Positions 1-43,062 of a stretch of 43,062 bases of DNA are shown piece after piece. How positions within the stretch are numbered: position 1 is the stretch's first letter; each line of letters starts with the position of its first letter. This stretch comes from an uncultured Candidatus Saccharibacteria bacterium (lineage in GTDB: Bacteria; Patescibacteriota; Minisyncoccia; JAHIHE01; JAGLIN01): the NCBI GenBank assembly GCA_964412905.1, contig CAYPQL010000003.1, forward strand, positions 1-43,062. The letters are read 5' to 3'. Both the position numbers and the translations under genes were made by a program. The notes below the pieces were generated by a model that saw nothing but the letters and a program-made list of their open reading frames with translations, made no database searches and had not been told where the DNA came from.

Positions 1-257
1 TATTCCACTGCGGCAAACTTAATTTATACCCATAGAAATGTCGGAAGAACCATAAAGTTTATAAAGTATTTAGTATCACGAGTGTTTGCATTTGCAGACT
101 TTCAACTTTATAACTTTACAAACTTTTAGCTTATGTTGTCCTTGAATTATTACCGGTTTGATGATAATATAAAGAGGAAGAAAAGAAGCGGGGCGGAAAT
201 AAATTATCCCAAATCCCAAATTACCAATTACAAATTTACAAATTTACAAATTACAAT

Positions 258-1550
258 ATGCTATACAAACTAAAACAAATTTTAAGAAAAATTATTCCTT
301 ACGGTTTCATTTTGTTCACTCATAAATTCAGGGCTGTTTTGGCGGCGGCGGCGTATGGTTTTCCGGGGAAAAAGATCAGGGCGATCGGGGTCGCGGGAAC
401 AAAAGGAAAGACGACGACAGCCAATATGATCGCGAAAATTTTGGAAGAGGGAGGGCATAAAGTTGCGATGCTTTCTACCGCGAATTTTCAAATTGGAGAA
501 AAAAAATGGCTGAACGATGTAAAGCTTACCACGACCTCGCCGTTTTATTTTCAGAAATTTCTGGCAAGAGCGGCCAAGGAAAAATGCGATTACGCGGTTG
601 TTGAAATTTCTTCGCACGGGATTATCCAATATCGGCACTGGGGCGTTCCGTATAAAACCGTCGTTTTGACGAATATGATGAGCGATCACCTTGATTATCA
701 CAAGACTTATGAAAATTATAAATATTCCCATAACGCTTTGATCACGCCTGATTTGGAAAATATAATTATAAATTATGATGATGAAAACCTGAGGAGCTTT
801 CTTGATTTTGTGACTCCAAATCAATATGCTTTCAGCTTAAAGGGATATAAAGAAGTTGAAGATGCCAAGCTAGTAAAAGCGGAAAAAATTGTTTTGGGCA
901 AAGACAGGCTGGAATTTGATATCGTAAGCAGCGAAGAAAGAGAAACCATAAAACTTTCGCTGATCGGCGAGTTTAATATTTATAATTCTCTGGCTAGCGC
1001 TTGCGTCGGGCTGGCGGAAGGAATAAGTCTGGAAAAAATAAAACAGGCGCTGGAATCCATAAAAAGTATTCCCGGCAGGTTGGAAAAAATTGACGAGGGG
1101 CAGGATTTTGAAGTTATCGTGGATTACGCCCATTCCCCCGATTCTTTGAAAACCGTTTATGGCGCGGTAAAGCCTGCGGTCAAAAATAGAATGATCGCGG
1201 TCTTGGGGGGAACGGGGGATCGGGATAAAACCTATCGCGCCAAAGGCGGGGCGCTTGCCGATGAATACGCGGACATAATTATTGTCACCAACGAAGATCC
1301 TTACAGCGAAGACCCCGAGAATATCATAGATCAAGTTCTTTCCGGAATTAAAAATAAAAAATTGGATGAAAATTTATTCAGAATGTCGGACAGGAAAAAG
1401 GCGATTGAGAAAGCCATAAATATGGCGAGCGAAGGGGATCTGGTGATTATAACCGGCAAAGGCGCGGAGCAATTTATGATTTGCGGCGAGAAAAAAATTC
1501 CTTGGGACGACAGGGAAATCGCGAGAGAATTTTTGAAGAAGATAAAATAA
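258..1550 (+). CDS. murE: Mur ligase family protein, MurE-like (UDP-MurNAc-L-Ala-D-Glu:diamino-acid ligase)
   Basis: 430-aa ORF. P-loop GVAGTKGKTTT, plus SSHGI..TNMMSDHLDYH, DYAHSPDSL, GGTGDRD and TNEDPYSEDP motifs typical of MurE. The N-terminal domain is short or absent. Confidence 0.7.
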   Translation: MLYKLKQILRKIIPYGFILFTHKFRAVLAAAAYGFPGKKIRAIGVAGTKGKTTTANMIAKILEEGGHKVAMLSTANFQIGEKKWLNDVKLTTTSPFYFQKFLARAAKEKCDYAVVEISSHGIIQYRHWGVPYKTVVLTNMMSDHLDYHKTYENYKYSHNALITPDLENIIINYDDENLRSFLDFVTPNQYAFSLKGYKEVEDAKLVKAEKIVLGKDRLEFDIVSSEERETIKLSLIGEFNIYNSLASACVGLAEGISLEKIKQALESIKSIPGRLEKIDEGQDFEVIVDYAHSPDSLKTVYGAVKPAVKNRMIAVLGGTGDRDKTYRAKGGALADEYADIIIVTNEDPYSEDPENIIDQVLSGIKNKKLDENLFRMSDRKKAIEKAINMASEGDLVIITGKGAEQFMICGEKKIPWDDREIAREFLKKIK

Positions 1551-1610
1551 TATCATAAGCTCATAATATTGAAATTTCTTAACAAAAAATTCACCCCATC
1601 GTCCTCGTCC

Positions 1611-1638
1611 TTGACACGATTTTTTGTTCTGCTATAAT
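1611..1638 (+). promoter_or_regulatory. Sigma70-type promoter TTGACA-N16-TATAAT with TGn extended -10
   Basis: TTGACA at 1611-1616, TG at 1630-1631, TATAAT at 1633-1638. No gene follows for about 330 nt other than the short leader ORF. Confidence 0.6.
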
Positions 1639-1685
1639 GCTTTTAGTTTGGTGAGTTTAATGTTCAGATATTTTTTTAAATAACC

Positions 1686-1748
1686 ATGAATTACATCCAA
1701 AACAACCGATTTTTCTTCTTTAGCTTTTTTAGCCGTCTCAAGCGATAG
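1686..1748 (+). CDS. Candidate Phe-rich leader peptide (MNYIQNNRFFFFSFFSRLKR) upstream of pheA
   Basis: 20-codon ORF between a consensus promoter and pheA. Six Phe codons fall within seven positions (1710-1730). No SD, but many genes in this window lack one. Confidence 0.5.
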   Translation: MNYIQNNRFFFFSFFSRLKR

Positions 1749-1774
1749 GTTGTTGTTTTAGTGTAATCTTACTT

Positions 1775-1810
1775 AAAAAAAACAATCCATCGCAAAGATG
1801 GTTTTTTTGT
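1775..1810 (+). terminator. Candidate attenuator terminator
   Basis: CCATC (1787-1791), loop GCAAA, GATGG (1797-1801), then T7. An A-run precedes it. GCGATAGG (1742-1749, overlapping the leader stop codon) can pair with CCATCGC as an alternative structure. Confidence 0.45.
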
Positions 1811-1836
1811 TGTCTTAGGCCAAAGCTTTTGATAGC

Positions 1837-1862
1837 GCTATGATAATATGAATTATCATAGC
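1837..1862. repeat. Palindromic element GCTATGATAAT-ATGA-ATTATCATAGC
   Basis: 11-bp perfect stem with a 4-nt loop. Same family as 2866, 12519, 13565 and 23341. Followed about 20 nt later by GGCCTGCGGC. Confidence 0.7.
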
Positions 1863-1963
1863 ATATAAAAAGTTCCGGCCTGCGGCAAAAAAAGTTCGCG
1901 GGGTAAGACTGATGTCTTATTTGAGATAGAAAAGTATATTGAAAACAAAAGGAGGGTATTACG

Positions 1964-2812
1964 ATGAACATTAAAAACATAGGTTTTTTTGGAGATTCTG
2001 GAAGTTTTACAGAACAAGCAGCAAAAAAGCATTTTAGCGATAAAAATATTTTTCTGCCATTTAATAGCGTAAATTCTTTGCTTCAAGCGCTTTTAGATAA
2101 GAAAATTCAAATAGCAGTATTGCCTTTTGAAAATTCTACTGAGGGAGTTGTAACTCCAACAATTGATGCTTTGCTTCGCAAGGAAAATGGTTTTGCTATT
2201 GTAGGCGAAATAGTTTTGCCAGTTGAACATTATTTGATTGGAGTTGGAAAAATAGATGAGATAAAAAAAGTAATATCTCATCCGCAAGCGATTGAGCAAT
2301 GTAATGTTTTTCTGCAAACCATTAATGCAGAACGAGAAAATTTTTCCAGCACAAGCGCTGCGGTAAAAAAAGTAGCAGAAGAGAATAATCCTAAAATTGC
2401 GGCGATTGGTTCTCTAAAAGCTTTTGAGTTTTATAAAAGTCAAAATTCTAATTTAAAAATTTTGGCTAAAAAAATTCAAACCGAGGAAAGTAATAAAACC
2501 AGATTTATTATTTTAGGTTTTGAAAAACCAAAACCAACAAATAAGGATAAAACTTCTCTGTTTTTTACCACAAAAAATAGACCATTGGCGCTGGTTTTGG
2601 CTCTTTTAAGTTTTGGATTATTAGGCATAAATATGACACATATTGAGTCTAGGCCTTCTAAGAAAAAACTTGGAGAATATGTTTTTTTTGCCGAAGTTGA
2701 AGGCAATCAAGGGAGTTTAAAAATGAAATTAGCGCTTAAATTATTAAAAATCAGCGCAACATTGAAAATTCTTGGTTCTTATCCAATTGCTAAACCAAAC
2801 GGGGAGGTGTAA
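1964..2812 (+). CDS. pheA: Prephenate dehydratase with C-terminal ACT domain
   Basis: 282-aa ORF with the signature TRF (NKTRFIILG) and ESRP (THIESRPSKK) motifs. Strong SD AAGGAGGG lies 8 nt upstream of the ATG. Confidence 0.9.
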   Translation: MNIKNIGFFGDSGSFTEQAAKKHFSDKNIFLPFNSVNSLLQALLDKKIQIAVLPFENSTEGVVTPTIDALLRKENGFAIVGEIVLPVEHYLIGVGKIDEIKKVISHPQAIEQCNVFLQTINAERENFSSTSAAVKKVAEENNPKIAAIGSLKAFEFYKSQNSNLKILAKKIQTEESNKTRFIILGFEKPKPTNKDKTSLFFTTKNRPLALVLALLSFGLLGINMTHIESRPSKKKLGEYVFFAEVEGNQGSLKMKLALKLLKISATLKILGSYPIAKPNGEV

Positions 2813-2843
2813 ATAAAAAAATTACATCTCCCAATTTTTTTTT
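2802..2843 (+). terminator. Intrinsic terminator of pheA
   Basis: GGGAGGTGTAA pairs with TTACATCTCCC (one G-T pair), followed by AATTTTTTTTT. Confidence 0.7.
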
Positions 2844-2865
2844 CGCTTCAGACAAAAGTTCTAAT

Positions 2866-2893
2866 CACTATGATAGTATAAATTATCATAGCG
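2866..2893. repeat. Palindromic element CACTATGATAGT-ATAA-ATTATCATAGCG
   Basis: Second copy of the 1837 palindrome family. Again followed by CGCCTGCGGC about 25 nt downstream. Confidence 0.65.
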
Positions 2894-3180
2894 CGACAAA
2901 ATTAAAATTTTCGCCTGCGGCTGAAAACCTTTTTATTTGATTTATCGGATAATTTTGGCATACTTAAAACAAAATTAAAAAATAACACAAAACCCATACA
3001 TAAATTTATGGAACCAACTCAAAAATCTAATTAGGAAATTGAAACCAACTCCTCAGACATTTCTATGTTAAAATGTTAGCATGTTAAAATGTTTATATGA
3101 TCCGTCCTTGTCATATAATTAAAAAGTTGTATAATGGAAATAAAGCGTGATTTAGCGCGTTAGTTTTAAGGTTATATTAT

Positions 3181-3759
3181 ATGTCCGAGATTTTAGAAAA
3201 TCTATTCCATTCCAAAGCAGAGGTTAAAATTTTGCGCCTTTTTTTGAACAATCCCGAGGATGGATATCTTGCTTTTGAGATTGCCAAAAAAATCAAAACA
3301 TCGGCGCCGGCGGCGCGCAGTGAAATTAATAATTTATCAAAAATAAAATTTCTGATCAAGCGCAAAAAATCAGACAAGACATATTTTTATGTCAATCAAA
3401 GTTTTGTCTTCTATGACGAACTTAAAAAATTAATCTTCAAATCAAATCCCACTTCCGTTGACAAAATCGCCTCGCAGGTAATGAAACTGGGGCAGATAAG
3501 ATTCATGCTGGTCTCGGGGGTTTTTTTAAATTCCGACAAAGGGAAAGTTGATATCTTGATCGTCGGCGAGCATATAAACAGAAGCAAGCTGAAAAACTTT
3601 CTTTCAAATGTTGAAGCGGAAGTCGGCAGGGGAATAAATTATGTCTGCATGAGCACGGACGAGTTCCGCTACAGAAAAAATATGTTTGATAAATTCATAA
3701 TTAATATTTTTGAAAGTCCGCACCAAATCTTGATAGACAAAATAAAAAAAGATGTTTAA
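3181..3759 (+). CDS. Putative winged-helix DNA-binding protein
   Basis: 192-aa ORF. The N-terminal ~70 aa look like an ArsR/MarR-type wHTH (KILRLFLNNPEDGYLAFEIAKKIK..). The C-terminal domain is not recognised. Confidence 0.4.
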   Translation: MSEILENLFHSKAEVKILRLFLNNPEDGYLAFEIAKKIKTSAPAARSEINNLSKIKFLIKRKKSDKTYFYVNQSFVFYDELKKLIFKSNPTSVDKIASQVMKLGQIRFMLVSGVFLNSDKGKVDILIVGEHINRSKLKNFLSNVEAEVGRGINYVCMSTDEFRYRKNMFDKFIINIFESPHQILIDKIKKDV

Positions 3760-3838
3760 ATGTGTTTTTAGAATTAACGAATTAACGAATTACGGATTAA
3801 CGGATTGAATATGCTAATTCATTTGAATTACAAAATAA

Positions 3839-3986
3839 CTTTGTCATTCTGAACTTGTCAGCCTATGGCTGATCTGCCAAAGGCATGATTTCAGAATCTA
3901 TTGGATTATAGGCTTTGTCTGTGGCTTATTTCACAAACATAGACATAGCAGAAAAAAGATCCTGAAATAAATTCAGGATGACAAAT
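3839..3986. repeat. Composite palindromic element with TTGTCATTCTGAA / TTCAGGATGACAA termini
   Basis: The left unit is TGTCATTCTGAA...TTTCAGAATCT (3842-3900). The right unit, AGATCCTGAAATAAATTCAGGATGACAAA (3957-3985), is its inverted counterpart. Confidence 0.6.
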
Positions 3987-4040
3987 AAGAGAATTTAAAA
4001 TCATAATACTAAAAAAACTATAAATTTATAAAAAATAAAT

Positions 4041-5798
4041 ATGGACGATCTTAATCAAAACAAAATTTACATAAGAGTGGACGAAGAAATTCCGTCCATT
4101 GTTAATAAAATAAAAAAATGCGCGGGGAGAGAAATAACCTTGATTATTCCCAGAAACGCGTTCATTTTGAATAATGTGATAAATTTAAAAATACTCAAGA
4201 AAGAAGCCGAGGGGCTGGATAAAAATATTTCGGTAATAACGGCTGATGACGGCGCTCCGATCAAAAATGAAAATATTTTCAGAGAAAGCGTAAAATATCC
4301 GAAAAGAAAAGCTGTTAGCTCTATTGTGAAAAATAATGAATTTTCAAAATTAGAAAAAGACAATGAGGCTGGTGATTTATTGGGTAAAAACAGCGAGCTT
4401 GACAGACCTTCTTTTGATGATAAAAATAGTGAAGCGGGAATAGCTCACAAAAAAATTGTAATGGTTGATGTTGTGAAAAAGGAGGTTCGCGAGCCTGAAG
4501 AGAAAAAAATATTCAATGAAAACTCATTTGAAAAACAGCAAGAAAATTTTGAAAAAATCAGCGCCACGGATGATAAGGCGCGCGAGAAAGAAAGATTCAT
4601 AAAACCTCTAAAAACCAAAAAAAGAACCATAACTCTTCCGTCAATAAGTTCAAAGATCGCGGCCCTGTTTATTTTCACAAGTTTTGTCGCGGTGTCTTTG
4701 GCGGTGGCGTTTATTCTTCCCAAAGCGGACATAGCCATTTCCCTAAAAACGGAAATCGCGCCTTATGATTTTGAATTCATAGCCGATGAGTCTTTGGAAA
4801 AAATCGATGCCGTCAACAGCAAAATTCCCTTGCAAAAAATAGAAGTTGCCAGCGAAGAATCCGAAACTTATCCTGCTACGGGGAAAAAACATATGCAAGA
4901 AGCGGCAAGCGGAGAAATCACGGTGTTTAATGAATATTCATCCACTCCCCAAAGAATCGTGGCTACCACGAGATTTTTATCCAAAGAAGGCGACAAGCTT
5001 TTTAGGACCAATGAAGCGGTAACTATTCCAGGGTTTTCAAGAGTGGAAGGAGTGGATGTCCCCGGACAAGTTACCATAAAAATTTACGCCGACAAGCCGG
5101 GAGAAGATTATAATATCGCGCCCACTTCTTTCAGCCTGCCCGGCTTGCAAGGATCGCCGAAATATAATTCCATTTACGCCCGATCAACCAAGGCGATGTC
5201 CGGCGGAATAGACAAGGAAGTTTTGTATTTCTCGGAAGGAGATTATATAACCGCCAAAGAAAAACTTTTAAAATTGGCCGGAGAAAAAAATGAAAAAGAT
5301 TTTTTGAGCAAAATTTCCGACCAATCTCAAATATTAGAAGACACGAAAAAAGAAGAAGAGCCTGAAATCAATACTAATGTTAAAATGGGAGCCGTCGCTG
5401 ATAATTTCCGGATGAATGTAAAATTAACAACTAGCGCCAATTTGATGCTGGAAGCTGATCTAAATGAAATTATAAATGAAAAACTAACTTCAAGGCTGGC
5501 GACGGATAAAAAATTTCTGGAAAATGGCAGAGATTATCAACTTGGCAAAATTACGACAGATCAAGACGGCAAAGTAATTATTCCGGCGCATATCAATCAA
5601 AAATTGATCACGAAAATTGACGCTGAAAATTTGAAAAAGGAAATAGCCGGCAAAAGCGAAGCGGAATTAAAAACTTATTTCGGCAATATGAGCGGAATAG
5701 AATCTGCGAATATAAATCTTTGGCCTTTCTGGGTTAAAAGCATCCCTTCCTCATATGAGAAAATAAATATAACTATTGACATAAATAATTCTATGTAG
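4041..5798 (+). CDS. Hypothetical protein with one central transmembrane helix
   Basis: 585-aa ORF with a charged N-terminal half, a hydrophobic segment (AALFIFTSFVAVSLAVAFIL) and a large C-terminal domain. Family not recognised. Confidence 0.6.
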   Translation: MDDLNQNKIYIRVDEEIPSIVNKIKKCAGREITLIIPRNAFILNNVINLKILKKEAEGLDKNISVITADDGAPIKNENIFRESVKYPKRKAVSSIVKNNEFSKLEKDNEAGDLLGKNSELDRPSFDDKNSEAGIAHKKIVMVDVVKKEVREPEEKKIFNENSFEKQQENFEKISATDDKAREKERFIKPLKTKKRTITLPSISSKIAALFIFTSFVAVSLAVAFILPKADIAISLKTEIAPYDFEFIADESLEKIDAVNSKIPLQKIEVASEESETYPATGKKHMQEAASGEITVFNEYSSTPQRIVATTRFLSKEGDKLFRTNEAVTIPGFSRVEGVDVPGQVTIKIYADKPGEDYNIAPTSFSLPGLQGSPKYNSIYARSTKAMSGGIDKEVLYFSEGDYITAKEKLLKLAGEKNEKDFLSKISDQSQILEDTKKEEEPEINTNVKMGAVADNFRMNVKLTTSANLMLEADLNEIINEKLTSRLATDKKFLENGRDYQLGKITTDQDGKVIIPAHINQKLITKIDAENLKKEIAGKSEAELKTYFGNMSGIESANINLWPFWVKSIPSSYEKINITIDINNSM

Positions 5799-5867
5799 TA
5801 GACTGGTCAAGTGATTGGCTGGCAGTGAGGTTGAATGGAAATAATTTAAGAAGTAAAACATAAATAG

Positions 5868-5897
5868 ACCGGCTAGCGGCGCTAGTGGTTGTTTTAT
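5868..5897 (+). terminator. Probable intrinsic terminator
   Basis: GC-rich palindrome CCGGCTAGCG-G-CGCTAGTGG followed by TTGTTTTATTT. Confidence 0.45.
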
Positions 5898-5962
5898 TTA
5901 CTGGCTAAAAAACATTTAAACATATAAACAATTTAGTATTTTTTTAAAAATAGGTTTATCTT

Positions 5963-6172
5963 ATGAAAGAAATAGTGCAGGTGGAAGGGGTTGTCACAGA
6001 AACTTTGCCTGGAACAAAATTTAAAGTTAAAATTGACGATAACCATGAGCTGTTAGCTCATATTTCGGGCAAAATGAGAATGAATTATATAAAGATATTG
6101 CCCGGAGACAAAGTTATCGTTGAAATGAGCCCCTATGATTTGACCAAAGGCAGAATTGTGCGAAGGGGATAG
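5963..6172 (+). CDS. infA: Translation initiation factor IF-1
   Basis: 69 aa. S1-like signature [47 protein letters not shown]. Confidence 0.95.
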
Positions 6173-6209
6173 TTTTTAAATTTTAAAATAAGAAAATAAA
6201 TATAAGAAA

Positions 6210-6323
6210 ATGAAAGTAAGGACATCTATAAAGAAATTTTGCGAGAAATGCAAGATAGTAAGGAGAAAAGGGAAAATTTATGTTACTTGCGAAAACCCGA
6301 AGCATAAACAGCGGCAGGGGTAG
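6210..6323 (+). CDS. rpmJ: 50S ribosomal protein L36
   Basis: Not in the supplied ORF track. My own translation is [37 protein letters not shown], the canonical L36 zinc-ribbon pattern, in the expected infA-rpmJ-rpsM position. Confidence 0.9.
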
Positions 6324-6390
6324 AAGCGCAAGGTCTTAGTGTTTGTCTGTGTATTTTTTATGCTTTTAACTTTTAGTTTATAAATCAAAT

Positions 6391-6465
6391 AGTATTTAGT
6401 ATATAGTATTAAGTATTAAGCTGAACTATGATATACTAAATACTTAATACTAAATACTTAATACT
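6391..6465. repeat. Inverted arrays of AGTATTTA/AGTATTAA words (long imperfect hairpin)
   Basis: The left arm (6391-6420) is complementary to the G-free right arm (6431-6465), which ends 5 nt before the rpsM ATG. Confidence 0.7.
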
Positions 6466-6470
6466 AATTT

Positions 6471-6857
6471 ATGCCAAGAATTTTAGGAGTTAATATACCG
6501 GAAGAAAAAAGAATAGAATTCGCCCTTACATATTTGAAAGGCATCGGCGTTTTTTCGAGCAGAAAAATTTTGGAAGAGGCCGGCATTGATTTTAATAAAA
6601 GAGCGAGAGAAATCACATCCGAAGAAGTCGGCAAAATCCAGAAAATAATTGAGAAGAAATATAAAGTTGAGGGAGAGTTGACGAGAATTGTTATGATGAA
6701 CATAAAAAGGCTCAAAGAAATCGGAAGTTATAGGGGAACAAGGCATATAAAAGGTCTTCCTACCAGAGGACAAAGAACAAAAACTAATAACAGAACTGTG
6801 CGGGGCAATGTCAGAAAAACAGCCGGAAGCGGAAAGGTAAAAACTGAAAAGACATAA
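6471..6857 (+). CDS. rpsM: 30S ribosomal protein S13
   Basis: 128 aa. MPRILGVNIP..YRG.RH..GLP.RGQRT.TN.RT pattern. Confidence 0.95.
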   Translation: MPRILGVNIPEEKRIEFALTYLKGIGVFSSRKILEEAGIDFNKRAREITSEEVGKIQKIIEKKYKVEGELTRIVMMNIKRLKEIGSYRGTRHIKGLPTRGQRTKTNNRTVRGNVRKTAGSGKVKTEKT

Positions 6858-7115
6858 TTAGAATTTAGAATTTGGAATATTGAGCGGATCACTGCTTATA
6901 TCATTCCCATGAGAGTAAAAGACCCTCGCCTATAATCGCCGGATGTCCCGATGTTCAAGTTATGAAATATCAAACATTTGAAGAAATAAAAAAGATGATT
7001 GATGATTTTTTCAAAATTAATTTTAAATAAACTATTTTCCGCTATTAATAAGAATAGACTTCAGCGAGTGGATAAATTAAAATATATTCTAAATTCTAAA
7101 TTCAATATTCTAATT
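6858..7115. repeat. Expanded rpsM-rpsK spacer bounded by inverted TTAGAATT word arrays
   Basis: The C-free arm TTAGAATTTAGAATTTGGAATATT (6858-6881) is complementary to the G-free arm AATATATTCTAAATTCTAAATTCAATATTCTAATT (7081-7115). A ~200-nt GC-richer core lies between them. Confidence 0.7.
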
Positions 7116-7122
7116 AAAATAT

Positions 7123-7563
7123 ATGGGAAAAAGAAGAGTGATAACAATTGGGAATAAGGAAAAAGGAGATCCGAAAGCTTCAAAAGCCGGAATGCCTAAA
7201 AAAGCCAAGAGAAAAAACATAGCCAAAGGGCAAGTTCATATTAAGTCAACTTATAATAATACAATTATCACGCTGACAGATTTGAATGGTAATGTAATCG
7301 CTTGGTCAAGCGCCGGACTTTTGGGATTTAAGGGGGCGAAAAAAGCGACGCCATACGCCGCGACCAGTATTATGGGATCGCTTCTGGAAAAAAACAAGAA
7401 AGTCGGCCTCCGAGAGGTTGAAGTTTTTGTAAAAGGAATCGGCAGCGGAAGAGAGTCCGCGGTTCGAGCGATCGCTTCCAACGGCATTGATATTATTTCC
7501 ATAACCGATACGACTCCGATCCCGCATAATGGTTGCAGGCCGCCGAAGCCAAGGAGGATATAA
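7123..7563 (+). CDS. rpsK: 30S ribosomal protein S11
   Basis: 146 aa. [17 protein letters not shown]...WSSAG..GFKG.KK.TPYAA pattern, with a Lys-rich N-terminal extension. Confidence 0.95.
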
Positions 7564-7568
7564 ATATA

Positions 7569-7777
7569 AAATTTTCAATTTTCAATTTCTAATTTTCAAT
7601 CAATTTCCAATGACTGAATGTTTAATGTAGTTATGACATCGGGAGTAAGTTTTATCTTTTTTGAAAACATTGTTTTTTAGAAAAAAGTTTGAAAATTGTA
7701 AAATTGAAAATTCAATGTCCGCCTTCTGCGGATCCACCATAGGTGGAAAAATTGAAAATTAGAAATTGAAAATTAAT
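7569..7777. repeat. Expanded rpsK-rpsD spacer with inverted AAATTTTCAATTT word arrays
   Basis: The G-free arm (7569-7608) is complementary to the C-free arms at 7691-7713 and 7745-7777. The small hairpins CCGCCTTCTGCGG and TCCACCATAGGTGGA sit between the right-hand arms. Confidence 0.7.
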
Positions 7778-7852
7778 AACACAATCAAGCTCCACGAGAC
7801 TGATGCCGCAATTAAGCTGGCGAATTAACTAAAAAATTAAAAAATATATAAT

Positions 7853-8479
7853 ATGGCAAGAGATTTAGGTCCGAAGTGCAAAAAATGCAGAAGAGAGGGG
7901 AAGAAGCTTTTTATAAAAGGGGAGCGTTGTTTTGGCGTAAAATGCGCTATGATAAAAAGGCCTTATGCTCCGGGCCAGCATGGGCAGGCGAGAAGAATGG
8001 GCTTGTCCGAATATGGCATTCAGCTTAGGGAAAAGCAAAAAGTTAAAAGAATTTACGGCGTCTTGGAAAGGCAATTCAGAAAATATTACGAAATGGCCAG
8101 CCGCGTGCGCGGCAATACGGGAGTTTTGCTCTCAACTCTTCTAGAAAGAAGATTGGACAATGTCGTTTATCGCCTCGGTTTGGCAAGCTCCAGAAATCAA
8201 GCCAGACAGCTTGTCAATCACGGGCATATTTTATTAAACGGAAAAAAAGTGGACATACCTTCATTTTCAGTAAAAGAAGGAGATGTCATATCGCTTAAAA
8301 AAAGCCAAGGAAATTATTTTGAAGATTTAAAAAATATATTAAAAAACCATCAAGCGCCGTCATGGCTGTCTCTGGATGTTCAAAAAGTTCAAGGCAAAGT
8401 CGTTTCCAATCCCGTCTTGAGCGAAATCGACACGGGCACGGATATCTATCTGATTGTTGAATATTATTCCAAATCATAA
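7853..8479 (+). CDS. rpsD: 30S ribosomal protein S4
   Basis: 208 aa. Zinc-finger-type N-terminus (CKKCRREG..C..KC), YG.QLREKQK..R.YG and an S4 domain (RLDNVVYRLG.A.SR.QARQLV.HGHI..NG..V). Confidence 0.95.
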   Translation: MARDLGPKCKKCRREGKKLFIKGERCFGVKCAMIKRPYAPGQHGQARRMGLSEYGIQLREKQKVKRIYGVLERQFRKYYEMASRVRGNTGVLLSTLLERRLDNVVYRLGLASSRNQARQLVNHGHILLNGKKVDIPSFSVKEGDVISLKKSQGNYFEDLKNILKNHQAPSWLSLDVQKVQGKVVSNPVLSEIDTGTDIYLIVEYYSKS

Positions 8480-8570
8480 TCATAGAAAAATTTCAAAATC
8501 CAAATTATTTCAAATTGTTCCAAATCAAATCCAAAGTCAAAATAACATAGGACTCATTAACCAGCTTAAA

Positions 8571-8690
8571 CTTGTCATCCCGAGCGTAGCCGAGGGATCT
8601 ACAGTCTCAGTCATTTCTTCGTATACAGATTTCTCGCGAGGCGCTCGAAATGACAGTTCTCGGACAGTCTCTCGCTTCGCTCAATTTCGG
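8571..8690. repeat. Composite palindromic element (TGTCATCCCGAGCG...CGCTCGAAATGACA family)
   Basis: The 30-nt unit CTTGTCATCCCGAGCGTAGCCGAGGGATCT (8571-8600) has an inverted copy at 8628-8657 and a third, degenerate unit at 8660-8690. Confidence 0.6.
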
Positions 8691-8798
8691 ACTATGGAAC
8701 CGTCATAATTGTAAAATTCACAAAACGAAACTAGCAATTTAACAATACAACAATTTAACAATAGAGCAATAGAGTAATTTAATACCTAAAATAAAAAT

Positions 8799-9821
8799 AT
8801 GCAAAAAATAACACTGCCGGAAAAACCGATAATAACAAAAAATGACGGTAATTTCGCGGTTTTTGAAATCAGATCGTGCTATCCGGGATACGGTTCAACG
8901 ATAGGAAACGCCTTGCGCAGAGTTTTGCTTTCAAGCTTGGCGGGATCCGCTATAACATCAGTGAAGATTGCGGGAGCGAATCATGAATTTTCCACAATTC
9001 CGGGAGTGGTTGAAGACGCGGTTGAAATAATTCTCAATTTGAAAAAAATAAAATTTAAAACGCACACTGACGAGCCGGTAAAACTTAGCTTGAAGGTTTC
9101 CAAGGAAGGCGAAGTGAAAGCCTCGGACATAGAAAAAAATAGCGATGTGGAAATAGCCAATAAAGACGCTCATATCGCGACTATAACCGGCAAAGGAAGC
9201 GTTTTGGATATGGAAATGAAAGTGGAAAAAGGAATCGGCTATCTGCCCATTGAACAGCAGGATGAGAACAAGCTTGAAATCGGAAACATCGCGATTGACG
9301 CGATTTTCGCCCCGATAAGAAAAGTGAATTACAAAGTGGAAAATATGCGCGTCGGGAAATTAACAAATTACGACAAATTGATTTTTGAGATAGAAACAGA
9401 CGGAAGCATAACCCCCGAAGAGGCTTTTAAGGAAGCAACCAGATTGCTTGTGGAACATTTTAATTTATTCAGAGAAGTGATTGACCAAAAAACGGAGCAG
9501 AAAGAAAAAAGCGCGAAAATAGAGAAAAAGGAATTATTGAAAGAAGACAGGGAGGCGGAAAAAGAAAAAGAGAAAGAAGAAAAAGAAGAGAAAGAAGAAC
9601 AGCAAAAAGAAAGCAGCGAGGAAACTTTGAAAATGCCAGTTGAAGATATCGGCTTATCTTCCCGCATCTCAAAAATTTTAGCTGAAAATAAAATAAAGAC
9701 CGTTGGCAAGATTGTCAAAAAAGCCGAGGAAGATCTGCAAGAATTGCCGGGAATGGGAGATAAGGGCATTAAGGAAGTTAAAAAGGCTTTGGGAAAGTTC
9801 GGCTTAACTCTGAAAAAATAA
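8799..9821 (+). CDS. rpoA: DNA-directed RNA polymerase alpha subunit
   Basis: 340 aa. NTD motifs (G.T.GNALRR.LLSS..G.A...V.I) and a helix-hairpin-helix CTD (LS.R....L....I.TVG.....E.DL...P..G.K...E.). They are joined by a long Lys/Glu-rich linker. Confidence 0.9.
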   Translation: MQKITLPEKPIITKNDGNFAVFEIRSCYPGYGSTIGNALRRVLLSSLAGSAITSVKIAGANHEFSTIPGVVEDAVEIILNLKKIKFKTHTDEPVKLSLKVSKEGEVKASDIEKNSDVEIANKDAHIATITGKGSVLDMEMKVEKGIGYLPIEQQDENKLEIGNIAIDAIFAPIRKVNYKVENMRVGKLTNYDKLIFEIETDGSITPEEAFKEATRLLVEHFNLFREVIDQKTEQKEKSAKIEKKELLKEDREAEKEKEKEEKEEKEEQQKESSEETLKMPVEDIGLSSRISKILAENKIKTVGKIVKKAEEDLQELPGMGDKGIKEVKKALGKFGLTLKK

Positions 9822-9859
9822 TTATTTAGAAATGAATTTAAAGAGTATAAAATATCACT

Positions 9860-10207
9860 ATGAAACATAAATCAAAAGGAAGGCAATTCAAGAGAAATAA
9901 ATCGCAAAGAAAAGCTTTAATGAAACATTTGTCCGAGGCGATTATTTTGCAAGAGAAGATTACTACGACCGCGGCCAAAGCGAAAGAGCTTTCTGTTCAT
10001 ATTGAAAAATTGATAACAACGGCAAAGAAAAATAATCTTTCAGCGGCCAAATCTATCCACAGCATTCTGTGCGATGAGGCTTCCAAGAAATTATTAAAAC
10101 AAATCTCCGACAGATATAAAGACAGAAGCGGGGGATATACGAGAATTATAAAAATAGCCGAGAGAAAAGGCGATGCCGCTCAAATGTCCGTGATAGAGTT
10201 TGTATAA
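9860..10207 (+). CDS. rplQ: 50S ribosomal protein L17
   Basis: 115 aa. Pattern MKHK.KGR.F.R...QRKAL...L...I....I.TT..KAKE plus GGYTRI.K...R.GD.A. Confidence 0.9.
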   Translation: MKHKSKGRQFKRNKSQRKALMKHLSEAIILQEKITTTAAKAKELSVHIEKLITTAKKNNLSAAKSIHSILCDEASKKLLKQISDRYKDRSGGYTRIIKIAERKGDAAQMSVIEFV

Positions 10208-10230
10208 ATCGTATTATTAGTTTATTAAAA

Positions 10231-10276
10231 ATTAACGAATTGCGGATTAACGGATTAAACTTTTTAATTCGTTAAT
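10231..10276 (+). terminator. Hairpin after rplQ (ATTAACGAATT ... AATTCGTTAAT)
   Basis: 11-bp perfect inverted repeat built from ATTAACGGATT words. There is no clean U-tract, so terminator function is uncertain. Confidence 0.35.
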
Positions 10277-10325
10277 AAATAATTTATAATGCAATACAAC
10301 AATTTAGCAATAAAGTATTAATTTT

Positions 10326-10757
10326 ATGCCGAAAGAAAAAATTAAGAATAAGAAAAAACTAATCCAAAGAGAATGGCATATTTTTGACGCGTCTGAAGAA
10401 AGTTTTGGCAGACTGGCGTCAAAAATCGCAATCTTGCTCAGGGGAAAAAATAAAGTAAGTTTTACTCCCCACATTGATAACGGGGATTATGTTGTCGTTG
10501 TTAATACTGATAATCTAAAATACACGGGAAACAAAGACGGCAAAAAAATATATTACAGCCATAGCTGGTATTTGGGAGGATTGAAAGAAATTACTTTGGG
10601 AAAGCAGATTGAAAAAGATTCAAAAATGGTTATAAAAATGGCGGTATATGGAATGCTGCCAAAAAATAAATTGAGAGATCAAATGATAAAAAGGTTAAAC
10701 ATATACGCCAAGAGCGAACATCCTTTTGAAAAAAAATTCAGTAAACAGCCTAAATAA
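10326..10757 (+). CDS. rplM: 50S ribosomal protein L13
   Basis: 143 aa. W...DA....GRLAS.IA..LRGK.K..FTPH.D.GD.VVV.N pattern. Confidence 0.95.
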   Translation: MPKEKIKNKKKLIQREWHIFDASEESFGRLASKIAILLRGKNKVSFTPHIDNGDYVVVVNTDNLKYTGNKDGKKIYYSHSWYLGGLKEITLGKQIEKDSKMVIKMAVYGMLPKNKLRDQMIKRLNIYAKSEHPFEKKFSKQPK

Positions 10758-10766
10758 ACATAAATT

Positions 10767-11177
10767 ATGAGCGAAAATAATGAAAAGTATTTTTACGCGA
10801 CGGGCAGGAGAAAATCCGCGGTCGCCAAAGTAAGGCTTTATGAAGATGATAAAAAAGAATCGTTGCTGGTGAATAACAAAGAATATAAAGATTATTTTTC
10901 CAACAACAGCGTTCTTATTGATAAAGTTTATTCTCCTTTTAAGCTTCTTCATCTTGAAAATAAATTCAGAGTCTCGGCGATGGTCAATGGCGGCGGGCCT
11001 AACGGCCAAGCCGAAGCGATCAGACTGGGCATAGCCAGGGCACTTTTGGTTTTGAATGAAGAATATAAAAAAGAGCTGAGAGCTTCTGAATACTTGACAA
11101 GAGATCCGAGAAAAGTTGAAAGAAAAAAGCCTGGACTCAAAAAAGCCAGACGCGCTCCGCAATGGAAGAAGAGATAG
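10767..11177 (+). CDS. rpsI: 30S ribosomal protein S9
   Basis: 136 aa. GRRK.AVA.V.L, GGG..GQA.A.R.GIARAL and a C-terminal TRD.R.VERKK.G..KARR..Q..KR. Confidence 0.95.
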   Translation: MSENNEKYFYATGRRKSAVAKVRLYEDDKKESLLVNNKEYKDYFSNNSVLIDKVYSPFKLLHLENKFRVSAMVNGGGPNGQAEAIRLGIARALLVLNEEYKKELRASEYLTRDPRKVERKKPGLKKARRAPQWKKR

Positions 11178-11200
11178 GATATATAAAAATAATATTTTTA

Positions 11201-11237
11201 AAGCAGGCGATTCTCGAGGGTCGCTTGTTTTTTTGTT
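11201..11237 (+). terminator. Intrinsic terminator of rplM-rpsI
   Basis: AAGCAGGCGA pairs with TCGCTTGTTT (with G-T pairs), followed by a T-run. Confidence 0.55.
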
Positions 11238-11322
11238 TGTTAATTTAACTTTCCATTCGTTGGCTCTAGTTTTCTAACCAGAGCCTTTTGTTAAATTTCT
11301 TCAAACAATCTTAGCGCAAAAT

Positions 11323-11370
11323 AAAACATAGTGTCTTTTAGGACGATCGTCCTGAAAGACACTATGTTTT
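11323..11370. terminator. Long perfect palindrome, bidirectional terminator-like
   Basis: AAAACATAGTGTCTTT.AGGACGA / TCGTCCT.AAAGACACTATGTTTT, flanked by an A-run and a T-run. Confidence 0.6.
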
Positions 11371-11381
11371 ATTTTTTCGGT

Positions 11382-11508
11382 TTGACTATTTTACTCAATA
11401 TGCTATTTTACCAATAGAAAATGAATCACAATTTATTAACCTAAAACCTCTGGGCTTTTTGTTTGGAGTATGGTTTAAAATCCATTCACACAAAAGCGGT
11501 CTTCTGAT
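11382..11508 (+). promoter_or_regulatory. Repeated promoter-plus-leader module, copy 1 (upstream of the AntA-like gene)
   Basis: TTGACT (11382-11387), N16, TGcTATTTT. Then a conserved ~90-nt leader containing the mini-ORF ATGAATCACAATTTATTAACCTAA (11421-11444) and the AACC..CTCT..GGAG..GGTT helix. Confidence 0.6.
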
Positions 11509-11533
11509 GAATAAATTATTTTCGTAAAATCTT

Positions 11534-12499
11534 ATGAATGAAATAATAAATATTAAGGTAGTTCAAAAAACAATAGACAATGAGAAAAAGCGATTTGTGA
11601 ATGCGCGAGAATTGCATAAGTGGCTAAAGGCAGGTAAGTTTTTTGCTAACTGGATAAAAGACAGAATAGAGAAGTATGATTTTACAGAGGGTACAGATTT
11701 TTTTAAAGTGATACCATATAAAGAGTTGAAGCAAGCTAAAGATTTTGATCTCGCAATTTTAGGAAATCGAAATGAAGAGCTGAAACAAGCCAAAAGTTTT
11801 GATTTGCCAAATCTGGCAAATCAAAAGTCAAAACGAGGCGGAGATGTAAGAAGCATAGATTATATTTTAACAATTGATATGGCAAAAGAGATAGCGATGC
11901 TTGAAAATAATGAATTAGGCAAGAAGGTGAGAAAATATTTTATCAGAACGGAGGAGCGATTCAAAGAGGTTATGCGCGTGGCTTTAAATAATCCAAAATT
12001 TGTTAATCAGCTTTCTGAAGATTTTAAGGAAACAAGAGAAGAGACAAAGGATTACAGAAAAGATTTTACGGACAGCATAAAAAAATGCGTCTCGGCTAAA
12101 TTTTATGGAACTTACACGGATATGCTGTATAAGTTTTTATTTGTAGAAAGGGCGAAGGAATATAGGAAATTATTAAATTTAGCCAAAAAAGATTTAACCA
12201 GAAATACAATGTATGAGGAGATATTGTTTATCATTGGTAGTTTTGAAACGGGCTTAGCTGGGGAGTTGGAGAAAAAATATAAGAAAAAAGAAAAGCGTTT
12301 AAATCAGCAAGAATTTATAAAAACTTTTGAACAATTTTCTTCAACGCAAAACTGGGATGCTTATAAAAAGAGGGTTAGAAAAATAATGGCGACTTATGAC
12401 GAGGAATTAAGAAATATCAAGCATCCGAAGTTGATTGATTATAGAAAAGAGTTCACAAGCGAGGATATTAAAAAACTGCTGGGGCATAGTGGCGTTTGA
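11534..12499 (+). CDS. AntA/AntB-type antirepressor-like protein (phage-derived N-terminal domain)
   Basis: 321 aa. The N-terminal ARELHKWLKAGKFFANWIKDRIEKYDFTEGTDF matches the AntA domain pattern. A tandem internal KQAK.FDL repeat follows. Confidence 0.6.
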   Translation: MNEIINIKVVQKTIDNEKKRFVNARELHKWLKAGKFFANWIKDRIEKYDFTEGTDFFKVIPYKELKQAKDFDLAILGNRNEELKQAKSFDLPNLANQKSKRGGDVRSIDYILTIDMAKEIAMLENNELGKKVRKYFIRTEERFKEVMRVALNNPKFVNQLSEDFKETREETKDYRKDFTDSIKKCVSAKFYGTYTDMLYKFLFVERAKEYRKLLNLAKKDLTRNTMYEEILFIIGSFETGLAGELEKKYKKKEKRLNQQEFIKTFEQFSSTQNWDAYKKRVRKIMATYDEELRNIKHPKLIDYRKEFTSEDIKKLLGHSGV

Positions 12500-12518
12500 A
12501 ATGAAATATTAAAAACAT

Positions 12519-12554
12519 AAAACACTATGGTAATATGAATTATCATAGTGTTTT
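12519..12554. terminator. Palindromic terminator AAAACACTATGGTAAT-ATGA-ATTATCATAGTGTTTT
   Basis: 12-bp stem (one G-T pair) flanked by A4 and T4. Member of the CTATGATAAT palindrome family. Confidence 0.65.
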
Positions 12555-12566
12555 ATTGCTTGCTCG

Positions 12567-12690
12567 TTGACTTTTTTACTCAATATGCTATTCTACCGAT
12601 AGAAAATGAATCACAATCTATTAACCTAACCTCCGGGCTTTTTGTTTGGAGTATGGTTGAAATTCTAGAGTATAGAAGCGGTCTTCTGAT
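12567..12690 (+). promoter_or_regulatory. Repeated promoter-plus-leader module, copy 2 (upstream of the KilA-N gene)
   Basis: TTGACT (12567-12572), N16, TGcTATTCT (12589-12594). The leader is near-identical to copy 1, including the mini-ORF, which carries a synonymous TTA-to-CTA change. Confidence 0.6.
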
Positions 12691-12708
12691 AAAATTCAAA
12701 ATAAAAAT

Positions 12709-13539
12709 ATGGCGAATCAAAAAATTATTGTTCAAAATACTGAAATTGTTTTGTTTTCGGAGGGAAAGGATGATTTTATATCTTTAACTGATATTGCTAA
12801 ATATAAAAATTCGGAGTTTCCGGCGGACGTGATAAAAAATTGGATGAGAAATCGCGGGACTATAGAATATCTGGGATTGTGGGAGAGGATTAATAATCCG
12901 AATTTTAAACTGGTCGAATTCGACGAGTTTAGAAATGAGGCAGGGAGCAATTCGTTTGTGCTTTCTCCTAAAAAATGGATTAACCATGTTAATGCCGCGG
13001 GGTTGATAAATAAAGCGGGGAGATATGGCGGCGGGACTTTCGCGCATAAGGACATTGCTTTTGAATTTGCTTCATGGATTTCAGCGGAGTTCAAGCTGTA
13101 TCTTATAAAAGAATTTCAGAGGCTTAAAAGCGATGAAAATGTTCGCTTAAAGCTGGATTGGAGCGCGAAAAGATTTTTAGCCAAGGCAAACTATCGCGTG
13201 CATACGGACGCCGTGAAGGAGAAATTAATTCCGGCGCAAATTTCAAAAAAGCAAATCAAGATGATTTACGCGGACGAAGCCGATGTCCTGAATGTGGCGC
13301 TTTTTAGCCAAACCGCGAAAGAATGGAGGGACAAGAATTCCGGCAAAAAAGGCAATATGCGGGATTACGCGGATATTATCCAGCTGGTATGCCTTGCCGG
13401 GCTGGAAAGTCTTAATGCGGAGTTTATCAGGCAGGGAATTGATCAAGGCGAAAGATTAAAAAAGCTAAATAAGATTGCGATTATTCAGATGAGGGCGCTA
13501 ACTATGGATAAAAACGGAAGGAAGATTTTGACTAAATAA
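12709..13539 (+). CDS. KilA-N domain-containing protein
   Basis: 276 aa. Matches the KilA-N pattern: ISLTDIAKYK, NWMRNRGTIEYLGLWE..NNPNFK, GRYGGGTFAHKDIAFEFASWISAEFKLYLIKEFQRLK. Confidence 0.8.
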   Translation: MANQKIIVQNTEIVLFSEGKDDFISLTDIAKYKNSEFPADVIKNWMRNRGTIEYLGLWERINNPNFKLVEFDEFRNEAGSNSFVLSPKKWINHVNAAGLINKAGRYGGGTFAHKDIAFEFASWISAEFKLYLIKEFQRLKSDENVRLKLDWSAKRFLAKANYRVHTDAVKEKLIPAQISKKQIKMIYADEADVLNVALFSQTAKEWRDKNSGKKGNMRDYADIIQLVCLAGLESLNAEFIRQGIDQGERLKKLNKIAIIQMRALTMDKNGRKILTK

Positions 13540-13564
13540 AAATAAGATTTAAAGATAAAAATAT

Positions 13565-13603
13565 AAAACACTATGGTAATATGAATTATCATAGTGTTTT
13601 TTT
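13565..13603. terminator. Palindromic terminator (same sequence as 12519)
   Basis: AAAACACTATGGTAATATGAATTATCATAGTG followed by T7. Confidence 0.65.
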
Positions 13604-13613
13604 GTTTTTTGGT

Positions 13614-13716
13614 TTGACTTTTTTATTTGGCGTGCTATTCTACCAACAGAAAATGAATCACAATTTAGAAACCTAACCTTCGGGCTTTTTTGTTTGGAGT
13701 ATGGTTGAAATCCTAG
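13614..13716 (+). promoter_or_regulatory. Repeated promoter-plus-leader module, copy 3 (no ORF of its own downstream)
   Basis: TTGACT (13614-13619), N16, TGcTATTCT (13636-13641), then the conserved leader (mini-ORF MNHNLET). It is followed immediately by a separate promoter. Confidence 0.55.
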
Positions 13717-13731
13717 AACACATTTATTTAT

Positions 13732-13759
13732 TTGACACAATTTTTTTAACTGCTACAAT
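13732..13759 (+). promoter_or_regulatory. Promoter TTGACA-N16-TGcTACAAT for the riboswitch transcript
   Basis: TTGACA at 13732-13737, TG at 13751-13752, TACAAT at 13754-13759. Confidence 0.6.
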
Positions 13760-13778
13760 GCGATCAGACAATTAAATA

Positions 13779-13946
13779 AGTTTATCCAGAGTACGGCGAG
13801 GGAACTAGCCCCAAGACCCGTCAGCAACCCTTGAATGGTGATTCCATCAAGAAGGTGCTAATTCTAGCCCTAAAAAGGAAAGATACAGGTCGTTTTTTGT
13901 TTTTCTGGAACAAAAATATCTTTCTCTTCTCGGGAAAGATTTTTTA
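13779..13946 (+). promoter_or_regulatory. SAM-I (S-box) riboswitch with terminator expression platform
   Basis: The aptamer core matches the S-box consensus blocks: TTATCCAGAG, GGCGAGGGAACTAGCCC, AGACCCGTCAGCAACC, GGTGCTAATTCTAGC, GGAAAGATAC. The terminator is ATCTTTC (13918-13924) / GAAAGAT (13934-13940) plus a T-run. The same ATCTTTC can instead pair with GAAAGAT (13878-13884) of the aptamer 3' strand, acting as an antiterminator. Confidence 0.85.
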
Positions 13947-13967
13947 ATTTTCTAAATATAAAACACA

Positions 13968-14699
13968 ATGGAAAATAAATTTAAAGAGCTATGCGATTTT
14001 TATCTTTTAGACGGTAAGTTATTATATGTTTCTCGAGAGTTTATAGGTTTTGATCCTGTTATCAGTAAGGGGTTGTCTTGTGAACGCAATAAAAAAAGTA
14101 ACACTACAATTAAGCTTGATGAATTTAAATTGGGCGATTCTTCGTTTAATGCCATCCTGACAAACCATATTAGCTGGGGACCGTTAAGCGGGTATCGGCG
14201 GGCAGAGATATTAAGAAATGGCAGGACTATCATCAACTATGAACATGGCGGTATGGGACACGGGTCGAACTATTGTAAGGGAAATTATTTTCATTTGGAA
14301 AATGGAAATGCTTTTCTGCTAAAAAACGGATATGCGCTCAGAGATGTATCTACTGACAAAATTTATTCAAACCTTAATCATGACAATGATTATTTATTTT
14401 GGTTCAAGGATGTAGTCATTCCCATTGCGGGCAAATTGTGGCCAGTTGATGGCAGTGCGTTAGATTATGACAAAATTTACCATCGCGCCGAAATCGAACC
14501 GCTAAGGCAAATTCAATGGGATGCGCATGTAAATTTTAATAGCCAGCATATTTATATCAAAAAAACGGCGGTTCCATATTGTTGGCAAACTTTATGGGAA
14601 TCCGCTAATAAATATGAGGAATTCAAAAGAATGGATCAAGAGGGTTTTAGGGCGCTGGGCAGGATAGAGTTTAACGATATTGGTTTTGAGAGATACTAG
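13968..14699 (+). CDS. Hypothetical protein (riboswitch-controlled), family not recognised
   Basis: 243-aa ORF 20 nt after the riboswitch terminator. Soluble and Trp/His/Gly-rich (HGGMGHGSNYCKGNYFH). No motif I can name. Confidence 0.6.
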   Translation: MENKFKELCDFYLLDGKLLYVSREFIGFDPVISKGLSCERNKKSNTTIKLDEFKLGDSSFNAILTNHISWGPLSGYRRAEILRNGRTIINYEHGGMGHGSNYCKGNYFHLENGNAFLLKNGYALRDVSTDKIYSNLNHDNDYLFWFKDVVIPIAGKLWPVDGSALDYDKIYHRAEIEPLRQIQWDAHVNFNSQHIYIKKTAVPYCWQTLWESANKYEEFKRMDQEGFRALGRIEFNDIGFERY

Positions 14700-14794
14700 T
14701 TAATTTTTTGGTGAAAAATTTGTGAATGAAACCTGTTAAAATGGCGGGACTTGTGATATAATTAAATTAATTAATTAATGGTTAAACTAAAAAT

Positions 14795-15130
14795 ATGATT
14801 ATAGATGAACTTAAGAATGTGAAATTTAACAAATCTCCAGCAATAATATCCGCAGTCTTATTACTGCTAGCACTTTTGTCGTGGCCTTATGGTTTTTATA
14901 CTTTTCTCAGGATAGCAGTTACGGGCGCGGCGATTTATTACAGTTATTTTCTTTATCAGCAAAACTTAACAGAAAAGATGAGTTTCTGGTTTTGGGGATT
15001 GATTGTCGTCATTATTCTCTTCAATCCTATTTTTCCGATTTATTTAAACAGAGGAGTTTGGGAGATTCTGGATATTTTAACGGCGGTGTTTTTTGCGGGG
15101 ATGGTTTGGAAGGTTGAGGATAAGGGTTAA
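14795..15130 (+). CDS. Small integral membrane protein
   Basis: 111 aa with 3-4 hydrophobic helices. Preceded by GGGACTTGTGATATAAT (14746-14762). Confidence 0.6.
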   Translation: MIIDELKNVKFNKSPAIISAVLLLLALLSWPYGFYTFLRIAVTGAAIYYSYFLYQQNLTEKMSFWFWGLIVVIILFNPIFPIYLNRGVWEILDILTAVFFAGMVWKVEDKG

Positions 15131-15232
15131 AAATATGATTGAATATGTGGTTATTGGATTGCCTGACTGATTATGGGGACTTGTGGTATAATGGAAATGG
15201 ATAATGATTAACTATATAATTGAATAAAAATT

Positions 15233-15889
15233 ATGGGTCTATTTAATTTTTCAAAATACAACGATGCAGAAAAAGCATTTCTTGACCAATACTCTCAAGC
15301 GATGAGTATGACTGGTATGTCTTTAGCGGAAGCTAAAAAAGTGACTGAGAATATGCTTGACCAAGCAATTGAGGAATCAAAAAAAGAGGGAACATATTAT
15401 TTGCCCAAAAATTTAGGAGATATTGTTTTGGGAGATGTTGAAAGTGATAATCCAATAATAAAGGAATTCGCCGAAATTATAAGACAAAAACTGCCCAAGA
15501 AGAAAGCGGAAGGAGCAAATGACGAAGATATTAGATGGTGGTGGAATTTAAATGATTTAGAAAGACGTATGATGTTGAAGCAGGACAATTTTACGAAAAT
15601 GACCTTTTTTACGGCCGAACTTGAAACGAGTGATGAATTTTCTGAAAAAGAGGTAGCAGTTAGAGCGGCTGCAGAAGTAAGAAAATGCCACCCAATATAT
15701 GGCGACCCCGATGACACAGCACACGCGACTAACGATGATAGGCCGCTTCCTTATGAGTTAAAAGACAGAATAAATACTTATATTCTAAAAAGAATAAGAG
15801 AAAATCCGGAAAAATATAAAAACGAAATGGATCAATCGTCTACTTTTAATGCTTTAATTCGCAAAGAAATAAAGGCGGGCAATTTATAG
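15233..15889 (+). CDS. Hypothetical protein
   Basis: 218-aa ORF preceded by GGGGACTTGTGGTATAAT (15175-15192). No recognised motif. Confidence 0.55.
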   Translation: MGLFNFSKYNDAEKAFLDQYSQAMSMTGMSLAEAKKVTENMLDQAIEESKKEGTYYLPKNLGDIVLGDVESDNPIIKEFAEIIRQKLPKKKAEGANDEDIRWWWNLNDLERRMMLKQDNFTKMTFFTAELETSDEFSEKEVAVRAAAEVRKCHPIYGDPDDTAHATNDDRPLPYELKDRINTYILKRIRENPEKYKNEMDQSSTFNALIRKEIKAGNL

Positions 15890-15996
15890 ATATGCAAAAT
15901 AATTATGGAACCGTATATGCAAACTTTGGCGGAAATCATGAAAATACTATAGAGTTTTAATTATTTAGTTATATAAACAAACATCATAAAACAACA

Positions 15997-16833
15997 ATGG
16001 CGGAATACAAAAAACTAAATACTAATGATTTTAAGGAATTTGAAGATAAAAATAAGAAATACAAAGAAGGAATATTTGAGCTTCAGCTTAATTCTTGGGA
16101 TGAGTTTTGCGATGTTGAAAAAAAATTCAATGATTATCCGGACTATATCTGGAGGGGACAAAAAGAAGATTGGCAACTTAAATCTTCGTTTGATAGAAAT
16201 TCTTTTACAAAAAAATTTTCATATCTTTTTGGCAGACAAAAAGTAGTTGATAAATTGCTTGAAAAATTTAAAAAGAAACTTCTTGATTTGCCAAGAGCTA
16301 CTATTTCTAATGATGATGACGGAATATGGGCAATAGGACAACATTATGGCTTGCCAACACCTTTGCTTGACTGGACGACAAATCCTTATATTGCAGCTTA
16401 TTTTGCTTTTTATGAAAGAAAGACAAATGAAAAATATAGAATTGTTTATGCTCTTAGTAAATCAGTAAAACAACTTAAAGCAATAAAGAAAGATTTAAAA
16501 AAACAAAAACTATCAAGTGAACCTTTTCTTGAGTTTCTTGATTTGATAGAGACTCCTGATAAAATACAAAATATAAGGTTAGAAAAACAGGAAGGAAGAT
16601 TTACTAAATCTTTAAACGGAATAGATATTGAAAGCAATGTAAAAAAATATGCGAAGAAGCGTCCTGCTATTGTTTCAAATAAAGAAATATTGCTTATGAA
16701 AACTTTTATACCTGACATACTACGAGAGGAATTTTTAAAGTATCAAAAATTCAAAGATATCACTTATGGTAAACTGTTTCCCGATTACGCAGGTGCGGTT
16801 GATATTTGCAAAATCGATTTAGGTATAGTATAG
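15997..16833 (+). CDS. FRG domain-containing protein
   Basis: 278 aa. YIWRGQKEDWQLKSSFDR and GQHYGLPTPLLDWTTNPYIAAYFAF match the FRG-domain signature. Confidence 0.7.
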   Translation: MAEYKKLNTNDFKEFEDKNKKYKEGIFELQLNSWDEFCDVEKKFNDYPDYIWRGQKEDWQLKSSFDRNSFTKKFSYLFGRQKVVDKLLEKFKKKLLDLPRATISNDDDGIWAIGQHYGLPTPLLDWTTNPYIAAYFAFYERKTNEKYRIVYALSKSVKQLKAIKKDLKKQKLSSEPFLEFLDLIETPDKIQNIRLEKQEGRFTKSLNGIDIESNVKKYAKKRPAIVSNKEILLMKTFIPDILREEFLKYQKFKDITYGKLFPDYAGAVDICKIDLGIV

Positions 16834-16865
16834 AAATAATTAAAAAAAATAACTAAATCAAACCT

Positions 16866-17510
16866 ATGAAAAAACTTATTATATTATTAGCAATCATATC
16901 ATTTTTTATTTTTCCGCCAGTTGTTATAATTTATATTCTTTTGGCTGTAGTATTATATTTTCTGGACACACAGGAAAGTATTACAAACAGACCACTATAT
17001 TTACATAAAAAAAGTCTATTGACTAAAATATTTTATGTTTTACTGTTGCCGTTAAAAATAATTTCAAGGATAAAATATTATAAGCATAAAACAAACAAAC
17101 ACACCGTAGTAAGCGTGCCAAAAGAAGAAACAGAAAAAAGAAAGACGGTTGAAAAAGCTTTAGAAGAACTACTAAATGGTATTAAGATTAGTAAGCCAAT
17201 AGATATAGACGAACAGGTAGATCGAATGATAAATTGGGTTAAAAAAGAAAAGGTATCTTTATCTAATACGGAGTTGGATAATTTTATTGACAAGATTTTT
17301 AAAAAAAACTTAGAAAGAGAGAATATGATTAAAAATAGCTGGCAAAAATTTATTTTGCAAGCAGATTCTAAAAAATCCATAGAAGATCAATTATTTGAAT
17401 GGATAAAAAGGGAAAATCTTAATTTGTCGGATAAGGAAATGGAAAAATTGATTGATATTGAAGAATTGAGAATTGGCATGAATAGAAATAAAATTTTTAA
17501 AGATCGTTGA
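16866..17510 (+). CDS. Hypothetical membrane-anchored protein
   Basis: 214 aa with two N-terminal TM helices. The C-terminal region has an internal duplication (W.K.E...LS..E...ID). Confidence 0.55.
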   Translation: MKKLIILLAIISFFIFPPVVIIYILLAVVLYFLDTQESITNRPLYLHKKSLLTKIFYVLLLPLKIISRIKYYKHKTNKHTVVSVPKEETEKRKTVEKALEELLNGIKISKPIDIDEQVDRMINWVKKEKVSLSNTELDNFIDKIFKKNLERENMIKNSWQKFILQADSKKSIEDQLFEWIKRENLNLSDKEMEKLIDIEELRIGMNRNKIFKDR

Positions 17511-17542
17511 TATAATAATTAATCTCTAAAATAAATAAATTT

Positions 17543-17743
17543 ATGAATTCAGAAAAATCTAAAATTAATTGTCCTTTTTGTAAAAAACCAACAAGCCCTT
17601 ATGGCATTATTTATAAGTTGCCAATGTTGGATGTTTTAACGGGTGAGGCGAGCAATAAAGACAAAGATGAAATTATTTTAATACTTTGTGACAACATTGA
17701 CTGCAAAGCTTTTCTTGGAGCATATAAGCAAATCAAAAAATAA
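17543..17743 (+). CDS. Small zinc-ribbon-like protein
   Basis: 66 aa with CPFC ... CDNIDC cysteine pairs. Confidence 0.45.
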   Translation: MNSEKSKINCPFCKKPTSPYGIIYKLPMLDVLTGEASNKDKDEIILILCDNIDCKAFLGAYKQIKK

Positions 17744-17755
17744 TTAAAAATTTCT

Positions 17756-18697
17756 ATGTTCAAACTTTTTAAATCAGACAAAGATAAAAAACTAGAAGCA
17801 ATCAGAAAACAAATACTTTTATGGCATCATGCATGTATGCTTGGCGTTGACGAAAATTTGTTAAAAGAGCCCAGACCACAAATTGGCGCTATTCTGTTTT
17901 TTCTTGGTTCTGTAGATTCTTTATGTCAAGCATATGCAATTAATGATGATAAAGTATTTGCTGATCTTGGAATAGAATTGCTAGAAATTATGGGATTTAA
18001 AAAAGAAATTATAATACTGATTTCTATGAATTTTTACACGCGACGACCAGATAATGAATTTGCATTACAAGCAAATGTCGAAGGTGGTAGAAAAATAACT
18101 GAATTTCTTTTTAAAGAAAATACAATAGCACCTCTTGCTTTTGGTGCTTTTGTGAGTGAATGGGCCCAAAAACCAGATTTATGCCCAGATGATATGCCTT
18201 TACTCTCTACTTTGCCTTGTAATAAAAAACAATGCAAAGAAGAATTTGGGATAGATATTACCGATCAGGCTCTTGAAGACCATAATTTTAAAATCAATTC
18301 ATGCGGCTGGAAAAAAATTACAGTTGACGGAAAATCTTATTTTGAAAATCCAGAAAAAGATATTTGGGAAATTCTTGAGGGCGAATGTGCGGGCGAACAA
18401 TTATTTTCTTGGGACGCTGCAATAAGAGAAACAAAAAAAGCTGGAAAGCGAATTCCGACTAAAAAGGAATTCACTGAAATTTTAAAAACAAAAGAAGATA
18501 TGTCTAATGTTATTTTTACTGGTTTTTGCTTTGGAGATGGATCATTTTGCAGGCATACTCCGAATATGTCTTTTTGGTCTTCTACAGAAAGCGATGATTC
18601 TGCATGGAAACAAAACTTATACTCTAGCGATTCTGTTATTACACAGGATATATGCTATAAGGCAGCTGGCTTTTCCGTGCGTTGCATTAAGGATTGA
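17756..18697 (+). CDS. Hypothetical protein with C-terminal FISUMP (Fibrobacter succinogenes major paralogous, TIGR02145-like) domain
   Basis: 313 aa. The C-terminal part has AGKRIPTKKEFTEIL ... FWSSTE ... GFSVRCIKD, typical of that domain. Confidence 0.6.
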   Translation: MFKLFKSDKDKKLEAIRKQILLWHHACMLGVDENLLKEPRPQIGAILFFLGSVDSLCQAYAINDDKVFADLGIELLEIMGFKKEIIILISMNFYTRRPDNEFALQANVEGGRKITEFLFKENTIAPLAFGAFVSEWAQKPDLCPDDMPLLSTLPCNKKQCKEEFGIDITDQALEDHNFKINSCGWKKITVDGKSYFENPEKDIWEILEGECAGEQLFSWDAAIRETKKAGKRIPTKKEFTEILKTKEDMSNVIFTGFCFGDGSFCRHTPNMSFWSSTESDDSAWKQNLYSSDSVITQDICYKAAGFSVRCIKD

Positions 18698-18738
18698 TTT
18701 TGTAAAATTTTTGTAATTAAAAACTAAATTTAAAAAAG

Positions 18739-19053
18739 ATGATTTCTTTTAAAATAGAAAATAATTTGCTTATACTTATTTATGACTCATTTGATAGTAA
18801 TAATAAGTGGGTTTATCAGGAACTAGACAAAAAAGGAAAGTATACTTTTAAAAAGATTTTTACTTTTTTAAAAAGTGATTTGTATAAAGTTAATTCAAAT
18901 GAACTTGAAAATGATTTTGATAAACCTGTAGAATTTATTTTTGCAAAATTAGTAGAAGATTATTTTAAGGTTGAAAAAAGAGTGCTATCAATAGATCAAA
19001 GCTTGTTTATTTACAAAAGCATAATATTATCATCAAAGTTTTTTGTTGCTTAA
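18739..19053 (+). CDS. N-terminal fragment of a Shedu-type protein (frame-shifted relative to 19221..19931)
   Basis: 104-aa ORF. The downstream DUF4263 reading frame is already open from 18975 and overlaps this ORF by 79 nt. Confidence 0.5.
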   Translation: MISFKIENNLLILIYDSFDSNNKWVYQELDKKGKYTFKKIFTFLKSDLYKVNSNELENDFDKPVEFIFAKLVEDYFKVEKRVLSIDQSLFIYKSIILSSKFFVA

Positions 19054-19220
19054 AAAATATTTCAATTTTTAGAAAAATAAACAAACTGGTTAGAGAGGAT
19101 ATTTATATAGGTGGCAACAAGGAGAATGCTTTACCAGAAAATGAGTTTAATCAACTTATAAAAAGTTTTCCAAACAGTTATGAAATAGAAAAATATATTG
19201 GTGCGCGTCTTAGCACGGTT

Positions 19221-19931
19221 TTGGAAAACTATTTTAATAAAGTGATTGATGGCAAAGAAAAATACAACCGTTACATGAATAAAAAAATTAGTCGAAAAGG
19301 AGATAATTTGACAGACATGTTTTTAGATAGTGAACTAATAAAATATGAAATTATTTTACGAAAACTTGAGGAGATGTTGAAAAATGAAAATAAATATATC
19401 GAAAAGCAATGGCAAAAAGAAATACTCCAGATAATTTTACTTTTATATCCGAAATATATACATGTTTTCCCTGAAGCACCTGTAAGAGACACTTATAATA
19501 ATAAAAATAGAAGTATAGATTATTTGTTGGTCGATTCAGTTGGAAATACTGATATCATTGAGGTAAAGAGACCTTTTGGCAATGACATTGTATCAAAAAA
19601 ACAATTTAGAGATAATTATATTCCTATAAAAGAGTTAATTGGTACAGTCATGCAAGTTGAAAAATATATTTTTTACCTAAATAAATGTGGAAAGAAAGGG
19701 GAAAATAAATTAACAGAAAAATATAAAGAAATACTTCCAAGCGGATTAAAAATAAAGATTACTAATCCTAATGGCATTATTATTATGGGACGAGACAATA
19801 AGCTTAGTTCAATTCAAAAACAGGATTTTGAAATAGTAAAAAGAAAATATAAAAACATAATTGATATTATGACTTATGATGATTTACTAAGAAGATTACA
19901 ATTTATAATAGCAAAGTTTAAGCTTGAATAA
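19221..19931 (+). CDS. DUF4263 / Shedu-type PD-(D/E)xK nuclease domain protein
   Basis: IDYLLVDSVGNTDIIEVKRPF (D..EVK nuclease motif), GIIIMGR and a C-terminal IMTYDDLL are typical of DUF4263. The only in-frame start is a TTG, and the frame is open 246 nt further upstream. Confidence 0.65.
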   Translation: MENYFNKVIDGKEKYNRYMNKKISRKGDNLTDMFLDSELIKYEIILRKLEEMLKNENKYIEKQWQKEILQIILLLYPKYIHVFPEAPVRDTYNNKNRSIDYLLVDSVGNTDIIEVKRPFGNDIVSKKQFRDNYIPIKELIGTVMQVEKYIFYLNKCGKKGENKLTEKYKEILPSGLKIKITNPNGIIIMGRDNKLSSIQKQDFEIVKRKYKNIIDIMTYDDLLRRLQFIIAKFKLE

Positions 19932-19951
19932 ACAGTAAAAAACTATTAAAA

Positions 19952-20554
19952 GTGAAAATTAAAATAATAAACCTTAATAATAAACTTATGAGTATTTCAA
20001 AATTCTGCTCAAATTGCGGTAAACCTATTTTTGCAGAGGATAAATTCTGTGGAAGTTGCGGGGCTAAAATAAATTATTCGTTTAGCGGAGAAAATGCGGA
20101 AAGTGTTGGAAATAATCCGCCAAGAACAGAAAAGGAACAATTTACAAAAACTAATTCTGCCAATGCGCAATATTATTCTGTTTCGCCGGAAAAGTTTGCC
20201 ATTCTGTCAATTATTACATTTAACTTATATCTGCTTTACTGGTTCTATAAAAACTGGCTTGTGGCAAAGGAGCAAGAAAAGTTGAATGTATCGCCATTTT
20301 GGAGAGCTTTTTTTGCGCCCCTTTTCGCTGATAGTTTGTTTAAAATAATCTTAACTTCCTCCCAAAAACAAGGGTATAAAGGAAATTACTCATCTTTGTT
20401 TTTAGCCATAATTTTTTTGGTTTTTTATATTTTTGCGTGGAATTTTACTGATCCGTGGTGGCTTGTGGCTTTTTTGGCGTTCGTTCCCTTACTGCCCGCG
20501 CAAAAAGCAATTAACTTTATCAATTCAAAAAATAATTCAGATTTTAATTGTTGA
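19952..20554 (+). CDS. Zinc-ribbon plus DUF4234-like membrane protein
   Basis: 200 aa. N-terminal CSNCGKPIFAEDKFCGSCG, then TM helices with ITFNLYLLYWFYKNW. Confidence 0.55.
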   Translation: MKIKIINLNNKLMSISKFCSNCGKPIFAEDKFCGSCGAKINYSFSGENAESVGNNPPRTEKEQFTKTNSANAQYYSVSPEKFAILSIITFNLYLLYWFYKNWLVAKEQEKLNVSPFWRAFFAPLFADSLFKIILTSSQKQGYKGNYSSLFLAIIFLVFYIFAWNFTDPWWLVAFLAFVPLLPAQKAINFINSKNNSDFNC

Positions 20555-20574
20555 TTCAGTCTTTTTAAGTTCAA

Positions 20575-20675
20575 ATCCTATGTCTCTAATTCGCGCGAAT
20601 GGGCGAATAAGGAAAATGCGAGAAATTTTTGAGAAACAAAAGGTTCAAGCCGGAGACATTGAACCAACGGAAAGC
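20575..20675 (+). repeat. Conserved ~100-nt structured element, copy A
   Basis: Contains the palindrome ATTCGCGCGAAT and the hairpin GGTTCAA-GCCGGAGACA-TTGAACC, then AACGGAAAG. By eye, roughly four-fifths identical to 22347-22446. Confidence 0.6.
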
Positions 20676-20832
20676 TCTATAACCATTGAGAGACTATACC
20701 AGCGAGAAACAATTAATTTTCCAATTTCTTAATTTTTGCGCATTTACAAAAACATTGACATATAACAAATAATGCTTTACGATTAGCTTGCGATGAGATA
20801 AAGACAATAGCTCATTGAAAACTTAAAAGGAG

Positions 20833-21351
20833 TTGATTGAAATGGATACAACGGATACAAAGAAAGAAGCGTTGCTGCTGTTTTCTGGAGGAAAAGATTC
20901 TTTTCTGTCGGGGTGCTGCTTGATAGAAGAGGGTTTTAAAATCCACATGGTTACTTTTGAAAACGGCGCTGGTTTGAAAGCGAACAATGTTGAGCATGGA
21001 GCGAAAAGAATTATAGAGCGATATGGAGAAGATCAAGCGGAATTTCTGGGCGTGCATTGTACGGCTGGAATTTGGCGGAATTTTTTCTTGCCTTATTTCA
21101 ATATGAAGCCAAGTGAGGTTATCAAAGAATACGGCGAGCTGACTGTTTCGCAGTTTAATTGCCTTACTTGCCGGTCGTCAATGTATGTTTGGTCAATAAT
21201 CAAAGCCAAACAAATGGGAATCAAATACATTGCCGATGGAGCTCGCAAAGACCAGGGATTTGTGATAGAATTATCTGGGATGATAGAAAAGTTTAAAGAC
21301 TTTCTGGCTGAATATTCAATTTTTTATAAGAATATTTATAATAGTTTATGA
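20833..21351 (+). CDS. PP-loop (adenine nucleotide alpha-hydrolase) family ATPase, short
   Basis: 172 aa. SGGKDS PP-loop (LLFSGGKDSFLSG) and C.TCRS...GIKYIADGARKDQ, resembling TtcA/TilS/QueC-type enzymes. The stop overlaps the next start (ATGA). Confidence 0.6.
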   Translation: MIEMDTTDTKKEALLLFSGGKDSFLSGCCLIEEGFKIHMVTFENGAGLKANNVEHGAKRIIERYGEDQAEFLGVHCTAGIWRNFFLPYFNMKPSEVIKEYGELTVSQFNCLTCRSSMYVWSIIKAKQMGIKYIADGARKDQGFVIELSGMIEKFKDFLAEYSIFYKNIYNSL

Positions 21352-21884
21352 AAATTTTAATAGGTTCTCAAAATCCGGTAAAAATAAAAGCGGCGGAAGA
21401 AGCTTTTTTGAAATACTTTAAGGAAGTGGAAGTTATAGGGATAGAAGTTGATTCTAAAGTTTCCAGCCAGCCGATTGGCGAGGAAACTTTTGAGGGAGCG
21501 AAAAACAGGGCGTTGGAATTAAAAAGAATAAATGAAACGAAAAATCTGAACGCCCGATTTTGTGCGGGCATTGAAGCCGGAATAATAAAACTTTATTCAA
21601 AATGGTTTTGTTTCAGCGCGATGTGCGTCATTGATAGCCGCGGAAAAATAGGATTTGGAACTTCCGCCTGTTTTGAACTTCCCGATCAAATAATCCAAGA
21701 ACTCCTAAACGGCGCTGAGCTTGGCGAGGTGATTGATAAAATAATGGGAGATCATAACACCAAGCAAAAAGGCGGGGCGATAGGATTTTTTACCAAAGGA
21801 ATAATGGAAAGAAAAGATATTTATGCCTCGGGATTGATAGCCGCCTTGATTCCTTCTATGAATGAGAAACTGTATTTTGAATAA
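21348..21884 (+). CDS. yjjX: Inosine/xanthosine triphosphatase (YjjX/NTPase_I-T family)
   Basis: 178 aa. IGSQNPVKIKAAEEAF, SKVSSQPIGEETFEGAKNRA, GIEAGI and GGAIGFFTKG..R match the family pattern. Confidence 0.75.
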   Translation: MKILIGSQNPVKIKAAEEAFLKYFKEVEVIGIEVDSKVSSQPIGEETFEGAKNRALELKRINETKNLNARFCAGIEAGIIKLYSKWFCFSAMCVIDSRGKIGFGTSACFELPDQIIQELLNGAELGEVIDKIMGDHNTKQKGGAIGFFTKGIMERKDIYASGLIAALIPSMNEKLYFE

Positions 21885-21968
21885 GCCTTAAAAAAACGCG
21901 CAGGTTATGATTTGTATGTTTTTAATTGCCATTTTATTCAGTTGGCAATTTTTTATAAAGTGAAATAA

Positions 21969-22298
21969 AAAGGAATTATATTTTATCTTCGAATCCCGCA
22001 AGAAATTCAAAATGGGACAGGGAAGGATGTTCTAGACGGAAAACGCAAGGTTGTAAATAAAAATGGGGAAGATGTTACCAAGCAATTTATTAAAGGAGCG
22101 GAAGAAGCTTTGAAAATCGCCAAACTTGTAAACGCCAAGGAATTTATCGCAAAATCAAAAAGCCCATCCTGCGGTTGCGGCTTGACTTACGACGGGACTT
22201 TTTCCGACAAATTGATTAAAGGAGATGGAGTCACAACTGCGTTATTGAGAAAAAACGGAATTGGAATAATCAATGAAAAAGAATATCAAAAAAGATAA
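21969..22298 (+). pseudogene. 5'-truncated DUF523 (YbbK-like) gene remnant
   Basis: The frame is open from 21969 with no start codon until 22110. The sequence IPQEIQNGTGKDVLDGKRKVVNKNGEDVT...SKSPSCGCGLTYDGTFS..GDGVTTALL corresponds to the C-terminal two-thirds of DUF523. The N-terminal Cys-rich part is missing. Confidence 0.6.
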
Positions 22299-22346
22299 AT
22301 TTCCAAACTTTCAAACATCCCGCGTTCAGGTTCTGCAGTTTTAAAG

Positions 22347-22446
22347 GCGCTATCCCTCATTCGCGCGAATGGTGGAATGAGGATAGCGTGAGAAATGTTT
22401 TAAGAAATAAAAAGGTTTAAGCCAGAGGCATTTAACCAACGGAGAG
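22347..22446 (+). repeat. Conserved ~100-nt structured element, copy B
   Basis: CGCTATCC(C)TCATTC-GCGCGAATGGTG-GAATGAGGATAGCG forms a long stem. GGTTTAAGCCAGAGGCATTTAACC and AACGGAGAG follow. It ends 35 nt before the sppA ATG. Confidence 0.6.
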
Positions 22447-22481
22447 GTATTTTTCTTTAATAAATAATTAACTCCAACCTC

Positions 22482-23300
22482 ATGTCCAAAACTAGAAAAT
22501 TTATAGAAACAATCGGCGTTATAATTCTGCTTATGGCGATAGCTGTTTTTTGGTGGGAAACAATTAATTATACCATGGAAGATGATTGGTTTGGCGATGA
22601 ATCTTGCAATGTTTCCAATATAAAACTTCAAGGAAATTTATATTCATATATTTCTCAATCAGAAAAAGATGAAAACGGAATAACGATTATAGACGCGGTT
22701 TCCTCGGAAGATATTGTTAGCGCGATAGAAAACGCGGATAATGATGAGAATATAAAAGCTATTGTTATGGAAATAGATTCTTTCGGAGGCGGTCCTGTCG
22801 CCGGCGAAGAAGTGGCTGGCGCTTTGAGAAAAGCGAAAAAGCCGACTGTCGCTTTAATCAGAGAATATGGATTATCAGCCGCTTATTACGCCGCCACCGG
22901 CGCGGACATGATCTTTGCCTCCGCCAATTCGTATGTCGGAAGCATAGGCGTGACAATTTCATATCTTGATAACGCCAAGAAAAACGAAACTGACGGAATA
23001 ACCTTCAATCAGCTTAGCGCGGGAAAATTCAAGGATATGTTTAATTCAGACAAGCCTTTGACGGACGAGGAAAGAAAACTGATTGAAAGAGATTTAAAAA
23101 TACTCCATGAAAACTTTATCAAAGCCGTCGCGGAAAACAGAAAAATGGATATTGAAAAAGTAAGAGAACTTGCCGACGGCTCGTCAATGCCCGGACAGAT
23201 GGCTTTGGAAAATAATTTAATTGACCAAATCGGCGGAATGGATGAAGTCAAAGAATACTTGAAAGAAAAGATCGGCGAGGAAGCGGAAATTTGCCGGTAA
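22482..23300 (+). CDS. sppA: Signal peptide peptidase SppA (36K type, S49 family)
   Basis: 272 aa. N-terminal TM helix, then IDSFGGGPVAGEEV, KPTVALIREYGLSAAYYAA.GAD.I.A and VGSIGV. Confidence 0.8.
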   Translation: MSKTRKFIETIGVIILLMAIAVFWWETINYTMEDDWFGDESCNVSNIKLQGNLYSYISQSEKDENGITIIDAVSSEDIVSAIENADNDENIKAIVMEIDSFGGGPVAGEEVAGALRKAKKPTVALIREYGLSAAYYAATGADMIFASANSYVGSIGVTISYLDNAKKNETDGITFNQLSAGKFKDMFNSDKPLTDEERKLIERDLKILHENFIKAVAENRKMDIEKVRELADGSSMPGQMALENNLIDQIGGMDEVKEYLKEKIGEEAEICR

Positions 23301-23340
23301 TAAATATATTAGCTGGAATATCTGATGTCCATTTAAAACC

Positions 23341-23376
23341 AAAACGCTATGATAATTCATATTATCATAGCGTTTT
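23341..23376. terminator. Palindromic terminator AAAACGCTATGATAAT-TCAT-ATTATCATAGCGTTTT
   Basis: 12-bp perfect stem flanked by A4 and T4. The loop is the reverse complement of the 12519/13565 loops. Confidence 0.7.
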
Positions 23377-23462
23377 GATAATCCTCCGCAATTCAAAAAT
23401 TCTATTAAATGTGGTATAATGAAGCTATTAAAAAGGACTGTTATCGGGCTTTTTAAAACTTT

Positions 23463-24965
23463 ATGAACTACGGGATTAAAAATAATTTTTCCAATATCAT
23501 ATACATCGCAACCTTGCTGTTTTTTGTTTTTGTCATTTTCCTGCCGGCGGTTTATGTTTTGAGTTTTGCTGTTGGAGGAAAGTTTGTGATTTCAAGCGAA
23601 CTATTTTCCGCGCTGCGGATTTCTTTTTTGGTCGCGTTTATTGTGACGATTGTGAATTTGTTTTTTGGAATCGCGCTGGCTTGGGTTTTTGCGAGATCAA
23701 AAAGCAAATATAAAGTCTGGCTGGATAATTTGATTGACCTGCCTTTGATTATTCCGACCGCCGCTCTTGGTCTCTCGGTATATTTGTTTTGGGGCGAGTT
23801 TTGGCATATTGAAAAAGGGCTGGTTATGATAATCTTGCTCCATATAATTTTCACCATTCCTTATATGATCCGCTCCGTCTCGGCAGCCATTGAGCAAATC
23901 AATGAAACTTATAACGAGGCGGGCGCGACATTGGGAGCATCCCCATTTACTTTATTTAGAACGATAAACTTTCCTCTGTTCAAAGACAGTGTTGTCGTCG
24001 GTTCTCTTCTGTCTTTCACGAGAAGCTTGTCTGAAACCGGAGCGACGATGATGGTTGCCGGCGCCGCCGCGATGACCGCGCCCGTTTTTATCGTTAATCT
24101 AAAGCAAGGCGGAGACATTCCTCAAGCTGCGGTCGCCAGCATAATACTTATTGTGTCGGCTCTCTTAATTCTAATAACCGCCAAATTTTTAACAAGAAAA
24201 AAACATTTTAATTTTGAGGTTGTTTATCCGCGATTTGAAAAATCGCTGAGCAATTTGGGAAGTTTGAGAAATTTTATTTTGGGAATATTCCTTTTGCTTA
24301 TTATAATAATTCCGACTTTTTATATTATTTTTTATAATTTCGCGAATTTCAATCCCGTTTTTAATTCGCGGATTTTTCAAAGTTTTCTGGTTTCCTTCGG
24401 AATCGCTTTTTCCGTGACGCTGGTCGGCCTTATCTTCGCAATTCCTATGTCCTATTTTATCGCCAGAAGCAATAACATAAAGCTGGCGAGTTTGTTTGAA
24501 AATATGCACGACATCGTTCTTCTGGTGCCGACAAGCGCCTTGGGATTTTCACTGGCTATGTTTTGGGGAAAATTGAATTTTAATGAATTATTGATAATCG
24601 CTCTGAGCCATCTCAGCTTTACATTTCCGCTTCTCGTGAAACCCATAACCGCGGCGATAAAAAATGTTGATTATAAAATTGAAGAATCGGCTTTATGCCT
24701 CGGCGCGAGTTATCGCAAAGTTTTGACAACCATTCTTTTTCCTCTCATTTTGCCCGCGATAATCGCCGGGAGCATTATGGCTTTTATGCGGAGCCTTTCA
24801 GAAACCGGAGCCACTTTGGCAGTGAGCCATAATGTAAAAACGGTATCGGTTTTGATTGTGGACTTGGTTCAAAACGGACAAATTTCCGAAGCGGGATTTA
24901 TTTGTTTTATTCTGTTTATTATTACATTTGTGTTTTTGATAATGCTGAAAAAAACTAAAAATTGA
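23463..24965 (+). CDS. ABC transporter permease, fused double-domain (two BPD_transp_1 units)
   Basis: 500 aa, about 12 TM helices, with two EAA-type loops (FTRSLSETGATMMVAG and FMRSLSETGATLAVS) resembling the CysTW/ModB/FbpB group. Confidence 0.75.
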   Translation: MNYGIKNNFSNIIYIATLLFFVFVIFLPAVYVLSFAVGGKFVISSELFSALRISFLVAFIVTIVNLFFGIALAWVFARSKSKYKVWLDNLIDLPLIIPTAALGLSVYLFWGEFWHIEKGLVMIILLHIIFTIPYMIRSVSAAIEQINETYNEAGATLGASPFTLFRTINFPLFKDSVVVGSLLSFTRSLSETGATMMVAGAAAMTAPVFIVNLKQGGDIPQAAVASIILIVSALLILITAKFLTRKKHFNFEVVYPRFEKSLSNLGSLRNFILGIFLLLIIIIPTFYIIFYNFANFNPVFNSRIFQSFLVSFGIAFSVTLVGLIFAIPMSYFIARSNNIKLASLFENMHDIVLLVPTSALGFSLAMFWGKLNFNELLIIALSHLSFTFPLLVKPITAAIKNVDYKIEESALCLGASYRKVLTTILFPLILPAIIAGSIMAFMRSLSETGATLAVSHNVKTVSVLIVDLVQNGQISEAGFICFILFIITFVFLIMLKKTKN

Positions 24966-25029
24966 ATAACGAATTATGAATTATGAATTATGAATAACAA
25001 TACAACAATTTAACAATAATAATGTCATT

Positions 25030-26121
25030 ATGCCAAATATAGAACTTAAAAAAATTACCAAAAAATTCACCTCTATTAACGAGGTGACAAAGGGCGAGAT
25101 TATCACGGCTGTTGACGATGTAAATTTGAAAATCAAAAAACACAGCTATAACACTTTGTTGGGACCTTCCGGGTGCGGGAAGACGACATTGCTCCGCATA
25201 ATCGCCGGACTGGAAAAGCCTACGGAAGGAAAAATATTTTTTGATAAATCTGAGATAACCAAGATGCCGACTCAGGAAAGAAACATCGGATTTGTTTTTC
25301 AGGATTATTCCCTTTTTCCACATATGGACATTTGGCACAATGTGAGCTATGGGCCGATGGCAAGAAATAAATTCACGAAAGAAACGGAAAAATATATCCA
25401 TAACATCCTAAAAATGGTCAAGCTTGATGATAGAATAAACGCTTATCCAAGCGAGCTTTCAGGTGGAATGAAACAGAGAGTCGCTGTGGCGCGGGCGATT
25501 GCCACAAAATCGCCGCTGATGCTTTTGGACGAGCCGCTTGGCGCGCTGGACGCCCGAATCGGAACGGCTTTGCGGTATGATTTGATGAAACTGGTAAAAG
25601 AATACAAGCTCACCGCAATCCATGTCACGCATAATCAAGAGGAGGCGATGACGATTTCTGATAACATAATAATGATGAAAAGGGGAAAGATTATTCAAAC
25701 GGGAACGCCCAGAGAAATATATGAAAAGCCCAATTCAATTTTTTCCGCGTATTTTTTGGGGCGCTGCAATTTCTTTCGCGCTGAAATGCAAGACAAGAAT
25801 ACCGCCAAATTTCAGGATACAATAATTAAACTTCCCAAAGCTCATCAAAACAAAAAAGTTGTTTTGGGCGTGCGCTCTGAAAAAATCCATATAAACGGCG
25901 AATTAAAAAAAGAAAATATAAAAGGAGCGATTGAGTTTATAAATTTTCTCGGGGAGAAATGGCAGTATATAATTAAATTGCCGGACGGAACGGAAGTGAG
26001 CGCCTTGAAAAGAACGCCGCATAAGGCGAAAGTCGGAGAAAAAGTTTCTATCAGTTTTTTCCCCGAAAATATTTTAATATTTGACGAGCCTGAAGACTTT
26101 GAAGAAGAAAAATCAGTATGA
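25030..26121 (+). CDS. ABC transporter ATP-binding protein with C-terminal TOBE-like domain
   Basis: 363 aa. Walker A GPSGCGKTT, signature LSGGMKQRVAVARA, Walker B LLDEPLGALD, H-loop THNQ. Confidence 0.85.
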   Translation: MPNIELKKITKKFTSINEVTKGEIITAVDDVNLKIKKHSYNTLLGPSGCGKTTLLRIIAGLEKPTEGKIFFDKSEITKMPTQERNIGFVFQDYSLFPHMDIWHNVSYGPMARNKFTKETEKYIHNILKMVKLDDRINAYPSELSGGMKQRVAVARAIATKSPLMLLDEPLGALDARIGTALRYDLMKLVKEYKLTAIHVTHNQEEAMTISDNIIMMKRGKIIQTGTPREIYEKPNSIFSAYFLGRCNFFRAEMQDKNTAKFQDTIIKLPKAHQNKKVVLGVRSEKIHINGELKKENIKGAIEFINFLGEKWQYIIKLPDGTEVSALKRTPHKAKVGEKVSISFFPENILIFDEPEDFEEEKSV

Positions 26122-26169
26122 GGGGGATATTAGTATTAAGTATTTAATATCAAGTATTAAGGGTTTTTT

Positions 26170-26436
26170 ATGAACACAAACTTACTTCGCAAACTTAAAG
26201 CATGGAGAAACGGGACAGCTAGGAGAGAAATGGTTGAAAGTTTTCGCGTGCTTCCGAATAAGTCAATTGAAGATATCGCGAGAATGGAGCCGCAAACGAG
26301 GGAAGAATTGACGAGCATCAAGGGAATAAAAGACAGAAAATATTATAAATACGGGAAAGAAATTTTGAGTATTGTGAAGGAAAGCTTGATAGATAATAAA
26401 GCAAACGGCGGACGGCCGTTTTTTGAAAATAGTTGA
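26170..26436 (+). CDS. Stand-alone HRDC domain protein
   Basis: 88 aa. L...R...A....V....V.....I..IA...P.T.EEL..I.GI pattern of HRDC domains. Confidence 0.5.
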   Translation: MNTNLLRKLKAWRNGTARREMVESFRVLPNKSIEDIARMEPQTREELTSIKGIKDRKYYKYGKEILSIVKESLIDNKANGGRPFFENS

Positions 26437-26439
26437 AAA

Positions 26440-26647
26440 TATAAATTACGCGACTGACACTCCGGAAAGACAGCTCAATCTTGGCTATAGCATTGTTTCT
26501 CTAGAAACGGAAAAATCATCAAAACCGTAAAACAAGTAAAAAAAGGCGATATTTTAAACATAAAACTTTCCGAAGGAAAAATCGAATCGGAGGAGAAGGG
26601 GGTTTTGAGGGAGCAGGGTAATAAAAGTTTTTATAAACTAAAATAAT
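26440..26647 (+). pseudogene. Remnant of the exodeoxyribonuclease VII large subunit (xseA) C-terminus
   Basis: Two frames together read DTPERQLNLGYSIVSLET / GKIIKTVKQVKKGDILNIKLSEGKIESEE. This mirrors the XseA C-terminal pattern (SP...L.RGYS......G.V...V.QV..GD.L...L.DG.I...V). The frameshift is near GGAAAAATC, and there is no N-terminal part. Confidence 0.5.
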
Positions 26648-26652
26648 AATGT

Positions 26653-27463
26653 ATGACAATATTCACAAAAGAAATTTTAGAGAAAGCCGAAAATGAACAT
26701 TACAGATTTCAAACCGGATGTTATTTTTCAGATTCGCAAGAAGTTGAAGGAGCGCTTTTTTTATGGAGCAAAATTAAGGATTCGTATTGGAATTATGCGA
26801 CAAAAATTAACATTGGCGAGAAATATTTGGAAAAACTGATCAAGAAAATTATAGAATTTTATAAAAATAAAGGCAGAAAGCCAACTATATATTTTACGCC
26901 TTTTACAAAAATAAGAAATTTGCCAGAGCTTATCGAAAAATTTGGCTTCAAATCAAAATACAAAGATGCTTGGATGTTTTATGAAGGCGCTGAACCGAAA
27001 TTTGAGATGCCAGAAAATTTCACAATAAAGCCAGTTGAAACTGAAAAAGAAATGAAAGTCTTTACTGATATTTTTAGGCAGTCTTATGGGGGGGGCTACA
27101 TCAGACGAGCCTTACGGAGCATTGCCAAAAGAATATAGCGAATGTATTTTTGAATCATTTTCAAGACTACAAAAAAATAAAAATGTGATTCATTATTTAG
27201 GAATTTTAAACAACGAACCAGTTGGCATTGCAACATTAATTTATTCAGGAGAATTTGGCTGTATATTTAATGTAGGGACAAACCCTGTTTATAGAAAAAA
27301 AGGAATGGGTAAAGCTTTAACTTTGAATGCGGTTACCGATGCAATAAAAAATAGAGCAAACATTATTTTTTTACAAACAGAGCAGGGAAGTTTCAATGAA
27401 AAATATTACACAAAACTCGGCTTTTCAACTAAATTTATCGGAGAGGGGTTTGTTTTGGAGTAA
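26653..27463 (+). pseudogene. GNAT-family N-acetyltransferase split by a frameshift at a G8 run
   Basis: ORFs 26653-27138 and 27086-27463 overlap. The second carries the acetyl-CoA motif (VGTNPVYRKKGMGKAL). Removing one G from GGGGGGGG (27088-27095) gives one continuous ~270-aa protein. Confidence 0.65.
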
Positions 27464-27603
27464 TACTTTGAAATAAAGAATTCAATTTAATGTTTATGCT
27501 AAGCCATTTTATAAACCTCCAGTATGATATTAGGTAATATCATACTGTTTGGAATTAAGACAGTATCGTAAATATTATTTTATAATATTGTATTTCTAAA
27601 CAC

Positions 27604-27633
27604 AAAAAACGGATTTCTCAATCCGTTTTTTTT
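27604..27633. terminator. Bidirectional intrinsic terminator between GNAT (+) and prfA (-)
   Basis: AAAAAACGGATT-TCTC-AATCCGTTTTTTTT. Confidence 0.75.
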
Positions 27634-27656
27634 GTAAGAATATTTCTCAGATTCAT

Positions 27657-28721
27657 CTATTCGCTCTTCTGTTTTTTCTCCAAATCGGCTTGTTGTAAAG
27701 ATGAGATAATATCATTAAGATTTCCTTCAAGGACGGTTTCAATTTCGTGCCAGCTTTGTTTAATTCTATGGTCGGTGATTCGGTCTTGGGGGAAATTGTA
27801 AGTCCTGATTTTTTCGCTTCGGTCGCCGGTGCCGATTTGGTTTTTTCTGGCGCCGGATTCTTCCTTTTCTCTTTTTTCTTCTTCCGCCGCCAAAAGTCTG
27901 GAACGCAAAATTTGCATGGCCTTAACTTTGTTTTTGAGCTGGGATTTTTCGTCTTGGCAGGAAATGACAATTCCGCTGGGAAGGTGGGTGATGCGGACGG
28001 CTGAATCGGTTGTGTTCACGCTTTGCCCGCCGGGTCCGGAAGAGCGGAACACATCGATTTTCAAATCCTCGTTTTTGATTGCGATTTCCGTTTCTTCCGC
28101 TTGAGGCAGAACCACGACGGTCGCCGTTGAAGTGTGCACCCGCCCTTGTTTTTCCGTTTCGGGAACTCTTTGGACTCTATGGACTCCGCTTTCATATTTC
28201 ATTTTTGAATATACATTTTGCCCGTTTATTTCAAAAATAAGCTCTTTAATTCCGCCGATGGATGTTTTGCTGGAGTTTAAAATCACGGTTTTCCAATTGT
28301 TATTTTCCGCGAATTTAGCATACATTCGCCAAAGTTGGGACGCAAAAAGCGCCGCCTCGTCTCCTCCCGCGCCAGCCCTGATTTCCACGATCGCGTCTTT
28401 TTCGTTCTTCGGATCTTTGGGAATTATCAAAAGTTGAATTTCTTTTTCCAGTTTTTCTTTTTTATTTCCCAATTTTTCATTTTCTTCGGTTGCCATTATT
28501 TTCAACTCTTCATCATTTTCGTTTTTTATAATGTCGCTATTTTCTTGAATAGTTTTTTCTAAAGCCAAAAGCTGTTCATATTTATCTACGACTTCTTCAA
28601 GAGCGCTTTGCCTTTTGCTGAGAGTTTTGAATTTTTTCAAATCAGAAACAGTCCCGGCCTCGCTGAGCTGTTTCGTGATTTCCTCGTATTCTTTTTTTAG
28701 CTTTTCCAGTTTGGTTTTCAT
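27657..28721 (-). CDS. prfA: Peptide chain release factor 1
   Basis: 354 aa. GGQ motif (SGPGGQSVNTT) and a P.T-type tripeptide region (RVPETEKQGRVHTS), which indicates RF1 rather than RF2. Confidence 0.9.
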   Translation of the reverse strand: MKTKLEKLKKEYEEITKQLSEAGTVSDLKKFKTLSKRQSALEEVVDKYEQLLALEKTIQENSDIIKNENDEELKIMATEENEKLGNKKEKLEKEIQLLIIPKDPKNEKDAIVEIRAGAGGDEAALFASQLWRMYAKFAENNNWKTVILNSSKTSIGGIKELIFEINGQNVYSKMKYESGVHRVQRVPETEKQGRVHTSTATVVVLPQAEETEIAIKNEDLKIDVFRSSGPGGQSVNTTDSAVRITHLPSGIVISCQDEKSQLKNKVKAMQILRSRLLAAEEEKREKEESGARKNQIGTGDRSEKIRTYNFPQDRITDHRIKQSWHEIETVLEGNLNDIISSLQQADLEKKQKSE

Positions 28722-28855
28722 GATAATAGTAATTGGTAATTGGTAATTTGTAATTAGTAATTAGGAATTCGGCTTGTTTTTATAAAATCAGCCCCCTTGC
28801 TTATAATTTATTGAAAAATAAAAAATAAACAAAAGAGGCTGATGTAAAAGTCCGG

Positions 28856-29182
28856 CTATTTTTCGTTTTTGCTTTTCGTTTCAACTTCGCTTTTTACATT
28901 CGCCAGTTTGTTCGTCGCTTCAATTTTCTTTTCTGATTTCTGGGCGTACTTTTCCTTTTTTGTCCTTATCGCGGGACTTTTGCTTTTCTTGTTCACCAAA
29001 TTTTGAAATCTCTCAACTCTTCCCGTAGAGTCCACTATTTTTTGTTTTCCGGTATAAGCGGGATGGCAAGCGCCGCAAACTTCAACGCTGATTTCAGTTA
29101 AAGCTGACTTTGTCGCAAAAGCGTTTCCGCAGACGCATTTCACGCTACAATCGCCGTATTTTGGATGTATTCCTTTTTTCAT
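28856..29182 (-). CDS. rpmE: 50S ribosomal protein L31 with Lys-rich C-terminal extension
   Basis: [29 protein letters not shown]. About 35 extra C-terminal residues. Confidence 0.85.
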
Positions 29183-29311
29183 GTTTTTTAGATAAAATTA
29201 AGTTAAAAAATCACACTTATTAAGCGCAAATAGATTCTAGCAGGGATTTTTGTTTTTGGCAAATTAATTTCAAAGAATTCCAAGATGTTTATATGTTTAG
29301 ATGATTTTCTC

Positions 29312-29339
29312 TTGCCATATTTGAATTTTATGTTATACT
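29312..29339 (+). promoter_or_regulatory. Promoter TTGCCA-N16-TGtTATACT upstream of rpsB
   Basis: TTGCCA at 29312-29317, TG at 29331-29332, TATACT at 29334-29339. It leaves a ~170-nt leader with the helices ATTCGCC/GGCGAAT and GCAAAT/ATTTGC. Confidence 0.5.
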
Positions 29340-29515
29340 GCTTTCTAGCATTAAGGTTGTTTAAAAAGCCTTGATATTTTAATTAATTAAATTCGCCAAA
29401 ATTTGGCGGGTTTGGCGGGGCGTTGAAAAGGCGAATAGCTTTGTTTGAATGAGAATAGCAAATTTATTTGCGTTCAAATTAATGTCTGCCAAAATAAAAG
29501 AAAGGTAAAAAAACA

Positions 29516-30235
29516 ATGGATATTAAAAAAAGCGGGAATGAAGAAGTGAGCATGATGAATATGTTGAAGGCAGGAGTTCATTTTGGGCATAAAAAAGCCA
29601 AAAAACATCCGAAAATGAACCAGTATATTTATACCGTGAGGAACAGTATAAATATCATAGACCTTGGCAAGACCATGACAAAGCTGAATGAAGCTCTTAA
29701 TTTCGCAAAGGATGTTGCGTCCAAAGGAGGAATTATTCTTTTTGTAGGCACGAAAAGGCAGGCGAAAAAAATTGTCAAAGAAGAGGCTGAAAGATGCGGA
29801 ATGCCTTATGTTTCGGAAAGATGGCTTGGCGGCACATTTACGAATTTTGAAAAAATCTCCGGCAGCATAAAGCGATTGGAAAAAATGGCGGCGGAAAAAG
29901 AAAGCGGAGAGCTGGAAAAGAAATATAATAAAAAAGAAAGATTGGAAATAGACAGAGAAATCAAAAGAATTGAGAAGAAATTCGGCGGAATCAAGACTAT
30001 GAAAAAACTTCCGGAAGCCGTTTTTGTAATTGACATAAAAGAAGAAGAGACGGCCATAATGGAATCAAGTTCAAAAAAGATTTTCATAATTGCCGTTACG
30101 GATACGAATGCGGATCCCAGCCTGGTTGATTACCCAATTCCTTCCAACGATGACGCGGTTGGAGCGATTAAATTGATAACAAAAGCCATCGCTGACGCGG
30201 TGATTGAGGGTAAAAACAAGATAGGAATTAAATAA
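29516..30235 (+). CDS. rpsB: 30S ribosomal protein S2
   Basis: 239 aa. LKAGVHFGH, ILFVGTKRQA and RWLGG..TNF motifs. Confidence 0.95.
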   Translation: MDIKKSGNEEVSMMNMLKAGVHFGHKKAKKHPKMNQYIYTVRNSINIIDLGKTMTKLNEALNFAKDVASKGGIILFVGTKRQAKKIVKEEAERCGMPYVSERWLGGTFTNFEKISGSIKRLEKMAAEKESGELEKKYNKKERLEIDREIKRIEKKFGGIKTMKKLPEAVFVIDIKEEETAIMESSSKKIFIIAVTDTNADPSLVDYPIPSNDDAVGAIKLITKAIADAVIEGKNKIGIK

Positions 30236-30325
30236 TATAAGAGAAACTGGAAACTGATTGGTGGTTGCATAAGTTTTTTGAATAAAAAAATTATGTTTAA
30301 ATGTTTATATGCTAAAATGAATACT

Positions 30326-30910
30326 ATGATTACGGCTCAAGAAGTAAAAAATTTAAGGGATCGCACGGGGGTGAGCATGATGCAGTGCAAGAAGGCTCTT
30401 GAAGAAAGCGCCGGCGATGTTGAAAAAGCGATAAAGATTTTGCAGAAAAGCGGATCAAAAGTCGCGGACAAAAAATGCGGCAGAGGAACCGTTGAAGGTT
30501 ATATAGGCTCGTATATTCACAGCAACGGGAAGGTCGGAGTTTTGGTTGAAGTGGGCTGCGAAACTGATTTTGTCGCCAGAAATGAAGAATTCAAAGAACT
30601 TGCCCATGATTTGGCTATGCATATCGCGGCGAGCAATCCGAAATATGTAAGCTGCGACGAGATAAATCCGGAAGAGATAAAAACCAAAAAAGAAGAATTG
30701 CTTGAAGAAACCAAAAAAGAAAATAAGCCGGAGAATATTCTGGATAAAATAGTTGAAGGAAAGGCCAAAAAACATTTTGATGAAGCCTGCCTGTTGACTC
30801 AAGTGTTCGTAAAAAATTCGGAATTTACCGTCGGGCAGCTGATAACGGAAAAAATCGCAAAGCTGGGAGAAAATATAAAAGTGAAAAGGTTTATGAGGTT
30901 TGAAATATGA
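30326..30910 (+). CDS. tsf: Elongation factor Ts (short form)
   Basis: MITAQEVKNLRDRTGVSMMQCKKALEE..GD.EKA is the canonical UBA-like N-terminus. The ORF track starts at a TTG at 30278, and ATGs at 30317 and 30326 are alternatives. Confidence 0.85.
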   Translation: MITAQEVKNLRDRTGVSMMQCKKALEESAGDVEKAIKILQKSGSKVADKKCGRGTVEGYIGSYIHSNGKVGVLVEVGCETDFVARNEEFKELAHDLAMHIAASNPKYVSCDEINPEEIKTKKEELLEETKKENKPENILDKIVEGKAKKHFDEACLLTQVFVKNSEFTVGQLITEKIAKLGENIKVKRFMRFEI

Positions 30911-30944
30911 TAGAGCGTATCTTGAATTATGAAATGCAACAAAA

Positions 30945-31060
30945 GTGTCATTTCGAACGCCTCGTGAGAAATCTATAAACAATAGTATGCAAAAAGAATA
31001 GCTAATTTAAATATGGCTTTTAGATCTCTCAATCGCTGATGCTCATTTCGAGATGACAAG
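30945..31060. repeat. Composite palindromic element (TGTCATTTCGAA ... TTCGAGATGACAA)
   Basis: The unit GTGTCATTTCGAACGCCTCGTGAGAAATCT (30945-30974) has an inverted counterpart, AGATCTCTC...CTCATTTCGAGATGACAAG (31022-31060). Confidence 0.6.
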
Positions 31061-31109
31061 CTAAAAATTATATAGACAAGTTTTAAAATTTAGCAATTCA
31101 ATACGATTT

Positions 31110-31895
31110 ATGAAAATAAGCGCAAAAATATTTCCTTTGGACAATTCGCGCGTGTTTGATTCCGGAAACTGGAGCGTGAAAGAGGGAGACATTGTCATCG
31201 TTGATATTGATTCTGGCTCGGAAAGCGCGGTGGTTGAGAAAATAAACATCAAAAGCGAAGGAGAGCTTCCCGCCATAGCGCGAAAAGCGACATCCATTGA
31301 TCTGGAAACAATAGAAAAAAACGAAAAAAAAAGAGCGGAAGCGGTGAATGATTGCAAAGCTATGGTTAGTGAAAGAGGATTGGCGATGAAAATTGTTGAC
31401 GCTCATTTTAGTTTTGACGGAGGAAGGATCACCTTTTCTTTTATCGCGGAAAAAAGAGTTGACTTTCGCGATCTGGTGAAAAATCTTTCCAAGAAATTTC
31501 AGCGATCCATAAGATTGCAGCAAGTCGGATCAAGAGACGAGGCAAGGCAAAAAGGGGGATTTGGCGGATGCGGGAGGGAATTGTGTTGCATAAAATTTTC
31601 AGGCAGTTTGAAAAGCGTTACGACGGAAGATGTAAGGGCTCAGCAAATGGGGCAAAGAGGGAGCGACAGGCTCTCGGGATTATGCGGGAGGCTTAAATGC
31701 TGCTTGGGTTTTGAGGCCGAACATTACAGGGAAAATTTGGCAAAAATGCCGGGGCGCGGAGAAAAGTTTTTGGTTGAAGGCAAGGTCGGAAGGGTTGTTG
31801 ATCTAAATGTGCTGGCGAACGAAGTCGTTGTTGAATTTGAAGATAAGGTCAAAAAGAAAGTTCACATCAGCGAATTAAAAACCGTAAAAACATAA
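31110..31895 (+). CDS. PSP1 domain protein (RicT/YaaT-like)
   Basis: 261 aa. PSP1 C-terminal pattern including GGCGRELCC.KF and GLCGRLKCCL. Confidence 0.75.
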   Translation: MKISAKIFPLDNSRVFDSGNWSVKEGDIVIVDIDSGSESAVVEKINIKSEGELPAIARKATSIDLETIEKNEKKRAEAVNDCKAMVSERGLAMKIVDAHFSFDGGRITFSFIAEKRVDFRDLVKNLSKKFQRSIRLQQVGSRDEARQKGGFGGCGRELCCIKFSGSLKSVTTEDVRAQQMGQRGSDRLSGLCGRLKCCLGFEAEHYRENLAKMPGRGEKFLVEGKVGRVVDLNVLANEVVVEFEDKVKKKVHISELKTVKT

Positions 31896-32049
31896 AGATA
31901 CAATAACCAAGAAACAAGGATATTTATCCGCCGATAGGCAGGCAAACAAATTTTCCGTCCAAGACGGACCAGCCTAGGGATGGCAAAATCCAATAATCAA
32001 ATTTCAACTTTGTTTGATCGGGGATTATAAAATATAAAAAAACAAAAAT

Positions 32050-32907
32050 ATGTCGTTTGACTTGCTTCCTCAAATTATTATAATCGTTTCCGCGGGAATT
32101 ATCGTTGTTATTTTAGGCAGAAATATTCCCAAGATAAAAGATATGGACAGCGAGAGCTTGTTTTTTAAAGAGAAAAAAGACGAACGAGAAAAAGAGAAAT
32201 TTTTTTATTTATACAGCAGGATAAAAGAAAGAATCAGCAGGGAGGAATATCAGAAAAAAATTGATTTGATGTGGGTTTGGCTGGAAAAAACCTTGCGCAA
32301 GATCAGAATCAGTTTTTTGAAAATTGACAACAGAATTGTTCTGCTTTTGAACAAGCTTAGAGAAAAGCAGACAGAACCGGAAGTTGAAAAAGACGGGCAA
32401 ATTGATAATGCGGAAAAAAAGATAGAGGAAAAAGAAAAAGACAAGTTTCTTCAAAAAGAAAGAAGTGTCGTAGAAAACGAATTGCAAGACAGCAAAGTCT
32501 CGGAAGACATAGCTGGCGGCAAAGCGGCGGAGATTGCCAGTGAAGACGGTCGGGAAGAAATAACCAGCAGTATTTCCGAAAAGGAAAACGCGAAAGGAAA
32601 AGAAAAAGAATATATAAAAATAATACTCAAAAACCCGATTGACATAAAAGCGTATTGGAATTTGGGAGTCGTGTATTCAAGGAGAAGAAATTACAAAGAC
32701 GCGATTTCGTGCTTTCGCCAAATTACCAAGATAGACCCGACTTATTTCAAAGCCAAGAAAAAGATTTCTGATTTGATGGAAAGGATGAAGAGAAAAGACA
32801 AAGATGAAGATAGGGATAGTGACAAGAATAAATTTGAGAGCGAAAATATTGATGCTCAAAAAAAAGAAGAAAATGACGCGCAACTTACGGATAATAACGA
32901 GAAGTAA
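32050..32907 (+). CDS. Hypothetical protein: N-terminal TM helix, charged region, one TPR-like repeat
   Basis: 285 aa. AYWNLGVVYSRRRNYKDAISCFRQITKIDPTYFKA looks like a TPR unit. Confidence 0.5.
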   Translation: MSFDLLPQIIIIVSAGIIVVILGRNIPKIKDMDSESLFFKEKKDEREKEKFFYLYSRIKERISREEYQKKIDLMWVWLEKTLRKIRISFLKIDNRIVLLLNKLREKQTEPEVEKDGQIDNAEKKIEEKEKDKFLQKERSVVENELQDSKVSEDIAGGKAAEIASEDGREEITSSISEKENAKGKEKEYIKIILKNPIDIKAYWNLGVVYSRRRNYKDAISCFRQITKIDPTYFKAKKKISDLMERMKRKDKDEDRDSDKNKFESENIDAQKKEENDAQLTDNNEK

Positions 32908-32941
32908 AATTGTTATAATTTGTGAGTTATAAGTTAATCGC

Positions 32942-33016
32942 GCCGGCTTAGCTCAGTGGTAGAGCAACTGTTTTGTAAACAGTAGGTCGTTGGTTCAAAT
33001 CCGACAGCCGGCTCCA
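32942..33016 (+). tRNA. tRNA-Thr (anticodon TGT), CCA encoded
   Basis: Cloverleaf folded by hand: acceptor GCCGGCT/AGCCGGC, D-arm GCTC..GAGC, anticodon stem ACTGT/ACAGT with loop TTTGTAA, T-arm GTTGG-TTCAAAT-CCGAC, then TCCA. Confidence 0.9.
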
Positions 33017-33138
33017 AAGTATGAAACATGAAACATGGAACATGAAACACAGTTCAACGATAGCAATCTGATTACATCAAATGCTTCATGTTATTTGTTT
33101 CATGTCCCATGTTTCATGTTGTATCGTTTCATGAGTCT
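33017..33138. repeat. Long hairpin of CATGAAACA words between the two tRNA genes
   Basis: ATGAAACATGAAACATGGAACATGAAACA (33021-33049) is complementary to TGTTTCATGTCCCATGTTTCATGTT (33096-33120). Confidence 0.7.
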
Positions 33139-33211
33139 GCCGTTGTAGCTCAGTTGGTAGAGCAACTCCATGGTAAGGAGTAGGTCCGCGGTTCAAATCC
33201 GCGCAACGGCT
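33139..33211 (+). tRNA. tRNA-Thr (anticodon GGT), CCA not encoded
   Basis: Acceptor GCCGTTG/CAACGGC, anticodon stem ACTCC/GGAGT with loop ATGGTAA, T-arm CGCGG-TTCAAAT-CCGCG. Confidence 0.9.
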
Positions 33212-33212
33212 C

Positions 33213-33247
33213 AAAAAAAACACCGCGACTGATTTCGCGGTATTTTT
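33213..33247. terminator. Bidirectional terminator between tRNA-Thr (+) and dnaE (-)
   Basis: A8 run, then ACCGCGA-CTGATT-TCGCGGT, then a T-run. Confidence 0.7.
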
Positions 33248-36200
33248 ATATTTTCACATTTCCTTCTCCCGCCGCCTCCTTAATTTTCTCCATAACGTTC
33301 TTTCCGCCTTCAATATTTTTGCTTGTCTTAATCTTTTTATAACTCTCGCCGGAAGAGGGGATTTTGATATAAACTTGGCAATTTCCGATTGGGGCGGATT
33401 TAAGAATGTCGGAAAGTTTTTGGAGGATTTCTTTGGAGTTTTCTTTGGGAATGGTTATTTCCAAGGAGTTTTTATTTTCATCTTGATAAGAATCAGGCTG
33501 AGGAGGTTTGTTTGCCGCGGAATATTTTCCTCTTTCATCGCTTGCCAATCCCGCGCCGTCTTCCGGGAAATTATAATTTTGAAAAGAATTATTTTCTTGG
33601 TCAAAATAATTATTATTTCGGGTAATATCTTTTTCCTCAATTCCGTTTTCTTCGGAATATTTTTTTGCTTCGTCCAAATTTATTTTTCTGATTTCCTCGC
33701 CCAACAATTTGAAAACCCCGTCTTTGTCGCTTAATTTTCCTTTAATCCAAACGACATTTCCTTCCGCCCAGATTTCATGGTTTTCTTCCAGCAGTTTCGG
33801 AAAAACGAGAACTTCAATTTTTCCGGTCAAATCTTCCAAAATCGCGAAAATCATCGCCTTGCCGGATTTAGTGATGATCTTTTGGATTTTGGTGATAATG
33901 CCCCCGATTTTTATAATCTGGTTGACATCTTCGCCGGATAAGCCGTTGGCGCTTCTGTAATTATTTCTCAAATATGAAGAATATTCTTTCAAAGGATGGT
34001 CGGAAACATAAAGTCCGAGAAGCTCTTTTTCCCAAGCCATTTTTTCCGTTTTGCTGATCGGCGCCGTTTCGTCCAGCTGTAATTTATTAATGTCATTTTC
34101 GCCGGGCTCCATCACTCCGAACAAGCTGACTTGCCCGCTGTTTTTCGCTTTCTGCCGCTCTTTGGCAAAACTTAAAATTCGCTCCGCGTTAACAAGCAAT
34201 TTATTTCTTTCCTCATTCATACTGTCAAACGCGCCGGTCTTAATCAAGCTTTCCATTGATTTTTTGTTCAAATCCTTGGATTCAACTCGCAAAACAAAGT
34301 CTTCAATATTTTCGTATTTCCCGTTTTTCTTTCTTTCTTCCACGATCGTTTCCACGATATTTTCTCCGACATTTTTAATCGCGGCGAGCCCGAATCTGAT
34401 CTCTTCTTTTCCGCTTTCATTGATCACGCCGAAATTCACGAAGCTCTTATTCACATCCGGCGGCAGAACTTCAATCCCCATCTGCCGGCACTCGTCAACT
34501 TCAATGGCGATGCGGTCAATATTTTCTCTGTCAGAAGTAAGAAGCGATGCCATAAATTCCGCCGGATAATGGGCTTTCAAATATGCGGTCTGATAGCCGA
34601 TAAAAGCGTAGCAAACTGCGTGGCTTCGGTTAAACCCATACTCGGCGAACTTTTCCATATCCAAAAAAGTTTCCTCGGCCAATTTTTTGTCCAAGTCATT
34701 TTTCAAACATCCTTCAATAAACTCATTTTTCATTTTCGCCATCAGCTCGGCGATCTTTTTTCCCATCGCTTTCCGCAAAGTGTCCGCCTGTCCGCCCGTA
34801 AAATTCGCCATATCTTTGGAAAGTCTCATAACCTGCTCTTGATAAATAATCACGCCATAAGTATTTTCCAGCGCGTCTTTCATAATCGGGTGTTTGTAAG
34901 CCACTTTTTTCCGGCCGTGCTTTCGGTCTATAAACTCGTCAACCATTCCGGAGTTCAGCGGTCCCGGCCGATACATCGCCACCATAGCGACCACATCTTC
35001 AAAATCCGTCGGCTTTAACTTTTTCAAATATCTTTTCATTCCGCTTGATTCAAATTGGAACACGCCCGTCGTTTTTCCCTGCTGAAAAAGCTTCAAAGCT
35101 TTTTCGTCGTTGAGCGGAATTTTCGCCAAGTCAATTTTATTTCCTTTTGTTTTGGAAATTATTTTGAGCGCGTTTTCAATGATAGTCAGATTTTTAAGCC
35201 CCAAAAAGTCCATTTTCAAAAGCCCCAAATCTTCAATGTTGTGCATCTCATACTGCGTAACTATTCCGGTATTATTTTGTGGCGGGAACTGGCAGGGCGT
35301 GTAATTGGACAAAGCCTCCTTGCTAATCACGACTCCGCAGGCGTGAGTGGAACTGTGCCGGGCGACGCCTTCAAGTTTGAGGGCGTTGTCAATAAGATTT
35401 TTCGCCGTTGAATCGCCGTTGTATAAATTTTTAAATTCTTGGACATTGGAAAGGGCGTCGGGAAGGCTGGTGAACATAGGAATTGCTTTGGCGATTTTGT
35501 CGCAGAACGAATAGGGGACGGCGAGAGCTCTTCCCGTGTCTCTGATCGCCGCGCGCGCCGCCATCGTTCCAAAAGTGATAATTTGAGCCACATGATCTTT
35601 GCCGTATTTTTCGGAAACATATTTGATGACTTCATCTCTTCTGTCGTCCGCGAAATCCAAATCAATATCGGGCATGCTGATTCGGTCGGGGTTCAGAAAT
35701 CTTTCAAAAAGGAGATCGTATTTCAGCGGATCTATGTCCGTAATTCCGATTAAATATGAAACGATGGAGCCCGCCGCCGAACCTCTCCCCGGTCCGACGA
35801 CGATTCCTTTGCTTTTTGACCAGTTCACGAAATCTTGGACAATAAGGAAGTATGGCGCAAACCCCATATTTTTGATGGTGTCCAATTCGAATCTCAGCCT
35901 TTTTTCAATTTTCTCGTTTGTTTCCCCAAACCTGTTTTTAATTCCGCCCCGGCACAGTTTTTCAAGATATTCATCGGGCGAAAGATTGTTCGGAACTTTG
36001 AATTGAGGAAGCAGGATTTTTCCGAGATCCAATTCCACATTGCAATCCGCGACTATTTTCTGAGTGTTGTCTATGGCTTCCGGAATATGCTTAAAAGCTT
36101 CAAGCATATCTTCGGCGCTTCTCATTGAATAATCCTCGCCAATCATCGTCAGCCTGTTTTTTTCGTCAACGGTCCTGTTCATTTGGATGCACATCAGAAT

Positions 36201-36857
36201 ATCTTGCGCCTTGTCGTCTTCTTTTTTCAAATAATGAATGTCATTGGTGGCGATAAGAAGAGCGCCGGTTTTTTTGGATAACTCAATTAAGCCGCTATTG
36301 ATCGCTTTATGCTCTTTAATTGTCGGACGGTCTTGGATTTCCAGATAAAAGTTTTCTTTGCCGAAAATTTCCTGAAATTCCCTGACCAGTTTTTCCGCAT
36401 CCGCCAGTCCTTTGGAAACAATCGCCCGCGGAATTTCTCCCGCCATGCAAGCGGAAGAGCCGATCAATCCCTCCGAACATTCTTTCAGCAATTCTTTGTC
36501 TATTCTTGGCTTGTAATAAAATCCCTCCAGATGCGCCGAGGTCGTGAGCTTGATTAAATTTTTGTACCCGATTTCATTCTTGGCAAGCAGAATAAGATGG
36601 TTTCGCTTGTCGTCCGTTCCGGGATTTCTATCAAATCTTGAATTTACCGCCACATACGCTTCAACTCCCAAAATCGGCTTGATGTTTTTCTTCTTCGCTT
36701 TCTGATAAAACTCAACCGCGCCATACATAACGCCATGATCGGTAAGCGCTAAAGAATCCATTCCGAACTTCTCCGCGCGATCAAGCAAGTCGTCAACCTT
36801 CGCCAACCCGTCAAGAAGGCTATAGTGGCTGTGGGTGTGTAAGTGGGTGAATTTCAT
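33246..36857 (-). CDS. dnaE: DNA polymerase III alpha subunit
   Basis: 1203 aa. N-terminal PHP domain (FTHLHTHSHYSLLDG), polymerase core (GPGRGSAAGS, PDIDLDF), OB-fold region and a low-complexity C-terminal extension. Confidence 0.95.
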   Translation of the reverse strand: MKFTHLHTHSHYSLLDGLAKVDDLLDRAEKFGMDSLALTDHGVMYGAVEFYQKAKKKNIKPILGVEAYVAVNSRFDRNPGTDDKRNHLILLAKNEIGYKNLIKLTTSAHLEGFYYKPRIDKELLKECSEGLIGSSACMAGEIPRAIVSKGLADAEKLVREFQEIFGKENFYLEIQDRPTIKEHKAINSGLIELSKKTGALLIATNDIHYLKKEDDKAQDILMCIQMNRTVDEKNRLTMIGEDYSMRSAEDMLEAFKHIPEAIDNTQKIVADCNVELDLGKILLPQFKVPNNLSPDEYLEKLCRGGIKNRFGETNEKIEKRLRFELDTIKNMGFAPYFLIVQDFVNWSKSKGIVVGPGRGSAAGSIVSYLIGITDIDPLKYDLLFERFLNPDRISMPDIDLDFADDRRDEVIKYVSEKYGKDHVAQIITFGTMAARAAIRDTGRALAVPYSFCDKIAKAIPMFTSLPDALSNVQEFKNLYNGDSTAKNLIDNALKLEGVARHSSTHACGVVISKEALSNYTPCQFPPQNNTGIVTQYEMHNIEDLGLLKMDFLGLKNLTIIENALKIISKTKGNKIDLAKIPLNDEKALKLFQQGKTTGVFQFESSGMKRYLKKLKPTDFEDVVAMVAMYRPGPLNSGMVDEFIDRKHGRKKVAYKHPIMKDALENTYGVIIYQEQVMRLSKDMANFTGGQADTLRKAMGKKIAELMAKMKNEFIEGCLKNDLDKKLAEETFLDMEKFAEYGFNRSHAVCYAFIGYQTAYLKAHYPAEFMASLLTSDRENIDRIAIEVDECRQMGIEVLPPDVNKSFVNFGVINESGKEEIRFGLAAIKNVGENIVETIVEERKKNGKYENIEDFVLRVESKDLNKKSMESLIKTGAFDSMNEERNKLLVNAERILSFAKERQKAKNSGQVSLFGVMEPGENDINKLQLDETAPISKTEKMAWEKELLGLYVSDHPLKEYSSYLRNNYRSANGLSGEDVNQIIKIGGIITKIQKIITKSGKAMIFAILEDLTGKIEVLVFPKLLEENHEIWAEGNVVWIKGKLSDKDGVFKLLGEEIRKINLDEAKKYSEENGIEEKDITRNNNYFDQENNSFQNYNFPEDGAGLASDERGKYSAANKPPQPDSYQDENKNSLEITIPKENSKEILQKLSDILKSAPIGNCQVYIKIPSSGESYKKIKTSKNIEGGKNVMEKIKEAAGEGNVKI

Positions 36858-36875
36858 ATTAATGATATTGGGATA

Positions 36876-37493
36876 TTATTTTTTTCTTTGCCAATAATAC
36901 AATATTCCTATTATCACAACAGCTACCGCCAAAACTTTCAATAATGTTCCGATAACCGTGTAAAAAAGAAATTGGCTGAAATCGGCAAGCGCGCGGGAGA
37001 TTGAATTGCCGGTGCTTGTTTCGGTGGAGATAAAAATAGCCAGAAAAAACAGAAAAAGAAAAATTATCAAGCCTTTTGTTCTTTGCAAAAATCGCCCGAA
37101 ATACCTTTGAAGAAACAAATTCACTTTTTCTTTGAGAGGAATATTTTTCGGTTCGGTTTCCGCGATATCCGAAATCGCTTTGTAATATCCGGCGATGATT
37201 TCCTTGGTGTCCTCCGAAGAAATATCAAAGCCCGGCTCGCTGATTATTTTTTCATGCATCGCGCGGGAATAATCCAGTTTTTGCGGATTGGACAGGAATA
37301 TCTTCGCGTTTTTTATCTTTTGCGGAATATCCTTGCCCGGAATTTTCCTGTCGTTCAGCGCCATTTGCAGGATTTTTTCGGTTTCAATAACCGCCATTTT
37401 ATACCCGGAATCCGCGCTTTCGCCCAAAGCATCGTCCACCATATCCCAGTATTTCTGATATTTTTCAATCGCATATTTTTGTTTATTCTCCAT
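36876..37493 (-). CDS. Hypothetical protein with C-terminal TM helices
   Basis: 205 aa. Soluble N-terminal domain plus two hydrophobic helices at the C-terminus. Confidence 0.55.
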   Translation of the reverse strand: MENKQKYAIEKYQKYWDMVDDALGESADSGYKMAVIETEKILQMALNDRKIPGKDIPQKIKNAKIFLSNPQKLDYSRAMHEKIISEPGFDISSEDTKEIIAGYYKAISDIAETEPKNIPLKEKVNLFLQRYFGRFLQRTKGLIIFLFLFFLAIFISTETSTGNSISRALADFSQFLFYTVIGTLLKVLAVAVVIIGILYYWQRKK

Positions 37494-37576
37494 AGTTTTG
37501 TTTTAATGCTTATTTAATTTCATTATATATTTATAAAGAGTAAAAAGCAAATTAAAATACCCCCCTGAATTCACAT

Positions 37577-37890
37577 CCCCCTCGACAAACTTTTTCTTTG
37601 TGATAGACTGTTTTGTTGTATTGAGATACAATAAAAACAGGAGGAGGAGGGAGATGGGCTTTATGCCCATTATGATAAAGGTTTGTTCTTTTAAATATTT
37701 CTTTCAAGGCGGGTTTTTTGAGGAGCATGAAATCAGTTGAAAGTTATAAAGTTTGTAAAGTTGAAAGCGTTTCCTTTTTGACTTTACGGACTTTATAAAC
37801 TGTCGCATGGTCAATAAAAAAACCGCCTATGAGAGAAAAATATAATACAAAAGGAGGTGGTTGAATAGATTAGAGAAGAAAATTTAAGGA
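37577..37890 (+). repeat. ~320-nt module, copy 1 (promoter, hairpin, strong SD, 28-codon ORF, long hairpin)
   Basis: Near-identical to 39594-39918. TCGACA (37582-37587), N16, TGaTAGACT (37601-37609). TTGTAT-TGAG-ATACAA hairpin. AGGAGGAGGAGGGAG. Confidence 0.85.
37654..37740 (+). CDS. Candidate small peptide MGFMPIMIKVCSFKYFFQGGFFEEHEIS (possible rSAM substrate or regulatory leader peptide)
   Basis: The ATG lies directly after the AGGAGGAGGAGGGAG run. The ORF is preserved in the second module copy with an invariant central 13 residues. Confidence 0.5.
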   Translation: MGFMPIMIKVCSFKYFFQGGFFEEHEIS

Positions 37891-37902
37891 GCGTGAAAGA
37901 AA

Positions 37903-38652
37903 ATGACAGGAAATAATGTGAGAAATTATAGAAAAAATTGGTTTTCCGTACAGCTAAAGCCCGCAGGAAATACCTGCAATTTAAGATGCAATTATTGCTA
38001 CGCAAAATCTCATTTAGCAAGCGGAAAATTAATGTCTGAAGAAATATTAGAAGCTACGATAAGAAAAATCATTGAACAAGATTACGCATACCCGACATTT
38101 AGTTGGCACGGTGGAGAACCTACTCTTATAGGTTATGAATTATTCGAATATGCCATGCAGCTAATGAACAAATATAAGCGGCATGGGCAGACTGTATATA
38201 ATTTAATACAAACCAACGCTACAAAGATTAATCCGGAATTAGCAAAGCTTTTCAAGAGAAATAATTTCGGAATCAGTATTAGTCTTGATGGTCCTGAAAA
38301 CATGCATGGATTAAACAGAAAATTCATAAATGGCAAGAATTCATTTGTGGAAGTCCTGAAAGGAGTAAAAATTCTGAGAGAATACGAAATTGAACCCTCG
38401 GTTATTTGCACCGTGTCGAAAGGCAATCTGCCGCACGCTACGGAAACTTTTGATTTTCTGATATCGCAAGGTTTTAAAAAAATAAAATACAGTCCGGTTT
38501 TTGATTCTGTAAAGGATAATTTTAGCGTAACCAGCGAAGAATGGTTTGAATATTTAAAAAAATATTTTATCGCTGGTTTGAAATCGGTAATCCGGAAATT
38601 CAAGTTAGAGATTTGGATGAGGTTATTGTTTGGCTGTCAAATACTTCTCTAA
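37903..38652 (+). CDS. Radical SAM protein, anaerobic-sulfatase-maturase-like core; SPASM part frame-shifted and truncated
   Basis: CNLRCNYC (CxxxCxxC), GGEPTL, QTNATK and SISLDGP..H motifs. After the A7 run (38556-38562) the homologous sequence continues in another frame (FYRWFEIGNPEIQVRDLDEVIVWLSNTSLNLCSSNKTCLNWISVNPKSNL) and stops at 38715-38717. Confidence 0.7.
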   Translation: MTGNNVRNYRKNWFSVQLKPAGNTCNLRCNYCYAKSHLASGKLMSEEILEATIRKIIEQDYAYPTFSWHGGEPTLIGYELFEYAMQLMNKYKRHGQTVYNLIQTNATKINPELAKLFKRNNFGISISLDGPENMHGLNRKFINGKNSFVEVLKGVKILREYEIEPSVICTVSKGNLPHATETFDFLISQGFKKIKYSPVFDSVKDNFSVTSEEWFEYLKKYFIAGLKSVIRKFKLEIWMRLLFGCQILL

Positions 38653-38713
38653 ACCTATGTTCTAGCAACAAAACTTGCTTAAACTGGATTTCAGTTAATC
38701 CAAAATCAAATTT

Positions 38714-39592
38714 ATGAAATTCGAATTGGAAAAAATTAATACCGCCGATGGCTTAATTTTAAATGGAATATTTTTTAATCCAAAAAAACAAAGACGGAAA
38801 GCCGCTTTGTTTATTCATGGATTTCCGGGCAATTTTTATTCAAATTCCGAGATTATCAACAATCTTGCGGAAGAATTTAACAAGTCTGGCTTTGGTTTTT
38901 TGTCTCTTAATACCCGCGGTCACGACATTATTAATGTTTCTTTTAAAAAAAACGGAAGCGCCTTAATATCAGGATCGGCTTTTGAAAATTTTGATGATTG
39001 CCTTTTTGACATAGAGGCTGGAATAAAATTTTTAAACTCACAGGGATTTAATGAAATCTTTTTAATCGGAATCAGCGGTGGAGCCGATAAAACCGGTTTT
39101 TATCTTTCAAAAAAACCCAACAAATCAATTAAAGGATCGGTTTTTCTTTCGCCCGGAAGCAATATTTCAATAATCAGGAAAGAATTAAGAAGTAAATTTA
39201 ACCCGCTTTTAAAAAAAGCTTTTGAAATGGTTAAAAAAAATAGAGGAAACGAATTAATTTTAATGCCCGAATTGGAATTTCCAGTTTCGTGGCAAAGATT
39301 TATTAGCTTATACAGCGAAGAAAGCAATGAAAATGTGTTTCCAATCCATAATAATAAATCTGAATTTGAATCTTTATCTAAAATTAAAGCGCCCATACTA
39401 ACAATTATAGGAGATAAAGATAAATTTTTTGACAATCTTGATTTGGAAAAAATCGCGGAACTTTTAAAACAAAAGATAAAAAATTCGCCCGATTTTAAAT
39501 TCAAGGTAATTAAAAACGCAAATCATCGGTTTAAAGGAAAAGAAAAAGAGCTGTCAGTTTTGATTAAAAATTGGGTAAAGGATGTCGCGTAA
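38714..39592 (+). CDS. Alpha/beta-fold hydrolase
   Basis: 292 aa. HGFPGN oxyanion region, nucleophile elbow GISGG, candidate Asp (IGDKD) and His (NANHRF). Confidence 0.7.
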   Translation: MKFELEKINTADGLILNGIFFNPKKQRRKAALFIHGFPGNFYSNSEIINNLAEEFNKSGFGFLSLNTRGHDIINVSFKKNGSALISGSAFENFDDCLFDIEAGIKFLNSQGFNEIFLIGISGGADKTGFYLSKKPNKSIKGSVFLSPGSNISIIRKELRSKFNPLLKKAFEMVKKNRGNELILMPELEFPVSWQRFISLYSEESNENVFPIHNNKSEFESLSKIKAPILTIIGDKDKFFDNLDLEKIAELLKQKIKNSPDFKFKVIKNANHRFKGKEKELSVLIKNWVKDVA

Positions 39593-39593
39593 A

Positions 39594-39918
39594 CACCCCC
39601 CCCGACAAACTTTTTCTTTGTGCTAGACTGTTTTGTTGTATTGAGATACAATAAAAACAGGAGGAGGAGGGAGATGGGCTTTATGCTCATTATAATAAAG
39701 GCTTGTTCTTTTAAATATTTCTTTCAAGGTGGGTTTTTTGAGGATCATAAAAACAGTTGAAAGTTAGAAAGTTTGTAAAGTTGAAAGCGTTTCTTTTTTG
39801 ACTTTAATGGACTTTATAAACTTTCGACTTTATGAACTGTCGCATGGTCAACAAAAAAACCGCCTATGAGAGAAAAATATAATGTAACGGAGGTGACTGA
39901 ATAGATTAGAGAAAGAAA
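39594..39918 (+). repeat. ~320-nt module, copy 2
   Basis: CCGACA (39602-39607), N16, TGcTAGACT (39621-39629). Same hairpin, SD and ORF. One extra word unit sits in the downstream hairpin. Preceded by a C9 run. Confidence 0.85.
39674..39760 (+). CDS. Candidate small peptide MGFMLIIIKACSFKYFFQGGFFEDHKNS
   Basis: Same position and frame as 37654-37740. Seven nucleotide differences: six change terminal residues and one is a synonymous GGC-to-GGT change in the core. Confidence 0.5.
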   Translation: MGFMLIIIKACSFKYFFQGGFFEDHKNS

Positions 39919-40027
39919 TATAAGGTTTGATATTTAAATTTTTGTGAAAAAGTTAAAATAATATCAGTTGAAAAATTAAGTTGGGTTGGACTATTATTAG
40001 AAAAAATTGATAAACTATATTAAAAAT

Positions 40028-41443
40028 ATGAGTTATAATAATATAAAAAAGGTTGGATGGGGATTTGGCAGATGCAACCAAAAATGTAAACATTGTTATA
40101 ATAATTCAAAAGCGACCGGAGACATATATACTTTCAGCCAGTTAAAAAATGTGGCAGATAAAATATGTCCATTTATAGAAGATATAAACTTTGGAACAGG
40201 AGAATTTATTTTTAATCCAAACACGCTGGATTTAGCTGAATACATCAAAGACAAATATCCTAAAATAAAAATGTCTGTTACTTCCAACGGATCAACTATT
40301 GTGATGATGCGCCCTAAAAAAATTAAAAAGATATTTAACGATGTTGATGTTTCACTGGATTTTCCAGATAAAATAAGACATTGTGAATTCAGAGGGCATC
40401 CTAGGGCATGGGATTTGGCGATGGATTCGTTAAAAATACTTAAAGAAGAGAATATAAATCATACGATAGTGTCTTGTATCACTTCCCAAACTACCGATGA
40501 AGATATTTCAAGTTTATTAAAAATAAGTAAAGAATACAACGCAAGTTTTAGAATGAACTGGTTTAGATGCGCCGGGAGAGGAACTAACGAATTAAGAATT
40601 TCAGCAAAAAGAGCGTGGGGAATTATAGAATTTCTTTCCGAAAAAGTCATTTTTAGTTGCATAGACTCTATTTTCGCCGGAGTATTGGGGATAAAAGCTA
40701 GTAGTTGTCCCGCCGGAAGAGAGAGCTGCAGAATACATGAAGATATGCAAGTGTCATGCTATCCTTTTCTTAAGGGAGATATGTGGTCAGCCGGAAACAT
40801 TATGAGAAAAGAAATAGATCTTGATACGGTTTATAATTCCAAAATATTCAAAAGAATAAGAAACAGAAAAATATCTTTTTGCAGAGACTGCGATTTCAAA
40901 AATATATGCAAAGGAGGTTGTGTTACCATGGCATATTTGCATAATGGAAAAATAGACGAGGTTGACGACTATTGTCCCGTGAAAGCAAATCTCGACATAG
41001 AAAAATTGAAGAAGATAAAGATTAAATTTAATCCCAACAAAGATTTTGTTCACAACGGTTATCTATGTACTACCATTTGCACTGCAAATGTATGCGATTC
41101 CTCTAAAGAATATTTGAATAAAAATGTCAAAGTTATTATGGACAGGCCATTAAATAGTTTACATCCAAAATACGGATTTAAATATGAATTGAATTACGGA
41201 TATATACCGGACACCATAAGCGGAGACGAAGAAGAATTAGACGCTTATGTTCTCGGAGTTGACAAGCCGATAAAAGAATTTGAGGGAAAATGCGTGGCAA
41301 TAATTCATAGGCTTAATGATGACGATGACAAATTAATAGTAATACCCAAAGACATGAAAAATATAACTGACGAAAAGATACTTGCTAAAACTAATTTTCA
41401 GGAAAAATATTTTAAAATTGAAATAATCAGACCTGAAGATTAA
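40028..41443 (+). CDS. Radical SAM/SPASM-domain protein fused to a C-terminal family-I inorganic-pyrophosphatase-like domain
   Basis: CNQKCKHC cluster motif and a Cys-rich SPASM-like region (CPAGRESC...C..C.....CKGGC......DDYCP). From about 41123 it reads IMDRPLNSLHPKYGF.YELNYGYIPDTISGDEEELDAYVLGVDKP...F.GKCVAIIHRLNDDDDKLIV, resembling the short PPase family. The ORF track starts at TTG 40007. Confidence 0.7.
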   Translation: MSYNNIKKVGWGFGRCNQKCKHCYNNSKATGDIYTFSQLKNVADKICPFIEDINFGTGEFIFNPNTLDLAEYIKDKYPKIKMSVTSNGSTIVMMRPKKIKKIFNDVDVSLDFPDKIRHCEFRGHPRAWDLAMDSLKILKEENINHTIVSCITSQTTDEDISSLLKISKEYNASFRMNWFRCAGRGTNELRISAKRAWGIIEFLSEKVIFSCIDSIFAGVLGIKASSCPAGRESCRIHEDMQVSCYPFLKGDMWSAGNIMRKEIDLDTVYNSKIFKRIRNRKISFCRDCDFKNICKGGCVTMAYLHNGKIDEVDDYCPVKANLDIEKLKKIKIKFNPNKDFVHNGYLCTTICTANVCDSSKEYLNKNVKVIMDRPLNSLHPKYGFKYELNYGYIPDTISGDEEELDAYVLGVDKPIKEFEGKCVAIIHRLNDDDDKLIVIPKDMKNITDEKILAKTNFQEKYFKIEIIRPED

Positions 41444-41476
41444 AGTTCTTTGTAAAATTAAAGGAGTTGATAACAA

Positions 41477-42091
41477 ATGACCAAAGGATATTTTGCGGTA
41501 TTTGAGTCGGTATGCAAATGCGGCAAGACAACGATAGCGACTAAATTGACGGAAGCTTTAAAAACGCTCAATATGCCTGTTCTTCACAAGAGAGGGGCAT
41601 TGAGCGCTTCAAAGTTTTCTAAAAAATATAATGCTTTGAATATTAAAAGTTTAGAATATTCAAGCGCATTTTACTGGGCTGATGCTATCTTCAATACTCA
41701 AAATACTATATCGGCAATGCTAAGAAAAGAAATAGTCATTCAGGAAAGATATGATTTATCAATAGTTTCCTATCGAGAGGCCAATGGTCTGATTGGAGAT
41801 TTTCTTCTACTGGAAGAATATCTTGAAAGAGGACTGCTGATTAATCCCGATTTAACTGTTTTTTTGAAAGCAAAACCTGATGTAGTATTTGAAAGAATAA
41901 TATATGGCGAAGACACTTCTGCCGCAGACTTGGAGTTCTTGGATAATTCAGAAAAATTATTATCTATGCAAAATATTATTTTAAGCTATATAAAAAAGCT
42001 TGAAAGAAATTACATCTCCATAGAGACGGACAAAGTTAGTGTTGATGGCGCCGTTCGGATCATTATTGAAGAAATACTAAAGACACAATAG
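41477..42091 (+). CDS. Divergent dTMP-kinase-like P-loop kinase
   Basis: 204 aa. FAVFESVCKCGKTT occupies the position of the Tmk FI.FEG.DG.GKST loop, and ERYDLSIVSY that of DRY..S..AY. SD AAGGAG lies upstream. Confidence 0.5.
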   Translation: MTKGYFAVFESVCKCGKTTIATKLTEALKTLNMPVLHKRGALSASKFSKKYNALNIKSLEYSSAFYWADAIFNTQNTISAMLRKEIVIQERYDLSIVSYREANGLIGDFLLLEEYLERGLLINPDLTVFLKAKPDVVFERIIYGEDTSAADLEFLDNSEKLLSMQNIILSYIKKLERNYISIETDKVSVDGAVRIIIEEILKTQ

Positions 42092-42099
42092 GAGGATTT

Positions 42100-42978
42100 A
42101 TGCAAGACATCTATATAAACTATGATGATATAGAAAAGTTTAAAAAGAAAGCGGAAGTGAAAGTAGCGATTGTAGCCAGACCTGATTGGTTTATGAAAAA
42201 AGCGAAGCTTCAGCATTTAATAGTTGAGACTAAACTAGGCACTCATGATAGATTCTATCTTACGGAATATGATGGAAAAAAATTCGTAATAGTTTATGGA
42301 AGATTTGATAGGATTAGATCTATGTCATCTGATATAGACTACGAATTAACGCAAGAGGCAATATCTGCTATCGGGATAGAAACAATTATTGGAACATTTG
42401 TCGCGGGTTCCATAAAAGACGATGACTTTGCGGGGAGCGTGTATATTCCACATGATTTTGTAGGAATGGGTAATTATTCCCAGACTCGCAACAGAAATGG
42501 GTTTAAAAATGTGGATATGTTCACTCCGTTCTGTGAGGAAACCAGGCAGAAGTTGATCTTAGCTACCAAAAAAGTACCTTTTCCTGTGAACAATAAAGGA
42601 ATCTATGTATGTTTTCACGGCTATCCTAGGATAGAAACAAAAGCAGAATTGGATTTCTACGGAAGAATGGGATGGCACATGGTGGGGCAAACACTTGATC
42701 CTGAAGCAACTCTTGCGAAAGAAGCCGGCTGCCATTATTCAGCTATTGTCGCAACAATCGACGATAGAAAATTAAGGCAAAAATTTATGAATAATGATGG
42801 TGAAGCGAAAAGAGAAATAGAAAGCAATATCGCAGGAGGGAGAAAAAAGACTTTCGAAATATTCACGGAGTCTTTAGAAGAGCTGATAAAAGACAATTAT
42901 AACTGTAATTGCCTTGAGCAACAGAAGCATGTATTAGGAAAGAACAAACATTTCTATTATATGCCAATGCTTGATTGA
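42100..42978 (+). CDS. Divergent MTAP / purine nucleoside phosphorylase family protein
   Basis: 292 aa. GTFVAGS, TPFCEE.R, YVCFHGYPRIETKAEL, MVGQTLDPEATLAKEAGCHYSAIVATIDD parallels the MTAP pattern (GP.FET.AE, GMT..PE..LA.E.G..Y). The N-terminal phosphate loop is atypical (VAIVARPDW). Confidence 0.6.
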   Translation: MQDIYINYDDIEKFKKKAEVKVAIVARPDWFMKKAKLQHLIVETKLGTHDRFYLTEYDGKKFVIVYGRFDRIRSMSSDIDYELTQEAISAIGIETIIGTFVAGSIKDDDFAGSVYIPHDFVGMGNYSQTRNRNGFKNVDMFTPFCEETRQKLILATKKVPFPVNNKGIYVCFHGYPRIETKAELDFYGRMGWHMVGQTLDPEATLAKEAGCHYSAIVATIDDRKLRQKFMNNDGEAKREIESNIAGGRKKTFEIFTESLEELIKDNYNCNCLEQQKHVLGKNKHFYYMPMLD

Positions 42979-42994
42979 AATAATGAATCGGTTT

Positions 42995-43027
42995 TTAGAG
43001 GAAAACTTTTCCTCTAATTTTTTTATC
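42995..43027 (+). terminator. Intrinsic terminator ending the rSAM-kinase-phosphorylase block
   Basis: TTAGAGGAAAA / TTTTCCTCTAA followed by T7. Confidence 0.7.
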
Positions 43028-43062
43028 AAATAATTTTCCGTGGCTTCCGCCACAGGACAATT

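Follow-up and report, generated by a model that had tools for sequence, protein, structure and literature searches.

Several phyla have evolved attenuation of transcription through Phe or aromatic leader peptides, using unrelated sequences. In E. coli, the Phe-rich leader pheM lies before the genes for phenylalanyl-tRNA synthetase (pheST), an arrangement in which a Phe-codon leader controls genes beyond pheA. Outside the Proteobacteria, aromatic or Phe leaders include the leu/phe leader motif of Lactococcus (RF01743) and the aroR leader that precedes aroF in Corynebacterium glutamicum. To our knowledge, almost nothing is known of regulation in the Patescibacteria (CPR), organisms that are usually described as lacking amino-acid biosynthesis, and a literature search found no description of leader-peptide attenuation in this group. 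For pheL, the leader of pheA, 53 genes have been described in the gamma subdivision of the proteobacteria (PMC3082878).

We analysed a 43,062-nt stretch of DNA from a member of the Patescibacteria (hereafter, the window), for which a preliminary description had proposed that pheA is preceded by a consensus promoter at 1611-1638, a 20-codon ORF with six Phe in seven codons, and a short terminator, CCATC-GCAAA-GATGG plus T7. We found all three to be present (Table 1), the promoter with a 12/12 match and a TG extension. From the analysis that follows, we conclude that this region acts, with a probability of roughly 0.85, as a transcription attenuator of the ribosome-mediated, leader-peptide type, in which the supply of charged tRNA-Phe determines whether pheA is transcribed. 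The attenuator reading is based on the elements themselves, their conservation, the covariation of the antiterminator, a codon-phase signature in the leader ORF and the geometry obtained in silico; a main uncertainty is the very short terminator in this copy. We would class the leader as an order-wide sequence family in its own right that uses a known, textbook mechanism.

The locus shares its general design with the pheL-pheA system of E. coli and other gamma-proteobacteria. In both, a promoter-proximal short ORF contains Phe codons in an interrupted run, pheA is preceded by an intrinsic terminator, and the 5' terminator arm can instead enter a mutually exclusive antiterminator; the choice between the two structures depends on where the ribosome is (here, in silico), and the regulated activity is prephenate dehydratase. 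The two nevertheless have no detectable homology in sequence or structure, and the host here belongs to the Patescibacteria (CPR). Unlike its counterpart, pheA in the window is monofunctional, without a chorismate mutase domain; no Shine-Dalgarno sequence precedes the leader ORF; the antiterminator arm includes the stop codon; the terminator is just 5 bp long and is followed by a 150-nt structured spacer; and the candidate 1:2 segment, which we regard as tentative, lies 5' of the Phe codons. The likeness to pheM-pheST is that the leader of this CPR order also heads loci other than pheA (aminotransferase, aroDE, tRNA-Phe-like), but there is no sequence relationship between them, and in this genome a covariance model of the leader (R1, below) detected no copy before pheS or pheT. 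With respect to the RF01743 and aroR leaders, the CPR family represents another case of Phe or aromatic attenuation with an unrelated sequence, differing in taxon, peptide and structure.

Searches against Rfam agree with this placement. At gathering thresholds, the whole window yielded two tRNAs and a SAM riboswitch and nothing else. When positions 1550-2000 were searched with E values of up to 10, the matches were a sub-threshold Phe_leader and spurious miRNA-type matches to a palindrome in the spacer. The Phe_leader model (RF01859) scored 16.7 bits (E 3.7) at 1694-1811, and 27-34 bits in relatives, against a gathering cut-off of 55. Neither T-box nor the leu/phe leader (RF01743) matched within 1550-2000 (E up to 10) or in seven related loci (E up to 1). 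The locus thus falls outside the Phe_leader family of Rfam, although it probably works like pheL-pheA.

Table 1. Features of the pheA leader region, in coordinates of the window
Feature	Position	Strand	Elements and basis
Sigma-70-type promoter	1611..1638	+	TTGACA 1611-1616, 16-nt spacer, extended -10 TGcTATAAT 1630-1638
Leader ORF, pheL-like	1686..1748	+	20 codons, MNYIQNNRFFFFSFFSRLKR plus UAG stop
Possible segment 1, AACAACC	1701..1707	+	Presumed alternative partner of GGUUGUU 1748-1754 (anti-antiterminator)
Regulatory codon run	1710..1730	+	Phe x4 1710-1721, Ser, Phe x2 1725-1730; read directly
Antiterminator 5' arm (segment 2)	1731..1759	+	AGCCGUCU 1731-1738, GCGAU 1742-1746, GGUUGUU 1748-1754; minimum-energy folds, covariation
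Antiterminator 3' arm (segment 3, part of 4)	1775..1803	+	AACAAUC 1781-1787, AUCGC 1789-1793, AGAUGGUU 1796-1803
Intrinsic terminator	1787..1808	+	CCAUC 1787-1791, GCAAA loop, GAUGG 1797-1801, U7 1802-1808; terminator scan
Long imperfect hairpin	1816..1886	+	26-nt perfect palindrome GCTATGATAATATGAATTATCATAGC (1837-1862) at centre; fold
Two small hairpins before the pheA ribosome-binding site	1879..1919	+	CCUGCG...CGCGGG, UAAGAC-UGAU-GUCUUA; fold
pheA	1950..2812	+	Shine-Dalgarno AGGAGGG 1950-1956; ORF 1964-2812, 282 aa

A promoter scan of the first 6 kb returned a single 12/12 consensus match, the TG-extended site at 1611-1638, and the 5' end of the transcript would thus be expected near 1645. 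That the leader ORF lacks a Shine-Dalgarno sequence is unremarkable, since SD-like motifs precede just ~7% of the long ORFs in this genome. Its density of Phe codons, six in seven, is rare: on both strands of the whole 1.28-Mb genome (an assembly of 89 contigs), only three ATG ORFs of 10-40 codons contain at least six Phe in seven codons. The other two (at C70 and C71) were rejected as attenuators, having no promoter or terminator nearby and resembling out-of-frame reads of larger coding regions. Within the leader family, the pyrimidine run contains 37 internal C residues, of which 35 occupy codon position 3 when counted from the conserved ATG, and insertions and deletions in the leader ORF come in multiples of 3 nt. 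This bias, together with the 3-nt indels, argues that the pyrimidine run is read as codons, and the leader ORF is presumably translated. Promoter and mini-ORF modules elsewhere in the window, at 11.4-13.7 kb, were also considered and set aside; they have in common with the leader only the promoter type and an ATGAAT(C/T)ACA start.

We found that the terminator competes with an extensive alternative structure. The preliminary description had GCGATAGG (1742-1749), which contains TAG, overlapping the leader stop codon and pairing with the 5' terminator arm. This pairing holds: GCGAT is complementary to ATCGC at 1789-1793, and the two covary among relatives. In minimum-energy folds, however, the antiterminator is longer than had been described, comprising the helices AGCCGUCU:AGAUGGUU and GGUUGUU:AACAAUC in addition to GCGAU:AUCGC. 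The leader stop (UAG, 1746-1748) lies inside its 5' arm. Its 3' arm overlaps the terminator stem, and because the antiterminator uses up both terminator arms, the two structures are mutually exclusive.

The energies of these structures are unequal. Folded without constraints, the naked leader (1645-1815) reaches -36.2 kcal/mol, with a z-score of -3.2 against shuffles, and forms the long antiterminator rather than the terminator. The antiterminator contributes -17 to -26 kcal/mol, versus -6.2 kcal/mol for the 5-bp terminator stem, and a fold in which the terminator is forced is 8.6 kcal/mol less stable than the unconstrained one. Because the terminator is so much weaker than the antiterminator, naked RNA favours read-through by about this amount (~8.6 kcal/mol), and termination here would require either a ribosome at the stop codon or the 1:2 pairing. 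The preliminary description had raised the concern that the terminator might be too weak. The stem is weak indeed, yet an identical terminator, CCAUCGCAAAGAUGG followed by a U-run, is retained in ~11 genomes, and the terminators of other copies reach -13 kcal/mol at the same location, so that this check, too, favours the attenuator reading.

To place a ribosome on the leader in silico, we repeated the folds with ~30 nt masked around the ribosome position. When the ribosome was masked on the Phe codons, the antiterminator remained; when it was masked with UAG in the A site, the terminator alone remained. These constrained folds agree with the earlier proposal, in which the antiterminator is left free by a stalled ribosome and masked by one that has reached the stop codon. 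When the terminator was enforced, the fold also took up the AACAACC:GGUUGUU pairing. Across 30 copies, 85.8% of the cells of this 1:2 pairing are paired, with double changes in just 2 of 7 pairs, and the duplex energies are modestly better than those of shuffles, the two segments being A-rich versus U-rich in composition. We thus treat the action of this pairing as an anti-antiterminator as tentative.

In the proposed mechanism, transcription would begin at the promoter at 1611-1638, and a ribosome would translate the 20-codon leader. With Phe-tRNA(Phe) plentiful, the ribosome would reach the UAG at 1746-1748 and cover GCGAUAGGUUGUU, in the 5' arm of the antiterminator; CCAUC would then be free to pair with GAUGG, and RNA polymerase would terminate in the U7, near 1808. 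With Phe-tRNA(Phe) scarce, the ribosome would stall within the Phe run (six codons, 1710-1730), at a distance of 12 nt or more upstream from GCGAUAGGUUGUU. This segment could then pair with AACAAUCC-AUCGC and on into AGAUGGUU; once formed, the antiterminator would block the terminator, and transcription would run through the 150-nt structured spacer into pheA. On untranslated RNA, the possible third pairing (AACAACC, 1701-1707, with GGUUGUU) would restore termination, as in trp. The efficiency of termination and the response to Phe are predictions of this arrangement.

We sought the same leader upstream of pheA orthologues in related genomes. Full-length orthologues are present in seven of them, at 31-53% identity, with 31-51% for the orthologues that we aligned, and five of the seven, from three families, carry a Phe-run ORF upstream of the gene (G002, G005, G016, G026 and G031). 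The encoded peptides are MNYTKNSQFFFFSFFSRHMR, MNYTKNNFFFFSFFSRFQR, MNYNKNNWFFFSFFSRFQR, MVYSQNNRFFFFFFTPPIGRLSLRIN and MTIRRNNRNFFFFFNASKRELFLSAK, and in each case the Phe run is in frame with a conserved ATG. The promoter, the ATG, the Phe run, GCGAUAGG and the hairpin with its T-run can all be aligned among the orthologous leaders; the TTGACA ... TGCTAT.. layout occupies identical alignment columns in G002, G016, G005 and G031. Used as a search query, an alignment of five pheA sequences retrieved mostly non-CPR pheA genes, which lack Phe leaders.

To survey the leader itself, we built a covariance model from four leaders (model R1). At a threshold of E <= 0.01, it matched 25 of the 32 genomes from the organism's own order of Patescibacteria, some of which have 2-3 copies; in the genome studied here, it found a single match. 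A second covariance model, made from 30 copies and run on 301 genomes sampled across the class, found the motif confined to this order plus one genome of another family, with the leader MAIAIKTNQFFFYFFFTRDPRIGFGFFKR. The family peptides read ..NN.FFFF(S)FFS.. or contain mixed Phe/Tyr runs (for example, MNHNTSNKFYFFYFFSHHLR), and of the 30 aligned copies, 27 retain a Phe or Phe/Tyr run. The genes behind the leaders encode pheA, an aroD-aroE fusion, class I/II aminotransferases, PDT-like and ATP-grasp proteins, and several products without a Pfam match. The presence of the same leader before other aromatic-pathway genes in relatives indicates a small regulon, not a one-off. One copy with the same scaffold has a leader, MKHEKQAICCRTKYPSF, with Cys-Cys codons before a PALP (CysK-like) gene, which fits a codon-programmable sensor.

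A conserved, order-wide family of Phe/Tyr-codon attenuators with one Cys-codon derivative provides a concrete regulatory RNA that is open to testing. The family would mark the remnant metabolic steps that are still under amino-acid-starvation control, namely pheA, aminotransferases, aroDE and several proteins of unknown function, and for the uncharacterised genes that this leader precedes, it offers an initial indication of function. The value of the finding lies in this distribution and regulon and not in a new principle, the mechanism being a textbook one.

The alternative structures are conserved as pairings rather than as sequences. In the 30-copy alignment, which was fitted to the model structure and whose sequences are related to each other, 90.8% of the cells of the 13-bp antiterminator are paired, and 11 of 13 pairs have changes on both sides; none of 500 shuffles reached the observed covariation, and slid controls gave 31-46%. 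For example, the counterparts of GCGAU:AUCGC in relatives are GAGAU:AUCUC, UUGGU:ACCAA and UUGGCAGG:CCUGUCAA. The terminator stems lie in different registers between genomes, and we thus assessed their conservation by folding each sequence separately instead of by column-wise covariation. A hairpin with a T-run occurs at the terminator position in all 30 copies, with energies of -4.8 to -13 kcal/mol and differing stems; among orthologues, the stems are CCAUC/GAUGG, AUAACCC/GGGCUAU, GGCCU/AGGGC and CAGCUCUCC/GGAGCUG, and the upstream arm changes to match. The spacing is likewise maintained: in 22 of 30 copies, the first nucleotide of the stop codon is at +4 of the antiterminator 5' arm, and in most copies the aromatic codons finish 12 nt before this arm.

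These data bear on whether the unit is instead a free-standing small gene, encoding a 20-residue hydrophobic micro-protein or a small RNA of ~165 nt, with pheA transcribed separately from a start downstream of 1815. The unit does have its own perfect promoter and terminator, and the peptide is conserved beyond the Phe run, in its N-terminus (MNY.KNN) and tail (SR..R). In some relatives, the next long ORF after the copy is small or unannotated. A weak promoter-like site is present at 1829-1856 (9/12 match), and with the structured spacer of ~150 nt, it means that pheA could have transcription independent of the attenuator. There is also precedent in the Sinorhizobium attenuator RNA rnTrpL and its peptide peTrpL, for which trans-acting roles are reported (PMC7298713, PMC7968998). 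However, the conserved non-Phe codons coincide with the RNA pairing segments AACAACC, AGCCG and GCGAUAG, and every copy of the unit is directed towards a co-oriented downstream gene, most commonly one of the aromatic pathway. In addition, an antiterminator that covaries with the terminator would be purposeless in a plain small gene. We thus consider a free-standing gene improbable.

Most other relatives carry further elements between the leader and the gene. The first is a conserved, G·U-rich hairpin of 22 bp, 6 pairs of which show compensatory changes. After it, just before the ribosome-binding site, comes a tRNA-Phe(GAA)-like element of non-canonical form: its acceptor stem has 8 bp, and it lacks G18G19. 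The genome of G026 additionally encodes a canonical tRNA-Phe at another locus. Neither ARAGORN nor Rfam detected a tRNA-like element in the leader of the window itself, and the relatives' elements had no BLAST match in this genome. The hairpin and the tRNA-Phe-like element suggest that the relatives may have an additional level of control or processing.

An alternative is a real switch that does not read tRNA charging from the pace of translation: the nascent FFFFSFF may arrest the ribosome alone or with a ligand, as in TnaC and SecM, or the leader may be bound by a protein or tRNA, as in TRAP and T-box regulation. The conserved peptide sequence around the run would be compatible with an arrest peptide, and the tRNA-Phe-like element and the 22-bp hairpin hint at extra RNA- or protein-level inputs. 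Against this, the identity of the codon run varies among copies (Phe, Phe/Tyr, Cys-Cys) in step with the kind of gene downstream, as codon-based sensing would predict. The copies have 3 to 8 aromatic codons, with single codons inserted or lost, unlike a fixed arrest peptide. Furthermore, the window's own leader is without the tRNA-like element, and the Rfam search of 1550-2000 returned neither a T-box nor any other riboregulator, even with E up to 10. A switch of this kind appears to us just as improbable as a free-standing gene.

That the arrangement arose by chance, as a T-rich spacer that reads as Phe beside a hairpin and T7 that form a terminator, constitutive or bidirectional, with no part in pheA regulation, is hardly credible: the stem is short, T-runs are common in a genome of 37% G+C, and terminator-like and promoter-like sites were frequent in our scan, but the ATG, frame, stop position and alternative pairing are conserved across 25 genomes, the pyrimidine run has its codon-phase bias, and both of the other such ORFs in the 1.28 Mb lie in coding regions. 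Nor are the related loci assembly duplicates of a single sequence, since their sequences differ throughout.

The gene controlled by the proposed attenuator encodes a prephenate dehydratase (Pfam PF00800, E 4.9e-53, residues 6-187) with a C-terminal regulatory region containing ESRPS; its strong Shine-Dalgarno sequence is unusual for this genome. The preliminary description had remarked that pheA stands alone, with no other aromatic-pathway genes nearby, and the whole genome bears this out: no aroDE, chorismate synthase or CM_2 chorismate mutase was detected in it, and there is just one weakly similar match to an aminotransferase. pheA is thus an orphan step in this genome, and the physiological logic of its control is incomplete, because the genome is without the pathway that would supply prephenate.

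One account of this situation is that the attenuator is the retained control of a salvage step, not of a biosynthetic pathway, and that the relatives' hairpin and tRNA-like element are a second layer, replaced here by a palindromic module that brackets pheA. An epibiont-type genome that has no aroDE, chorismate synthase or CM_2 and nonetheless keeps a prephenate/arogenate dehydratase induced by Phe starvation would imply regulated use of aromatic intermediates from the host or community. Within this account, the second layer may involve cleavage by RNase P/III or a mimic that binds PheRS. We offer the salvage account as a speculative possibility, on balance unlikely.

The spacer of ~150 nt between the terminator and pheA is itself structured, the fold of 1645-1963 having a z-score of -6.3. 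Both small hairpins before the ribosome-binding site are kept in G031 with compensatory changes, the second as UAAGAU-UUAU-AUCUUA. In G031, as here, a module made up of the palindrome and GCCTGCGGC lies on both sides of pheA. The palindrome GCTATGATAATATGAATTATCATAGC belongs to a genome-wide family of ~20 copies, with 6 copies in the window versus 0.09 expected.

We found that, in four relatives, a tRNA-Phe(GAA)-like element lies just 3' of the Phe attenuator on the same strand, with the ribosome-binding site of the next gene a short distance 3' of the element. These were the only tRNA matches in approximately 92 kb of flanking sequence, and degenerate copies of the element were recognized by eye at three loci (L117, L121 and L122). 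As a tRNA, the element is unusual: its acceptor stem has 8 bp and begins U-A, its D-loop is A-rich and without G18G19, and CCA is not encoded. Genome G026 carries, besides the tRNA-like element, a normal tRNA-Phe at another site. Behind the window's own Phe leader, no tRNA-Phe-like element was found.

Relatives also possess a conserved, G·U-rich hairpin of 22 bp (GGAAUUUAYCCUUUAGGGUUUCAA...UUGAAAUUUUAGAGGGUGGAUUY), located approximately 20-60 nt past the attenuator terminator (for example, at L113, L115, L116, L121 and L122) and followed 3' by an A-rich stretch and then the tRNA-like element. Across nine genomes, six of its pairs exhibit compensatory changes; a comparison of the hairpin with Rfam returned no match.

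The window contains six copies, versus 0.09 expected, of a palindrome family, TATGATAAT-N4-ATTATCATA, with approximately 20 copies throughout its genome (G000). Many copies extend to 16-bp stems between an A-run and a T-run, in the manner of bidirectional terminators whose sequence is conserved; at the pheA leader, the palindrome has no T-run on either strand. The palindrome also forms part of a module, in which approximately 20 nt separate it from (C/T)CGCCTGCGGC, and two direct copies of this module lie one on each side of pheA. The pheA of G031, a genome of another family, is bracketed alike, and is the nearest pheA to that of the window (51-53% identity). This bracketing may mark a transferred cassette, or the modules may be RNA processing and stability elements.

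Features in the window and in loci from other genomes (L-numbers)
Feature	Sequence	Positions	Strand
tRNA-Phe(GAA)-like element	L135	1756-1831	+
tRNA-Phe(GAA)-like element	L118	1216-1290	-
tRNA-Phe(GAA)-like element	L120	1331-1407	-
tRNA-Phe(GAA)-like element	L113	1314-1387	-
Palindrome, pheA leader	window	1839-1860	
Palindrome	window	2869-2890	
Palindrome	window	12526-12547	
Palindrome	window	13572-13593	
Palindrome	window	23348-23369	
Palindrome	window	27523-27544	
Module around pheA	window	1837-1886, 2866-2921	
Module around pheA of G031	L002	1382-1435, 2440-2492	
Cys-codon leader (G008:C35)	L140	1516-1569	
Promoter + mini-ORF (MNHNL.T), n=3	window	11370-11560, 12555-12745, 13600-13790	
AGGAGG before pheA	window	1950-1956	
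SAM-I riboswitch (RF00162), 58.6 bits	window	13779-13889	

One locus, L140, retains the antiterminator/terminator scaffold of the Phe leader but encodes the leader peptide MKHEKQAICCRTKYPSF, with two Cys codons side by side, and the gene 3' of it is a PALP (CysK-like) gene. This leader may be a Cys-sensing derivative of the Phe leader. Within the window, the MNHNL.T modules and the Phe leader have the same promoter type (TTGAC-N17-TGCTAT) and start (ATGAAT(C/T)ACA), beyond which the sequences diverge. Separately, two Chloroflexota pheA loci (Chloroflexia / Anaerolineales; L078 and L109) have in common a short conserved ORF, MK(N/S)..(F/R)FFFYAYFYG..AAVASR, approximately 580-615 nt upstream of pheA, possibly a Phe/Tyr leader peptide in another phylum.

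In G000, pheA is an orphan pathway step: AroD-AroE, chorismate synthase (PF01264) and a CM_2 chorismate mutase (PF01817) were not detected in the whole genome, and G006 is the sole genome of the order with a chorismate synthase. ARAGORN identified just 30 tRNA genes in the 89-contig assembly, with tRNA-Phe and other tRNAs absent, probably as a result of assembly incompleteness. An SD-like motif precedes just ~7% of the long ORFs of G000; a strong AGGAGG is present before pheA and before every pheA orthologue in the relatives.

Follow-up and report, generated by a model that had tools for sequence, protein, structure and literature searches.

A SAM-I riboswitch precedes a gene for an orphan protein family on a mobile and defence island of an uncultured Patescibacteria genome

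The locus and its leader

The DNA analysed here, referred to as the window, is a stretch of 43,062 nucleotides from an uncultured Candidatus Saccharibacteria bacterium. Within it an island of about 9.5 kb (roughly 11.2–20.7 kb) is inserted after rpsM–rpsK–rpsD–rpoA–rplQ–rplM–rpsI and before housekeeping genes. The chromosome is that of a member of the Patescibacteria, the best named matches to its RpoA (76–80% identity) being from Patescibacteria group, Ca. Pacebacteria and Parcubacteria. The island holds, in order, an AntA-type gene (11534), a KilA-N-type gene (12709), an open reading frame for a 243-residue protein that we refer to as X, a DUF6804 gene (14795), a gene for an FRG-domain protein that matches the candidate defence family PDC-S15 (15997), and the C-terminal part of the Shedu gene sduA (19221). 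The elements that surround and include the gene for X are as follows.

13732–13759 (+): sigma-70-type promoter, TTGACA-N16-(TG)-TACAAT, for the riboswitch leader
13779–13889 (+): SAM-I (S-box) riboswitch aptamer
13875–13928 (+): antiterminator helix, in which 13875–13885 pairs with 13917–13928 and encloses a small hairpin at 13894–13916
13918–13946 (+): intrinsic terminator, a 9-bp hairpin at 13918–13940 followed by a U-run at 13941–13946
13968–14699 (+): 243-aa open reading frame for X, a member of an uncharacterised protein family that is predicted to be all-beta

A preliminary description, made from the sequence alone, had proposed that a SAM-I riboswitch with a transcriptional OFF platform and its own promoter controls an unassignable 243-aa protein in an accessory island, and we find that this observation is correct. 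A significant match to the Rfam model RF00162 had been set as a condition for the proposal to stand. Scanning the whole window against Rfam 15 at gathering thresholds returned three hits, two tRNAs and RF00162 at 13779–13889 (+), the latter with a score of 58.6 bits against a gathering score of 44.4 (E 3.6e-11) over the full model (positions 1–108). All of the S-box consensus blocks that had been picked out beforehand lie in this hit, and the core blocks align to the consensus. The outer three P1 pairs are non-canonical and P4 is short, which is why the score is moderate rather than high. The promoter matches 11 of 12 consensus positions, has an extended −10 TG, and is the best in the region; a TGnTAnAnT-like −10 element lies at the same distance upstream of the aptamer in the leaders of homologous genes.

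The three heptamers on which the proposed switch had been based, GAAAGAT at 13878–13884, ATCTTTC at 13918–13924 and GAAAGAT at 13934–13940, are at exactly those positions, and folding reproduced the terminator/antiterminator logic. In the ligand-free minimum-free-energy fold of the whole leader, 13875–13885 pairs with 13917–13928; this helix uses the 3′ strand of P1 and so competes with the SAM-bound aptamer. The distal segment alone folds into the terminator (−10.8 kcal/mol, z −2.5), which was also found by a terminator scan and is followed by TTTTTT. In one respect the earlier picture needs correction: no terminator was found between the gene for X and the DUF6804 gene, and hence read-through into the latter cannot be excluded. 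The DUF6804 gene has its own extended −10 element, which is repeated before the next gene as well, and it is not conserved next to homologues of X. We also asked whether repeats of about 100 nt upstream were remnants of tRNA or att sites by aligning them to the tRNA of the homologous locus L003 (see below); they are unrelated to it and are instead repeated terminator–promoter–leader cassettes.

Conservation of the switch and of its linkage to X

Whether homologues in other genomes are also preceded by SAM riboswitches had likewise been named in advance as a test, and we therefore traced the closest homologues of X to their contigs (loci are designated here by L numbers and proteins by P numbers). 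A SAM-I aptamer lies in the same position, about 70–300 nt upstream of the start codon, in four sets of loci: L001 (X homologue 67% identical; aptamer 58.5 bits), L003/L005/L006/L018 (60% identity for L003/L018; 67.3 bits), L009 (62%; 66.3 bits) and L013 (32%; 64.2 bits). The longest distance, about 300 nt, is in L009, where a 79-aa open reading frame intervenes. In a fifth locus, L010, the contig starts inside a terminator platform homologous to those of L001 and the window, and only this platform remains. A sixth, L007, from a Bacteroidota-like contig, encodes a homologue (P0009) that is 46% identical to X and differs from the others in two ways: its aptamer is of the SAM-I/IV class (RF01725, 63.8 bits) with a strong terminator, and X is followed after 73 AT-rich nucleotides by metK. 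No terminator-like hairpin was evident in this gap on reading the sequence, although a terminator scan was not run on L007, and the two genes form an apparent operon.

The leaders align along their whole length, and hairpin-plus-U-run elements equivalent to that of the window are present in L001, L003, L009, L013, L007 and the truncated L010 leader. Mean pairwise identity is 0.71 in the aptamer as compared with 0.42–0.51 in its flanks, and, among only five leaders, eight of 23 predicted aptamer pairs keep pairing through changes on both sides, with compensatory changes in P2 and P3. Thus, the aptamer is a functional, inherited regulatory element and not a chance match.

On a neighbour-joining tree the riboswitch-bearing members fall in three separate places: a clade comprising the window protein, P0002, P0004, P0005 and the truncated P0006; P0043 (L013); and P0009 (L007). 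Meanwhile, six other loci (L012, L014, L016, L020, L021 and L022/23), about half of those that could be assessed, have no riboswitch upstream of X, even in a permissive E-value scan for sub-threshold matches. Among the 13 loci scanned, no Rfam riboswitch other than those of the SAM clan was found upstream of any X gene. The link to SAM is therefore recurrent but not universal, and it is either ancestral with losses or was recruited more than once. SAM riboswitches precede only a very small fraction of genes in any genome, and we infer that independent chance association in three clades is negligible.

An all-against-all BLAST comparison of open reading frames from the loci showed that X is the only gene conserved downstream of the switch. 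The next gene differs from locus to locus, being DUF6804 in the window, a 143-aa open reading frame in L003, a 74-aa open reading frame in L001 and metK in L007. The only neighbours that recurred, in two loci (L001 and L003), were a Dcm-type methyltransferase gene and vsr. A Pfam search with the immediate neighbours gave nothing.

An orphan protein family

Searching a set of 5.8 G proteins returned 10 homologues, and a profile search of 1.84 billion cluster representatives returned only 48 family members, all of them metagenomic hypothetical proteins (Patescibacteria and Bacteroidota). The few that carry names are from Ferruginibacter or Chitinophagaceae MAGs or from unclassified bacterial MAGs. 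Further scans of genomes and metagenomes added only two and three loci, respectively. No member was found on IMG/VR contigs or, by tblastn, among INPHARED phages or PLSDB plasmids, and so there is no evidence that the family is carried by catalogued phages or plasmids.

A search for the family and fold of X had also been proposed at the outset, and neither could be assigned. X and divergent members had no match in Pfam, NCBIfam, PHROGs or PADLOC (PADLOC-DB v2, five family members, 0 hits, whereas the neighbouring FRG/PDC-S15 and SduA genes did hit). All 35 members scanned singly against Pfam at E ≤ 10 share no family, and profiles built from two alignments of the family gave no hit to PDB sequences. 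Hence X is not matched by the models for known Met/SAM enzymes and transporters (MetK, MetE/H, MtnN, MetNIQ and others). An AlphaFold model based on 10 close sequences was unusable (pLDDT 53.7), but one based on a 35-sequence alignment was confident (AlphaFold2, pLDDT 93.1, pTM 0.88). The predicted structure is almost entirely beta, with two meander sheets at about residues 45–120 and 181–237. Foldseek found nothing significant in PDB (best E 0.14, TM ≤ 0.2) or in BFVD (best E 0.023, TM ≤ 0.24, to unrelated proteins), the two collections searched.

Near-invariant positions are mostly glycine, proline and aromatic residues (G27, P30, G71, P72, G94, G99, F146, P152 and W184). Only a few polar residues (K17, S33, E80, E175, E177 and R180) are kept in about 70–85% of members, and there is thus no obvious catalytic constellation. 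The proteins are cytosolic in character and are not acidic (pI 5.3–9.4, net charge −8 to +10). One member has an unassigned N-terminal extension of 195 residues.

Genomic company of X

Almost every context is a mobile or defence island rather than a metabolic operon. L003 has an island at the same chromosomal site as the window, downstream of rpsI, with a serine recombinase gene next to the riboswitch and a Dcm-type methyltransferase gene and vsr downstream, whereas L001 has genes for a HaeIII-type endonuclease, a Dcm methyltransferase and Vsr upstream of the switch. L013 has an OLD-family ATPase-nuclease; L014, a PLD nuclease and MmeI-type restriction-modification; L020, PDDEXK, AAA, DUF2779 and WYL genes; L022, a T4SS coupling protein; L012, a DnaB-like helicase and a reverse transcriptase; and L010, a Panacea-domain antitoxin.

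A model for the cassette and for the function of X

We are highly confident that the leader is a standard SAM-I riboswitch that works as a transcriptional OFF switch. In this view, transcription would start about 10–20 nt upstream of the aptamer, from the promoter at 13732–13759. When SAM is bound, P1 would form, leaving 13917–13928 free to pair with 13930–13940, and the terminator hairpin with its U-run would stop RNA polymerase before the gene for X. When SAM is scarce, the 3′ strand of P1 would pair with 13917–13928 as an antiterminator, and X would be made. Neither SAM binding nor ligand-dependent switching was assayed, and the mechanism rests on the covariance-model match, the alternative folds and the conserved platforms. 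We are nearly as confident that promoter, riboswitch and X form a self-contained unit within the island and that X is the gene that the switch is there for.

What X does is a matter of inference, and we offer the following only tentatively, as we do the model as a whole once this step is included. X most likely helps the cell, or the element that carries it, to cope with SAM shortage, by restoring, sparing or redirecting the SAM supply on which the methylation of element and host depends, possibly by acting on or with MetK or on a SAM by-product or precursor. X would then be an accessory “SAM-economy” gene and not a core biosynthetic enzyme. SAM-I regulons consist of genes for Met/Cys/SAM synthesis, salvage and transport; X shares a riboswitch-led unit with metK in L007, and it lies next to SAM-consuming Dcm-type methyltransferases in L001 and L003. 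Moreover, co-expression with metK argues that X is not toxic. Against this reading are the lack of similarity, by sequence or fold, to any known Met/SAM enzyme, transporter or binding protein, the lack of a catalytic constellation, the loci without a riboswitch, and the mobile or defence contexts. As to whether the gene downstream of this SAM-I switch belongs to Met/Cys/SAM metabolism or transport, the absence of X from all such families and the pairing of one homologue with metK point in different directions and leave the matter undecided. The sequence, folding and comparative evidence establishes the aptamer, its platform and its recurrent linkage to X, whereas the role of X is our inference from that linkage and from its neighbours.

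The preliminary description had also suggested that X has either an unrecognised SAM- or methionine-related function or a mobile-element function tuned to SAM level; our results support that interpretation but do not separate its two alternatives. It had been stated beforehand that the idea would fail if homologues were never associated with SAM or methionine regulons, and the SAM-clan riboswitches upstream of homologues, one of them in the apparent operon with metK, show such an association. To it we add the conservation of the linkage in three clades and with two aptamer classes, the absence of a riboswitch from about half of the assessable loci, and the orphan nature of the predicted fold.

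Alternative explanations

An alternative that we consider unlikely but do not exclude is that X is an immune or counter-counter-defence factor for which the riboswitch serves as a SAM-depletion alarm. Phage SAM lyases of the T3 SAMase type drain SAM to disable SAM-dependent restriction, BREX and methylation, and that they counter restriction-modification is established (PMC7877911). A collapse of the SAM pool driven by a phage or plasmid, through SAM lyase or MetK inhibition, would be read directly by the RNA, which would release an orphan-fold effector that protects SAM-dependent defences, blocks the invader, or neutralises the SAM-degrading or MetK-inhibiting phage protein. If so, this would be the first riboswitch-gated anti-phage or counter-counter-defence gene, and a new protein fold. 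In keeping with this idea, X lives in defence islands, it is a single-gene cassette with its own sensor, its OFF-at-high-SAM logic fits a trigger on SAM loss, and its adjacency to metK in L007 fits a MetK-protecting role. On the other hand, X has no PADLOC hit and no recognisable nuclease, NTPase or pore-like feature, co-transcription with metK would induce it at every ordinary SAM dip, which is hard to reconcile with a toxic abortive-infection effector, transcriptional induction may be slow relative to infection, and we found no precedent in the literature.

Somewhat less likely is that the mobile element has co-opted the switch merely as a nutritional or growth-state sensor for a gene whose biochemical function has nothing to do with SAM, such as element maintenance or transfer. 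Consistent with this, half of the family has no riboswitch, members occur in a conjugative-element context (L022) and in phage-like operons (L014 and L016), and the repeated promoter cassettes of the window island suggest modular shuffling of regulatory parts. However, the same signal was recruited in three clades and with two aptamer classes, X is placed next to metK, and only SAM-clan riboswitches were found upstream of X genes in the loci scanned.

Less likely still is that X is a safety factor for C5-cytosine restriction-modification modules. When SAM is limiting, C5-methyltransferases deaminate cytosine and so become mutagenic, and a Dcm-type enzyme can no longer protect DNA; X would be induced to restrain the cognate endonuclease or methyltransferase or to limit the damage. 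The logic of the switch fits, and the Dcm-type methyltransferase with Vsr recurs in L001 and L003, where the X proteins are 55% identical, the methyltransferases are 37% identical, and the gene order differs. No methyltransferase or restriction gene, however, is near X in the window, L007, L009, L013, L016, L020, L021 or L022, and X is not acidic. None of these three alternatives could be excluded computationally. Finally, that the aptamer is a decayed or chance match with no regulatory role, as its moderate score, non-canonical outer P1 pairs and short P4 might suggest, is very unlikely given its E-value and the maintenance of aptamer and terminator in orthologous leaders.

Relation to known systems

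Riboswitch-linked genes of unknown function have repeatedly led to new biochemistry, because the ligand says what the protein is about. If X is a new component of SAM homeostasis, this would matter for ultra-small, auxotrophic Patescibacteria; if not, SAM level may be used as an infection or stress signal by mobile elements, and both possibilities are directly testable because the cassette is small and self-contained. The riboswitch is a new member of the SAM-I class, which is itself well understood; what is without precedent, as far as we could find in full-text literature searches, which returned no report of this family or of a SAM riboswitch on a defence or mobile-element gene, is the recurrent tie between a SAM-clan riboswitch and an orphan-fold family on mobile and defence islands of Patescibacteria and Bacteroidota.

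The leader shares with the S-box leaders of met/cys/SAM genes in Bacillota (e.g., the metK, metE and mtn operons of B. subtilis) the four-helix aptamer, the competition of P1 with an antiterminator, the intrinsic terminator that follows, and the resulting lack of transcription at high SAM. It differs in that the host is a member of the Patescibacteria, the regulated gene belongs to no known Met/Cys/SAM family, and that gene sits on a mobile or defence island as a single-gene cassette. SAM-I/IV riboswitches (RF01725) are found upstream of metK; in L007, X is interposed between such a riboswitch and metK in the same transcription unit, whereas the window has a SAM-I aptamer and no metK nearby.

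With the conflict between phage SAM lyases and restriction-modification or BREX, X shares a mobile-element and defence context in which SAM is the contested resource, and it neighbours restriction-modification modules. It has no sequence or fold similarity to SAM lyases, however, whether of the T3 or the Svi3-3 type, as judged by the PHROG, BFVD and PDB searches, and a SAM-degrading enzyme would not sensibly be induced by low SAM. We also considered anti-restriction DNA mimics such as Ocr and ArdA, as well as pentapeptide-repeat mimics. X is not such a mimic on grounds of charge, and its predicted all-beta structure has no match to these folds, although it shares with them an island and leading-region-like context, and one family member (P0026) is fused to pentapeptide repeats.

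Repeated Regulatory Cassettes in the Island

A cassette of about 170-180 nt occurs three times in the window, at 80-90% identity. It consists of a terminator hairpin, a TTGACT-N16-TGCTATTCT promoter and a ~75-nt leader with a conserved hairpin (AACC..CCTCC / GGAG..GGTT). The copies are as follows:

11318-11500, copy 1, leading into the AntA-like gene (11534)
12502-12685, copy 2, leading into the KilA-N gene (12709)
13548-13732, copy 3, which breaks off at about 13716

Copy 3 ends just where the riboswitch promoter begins, as if the cassette of the riboswitch and X (the gene it precedes) had replaced a third gene. The promoter of copy 3 could also read into the riboswitch. Meanwhile, downstream of X, a repeated extended -10 element, GGGACTTGTG(A/G)TATAAT, lies at 14746-14775 and at 15176-15205, in front of the DUF6804 gene (14795) and the next gene (15233), respectively. 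Genes of the island seem to carry individual, shuffled promoters.

A comparison of positions 9860-13967 of the window with positions 1-6000 of L003, a contig bearing a homologue of X, revealed that both genomes carry their X-bearing island at the same chromosomal site, downstream of rplQ-rplM-rpsI. L003 has a tRNA (1862-1948), to which the repeated cassette is not related, and a serine recombinase (4387-5703) at this site, which suggests an integration hot spot in these Patescibacteria.

Other Genes in the Window

Three genes downstream of X, at 15997-16833, is a gene for an FRG-domain protein that matches the PADLOC candidate defence family PDC-S15 strongly (E 4.5e-60). The match to Shedu SduA at 19221-19931 (and 18739-19053) covers only profile positions 162-397 of 402 and starts at a TTG codon. 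Given that the N-terminal part is missing or split off, this may be a truncated or degraded Shedu gene. Farther along the window, a 478-aa ORF at 40007-41443 combines a radical-SAM domain with a C-terminal match to inorganic pyrophosphatase, which is an unusual pairing. A second radical-SAM gene lies at 37903-38652, and a PNP_UDP_1 phosphorylase (possibly an MTA or purine nucleoside enzyme) lies at 42100-42978.

Variation among Homologues of X and Their Loci

Two fusion forms were found in the X family. In P0026 (530 aa) the N-terminal ~200 residues of X are joined to about 190 residues of pentapeptide repeats, whereas in P0031 (433 aa) X is preceded by an unassigned 195-aa domain.

The loci of other homologues also differ in their surroundings. 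In L009 a 79-aa ORF (1768-2007) with no family match is inserted between the SAM-I terminator and X, and its end overlaps the X start codon. In L010 a gene with an HTH and a SocA/Panacea antitoxin domain is followed 9 nt later by a 130-aa ORF (together at 1165-2252), and the two form a likely PanA-type toxin-antitoxin pair downstream of the X homologue. Finally, L013, the contig that carries the divergent riboswitch-X cassette, has a LOOT RNA hit (RF03000, 70.2 bits) at 9236-9353 on the minus strand, among small unknown ORFs and an OLD-family gene.

Follow-up and report, generated by a model that had tools for sequence, protein, structure and literature searches.

The window analysed here is a 43,062-nt stretch of DNA, from contig CAYPQL010000003.1 of assembly GCA_964412905.1, which belongs to a Candidatus Saccharibacteria organism, a CPR bacterium with a tiny genome. 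Three + strand genes follow one another in series, a radical SAM (rSAM)-pyrophosphatase (PPase) fusion, a Tmk-like kinase and an MTAP-like gene, with these features:

39968..39997, + strand: promoter-like site TTGAAA-18-TATTAT, 30 nt 5' of the fusion ATG, from a consensus scan (10/12 matches); weak evidence, as shuffled sequence yields at least as many such sites as the region does
40028..41443, + strand: fusion gene, 471 aa, radical SAM core, SPASM and mini family-I-PPase-like domain
40028..41092, + strand: rSAM/SPASM module of the fusion, aa 1-355
41093..41443, + strand: mini-PPase domain of the fusion, aa 356-471
41477..42091, + strand: Tmk-like gene, P-loop NMP-kinase fold, 204 aa
42100..42978, + strand: MTAP-like gene, PNP_UDP_1 fold, 292 aa, with a remodelled phosphate site and a C-terminal CxC
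42995..43027, + strand: intrinsic terminator at the operon end, stem-loop 42995-43017 (10 bp, 3-nt loop) followed by TTTTTTT

Direct reading of the sequence gives intergenic gaps of 33 nt between the fusion and Tmk-like genes and 8 nt between the Tmk-like and MTAP-like genes, and an RBS (AAAGGAG) lies 10 nt 5' of the Tmk-like gene. An earlier reading made from the letters alone (the sequence-only reading) had reported these spacings and a clean terminator, and both stand. The fusion ORF could start at TTG 40007 or ATG 40028 and runs uninterrupted to 41443; the ATG is the start in the identical 471-aa database protein P0001 and agrees with where other family members begin. Preceding the cluster are a pseudogene and a 330-nt element that is duplicated.

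The fusion protein contains three recognizable parts, with profile coordinates counted here from TTG 40007 (ATG numbering is minus 7). PF04055 Radical_SAM matches aa 21-171 with 56.7 bits (GA 29.5), the SPASM model TIGR04085 matches aa 234-323 with 35.4 bits (cut-off 27), and PF00719 Pyrophosphatase matches aa 390-453 with 32.4 bits (GA 23.5) over profile positions 31-98 of 153. The CX3CX2C motif of the radical SAM superfamily, CNQKCKHC (C16/C20/C23), is invariant across an alignment of 71 family members. The Cys-rich C-terminal domain typical of the SPASM subgroup contributes C227, C234, C285, C288, C294, C298, C316 and C347, among which only C285, C288, C294 and C316 are invariant family-wide in that alignment. 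Other invariants are R122, R175, R235, H342 and D107-x-S109-x-D111, residues that would fit an anionic substrate. The module carries the C-terminal family motif VHNGYLCTTI, the stand-alone homologues of 350-360 aa stop where the module does, and the AF2 model has pLDDT > 90 across aa 1-340. Its closest folds are SuiB, anSME, BlsE, viperin and MoaA; because most of the structures nearest to it belong to SPASM enzymes that modify peptides or proteins (SuiB, anSME, CteB, SkfB), the fold lends no preference to a nucleotide substrate.

The mini-PPase has about 110-115 residues, and a linker (CDSSKEYLNKN, about 3-10 aa) connects it to the rSAM module; stand-alone 110-120-aa proteins annotated as inorganic diphosphatase are 60-86% identical to it. 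Its AF2 model (pLDDT 92) matches family I PPases in the PDB, which account for all of the best 50 of 88 matches (E <= 0.001). It shares their beta-barrel fold (query-normalised TM 0.6-0.7), the acidic metal-binding motifs and the equivalents of K29 and K104; profile and fold both relate it to family I. Active-site positions of the E. coli enzyme have equivalents at 10 of 14 sites, E20(D), K29, Y51, Y55, D65, D67(E), D70, D97(N), D102 and K104. The full set is not retained: deletions relative to family I PPase remove the hairpin that carries E31 and R43 as well as the C-terminal helices that carry Y141 and K142. Also unlike the family I enzyme, it is a mobile module, fused to NUDIX, P-loop kinase or rSAM domains or adjoining NUDIX and CYTH genes, in a family of > 2200 clusters, and it may be just the general PPase of these organisms. 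The sequence-only reading had described one uninterrupted ORF joining a CxxxCxxC radical SAM core, a SPASM-like region and a PPase-like C-terminal domain with acidic motifs, and the three profiles, the fold and the active-site positions agree with it.

The Tmk-like kinase is a family-level match to PF02223 (41.1 bits, GA 27) and falls below the equivalog cut-off of the dTMP kinase model TIGR00041 (47.4 bits versus 83.25). It has the P-loop CGKTT, a QERY motif with E in place of the D of DRY, and one Arg in the LID region; the thymine/dTMP-site residues, the F/Y and R of the F-x-x-x-R helix, are missing. The motif STAFYWAD, conserved in the subfamily together with FESxxKCGKT and QERYDLS, replaces them, with Ala or Asp as the equivalent of the Arg. 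The MTAP-like protein likewise belongs to the PNP_UDP_1 superfamily (PF01048, 59.1 bits, GA 25.1), reaches 95.2 bits on the TIGR01694 MTAP model versus an equivalog cut-off of 274.85, and also scores on the methylthioinosine phosphorylase model. VAIVARPD stands in place of the GGSG phosphate loop, and subfamily and PDB alignments show that, of the five side chains that bind phosphate in human MTAP, only T197 is kept (as T198); the other four are replaced (T18 by P28, R60 by I/V65, H61 by Y66 and T93 by F100). The subfamily has its own invariants, R27, D29 and R68. The Asp that protonates the purine (human D220) is kept as D221, and D221 and D222 occur in at least 90% of the subfamily. The atypical P-loop (ESVCKCGKT) of a Tmk-like kinase and the atypical N-terminal phosphate loop of an MTAP/PNP-fold protein had both been pointed out earlier, correctly. 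Sequence conservation marks both genes as specialised subfamilies, with an evidently remodelled substrate site in the kinase and an evidently remodelled phosphate site in the MTAP-like protein, and not as housekeeping Tmk and MTAP. Chance domain matches are not the explanation, since the profile scores exceed curated thresholds and the proteins of locus L001 are homologous to the operon's products over their full length at 62-68% identity (51% for the Tmk-like orthologue).

How far does this gene set recur? Counted from the MTAP-like side, in 20 metagenome loci of the subfamily with at least 5 kb of flank on both sides, an rSAM gene of this family lies within 6 kb of the MTAP-like gene in every one, mostly directly adjoining. 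The mini-PPase is present in 16/20, a B12-binding rSAM in 12/20, the Tmk-like kinase in 7/20, NUDIX in 5/20 and an amidohydrolase in 3/20. From the rSAM side, the Tmk-like kinase adjoins in 11 of the 16 closest genome loci. The four modules are separate genes in the order rSAM-Tmk-MTAP-PPase in L001 and L046, and are also separate in L040, L041 and L043. Co-occurrence from both sides shows that the adjacency is not fortuitous and that the four modules are conserved and co-inherited, which answers in the affirmative the question, raised with the sequence-only reading, of whether kinase and phosphorylase accompany this rSAM family in other genomes.

The cluster occurs in many uncultured bacteria and archaea, commonly in CPR bacteria and DPANN archaea and also in low-GC gut bacteria, with one to three rSAM genes each. 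Variant partners include NUDIX, a YegD-type Hsp70-like ATPase and an amidohydrolase of the adenosine-deaminase type, which matches the models for 5'-deoxyadenosine deaminase and MTA/SAH deaminase. A regulator of the LysR or TrmB type also occurs and indicates an operon that responds to a metabolite. NrdD lies directly 5' of the cluster in two archaeal loci, and weak nucleoside-deoxyribosyltransferase-like and HprK-like ORFs occur among the variants. Many relatives have B12-rSAM and Hsp70-like genes that are missing from the CAYPQL010000003.1 operon, which is a reduced four-module form of this larger conserved cluster. Among 2.9 million viral contigs there were no MTAP-like relatives, and rSAM relatives reached at most 30% identity; the cluster is not phage-borne, a result that has no bearing on defence.

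Fusions of the rSAM with a (pyro)phosphohydrolase recur. A second rSAM/SPASM-PPase fusion, P0367, is 31% identical and comes from a distant lineage, an organism of 54% GC, in which genes for a Tmk-like protein and a nucleotidyltransferase lie close to it. The domain combination, earlier thought to be undescribed, is thus rare and not unique. NUDIX is fused to rSAM in L022 and is a separate 5' gene in L021 and L023; at the same position in L024 is a 194-aa ORF that clusters with the NUDIX of L021-L023 and scores below the NUDIX threshold. An NDP-sugar SDR is fused to a family member. The independent rSAM-PPase and NUDIX-rSAM fusions are a strong Rosetta-stone hint as to which steps are coupled.

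We consider it somewhat probable (about 0.55) that the cluster is a conserved, undescribed small-molecule pathway whose substrate is a nucleotide or some other ribosyl compound with a diphosphate. Comparative genomics backs this, because nucleotide enzymes make up all of the recurrent partners, and fusion to PPase and to NUDIX has occurred independently in the rSAM; the nucleoside or nucleotide chemistry offered as one of two earlier readings is strengthened to that extent. Set against it are the Met at position 301 of the operon's rSAM, where 99% of the family has Arg in the 71-sequence alignment, the missing B12-rSAM and Hsp70-like genes, the single contig that shows this fusion, and the chance that the mini-PPase is just a general PPase. 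In the proposed mechanism, the rSAM/SPASM enzyme would convert SAM to a 5'-deoxyadenosyl radical that takes H from a small molecule bearing phosphate, at its sugar or base, with the auxiliary Fe-S cluster(s) handling electrons. The fused mini-PPase would strip pyrophosphate, or the terminal diphosphate of the substrate, just before or after the radical step, and its hydrolysis would pull the reaction or free the product. The Tmk-like kinase would convert a phosphomonoester, either a sugar-1-phosphate or an NMP analogue with a base other than thymine, to a diphosphate, and the MTAP-like enzyme would split a purine nucleoside, probably one with a 5' modification, at its N-glycosidic bond, feeding or draining the pathway; it may also cut 5'-deoxyadenosine. 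A more specific and clearly less probable version is that organisms of minimal metabolism use a radical-SAM route to make or salvage a nucleotide-linked sugar or a modified (deoxy)ribonucleotide, the diphosphatase being mechanistically coupled to the rSAM; such coupling would account for the fusions of rSAM with PPase and, independently, with NUDIX. If true, it could be a radical, partly B12-dependent stand-in for a canonical nucleotide step, or a source of a new nucleotide-derived cofactor or antimetabolite.

The other earlier reading was that the accessory genes support a peptide maturase, with the MTAP-like enzyme clearing 5'-deoxyadenosine. Its peptide part finds no backing. No homologous precursor ORF is conserved 5' of the rSAM orthologues in L001, L039 and L040; a 28-aa ORF in the 5' repeat, whose two copies differ by six non-synonymous changes and one synonymous change, is absent from 44 related loci; Pfam and NCBIfam detect no RRE/PqqD-like N-terminal domain, the Fe-S motif beginning at residue 16; and the set of partners is not RiPP-like. 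The missing recognition domain is only weakly informative, since anSME-type enzymes do without one too. Clearance of 5'-deoxyadenosine is a live rival in a broader form, which we regard as unlikely: the rSAM would act on some other substrate (peptide, protein, lipid or cofactor) while the MTAP-like enzyme, after a DadD-type deaminase in some loci, would release adenine or hypoxanthine, a phosphoribosyltransferase would make NMP and PPi, the mini-PPase would clear the PPi and the Tmk-like kinase would return NMP to the NDP pool. The archaeal route for 5'-deoxyadenosine uses MTAP-type enzymes and 5'-deoxyadenosine deaminase, and the MTAP-like enzyme with its scores on the MTAP and methylthioinosine phosphorylase models, the amidohydrolase with its deaminase matches, the PPase and the kinase can be read together as recovery of adenine. 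Two to three rSAM genes per cluster would generate much by-product, CPR organisms rely on salvage, and a weak PRTase-like ORF (E 0.5 only) lies 3' of the rSAM in L020 and L011. However, replacement of four of five phosphate ligands, with R27, D29 and R68 invariant instead, is unexpected in a plain 5'-deoxyadenosine phosphorylase, a hydrolase acting three steps away hardly explains PPase and NUDIX fusions to the rSAM, and the kinase lacks thymine-site residues and shows no sign of adenylate kinase identity. The failure to find a conserved peptide or peptide-recognition domain in orthologue upstream regions, Pfam and NCBIfam also counts against it.

That the cluster is an antiviral or conflict system is improbable. 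Such a system would work in the manner of prokaryotic viperins with their kinases: under phage attack it would make an altered nucleotide that terminates chains or acts as a toxin. The kinase would phosphorylate this further, and PPase or NUDIX would shield the host or mature the product. PADLOC models match weakly, the rSAM core to pVip (45 bits), the Tmk-like kinase to PDC-M51B (37.6) and VakA (24), and a B12-rSAM to PDC-M51A (30 bits). Variable regions surround several of the loci and contain Fic/RhuM, transposase, recombinase or reverse-transcriptase genes, and the CAYPQL010000003.1 cluster is itself preceded by the pseudogene and duplicated element. The PADLOC scores are all low, though; viperin has no SPASM, and the rSAM scores far below the cut-off of its NCBIfam model; and the gut-type clusters, which adjoin GreA and trigger factor under a LysR regulator, look like a metabolic operon. 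Least probable by far is a fortuitous adjacency or fusion or an assembly or frameshift artefact: the CAYPQL010000003.1 fusion is seen in a single assembled contig and its closest relatives place the PPase gene 3' of the MTAP-like gene, not of the rSAM, but the junction is in frame, with the rSAM C-terminus complete and the PPase complete from about residue 2, the distant lineage has its own fusion, in L032, L038 and L043 the PPase gene comes directly after that of the rSAM, and the co-occurrence statistics exclude chance adjacency.

No curated family model in NCBIfam (2026) names the cluster and we found no description of it in the literature. Viperin acts on a nucleoside triphosphate, and the rSAM core resembles it weakly in profile and fold; pVip with VakA (eukaryotic viperin with CMPK2) likewise combines an rSAM enzyme with an NMP-kinase-fold gene, VakA being a protein that the Tmk-like kinase weakly resembles. 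Unlike this operon, viperin has neither SPASM nor a PPase or MTAP partner. Viperin identity (NF038283) was rejected: 34.6 bits over the rSAM core only, versus 180, with SPASM present. The PADLOC candidate PDC-M51 is a two-gene system of a B12-rSAM-like A and a Tmk-like B. The match of the Tmk-like kinase to B is weak over its full length, a cluster B12-rSAM matches A weakly, the scores are only 30-38 bits, and the name was not found in the literature.

In the adenosyl-adduct pathways, Mqn and the hopanoid Hpn, a PNP/MTAN-fold enzyme strips the purine from a 5'-substituted adenosine. These pathways, MqnE with aminofutalosine deaminase, MTAN/MqnB and MqnC, and HpnH with HpnG and HpnJ, may be an analogy for coupling an rSAM to such an enzyme; they would also share a deaminase of the amidohydrolase type and a further rSAM, which in the hopanoid pathway binds B12, and four of their families also appear in variants of this cluster. 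Unlike it, MqnE, MqnC and HpnH appear to be of other rSAM subfamilies, in pathways that would lack kinase and PPase. Salvage of 5'-deoxyadenosine and MTA (MTAP or MTIP phosphorylase, DadD; DHAP shunt) has in common with it the MTAP fold, the Asp220 equivalent D221, the archaeal-type C-terminal CxC and, in some loci, the deaminase; the shunt isomerase and aldolase, however, are not in the cluster, and the MTAP-like protein is below the MTAP cut-off with its phosphate ligands replaced. The logic of the larger cluster is also similar to OxsB/OxsA of oxetanocin biosynthesis, a B12-dependent rSAM and a phosphohydrolase acting on deoxyadenosine phosphates, although OxsA is an HD-domain protein, there is no sequence relation and the CAYPQL010000003.1 operon has no B12-rSAM.

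Radical SAM enzymes acting on free nucleotides (viperin, MoaA, QueE, OxsB) have opened the fields of antiviral chain terminators, cofactor biosynthesis and antibiotics. The parts of the cluster form a coherent set, in which one to three rSAM enzymes are accompanied by a specialised kinase, a miniature pyrophosphatase and a specialised enzyme that cleaves purine nucleosides. Nucleotide metabolism is incomplete in CPR bacteria and DPANN archaea, in which the cluster is common, so its product could partly explain how they obtain or alter nucleotides. The compact three-gene operon is a handy minimal system for biochemistry.

Why would a radical SAM (rSAM) enzyme carry a family-I-pyrophosphatase-like domain (mini-PPase) at its C-terminus, in an operon with genes resembling dTMP kinase and MTAP? 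We put a probability of about 0.55 on a small-molecule pathway that acts on a nucleotide or another diphosphate-bearing ribosyl compound. The operon consists of three co-directional genes and a terminator:

40007 (TTG) or 40028 (ATG) to 41443, plus strand: gene 1, rSAM/SPASM-mini-PPase fusion
41477-42091, plus strand: gene 2, Tmk-like kinase
42100-42978, plus strand: gene 3, MTAP-like enzyme
42995-43027: terminator 3' of gene 3, a 10-bp hairpin followed by a T7 tail

Gene 1 probably starts at the ATG (40028), which agrees with the database protein P0001 (471 aa) and with the N-termini of all homologues, and residues of the fusion are counted from it unless otherwise stated. Spacings of 33 nt between genes 1 and 2 and 8 nt between genes 2 and 3, and the terminator after gene 3, are as the sequence-only reading described them, and gene 2 is preceded by an AAAGGAG ribosome-binding site. 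Profile searches agree with its domain calls: gene 1 scores above curated thresholds for Radical_SAM (56.7 bits), SPASM TIGR04085 (35.4) and PF00719 Pyrophosphatase (32.4), gene 2 matches Thymidylate_kin (41.1 bits), and gene 3 matches PNP_UDP_1 (59.1 bits). Both downstream genes fall far below the equivalog cut-offs (dTMP kinase, 47.4 bits against 83.25; MTAP, 95.2 bits against 274.85), so the guarded labels "Tmk-like" and "MTAP-like" are fitting, and neither gene is a member of the family that it resembles.

Nearly all homologues of the N-terminal 355 residues of the fusion are stand-alone proteins of 350-360 aa, which stop a few residues past the family motif VH(D/N)GYLCTTI. The last 116 residues match, at 60-86% identity, stand-alone proteins of 110-120 aa that are annotated "inorganic diphosphatase" and form a very large family (more than 2200 clusters at 90% identity), with many members from Paceibacterota, Moraniibacteriota and Gracilibacteria. 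The window junction joins an entire rSAM to an entire mini-PPase, from about its second residue, through a linker of only about 3-10 residues. A word-indexed search returned no second protein with both domains; phmmer, run exhaustively against 1.84 billion representatives, retrieved a single further fusion, the database protein P0367 (31% identity over 461 residues; SPASM and PF00719 domains). Its contig (225 kb, 54% G+C) has a Tmk-like gene and a nucleotidyltransferase-family gene nearby, and the rSAM N-terminus lies there in a different frame, so that a frameshift is present. With P0367, the rSAM-PPase architecture is rare but recurrent, and the fusion arose at least twice. In lineages of the P0367 type (loci L032, L038 and L043) the PPase gene already lies immediately 3' of the rSAM gene; in the window's closest relatives (locus L001) it follows the MTAP-like gene. 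Full-text literature searches found no description of the cluster, of the mini-PPase or of PDC-M51, a PADLOC candidate system with a B12-rSAM-like (A) and a Tmk-like (B) component; the domain fusion itself, of which the sequence-only reading knew no described system, recurs in P0367.

A third, different fusion places a NUDIX domain at the N-terminus of a same-family rSAM that is 38% identical to the window's:

L022, 4568-6184: NUDIX and rSAM/SPASM fusion, 538 aa, Candidatus Endomicrobiellum

The NUDIX is a separate gene immediately 5' of the rSAM gene in loci L021 and L023, and a 194-aa ORF at this position in L024 clusters with those NUDIX genes but scores below the NUDIX threshold. The L022 cluster also has an FkbM methyltransferase, a PTP-type phosphatase and three further rSAM genes. 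Other fusions in the wider rSAM family, seen as representative-library matches (P0386, P0408 and P0500), join an NAD-dependent NDP-sugar epimerase/dehydratase to an rSAM (684 aa) or an rSAM to a class I SAM methyltransferase (571 and 593 aa).

The conserved gene neighbourhood was surveyed from both sides. From the rSAM side, one genome per species was scanned, giving 36 loci that were annotated with our own HMMs. The 16 informative loci nearest the window show 42-62% identity to it; in 11 of them a Tmk-like gene adjoins the rSAM gene, and in the others the partners of the rSAM are another SPASM rSAM, a B12-binding rSAM, NUDIX, the mini-PPase and an Hsp70-like (YegD-type) ATPase. The MTAP-like subfamily comprises more than 140 clusters, and all four members looked up sit in the gene cluster. 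From this side a metagenome scan gave 59 loci, and partners were counted in the 20 with at least 5 kb on both sides.

Partners within 6 kb of the MTAP-like gene
Same-family rSAM, usually abutting: 20/20 loci
Mini-PPase: 16/20 loci
B12-binding rSAM: 12/20 loci
Tmk-like kinase: 7/20 loci
NUDIX: 5/20 loci
Amidohydrolase: 3/20 loci
Hsp70-like ATPase: 3/20 loci

Gene orders
rSAM-Tmk-MTAP-PPase: L001, L046
Tmk-B12rSAM-MTAP-rSAM-PPase-Hsp70: L043
LysR-rSAM-MTAP-(150 aa)-(324 aa)-B12rSAM-PPase: L066, L081-L084; also L088, without the 150-aa ORF

Co-occurrence across so many loci argues that the adjacency of kinase and phosphorylase to the rSAM is not fortuitous, which settles the point that the sequence-only reading had left to such a survey. 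The recorded hosts are mostly Patescibacteria, with Woesearchaeota, Micrarchaeia, Clostridia, Endomicrobiellum and others. No B12-binding rSAM or Hsp70-like gene occurs anywhere in the 43 kb of the window, and its operon is a reduced version of the cluster, like that of L001. Contigs with the LysR-type order are low in G+C (25-27% in the three measured) and are called gut-type here because related contigs of their branch (L063 and L091) are labelled human-gut assemblies; the gut-type cluster includes weak nucleoside-deoxyribosyltransferase-like and HprK-like ORFs. The LysR and TrmB regulators found at the loci suggest metabolite control. The amidohydrolase partner, of adenosine-deaminase type, scores on 5'-deoxyadenosine deaminase and MTA/SAH deaminase models. 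NrdD lies immediately 5' of the rSAM gene (about 40% identity) in two archaeal loci:

L020, 4472-7700: NrdD then rSAM, Micrarchaeia
L029, 4567-7450: NrdD then rSAM, Nitrososphaeria

At both, the rSAM occupies the usual position of the NrdD activase gene, directly downstream of the anaerobic ribonucleotide reductase, and in L020 a 230-aa ORF comes next, whose weak PRTase-like loop is a hint (sole match E = 0.5). In the branch with rSAM, a second rSAM and sometimes a Tmk-like gene, the rSAM gene repeatedly has a divergent neighbour on the opposite strand (L009, L012, L013, L016, L027 and others), which encodes a protein of about 720 aa that combines a metallo-beta-lactamase fold with two cyclic-nucleotide-binding domains.

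Among 71 family members compared, the rSAM cluster cysteines and SPASM C285, C288, C294 and C316 are invariant and C227, C234, C298 and C347 vary; the window protein has all eight SPASM-region cysteines. Also invariant are R122, R175, R235, H342, Y345 and the strand motif D107-x-S109-x-D111, and this set would fit an anionic, perhaps metal-bound substrate. At position 301 the window rSAM has Met (GGCVTMAYL, nt 40928-40930), and Arg is found there in 99% of the 71 members (GGCxxR) and in the closest homologue. None of the curated NCBIfam models covers the family (MftC comes nearest, with 94.6 bits against a cut-off of 265), and a single-sequence PDB search with the fusion matched no rSAM structure. 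PDB profile and Foldseek fold searches returned anSME, SuiB, CteB, SkfB, BlsE, viperin and MoaA at similar low levels. These are generic SPASM relatives, and the fold does not tell a peptide substrate from a nucleotide one.

The mini-PPase, modelled alone from 40 homologues, reached a mean pLDDT of 92; in an AF2 model of the whole fusion the PPase part was of low confidence, probably through an alignment problem, and that model is uninformative on domain packing. The best 50 of the 88 PDB fold matches of the mini-PPase (E <= 0.001) are all family I pyrophosphatases, with query-normalised TM of 0.6-0.7, which together with the PF00719 match upholds the relationship first proposed. Thirty mini-PPases were aligned with E. 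coli PPase, whose residue numbers are used here. Equivalents of E20 (as D), K29, Y51, Y55, D65, D67 (as E), D70, D97 (mostly N), D102 and K104 are kept, and the hairpin with E31 and R43 and the C-terminal helices with Y141 and K142 are deleted. The metal-binding core is thus retained, but several positions that bind the PPi phosphates are lost. Elsewhere the mini-PPase adjoins NUDIX and CYTH genes, and it also occurs in fusions: with NUDIX in 282-aa proteins, with two NUDIX domains, or with a zeta/AAA_33-type kinase. It behaves as a mobile helper to pyrophosphate-releasing or pyrophosphate-carrying enzymes.

The kinase P-loop, noted before as atypical, proves to be a conserved feature (FESxxKCGKT) of the MTAP-associated Tmk-like subgroup, as are HKRGALS, STAFYWAD and QERYDLS. 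The kinase keeps the P-loop lysine, the (D/E)RY arginine and one LID arginine, and the thymine-binding F...R helix is replaced. In the MTAP-like subfamily the fold is preserved, together with the GQT and PRIET motifs, the archaeal C-terminal CxC and an Asp that corresponds to the catalytic D220 of human MTAP. Of the five side-chain phosphate ligands of MTAP, four have given way to P, I/V, Y and F, and the subfamily has invariants of its own, R27 and D29 (in VAIIARPD) and R68 (in YGRFDR), so that the suspected oddity of the phosphate loop is real. Such an enzyme probably still cleaves a purine N-ribosyl bond; its second substrate site is rebuilt, and it may depart from the usual use of phosphate. 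Both genes belong to specialised subfamilies and are no decayed housekeeping genes.

The favoured pathway, one of two offered by the sequence-only reading, draws on the common theme of the partners: NMP-kinase and purine nucleoside phosphorylase folds, PPase, NUDIX, deaminase-type amidohydrolase and NrdD, together with the weak deoxyribosyltransferase-like and HprK-like ORFs and the family member that is fused to an NDP-sugar epimerase/dehydratase. The rSAM has been joined independently to PPase (twice) and to NUDIX, which argues for a direct coupling of a diphosphate-cleaving step to the radical step. Such coupling is expected only where a di- or triphosphate is part of the rSAM substrate or product, or where PPi is set free beside the rSAM. 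The role of each module in such a pathway is one that we infer. In logic the cluster is closest to viperin with its kinase, to the adenosyl-adduct pathways of MqnE (with deaminase, MTAN and MqnC) and HpnH (with HpnG and HpnJ), to archaeal 5'-deoxyadenosine salvage and to OxsB/OxsA, but it is a member of none of them. We rate it as probable radical-SAM chemistry on nucleotide-type small molecules and as well worth biochemical work, for which the window's three-gene version is a natural minimal system.

Could the partners instead recycle 5'-deoxyadenosine while the rSAM acts on something unrelated? The MTAP-like enzyme, deaminase, PPase and kinase could form a route by which adenine from 5'-deoxyadenosine re-enters the nucleotide pool of hosts that depend on salvage, but the rebuilt phosphate site of the MTAP-like enzyme and the fusion of hydrolases to the rSAM itself make this unlikely. 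A viperin-like defence system is quite improbable: PADLOC gives matches to prokaryotic viperin (pVip), the viperin-associated kinase VakA and PDC-M51 A and B, and several loci lie among mobile or conflict genes, but every PADLOC score is low and other loci look like ordinary regulated operons. An artefact, or chance adjacency or fusion, is very improbable, being excluded by the conservation data except at the window's own junction, which is known from a single contig. A phage origin was considered and rejected, as scans of viral contigs turned up no relative of the MTAP-like gene, and the rSAMs found there were all distant.

The region 5' of the operon, and the window further upstream, hold several other features:

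37573-37889 and 39593-39925: direct repeat of about 330 nt, 94% identity, two copies only
37903-38700: rSAM pseudogene remnant, N-terminal two thirds, of anSME/peptide-maturase type (TIGR03942, 175 bits)
38714-39592: alpha/beta-hydrolase gene (DUF1749 / Abhydrolase_1), between the pseudogene and the second repeat copy
13779-13889: SAM riboswitch (S-box, 58.6 bits), 5' of a 243-aa ORF
13968-14699: the 243-aa ORF, which matched no Pfam family
11534-20554: low-GC stretch, 25-30% G+C at 16-20 kb

Each repeat copy sits 5' of an rSAM gene and holds a 28-aa ORF downstream of a strong AGGAGGAGG site (MGFMPIMIKVCSFKYFFQGGFFEEHEIS / MGFMLIIIKACSFKYFFQGGFFEDHKNS). Six non-synonymous sites and one synonymous site separate the two versions of this ORF, so that it is not obviously a conserved peptide. 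The other suggestion of the sequence-only reading, support functions for a peptide maturase, loses its peptide part here: no small ORF 5' of the rSAM is common to the window, L001, L039 and L040, no peptide-recognition domain was found in the rSAM protein, and the 28-aa ORF is not conserved at the protein level between the copies and is absent elsewhere. The repeat has no Rfam match except a chance one to let-7, is absent from 44 related loci, and may represent a promoter or leader region that was duplicated in a rearrangement. Its second copy begins exactly at the stop codon of the alpha/beta-hydrolase gene, which suggests an insertion or recombination event. The pseudogene has a frameshift at an A-run near 38560, is truncated by the next gene and is unrelated to the rSAM of the fusion (30 bits on that family's HMM). 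The low-GC stretch, at a distance of 20 kb from the operon, carries antirepressor-like genes (AntA and KilA-N), a gene with an FRG domain and one with a Shedu SduA_C domain (19221-19931), and probably represents a mobile or defence islet.
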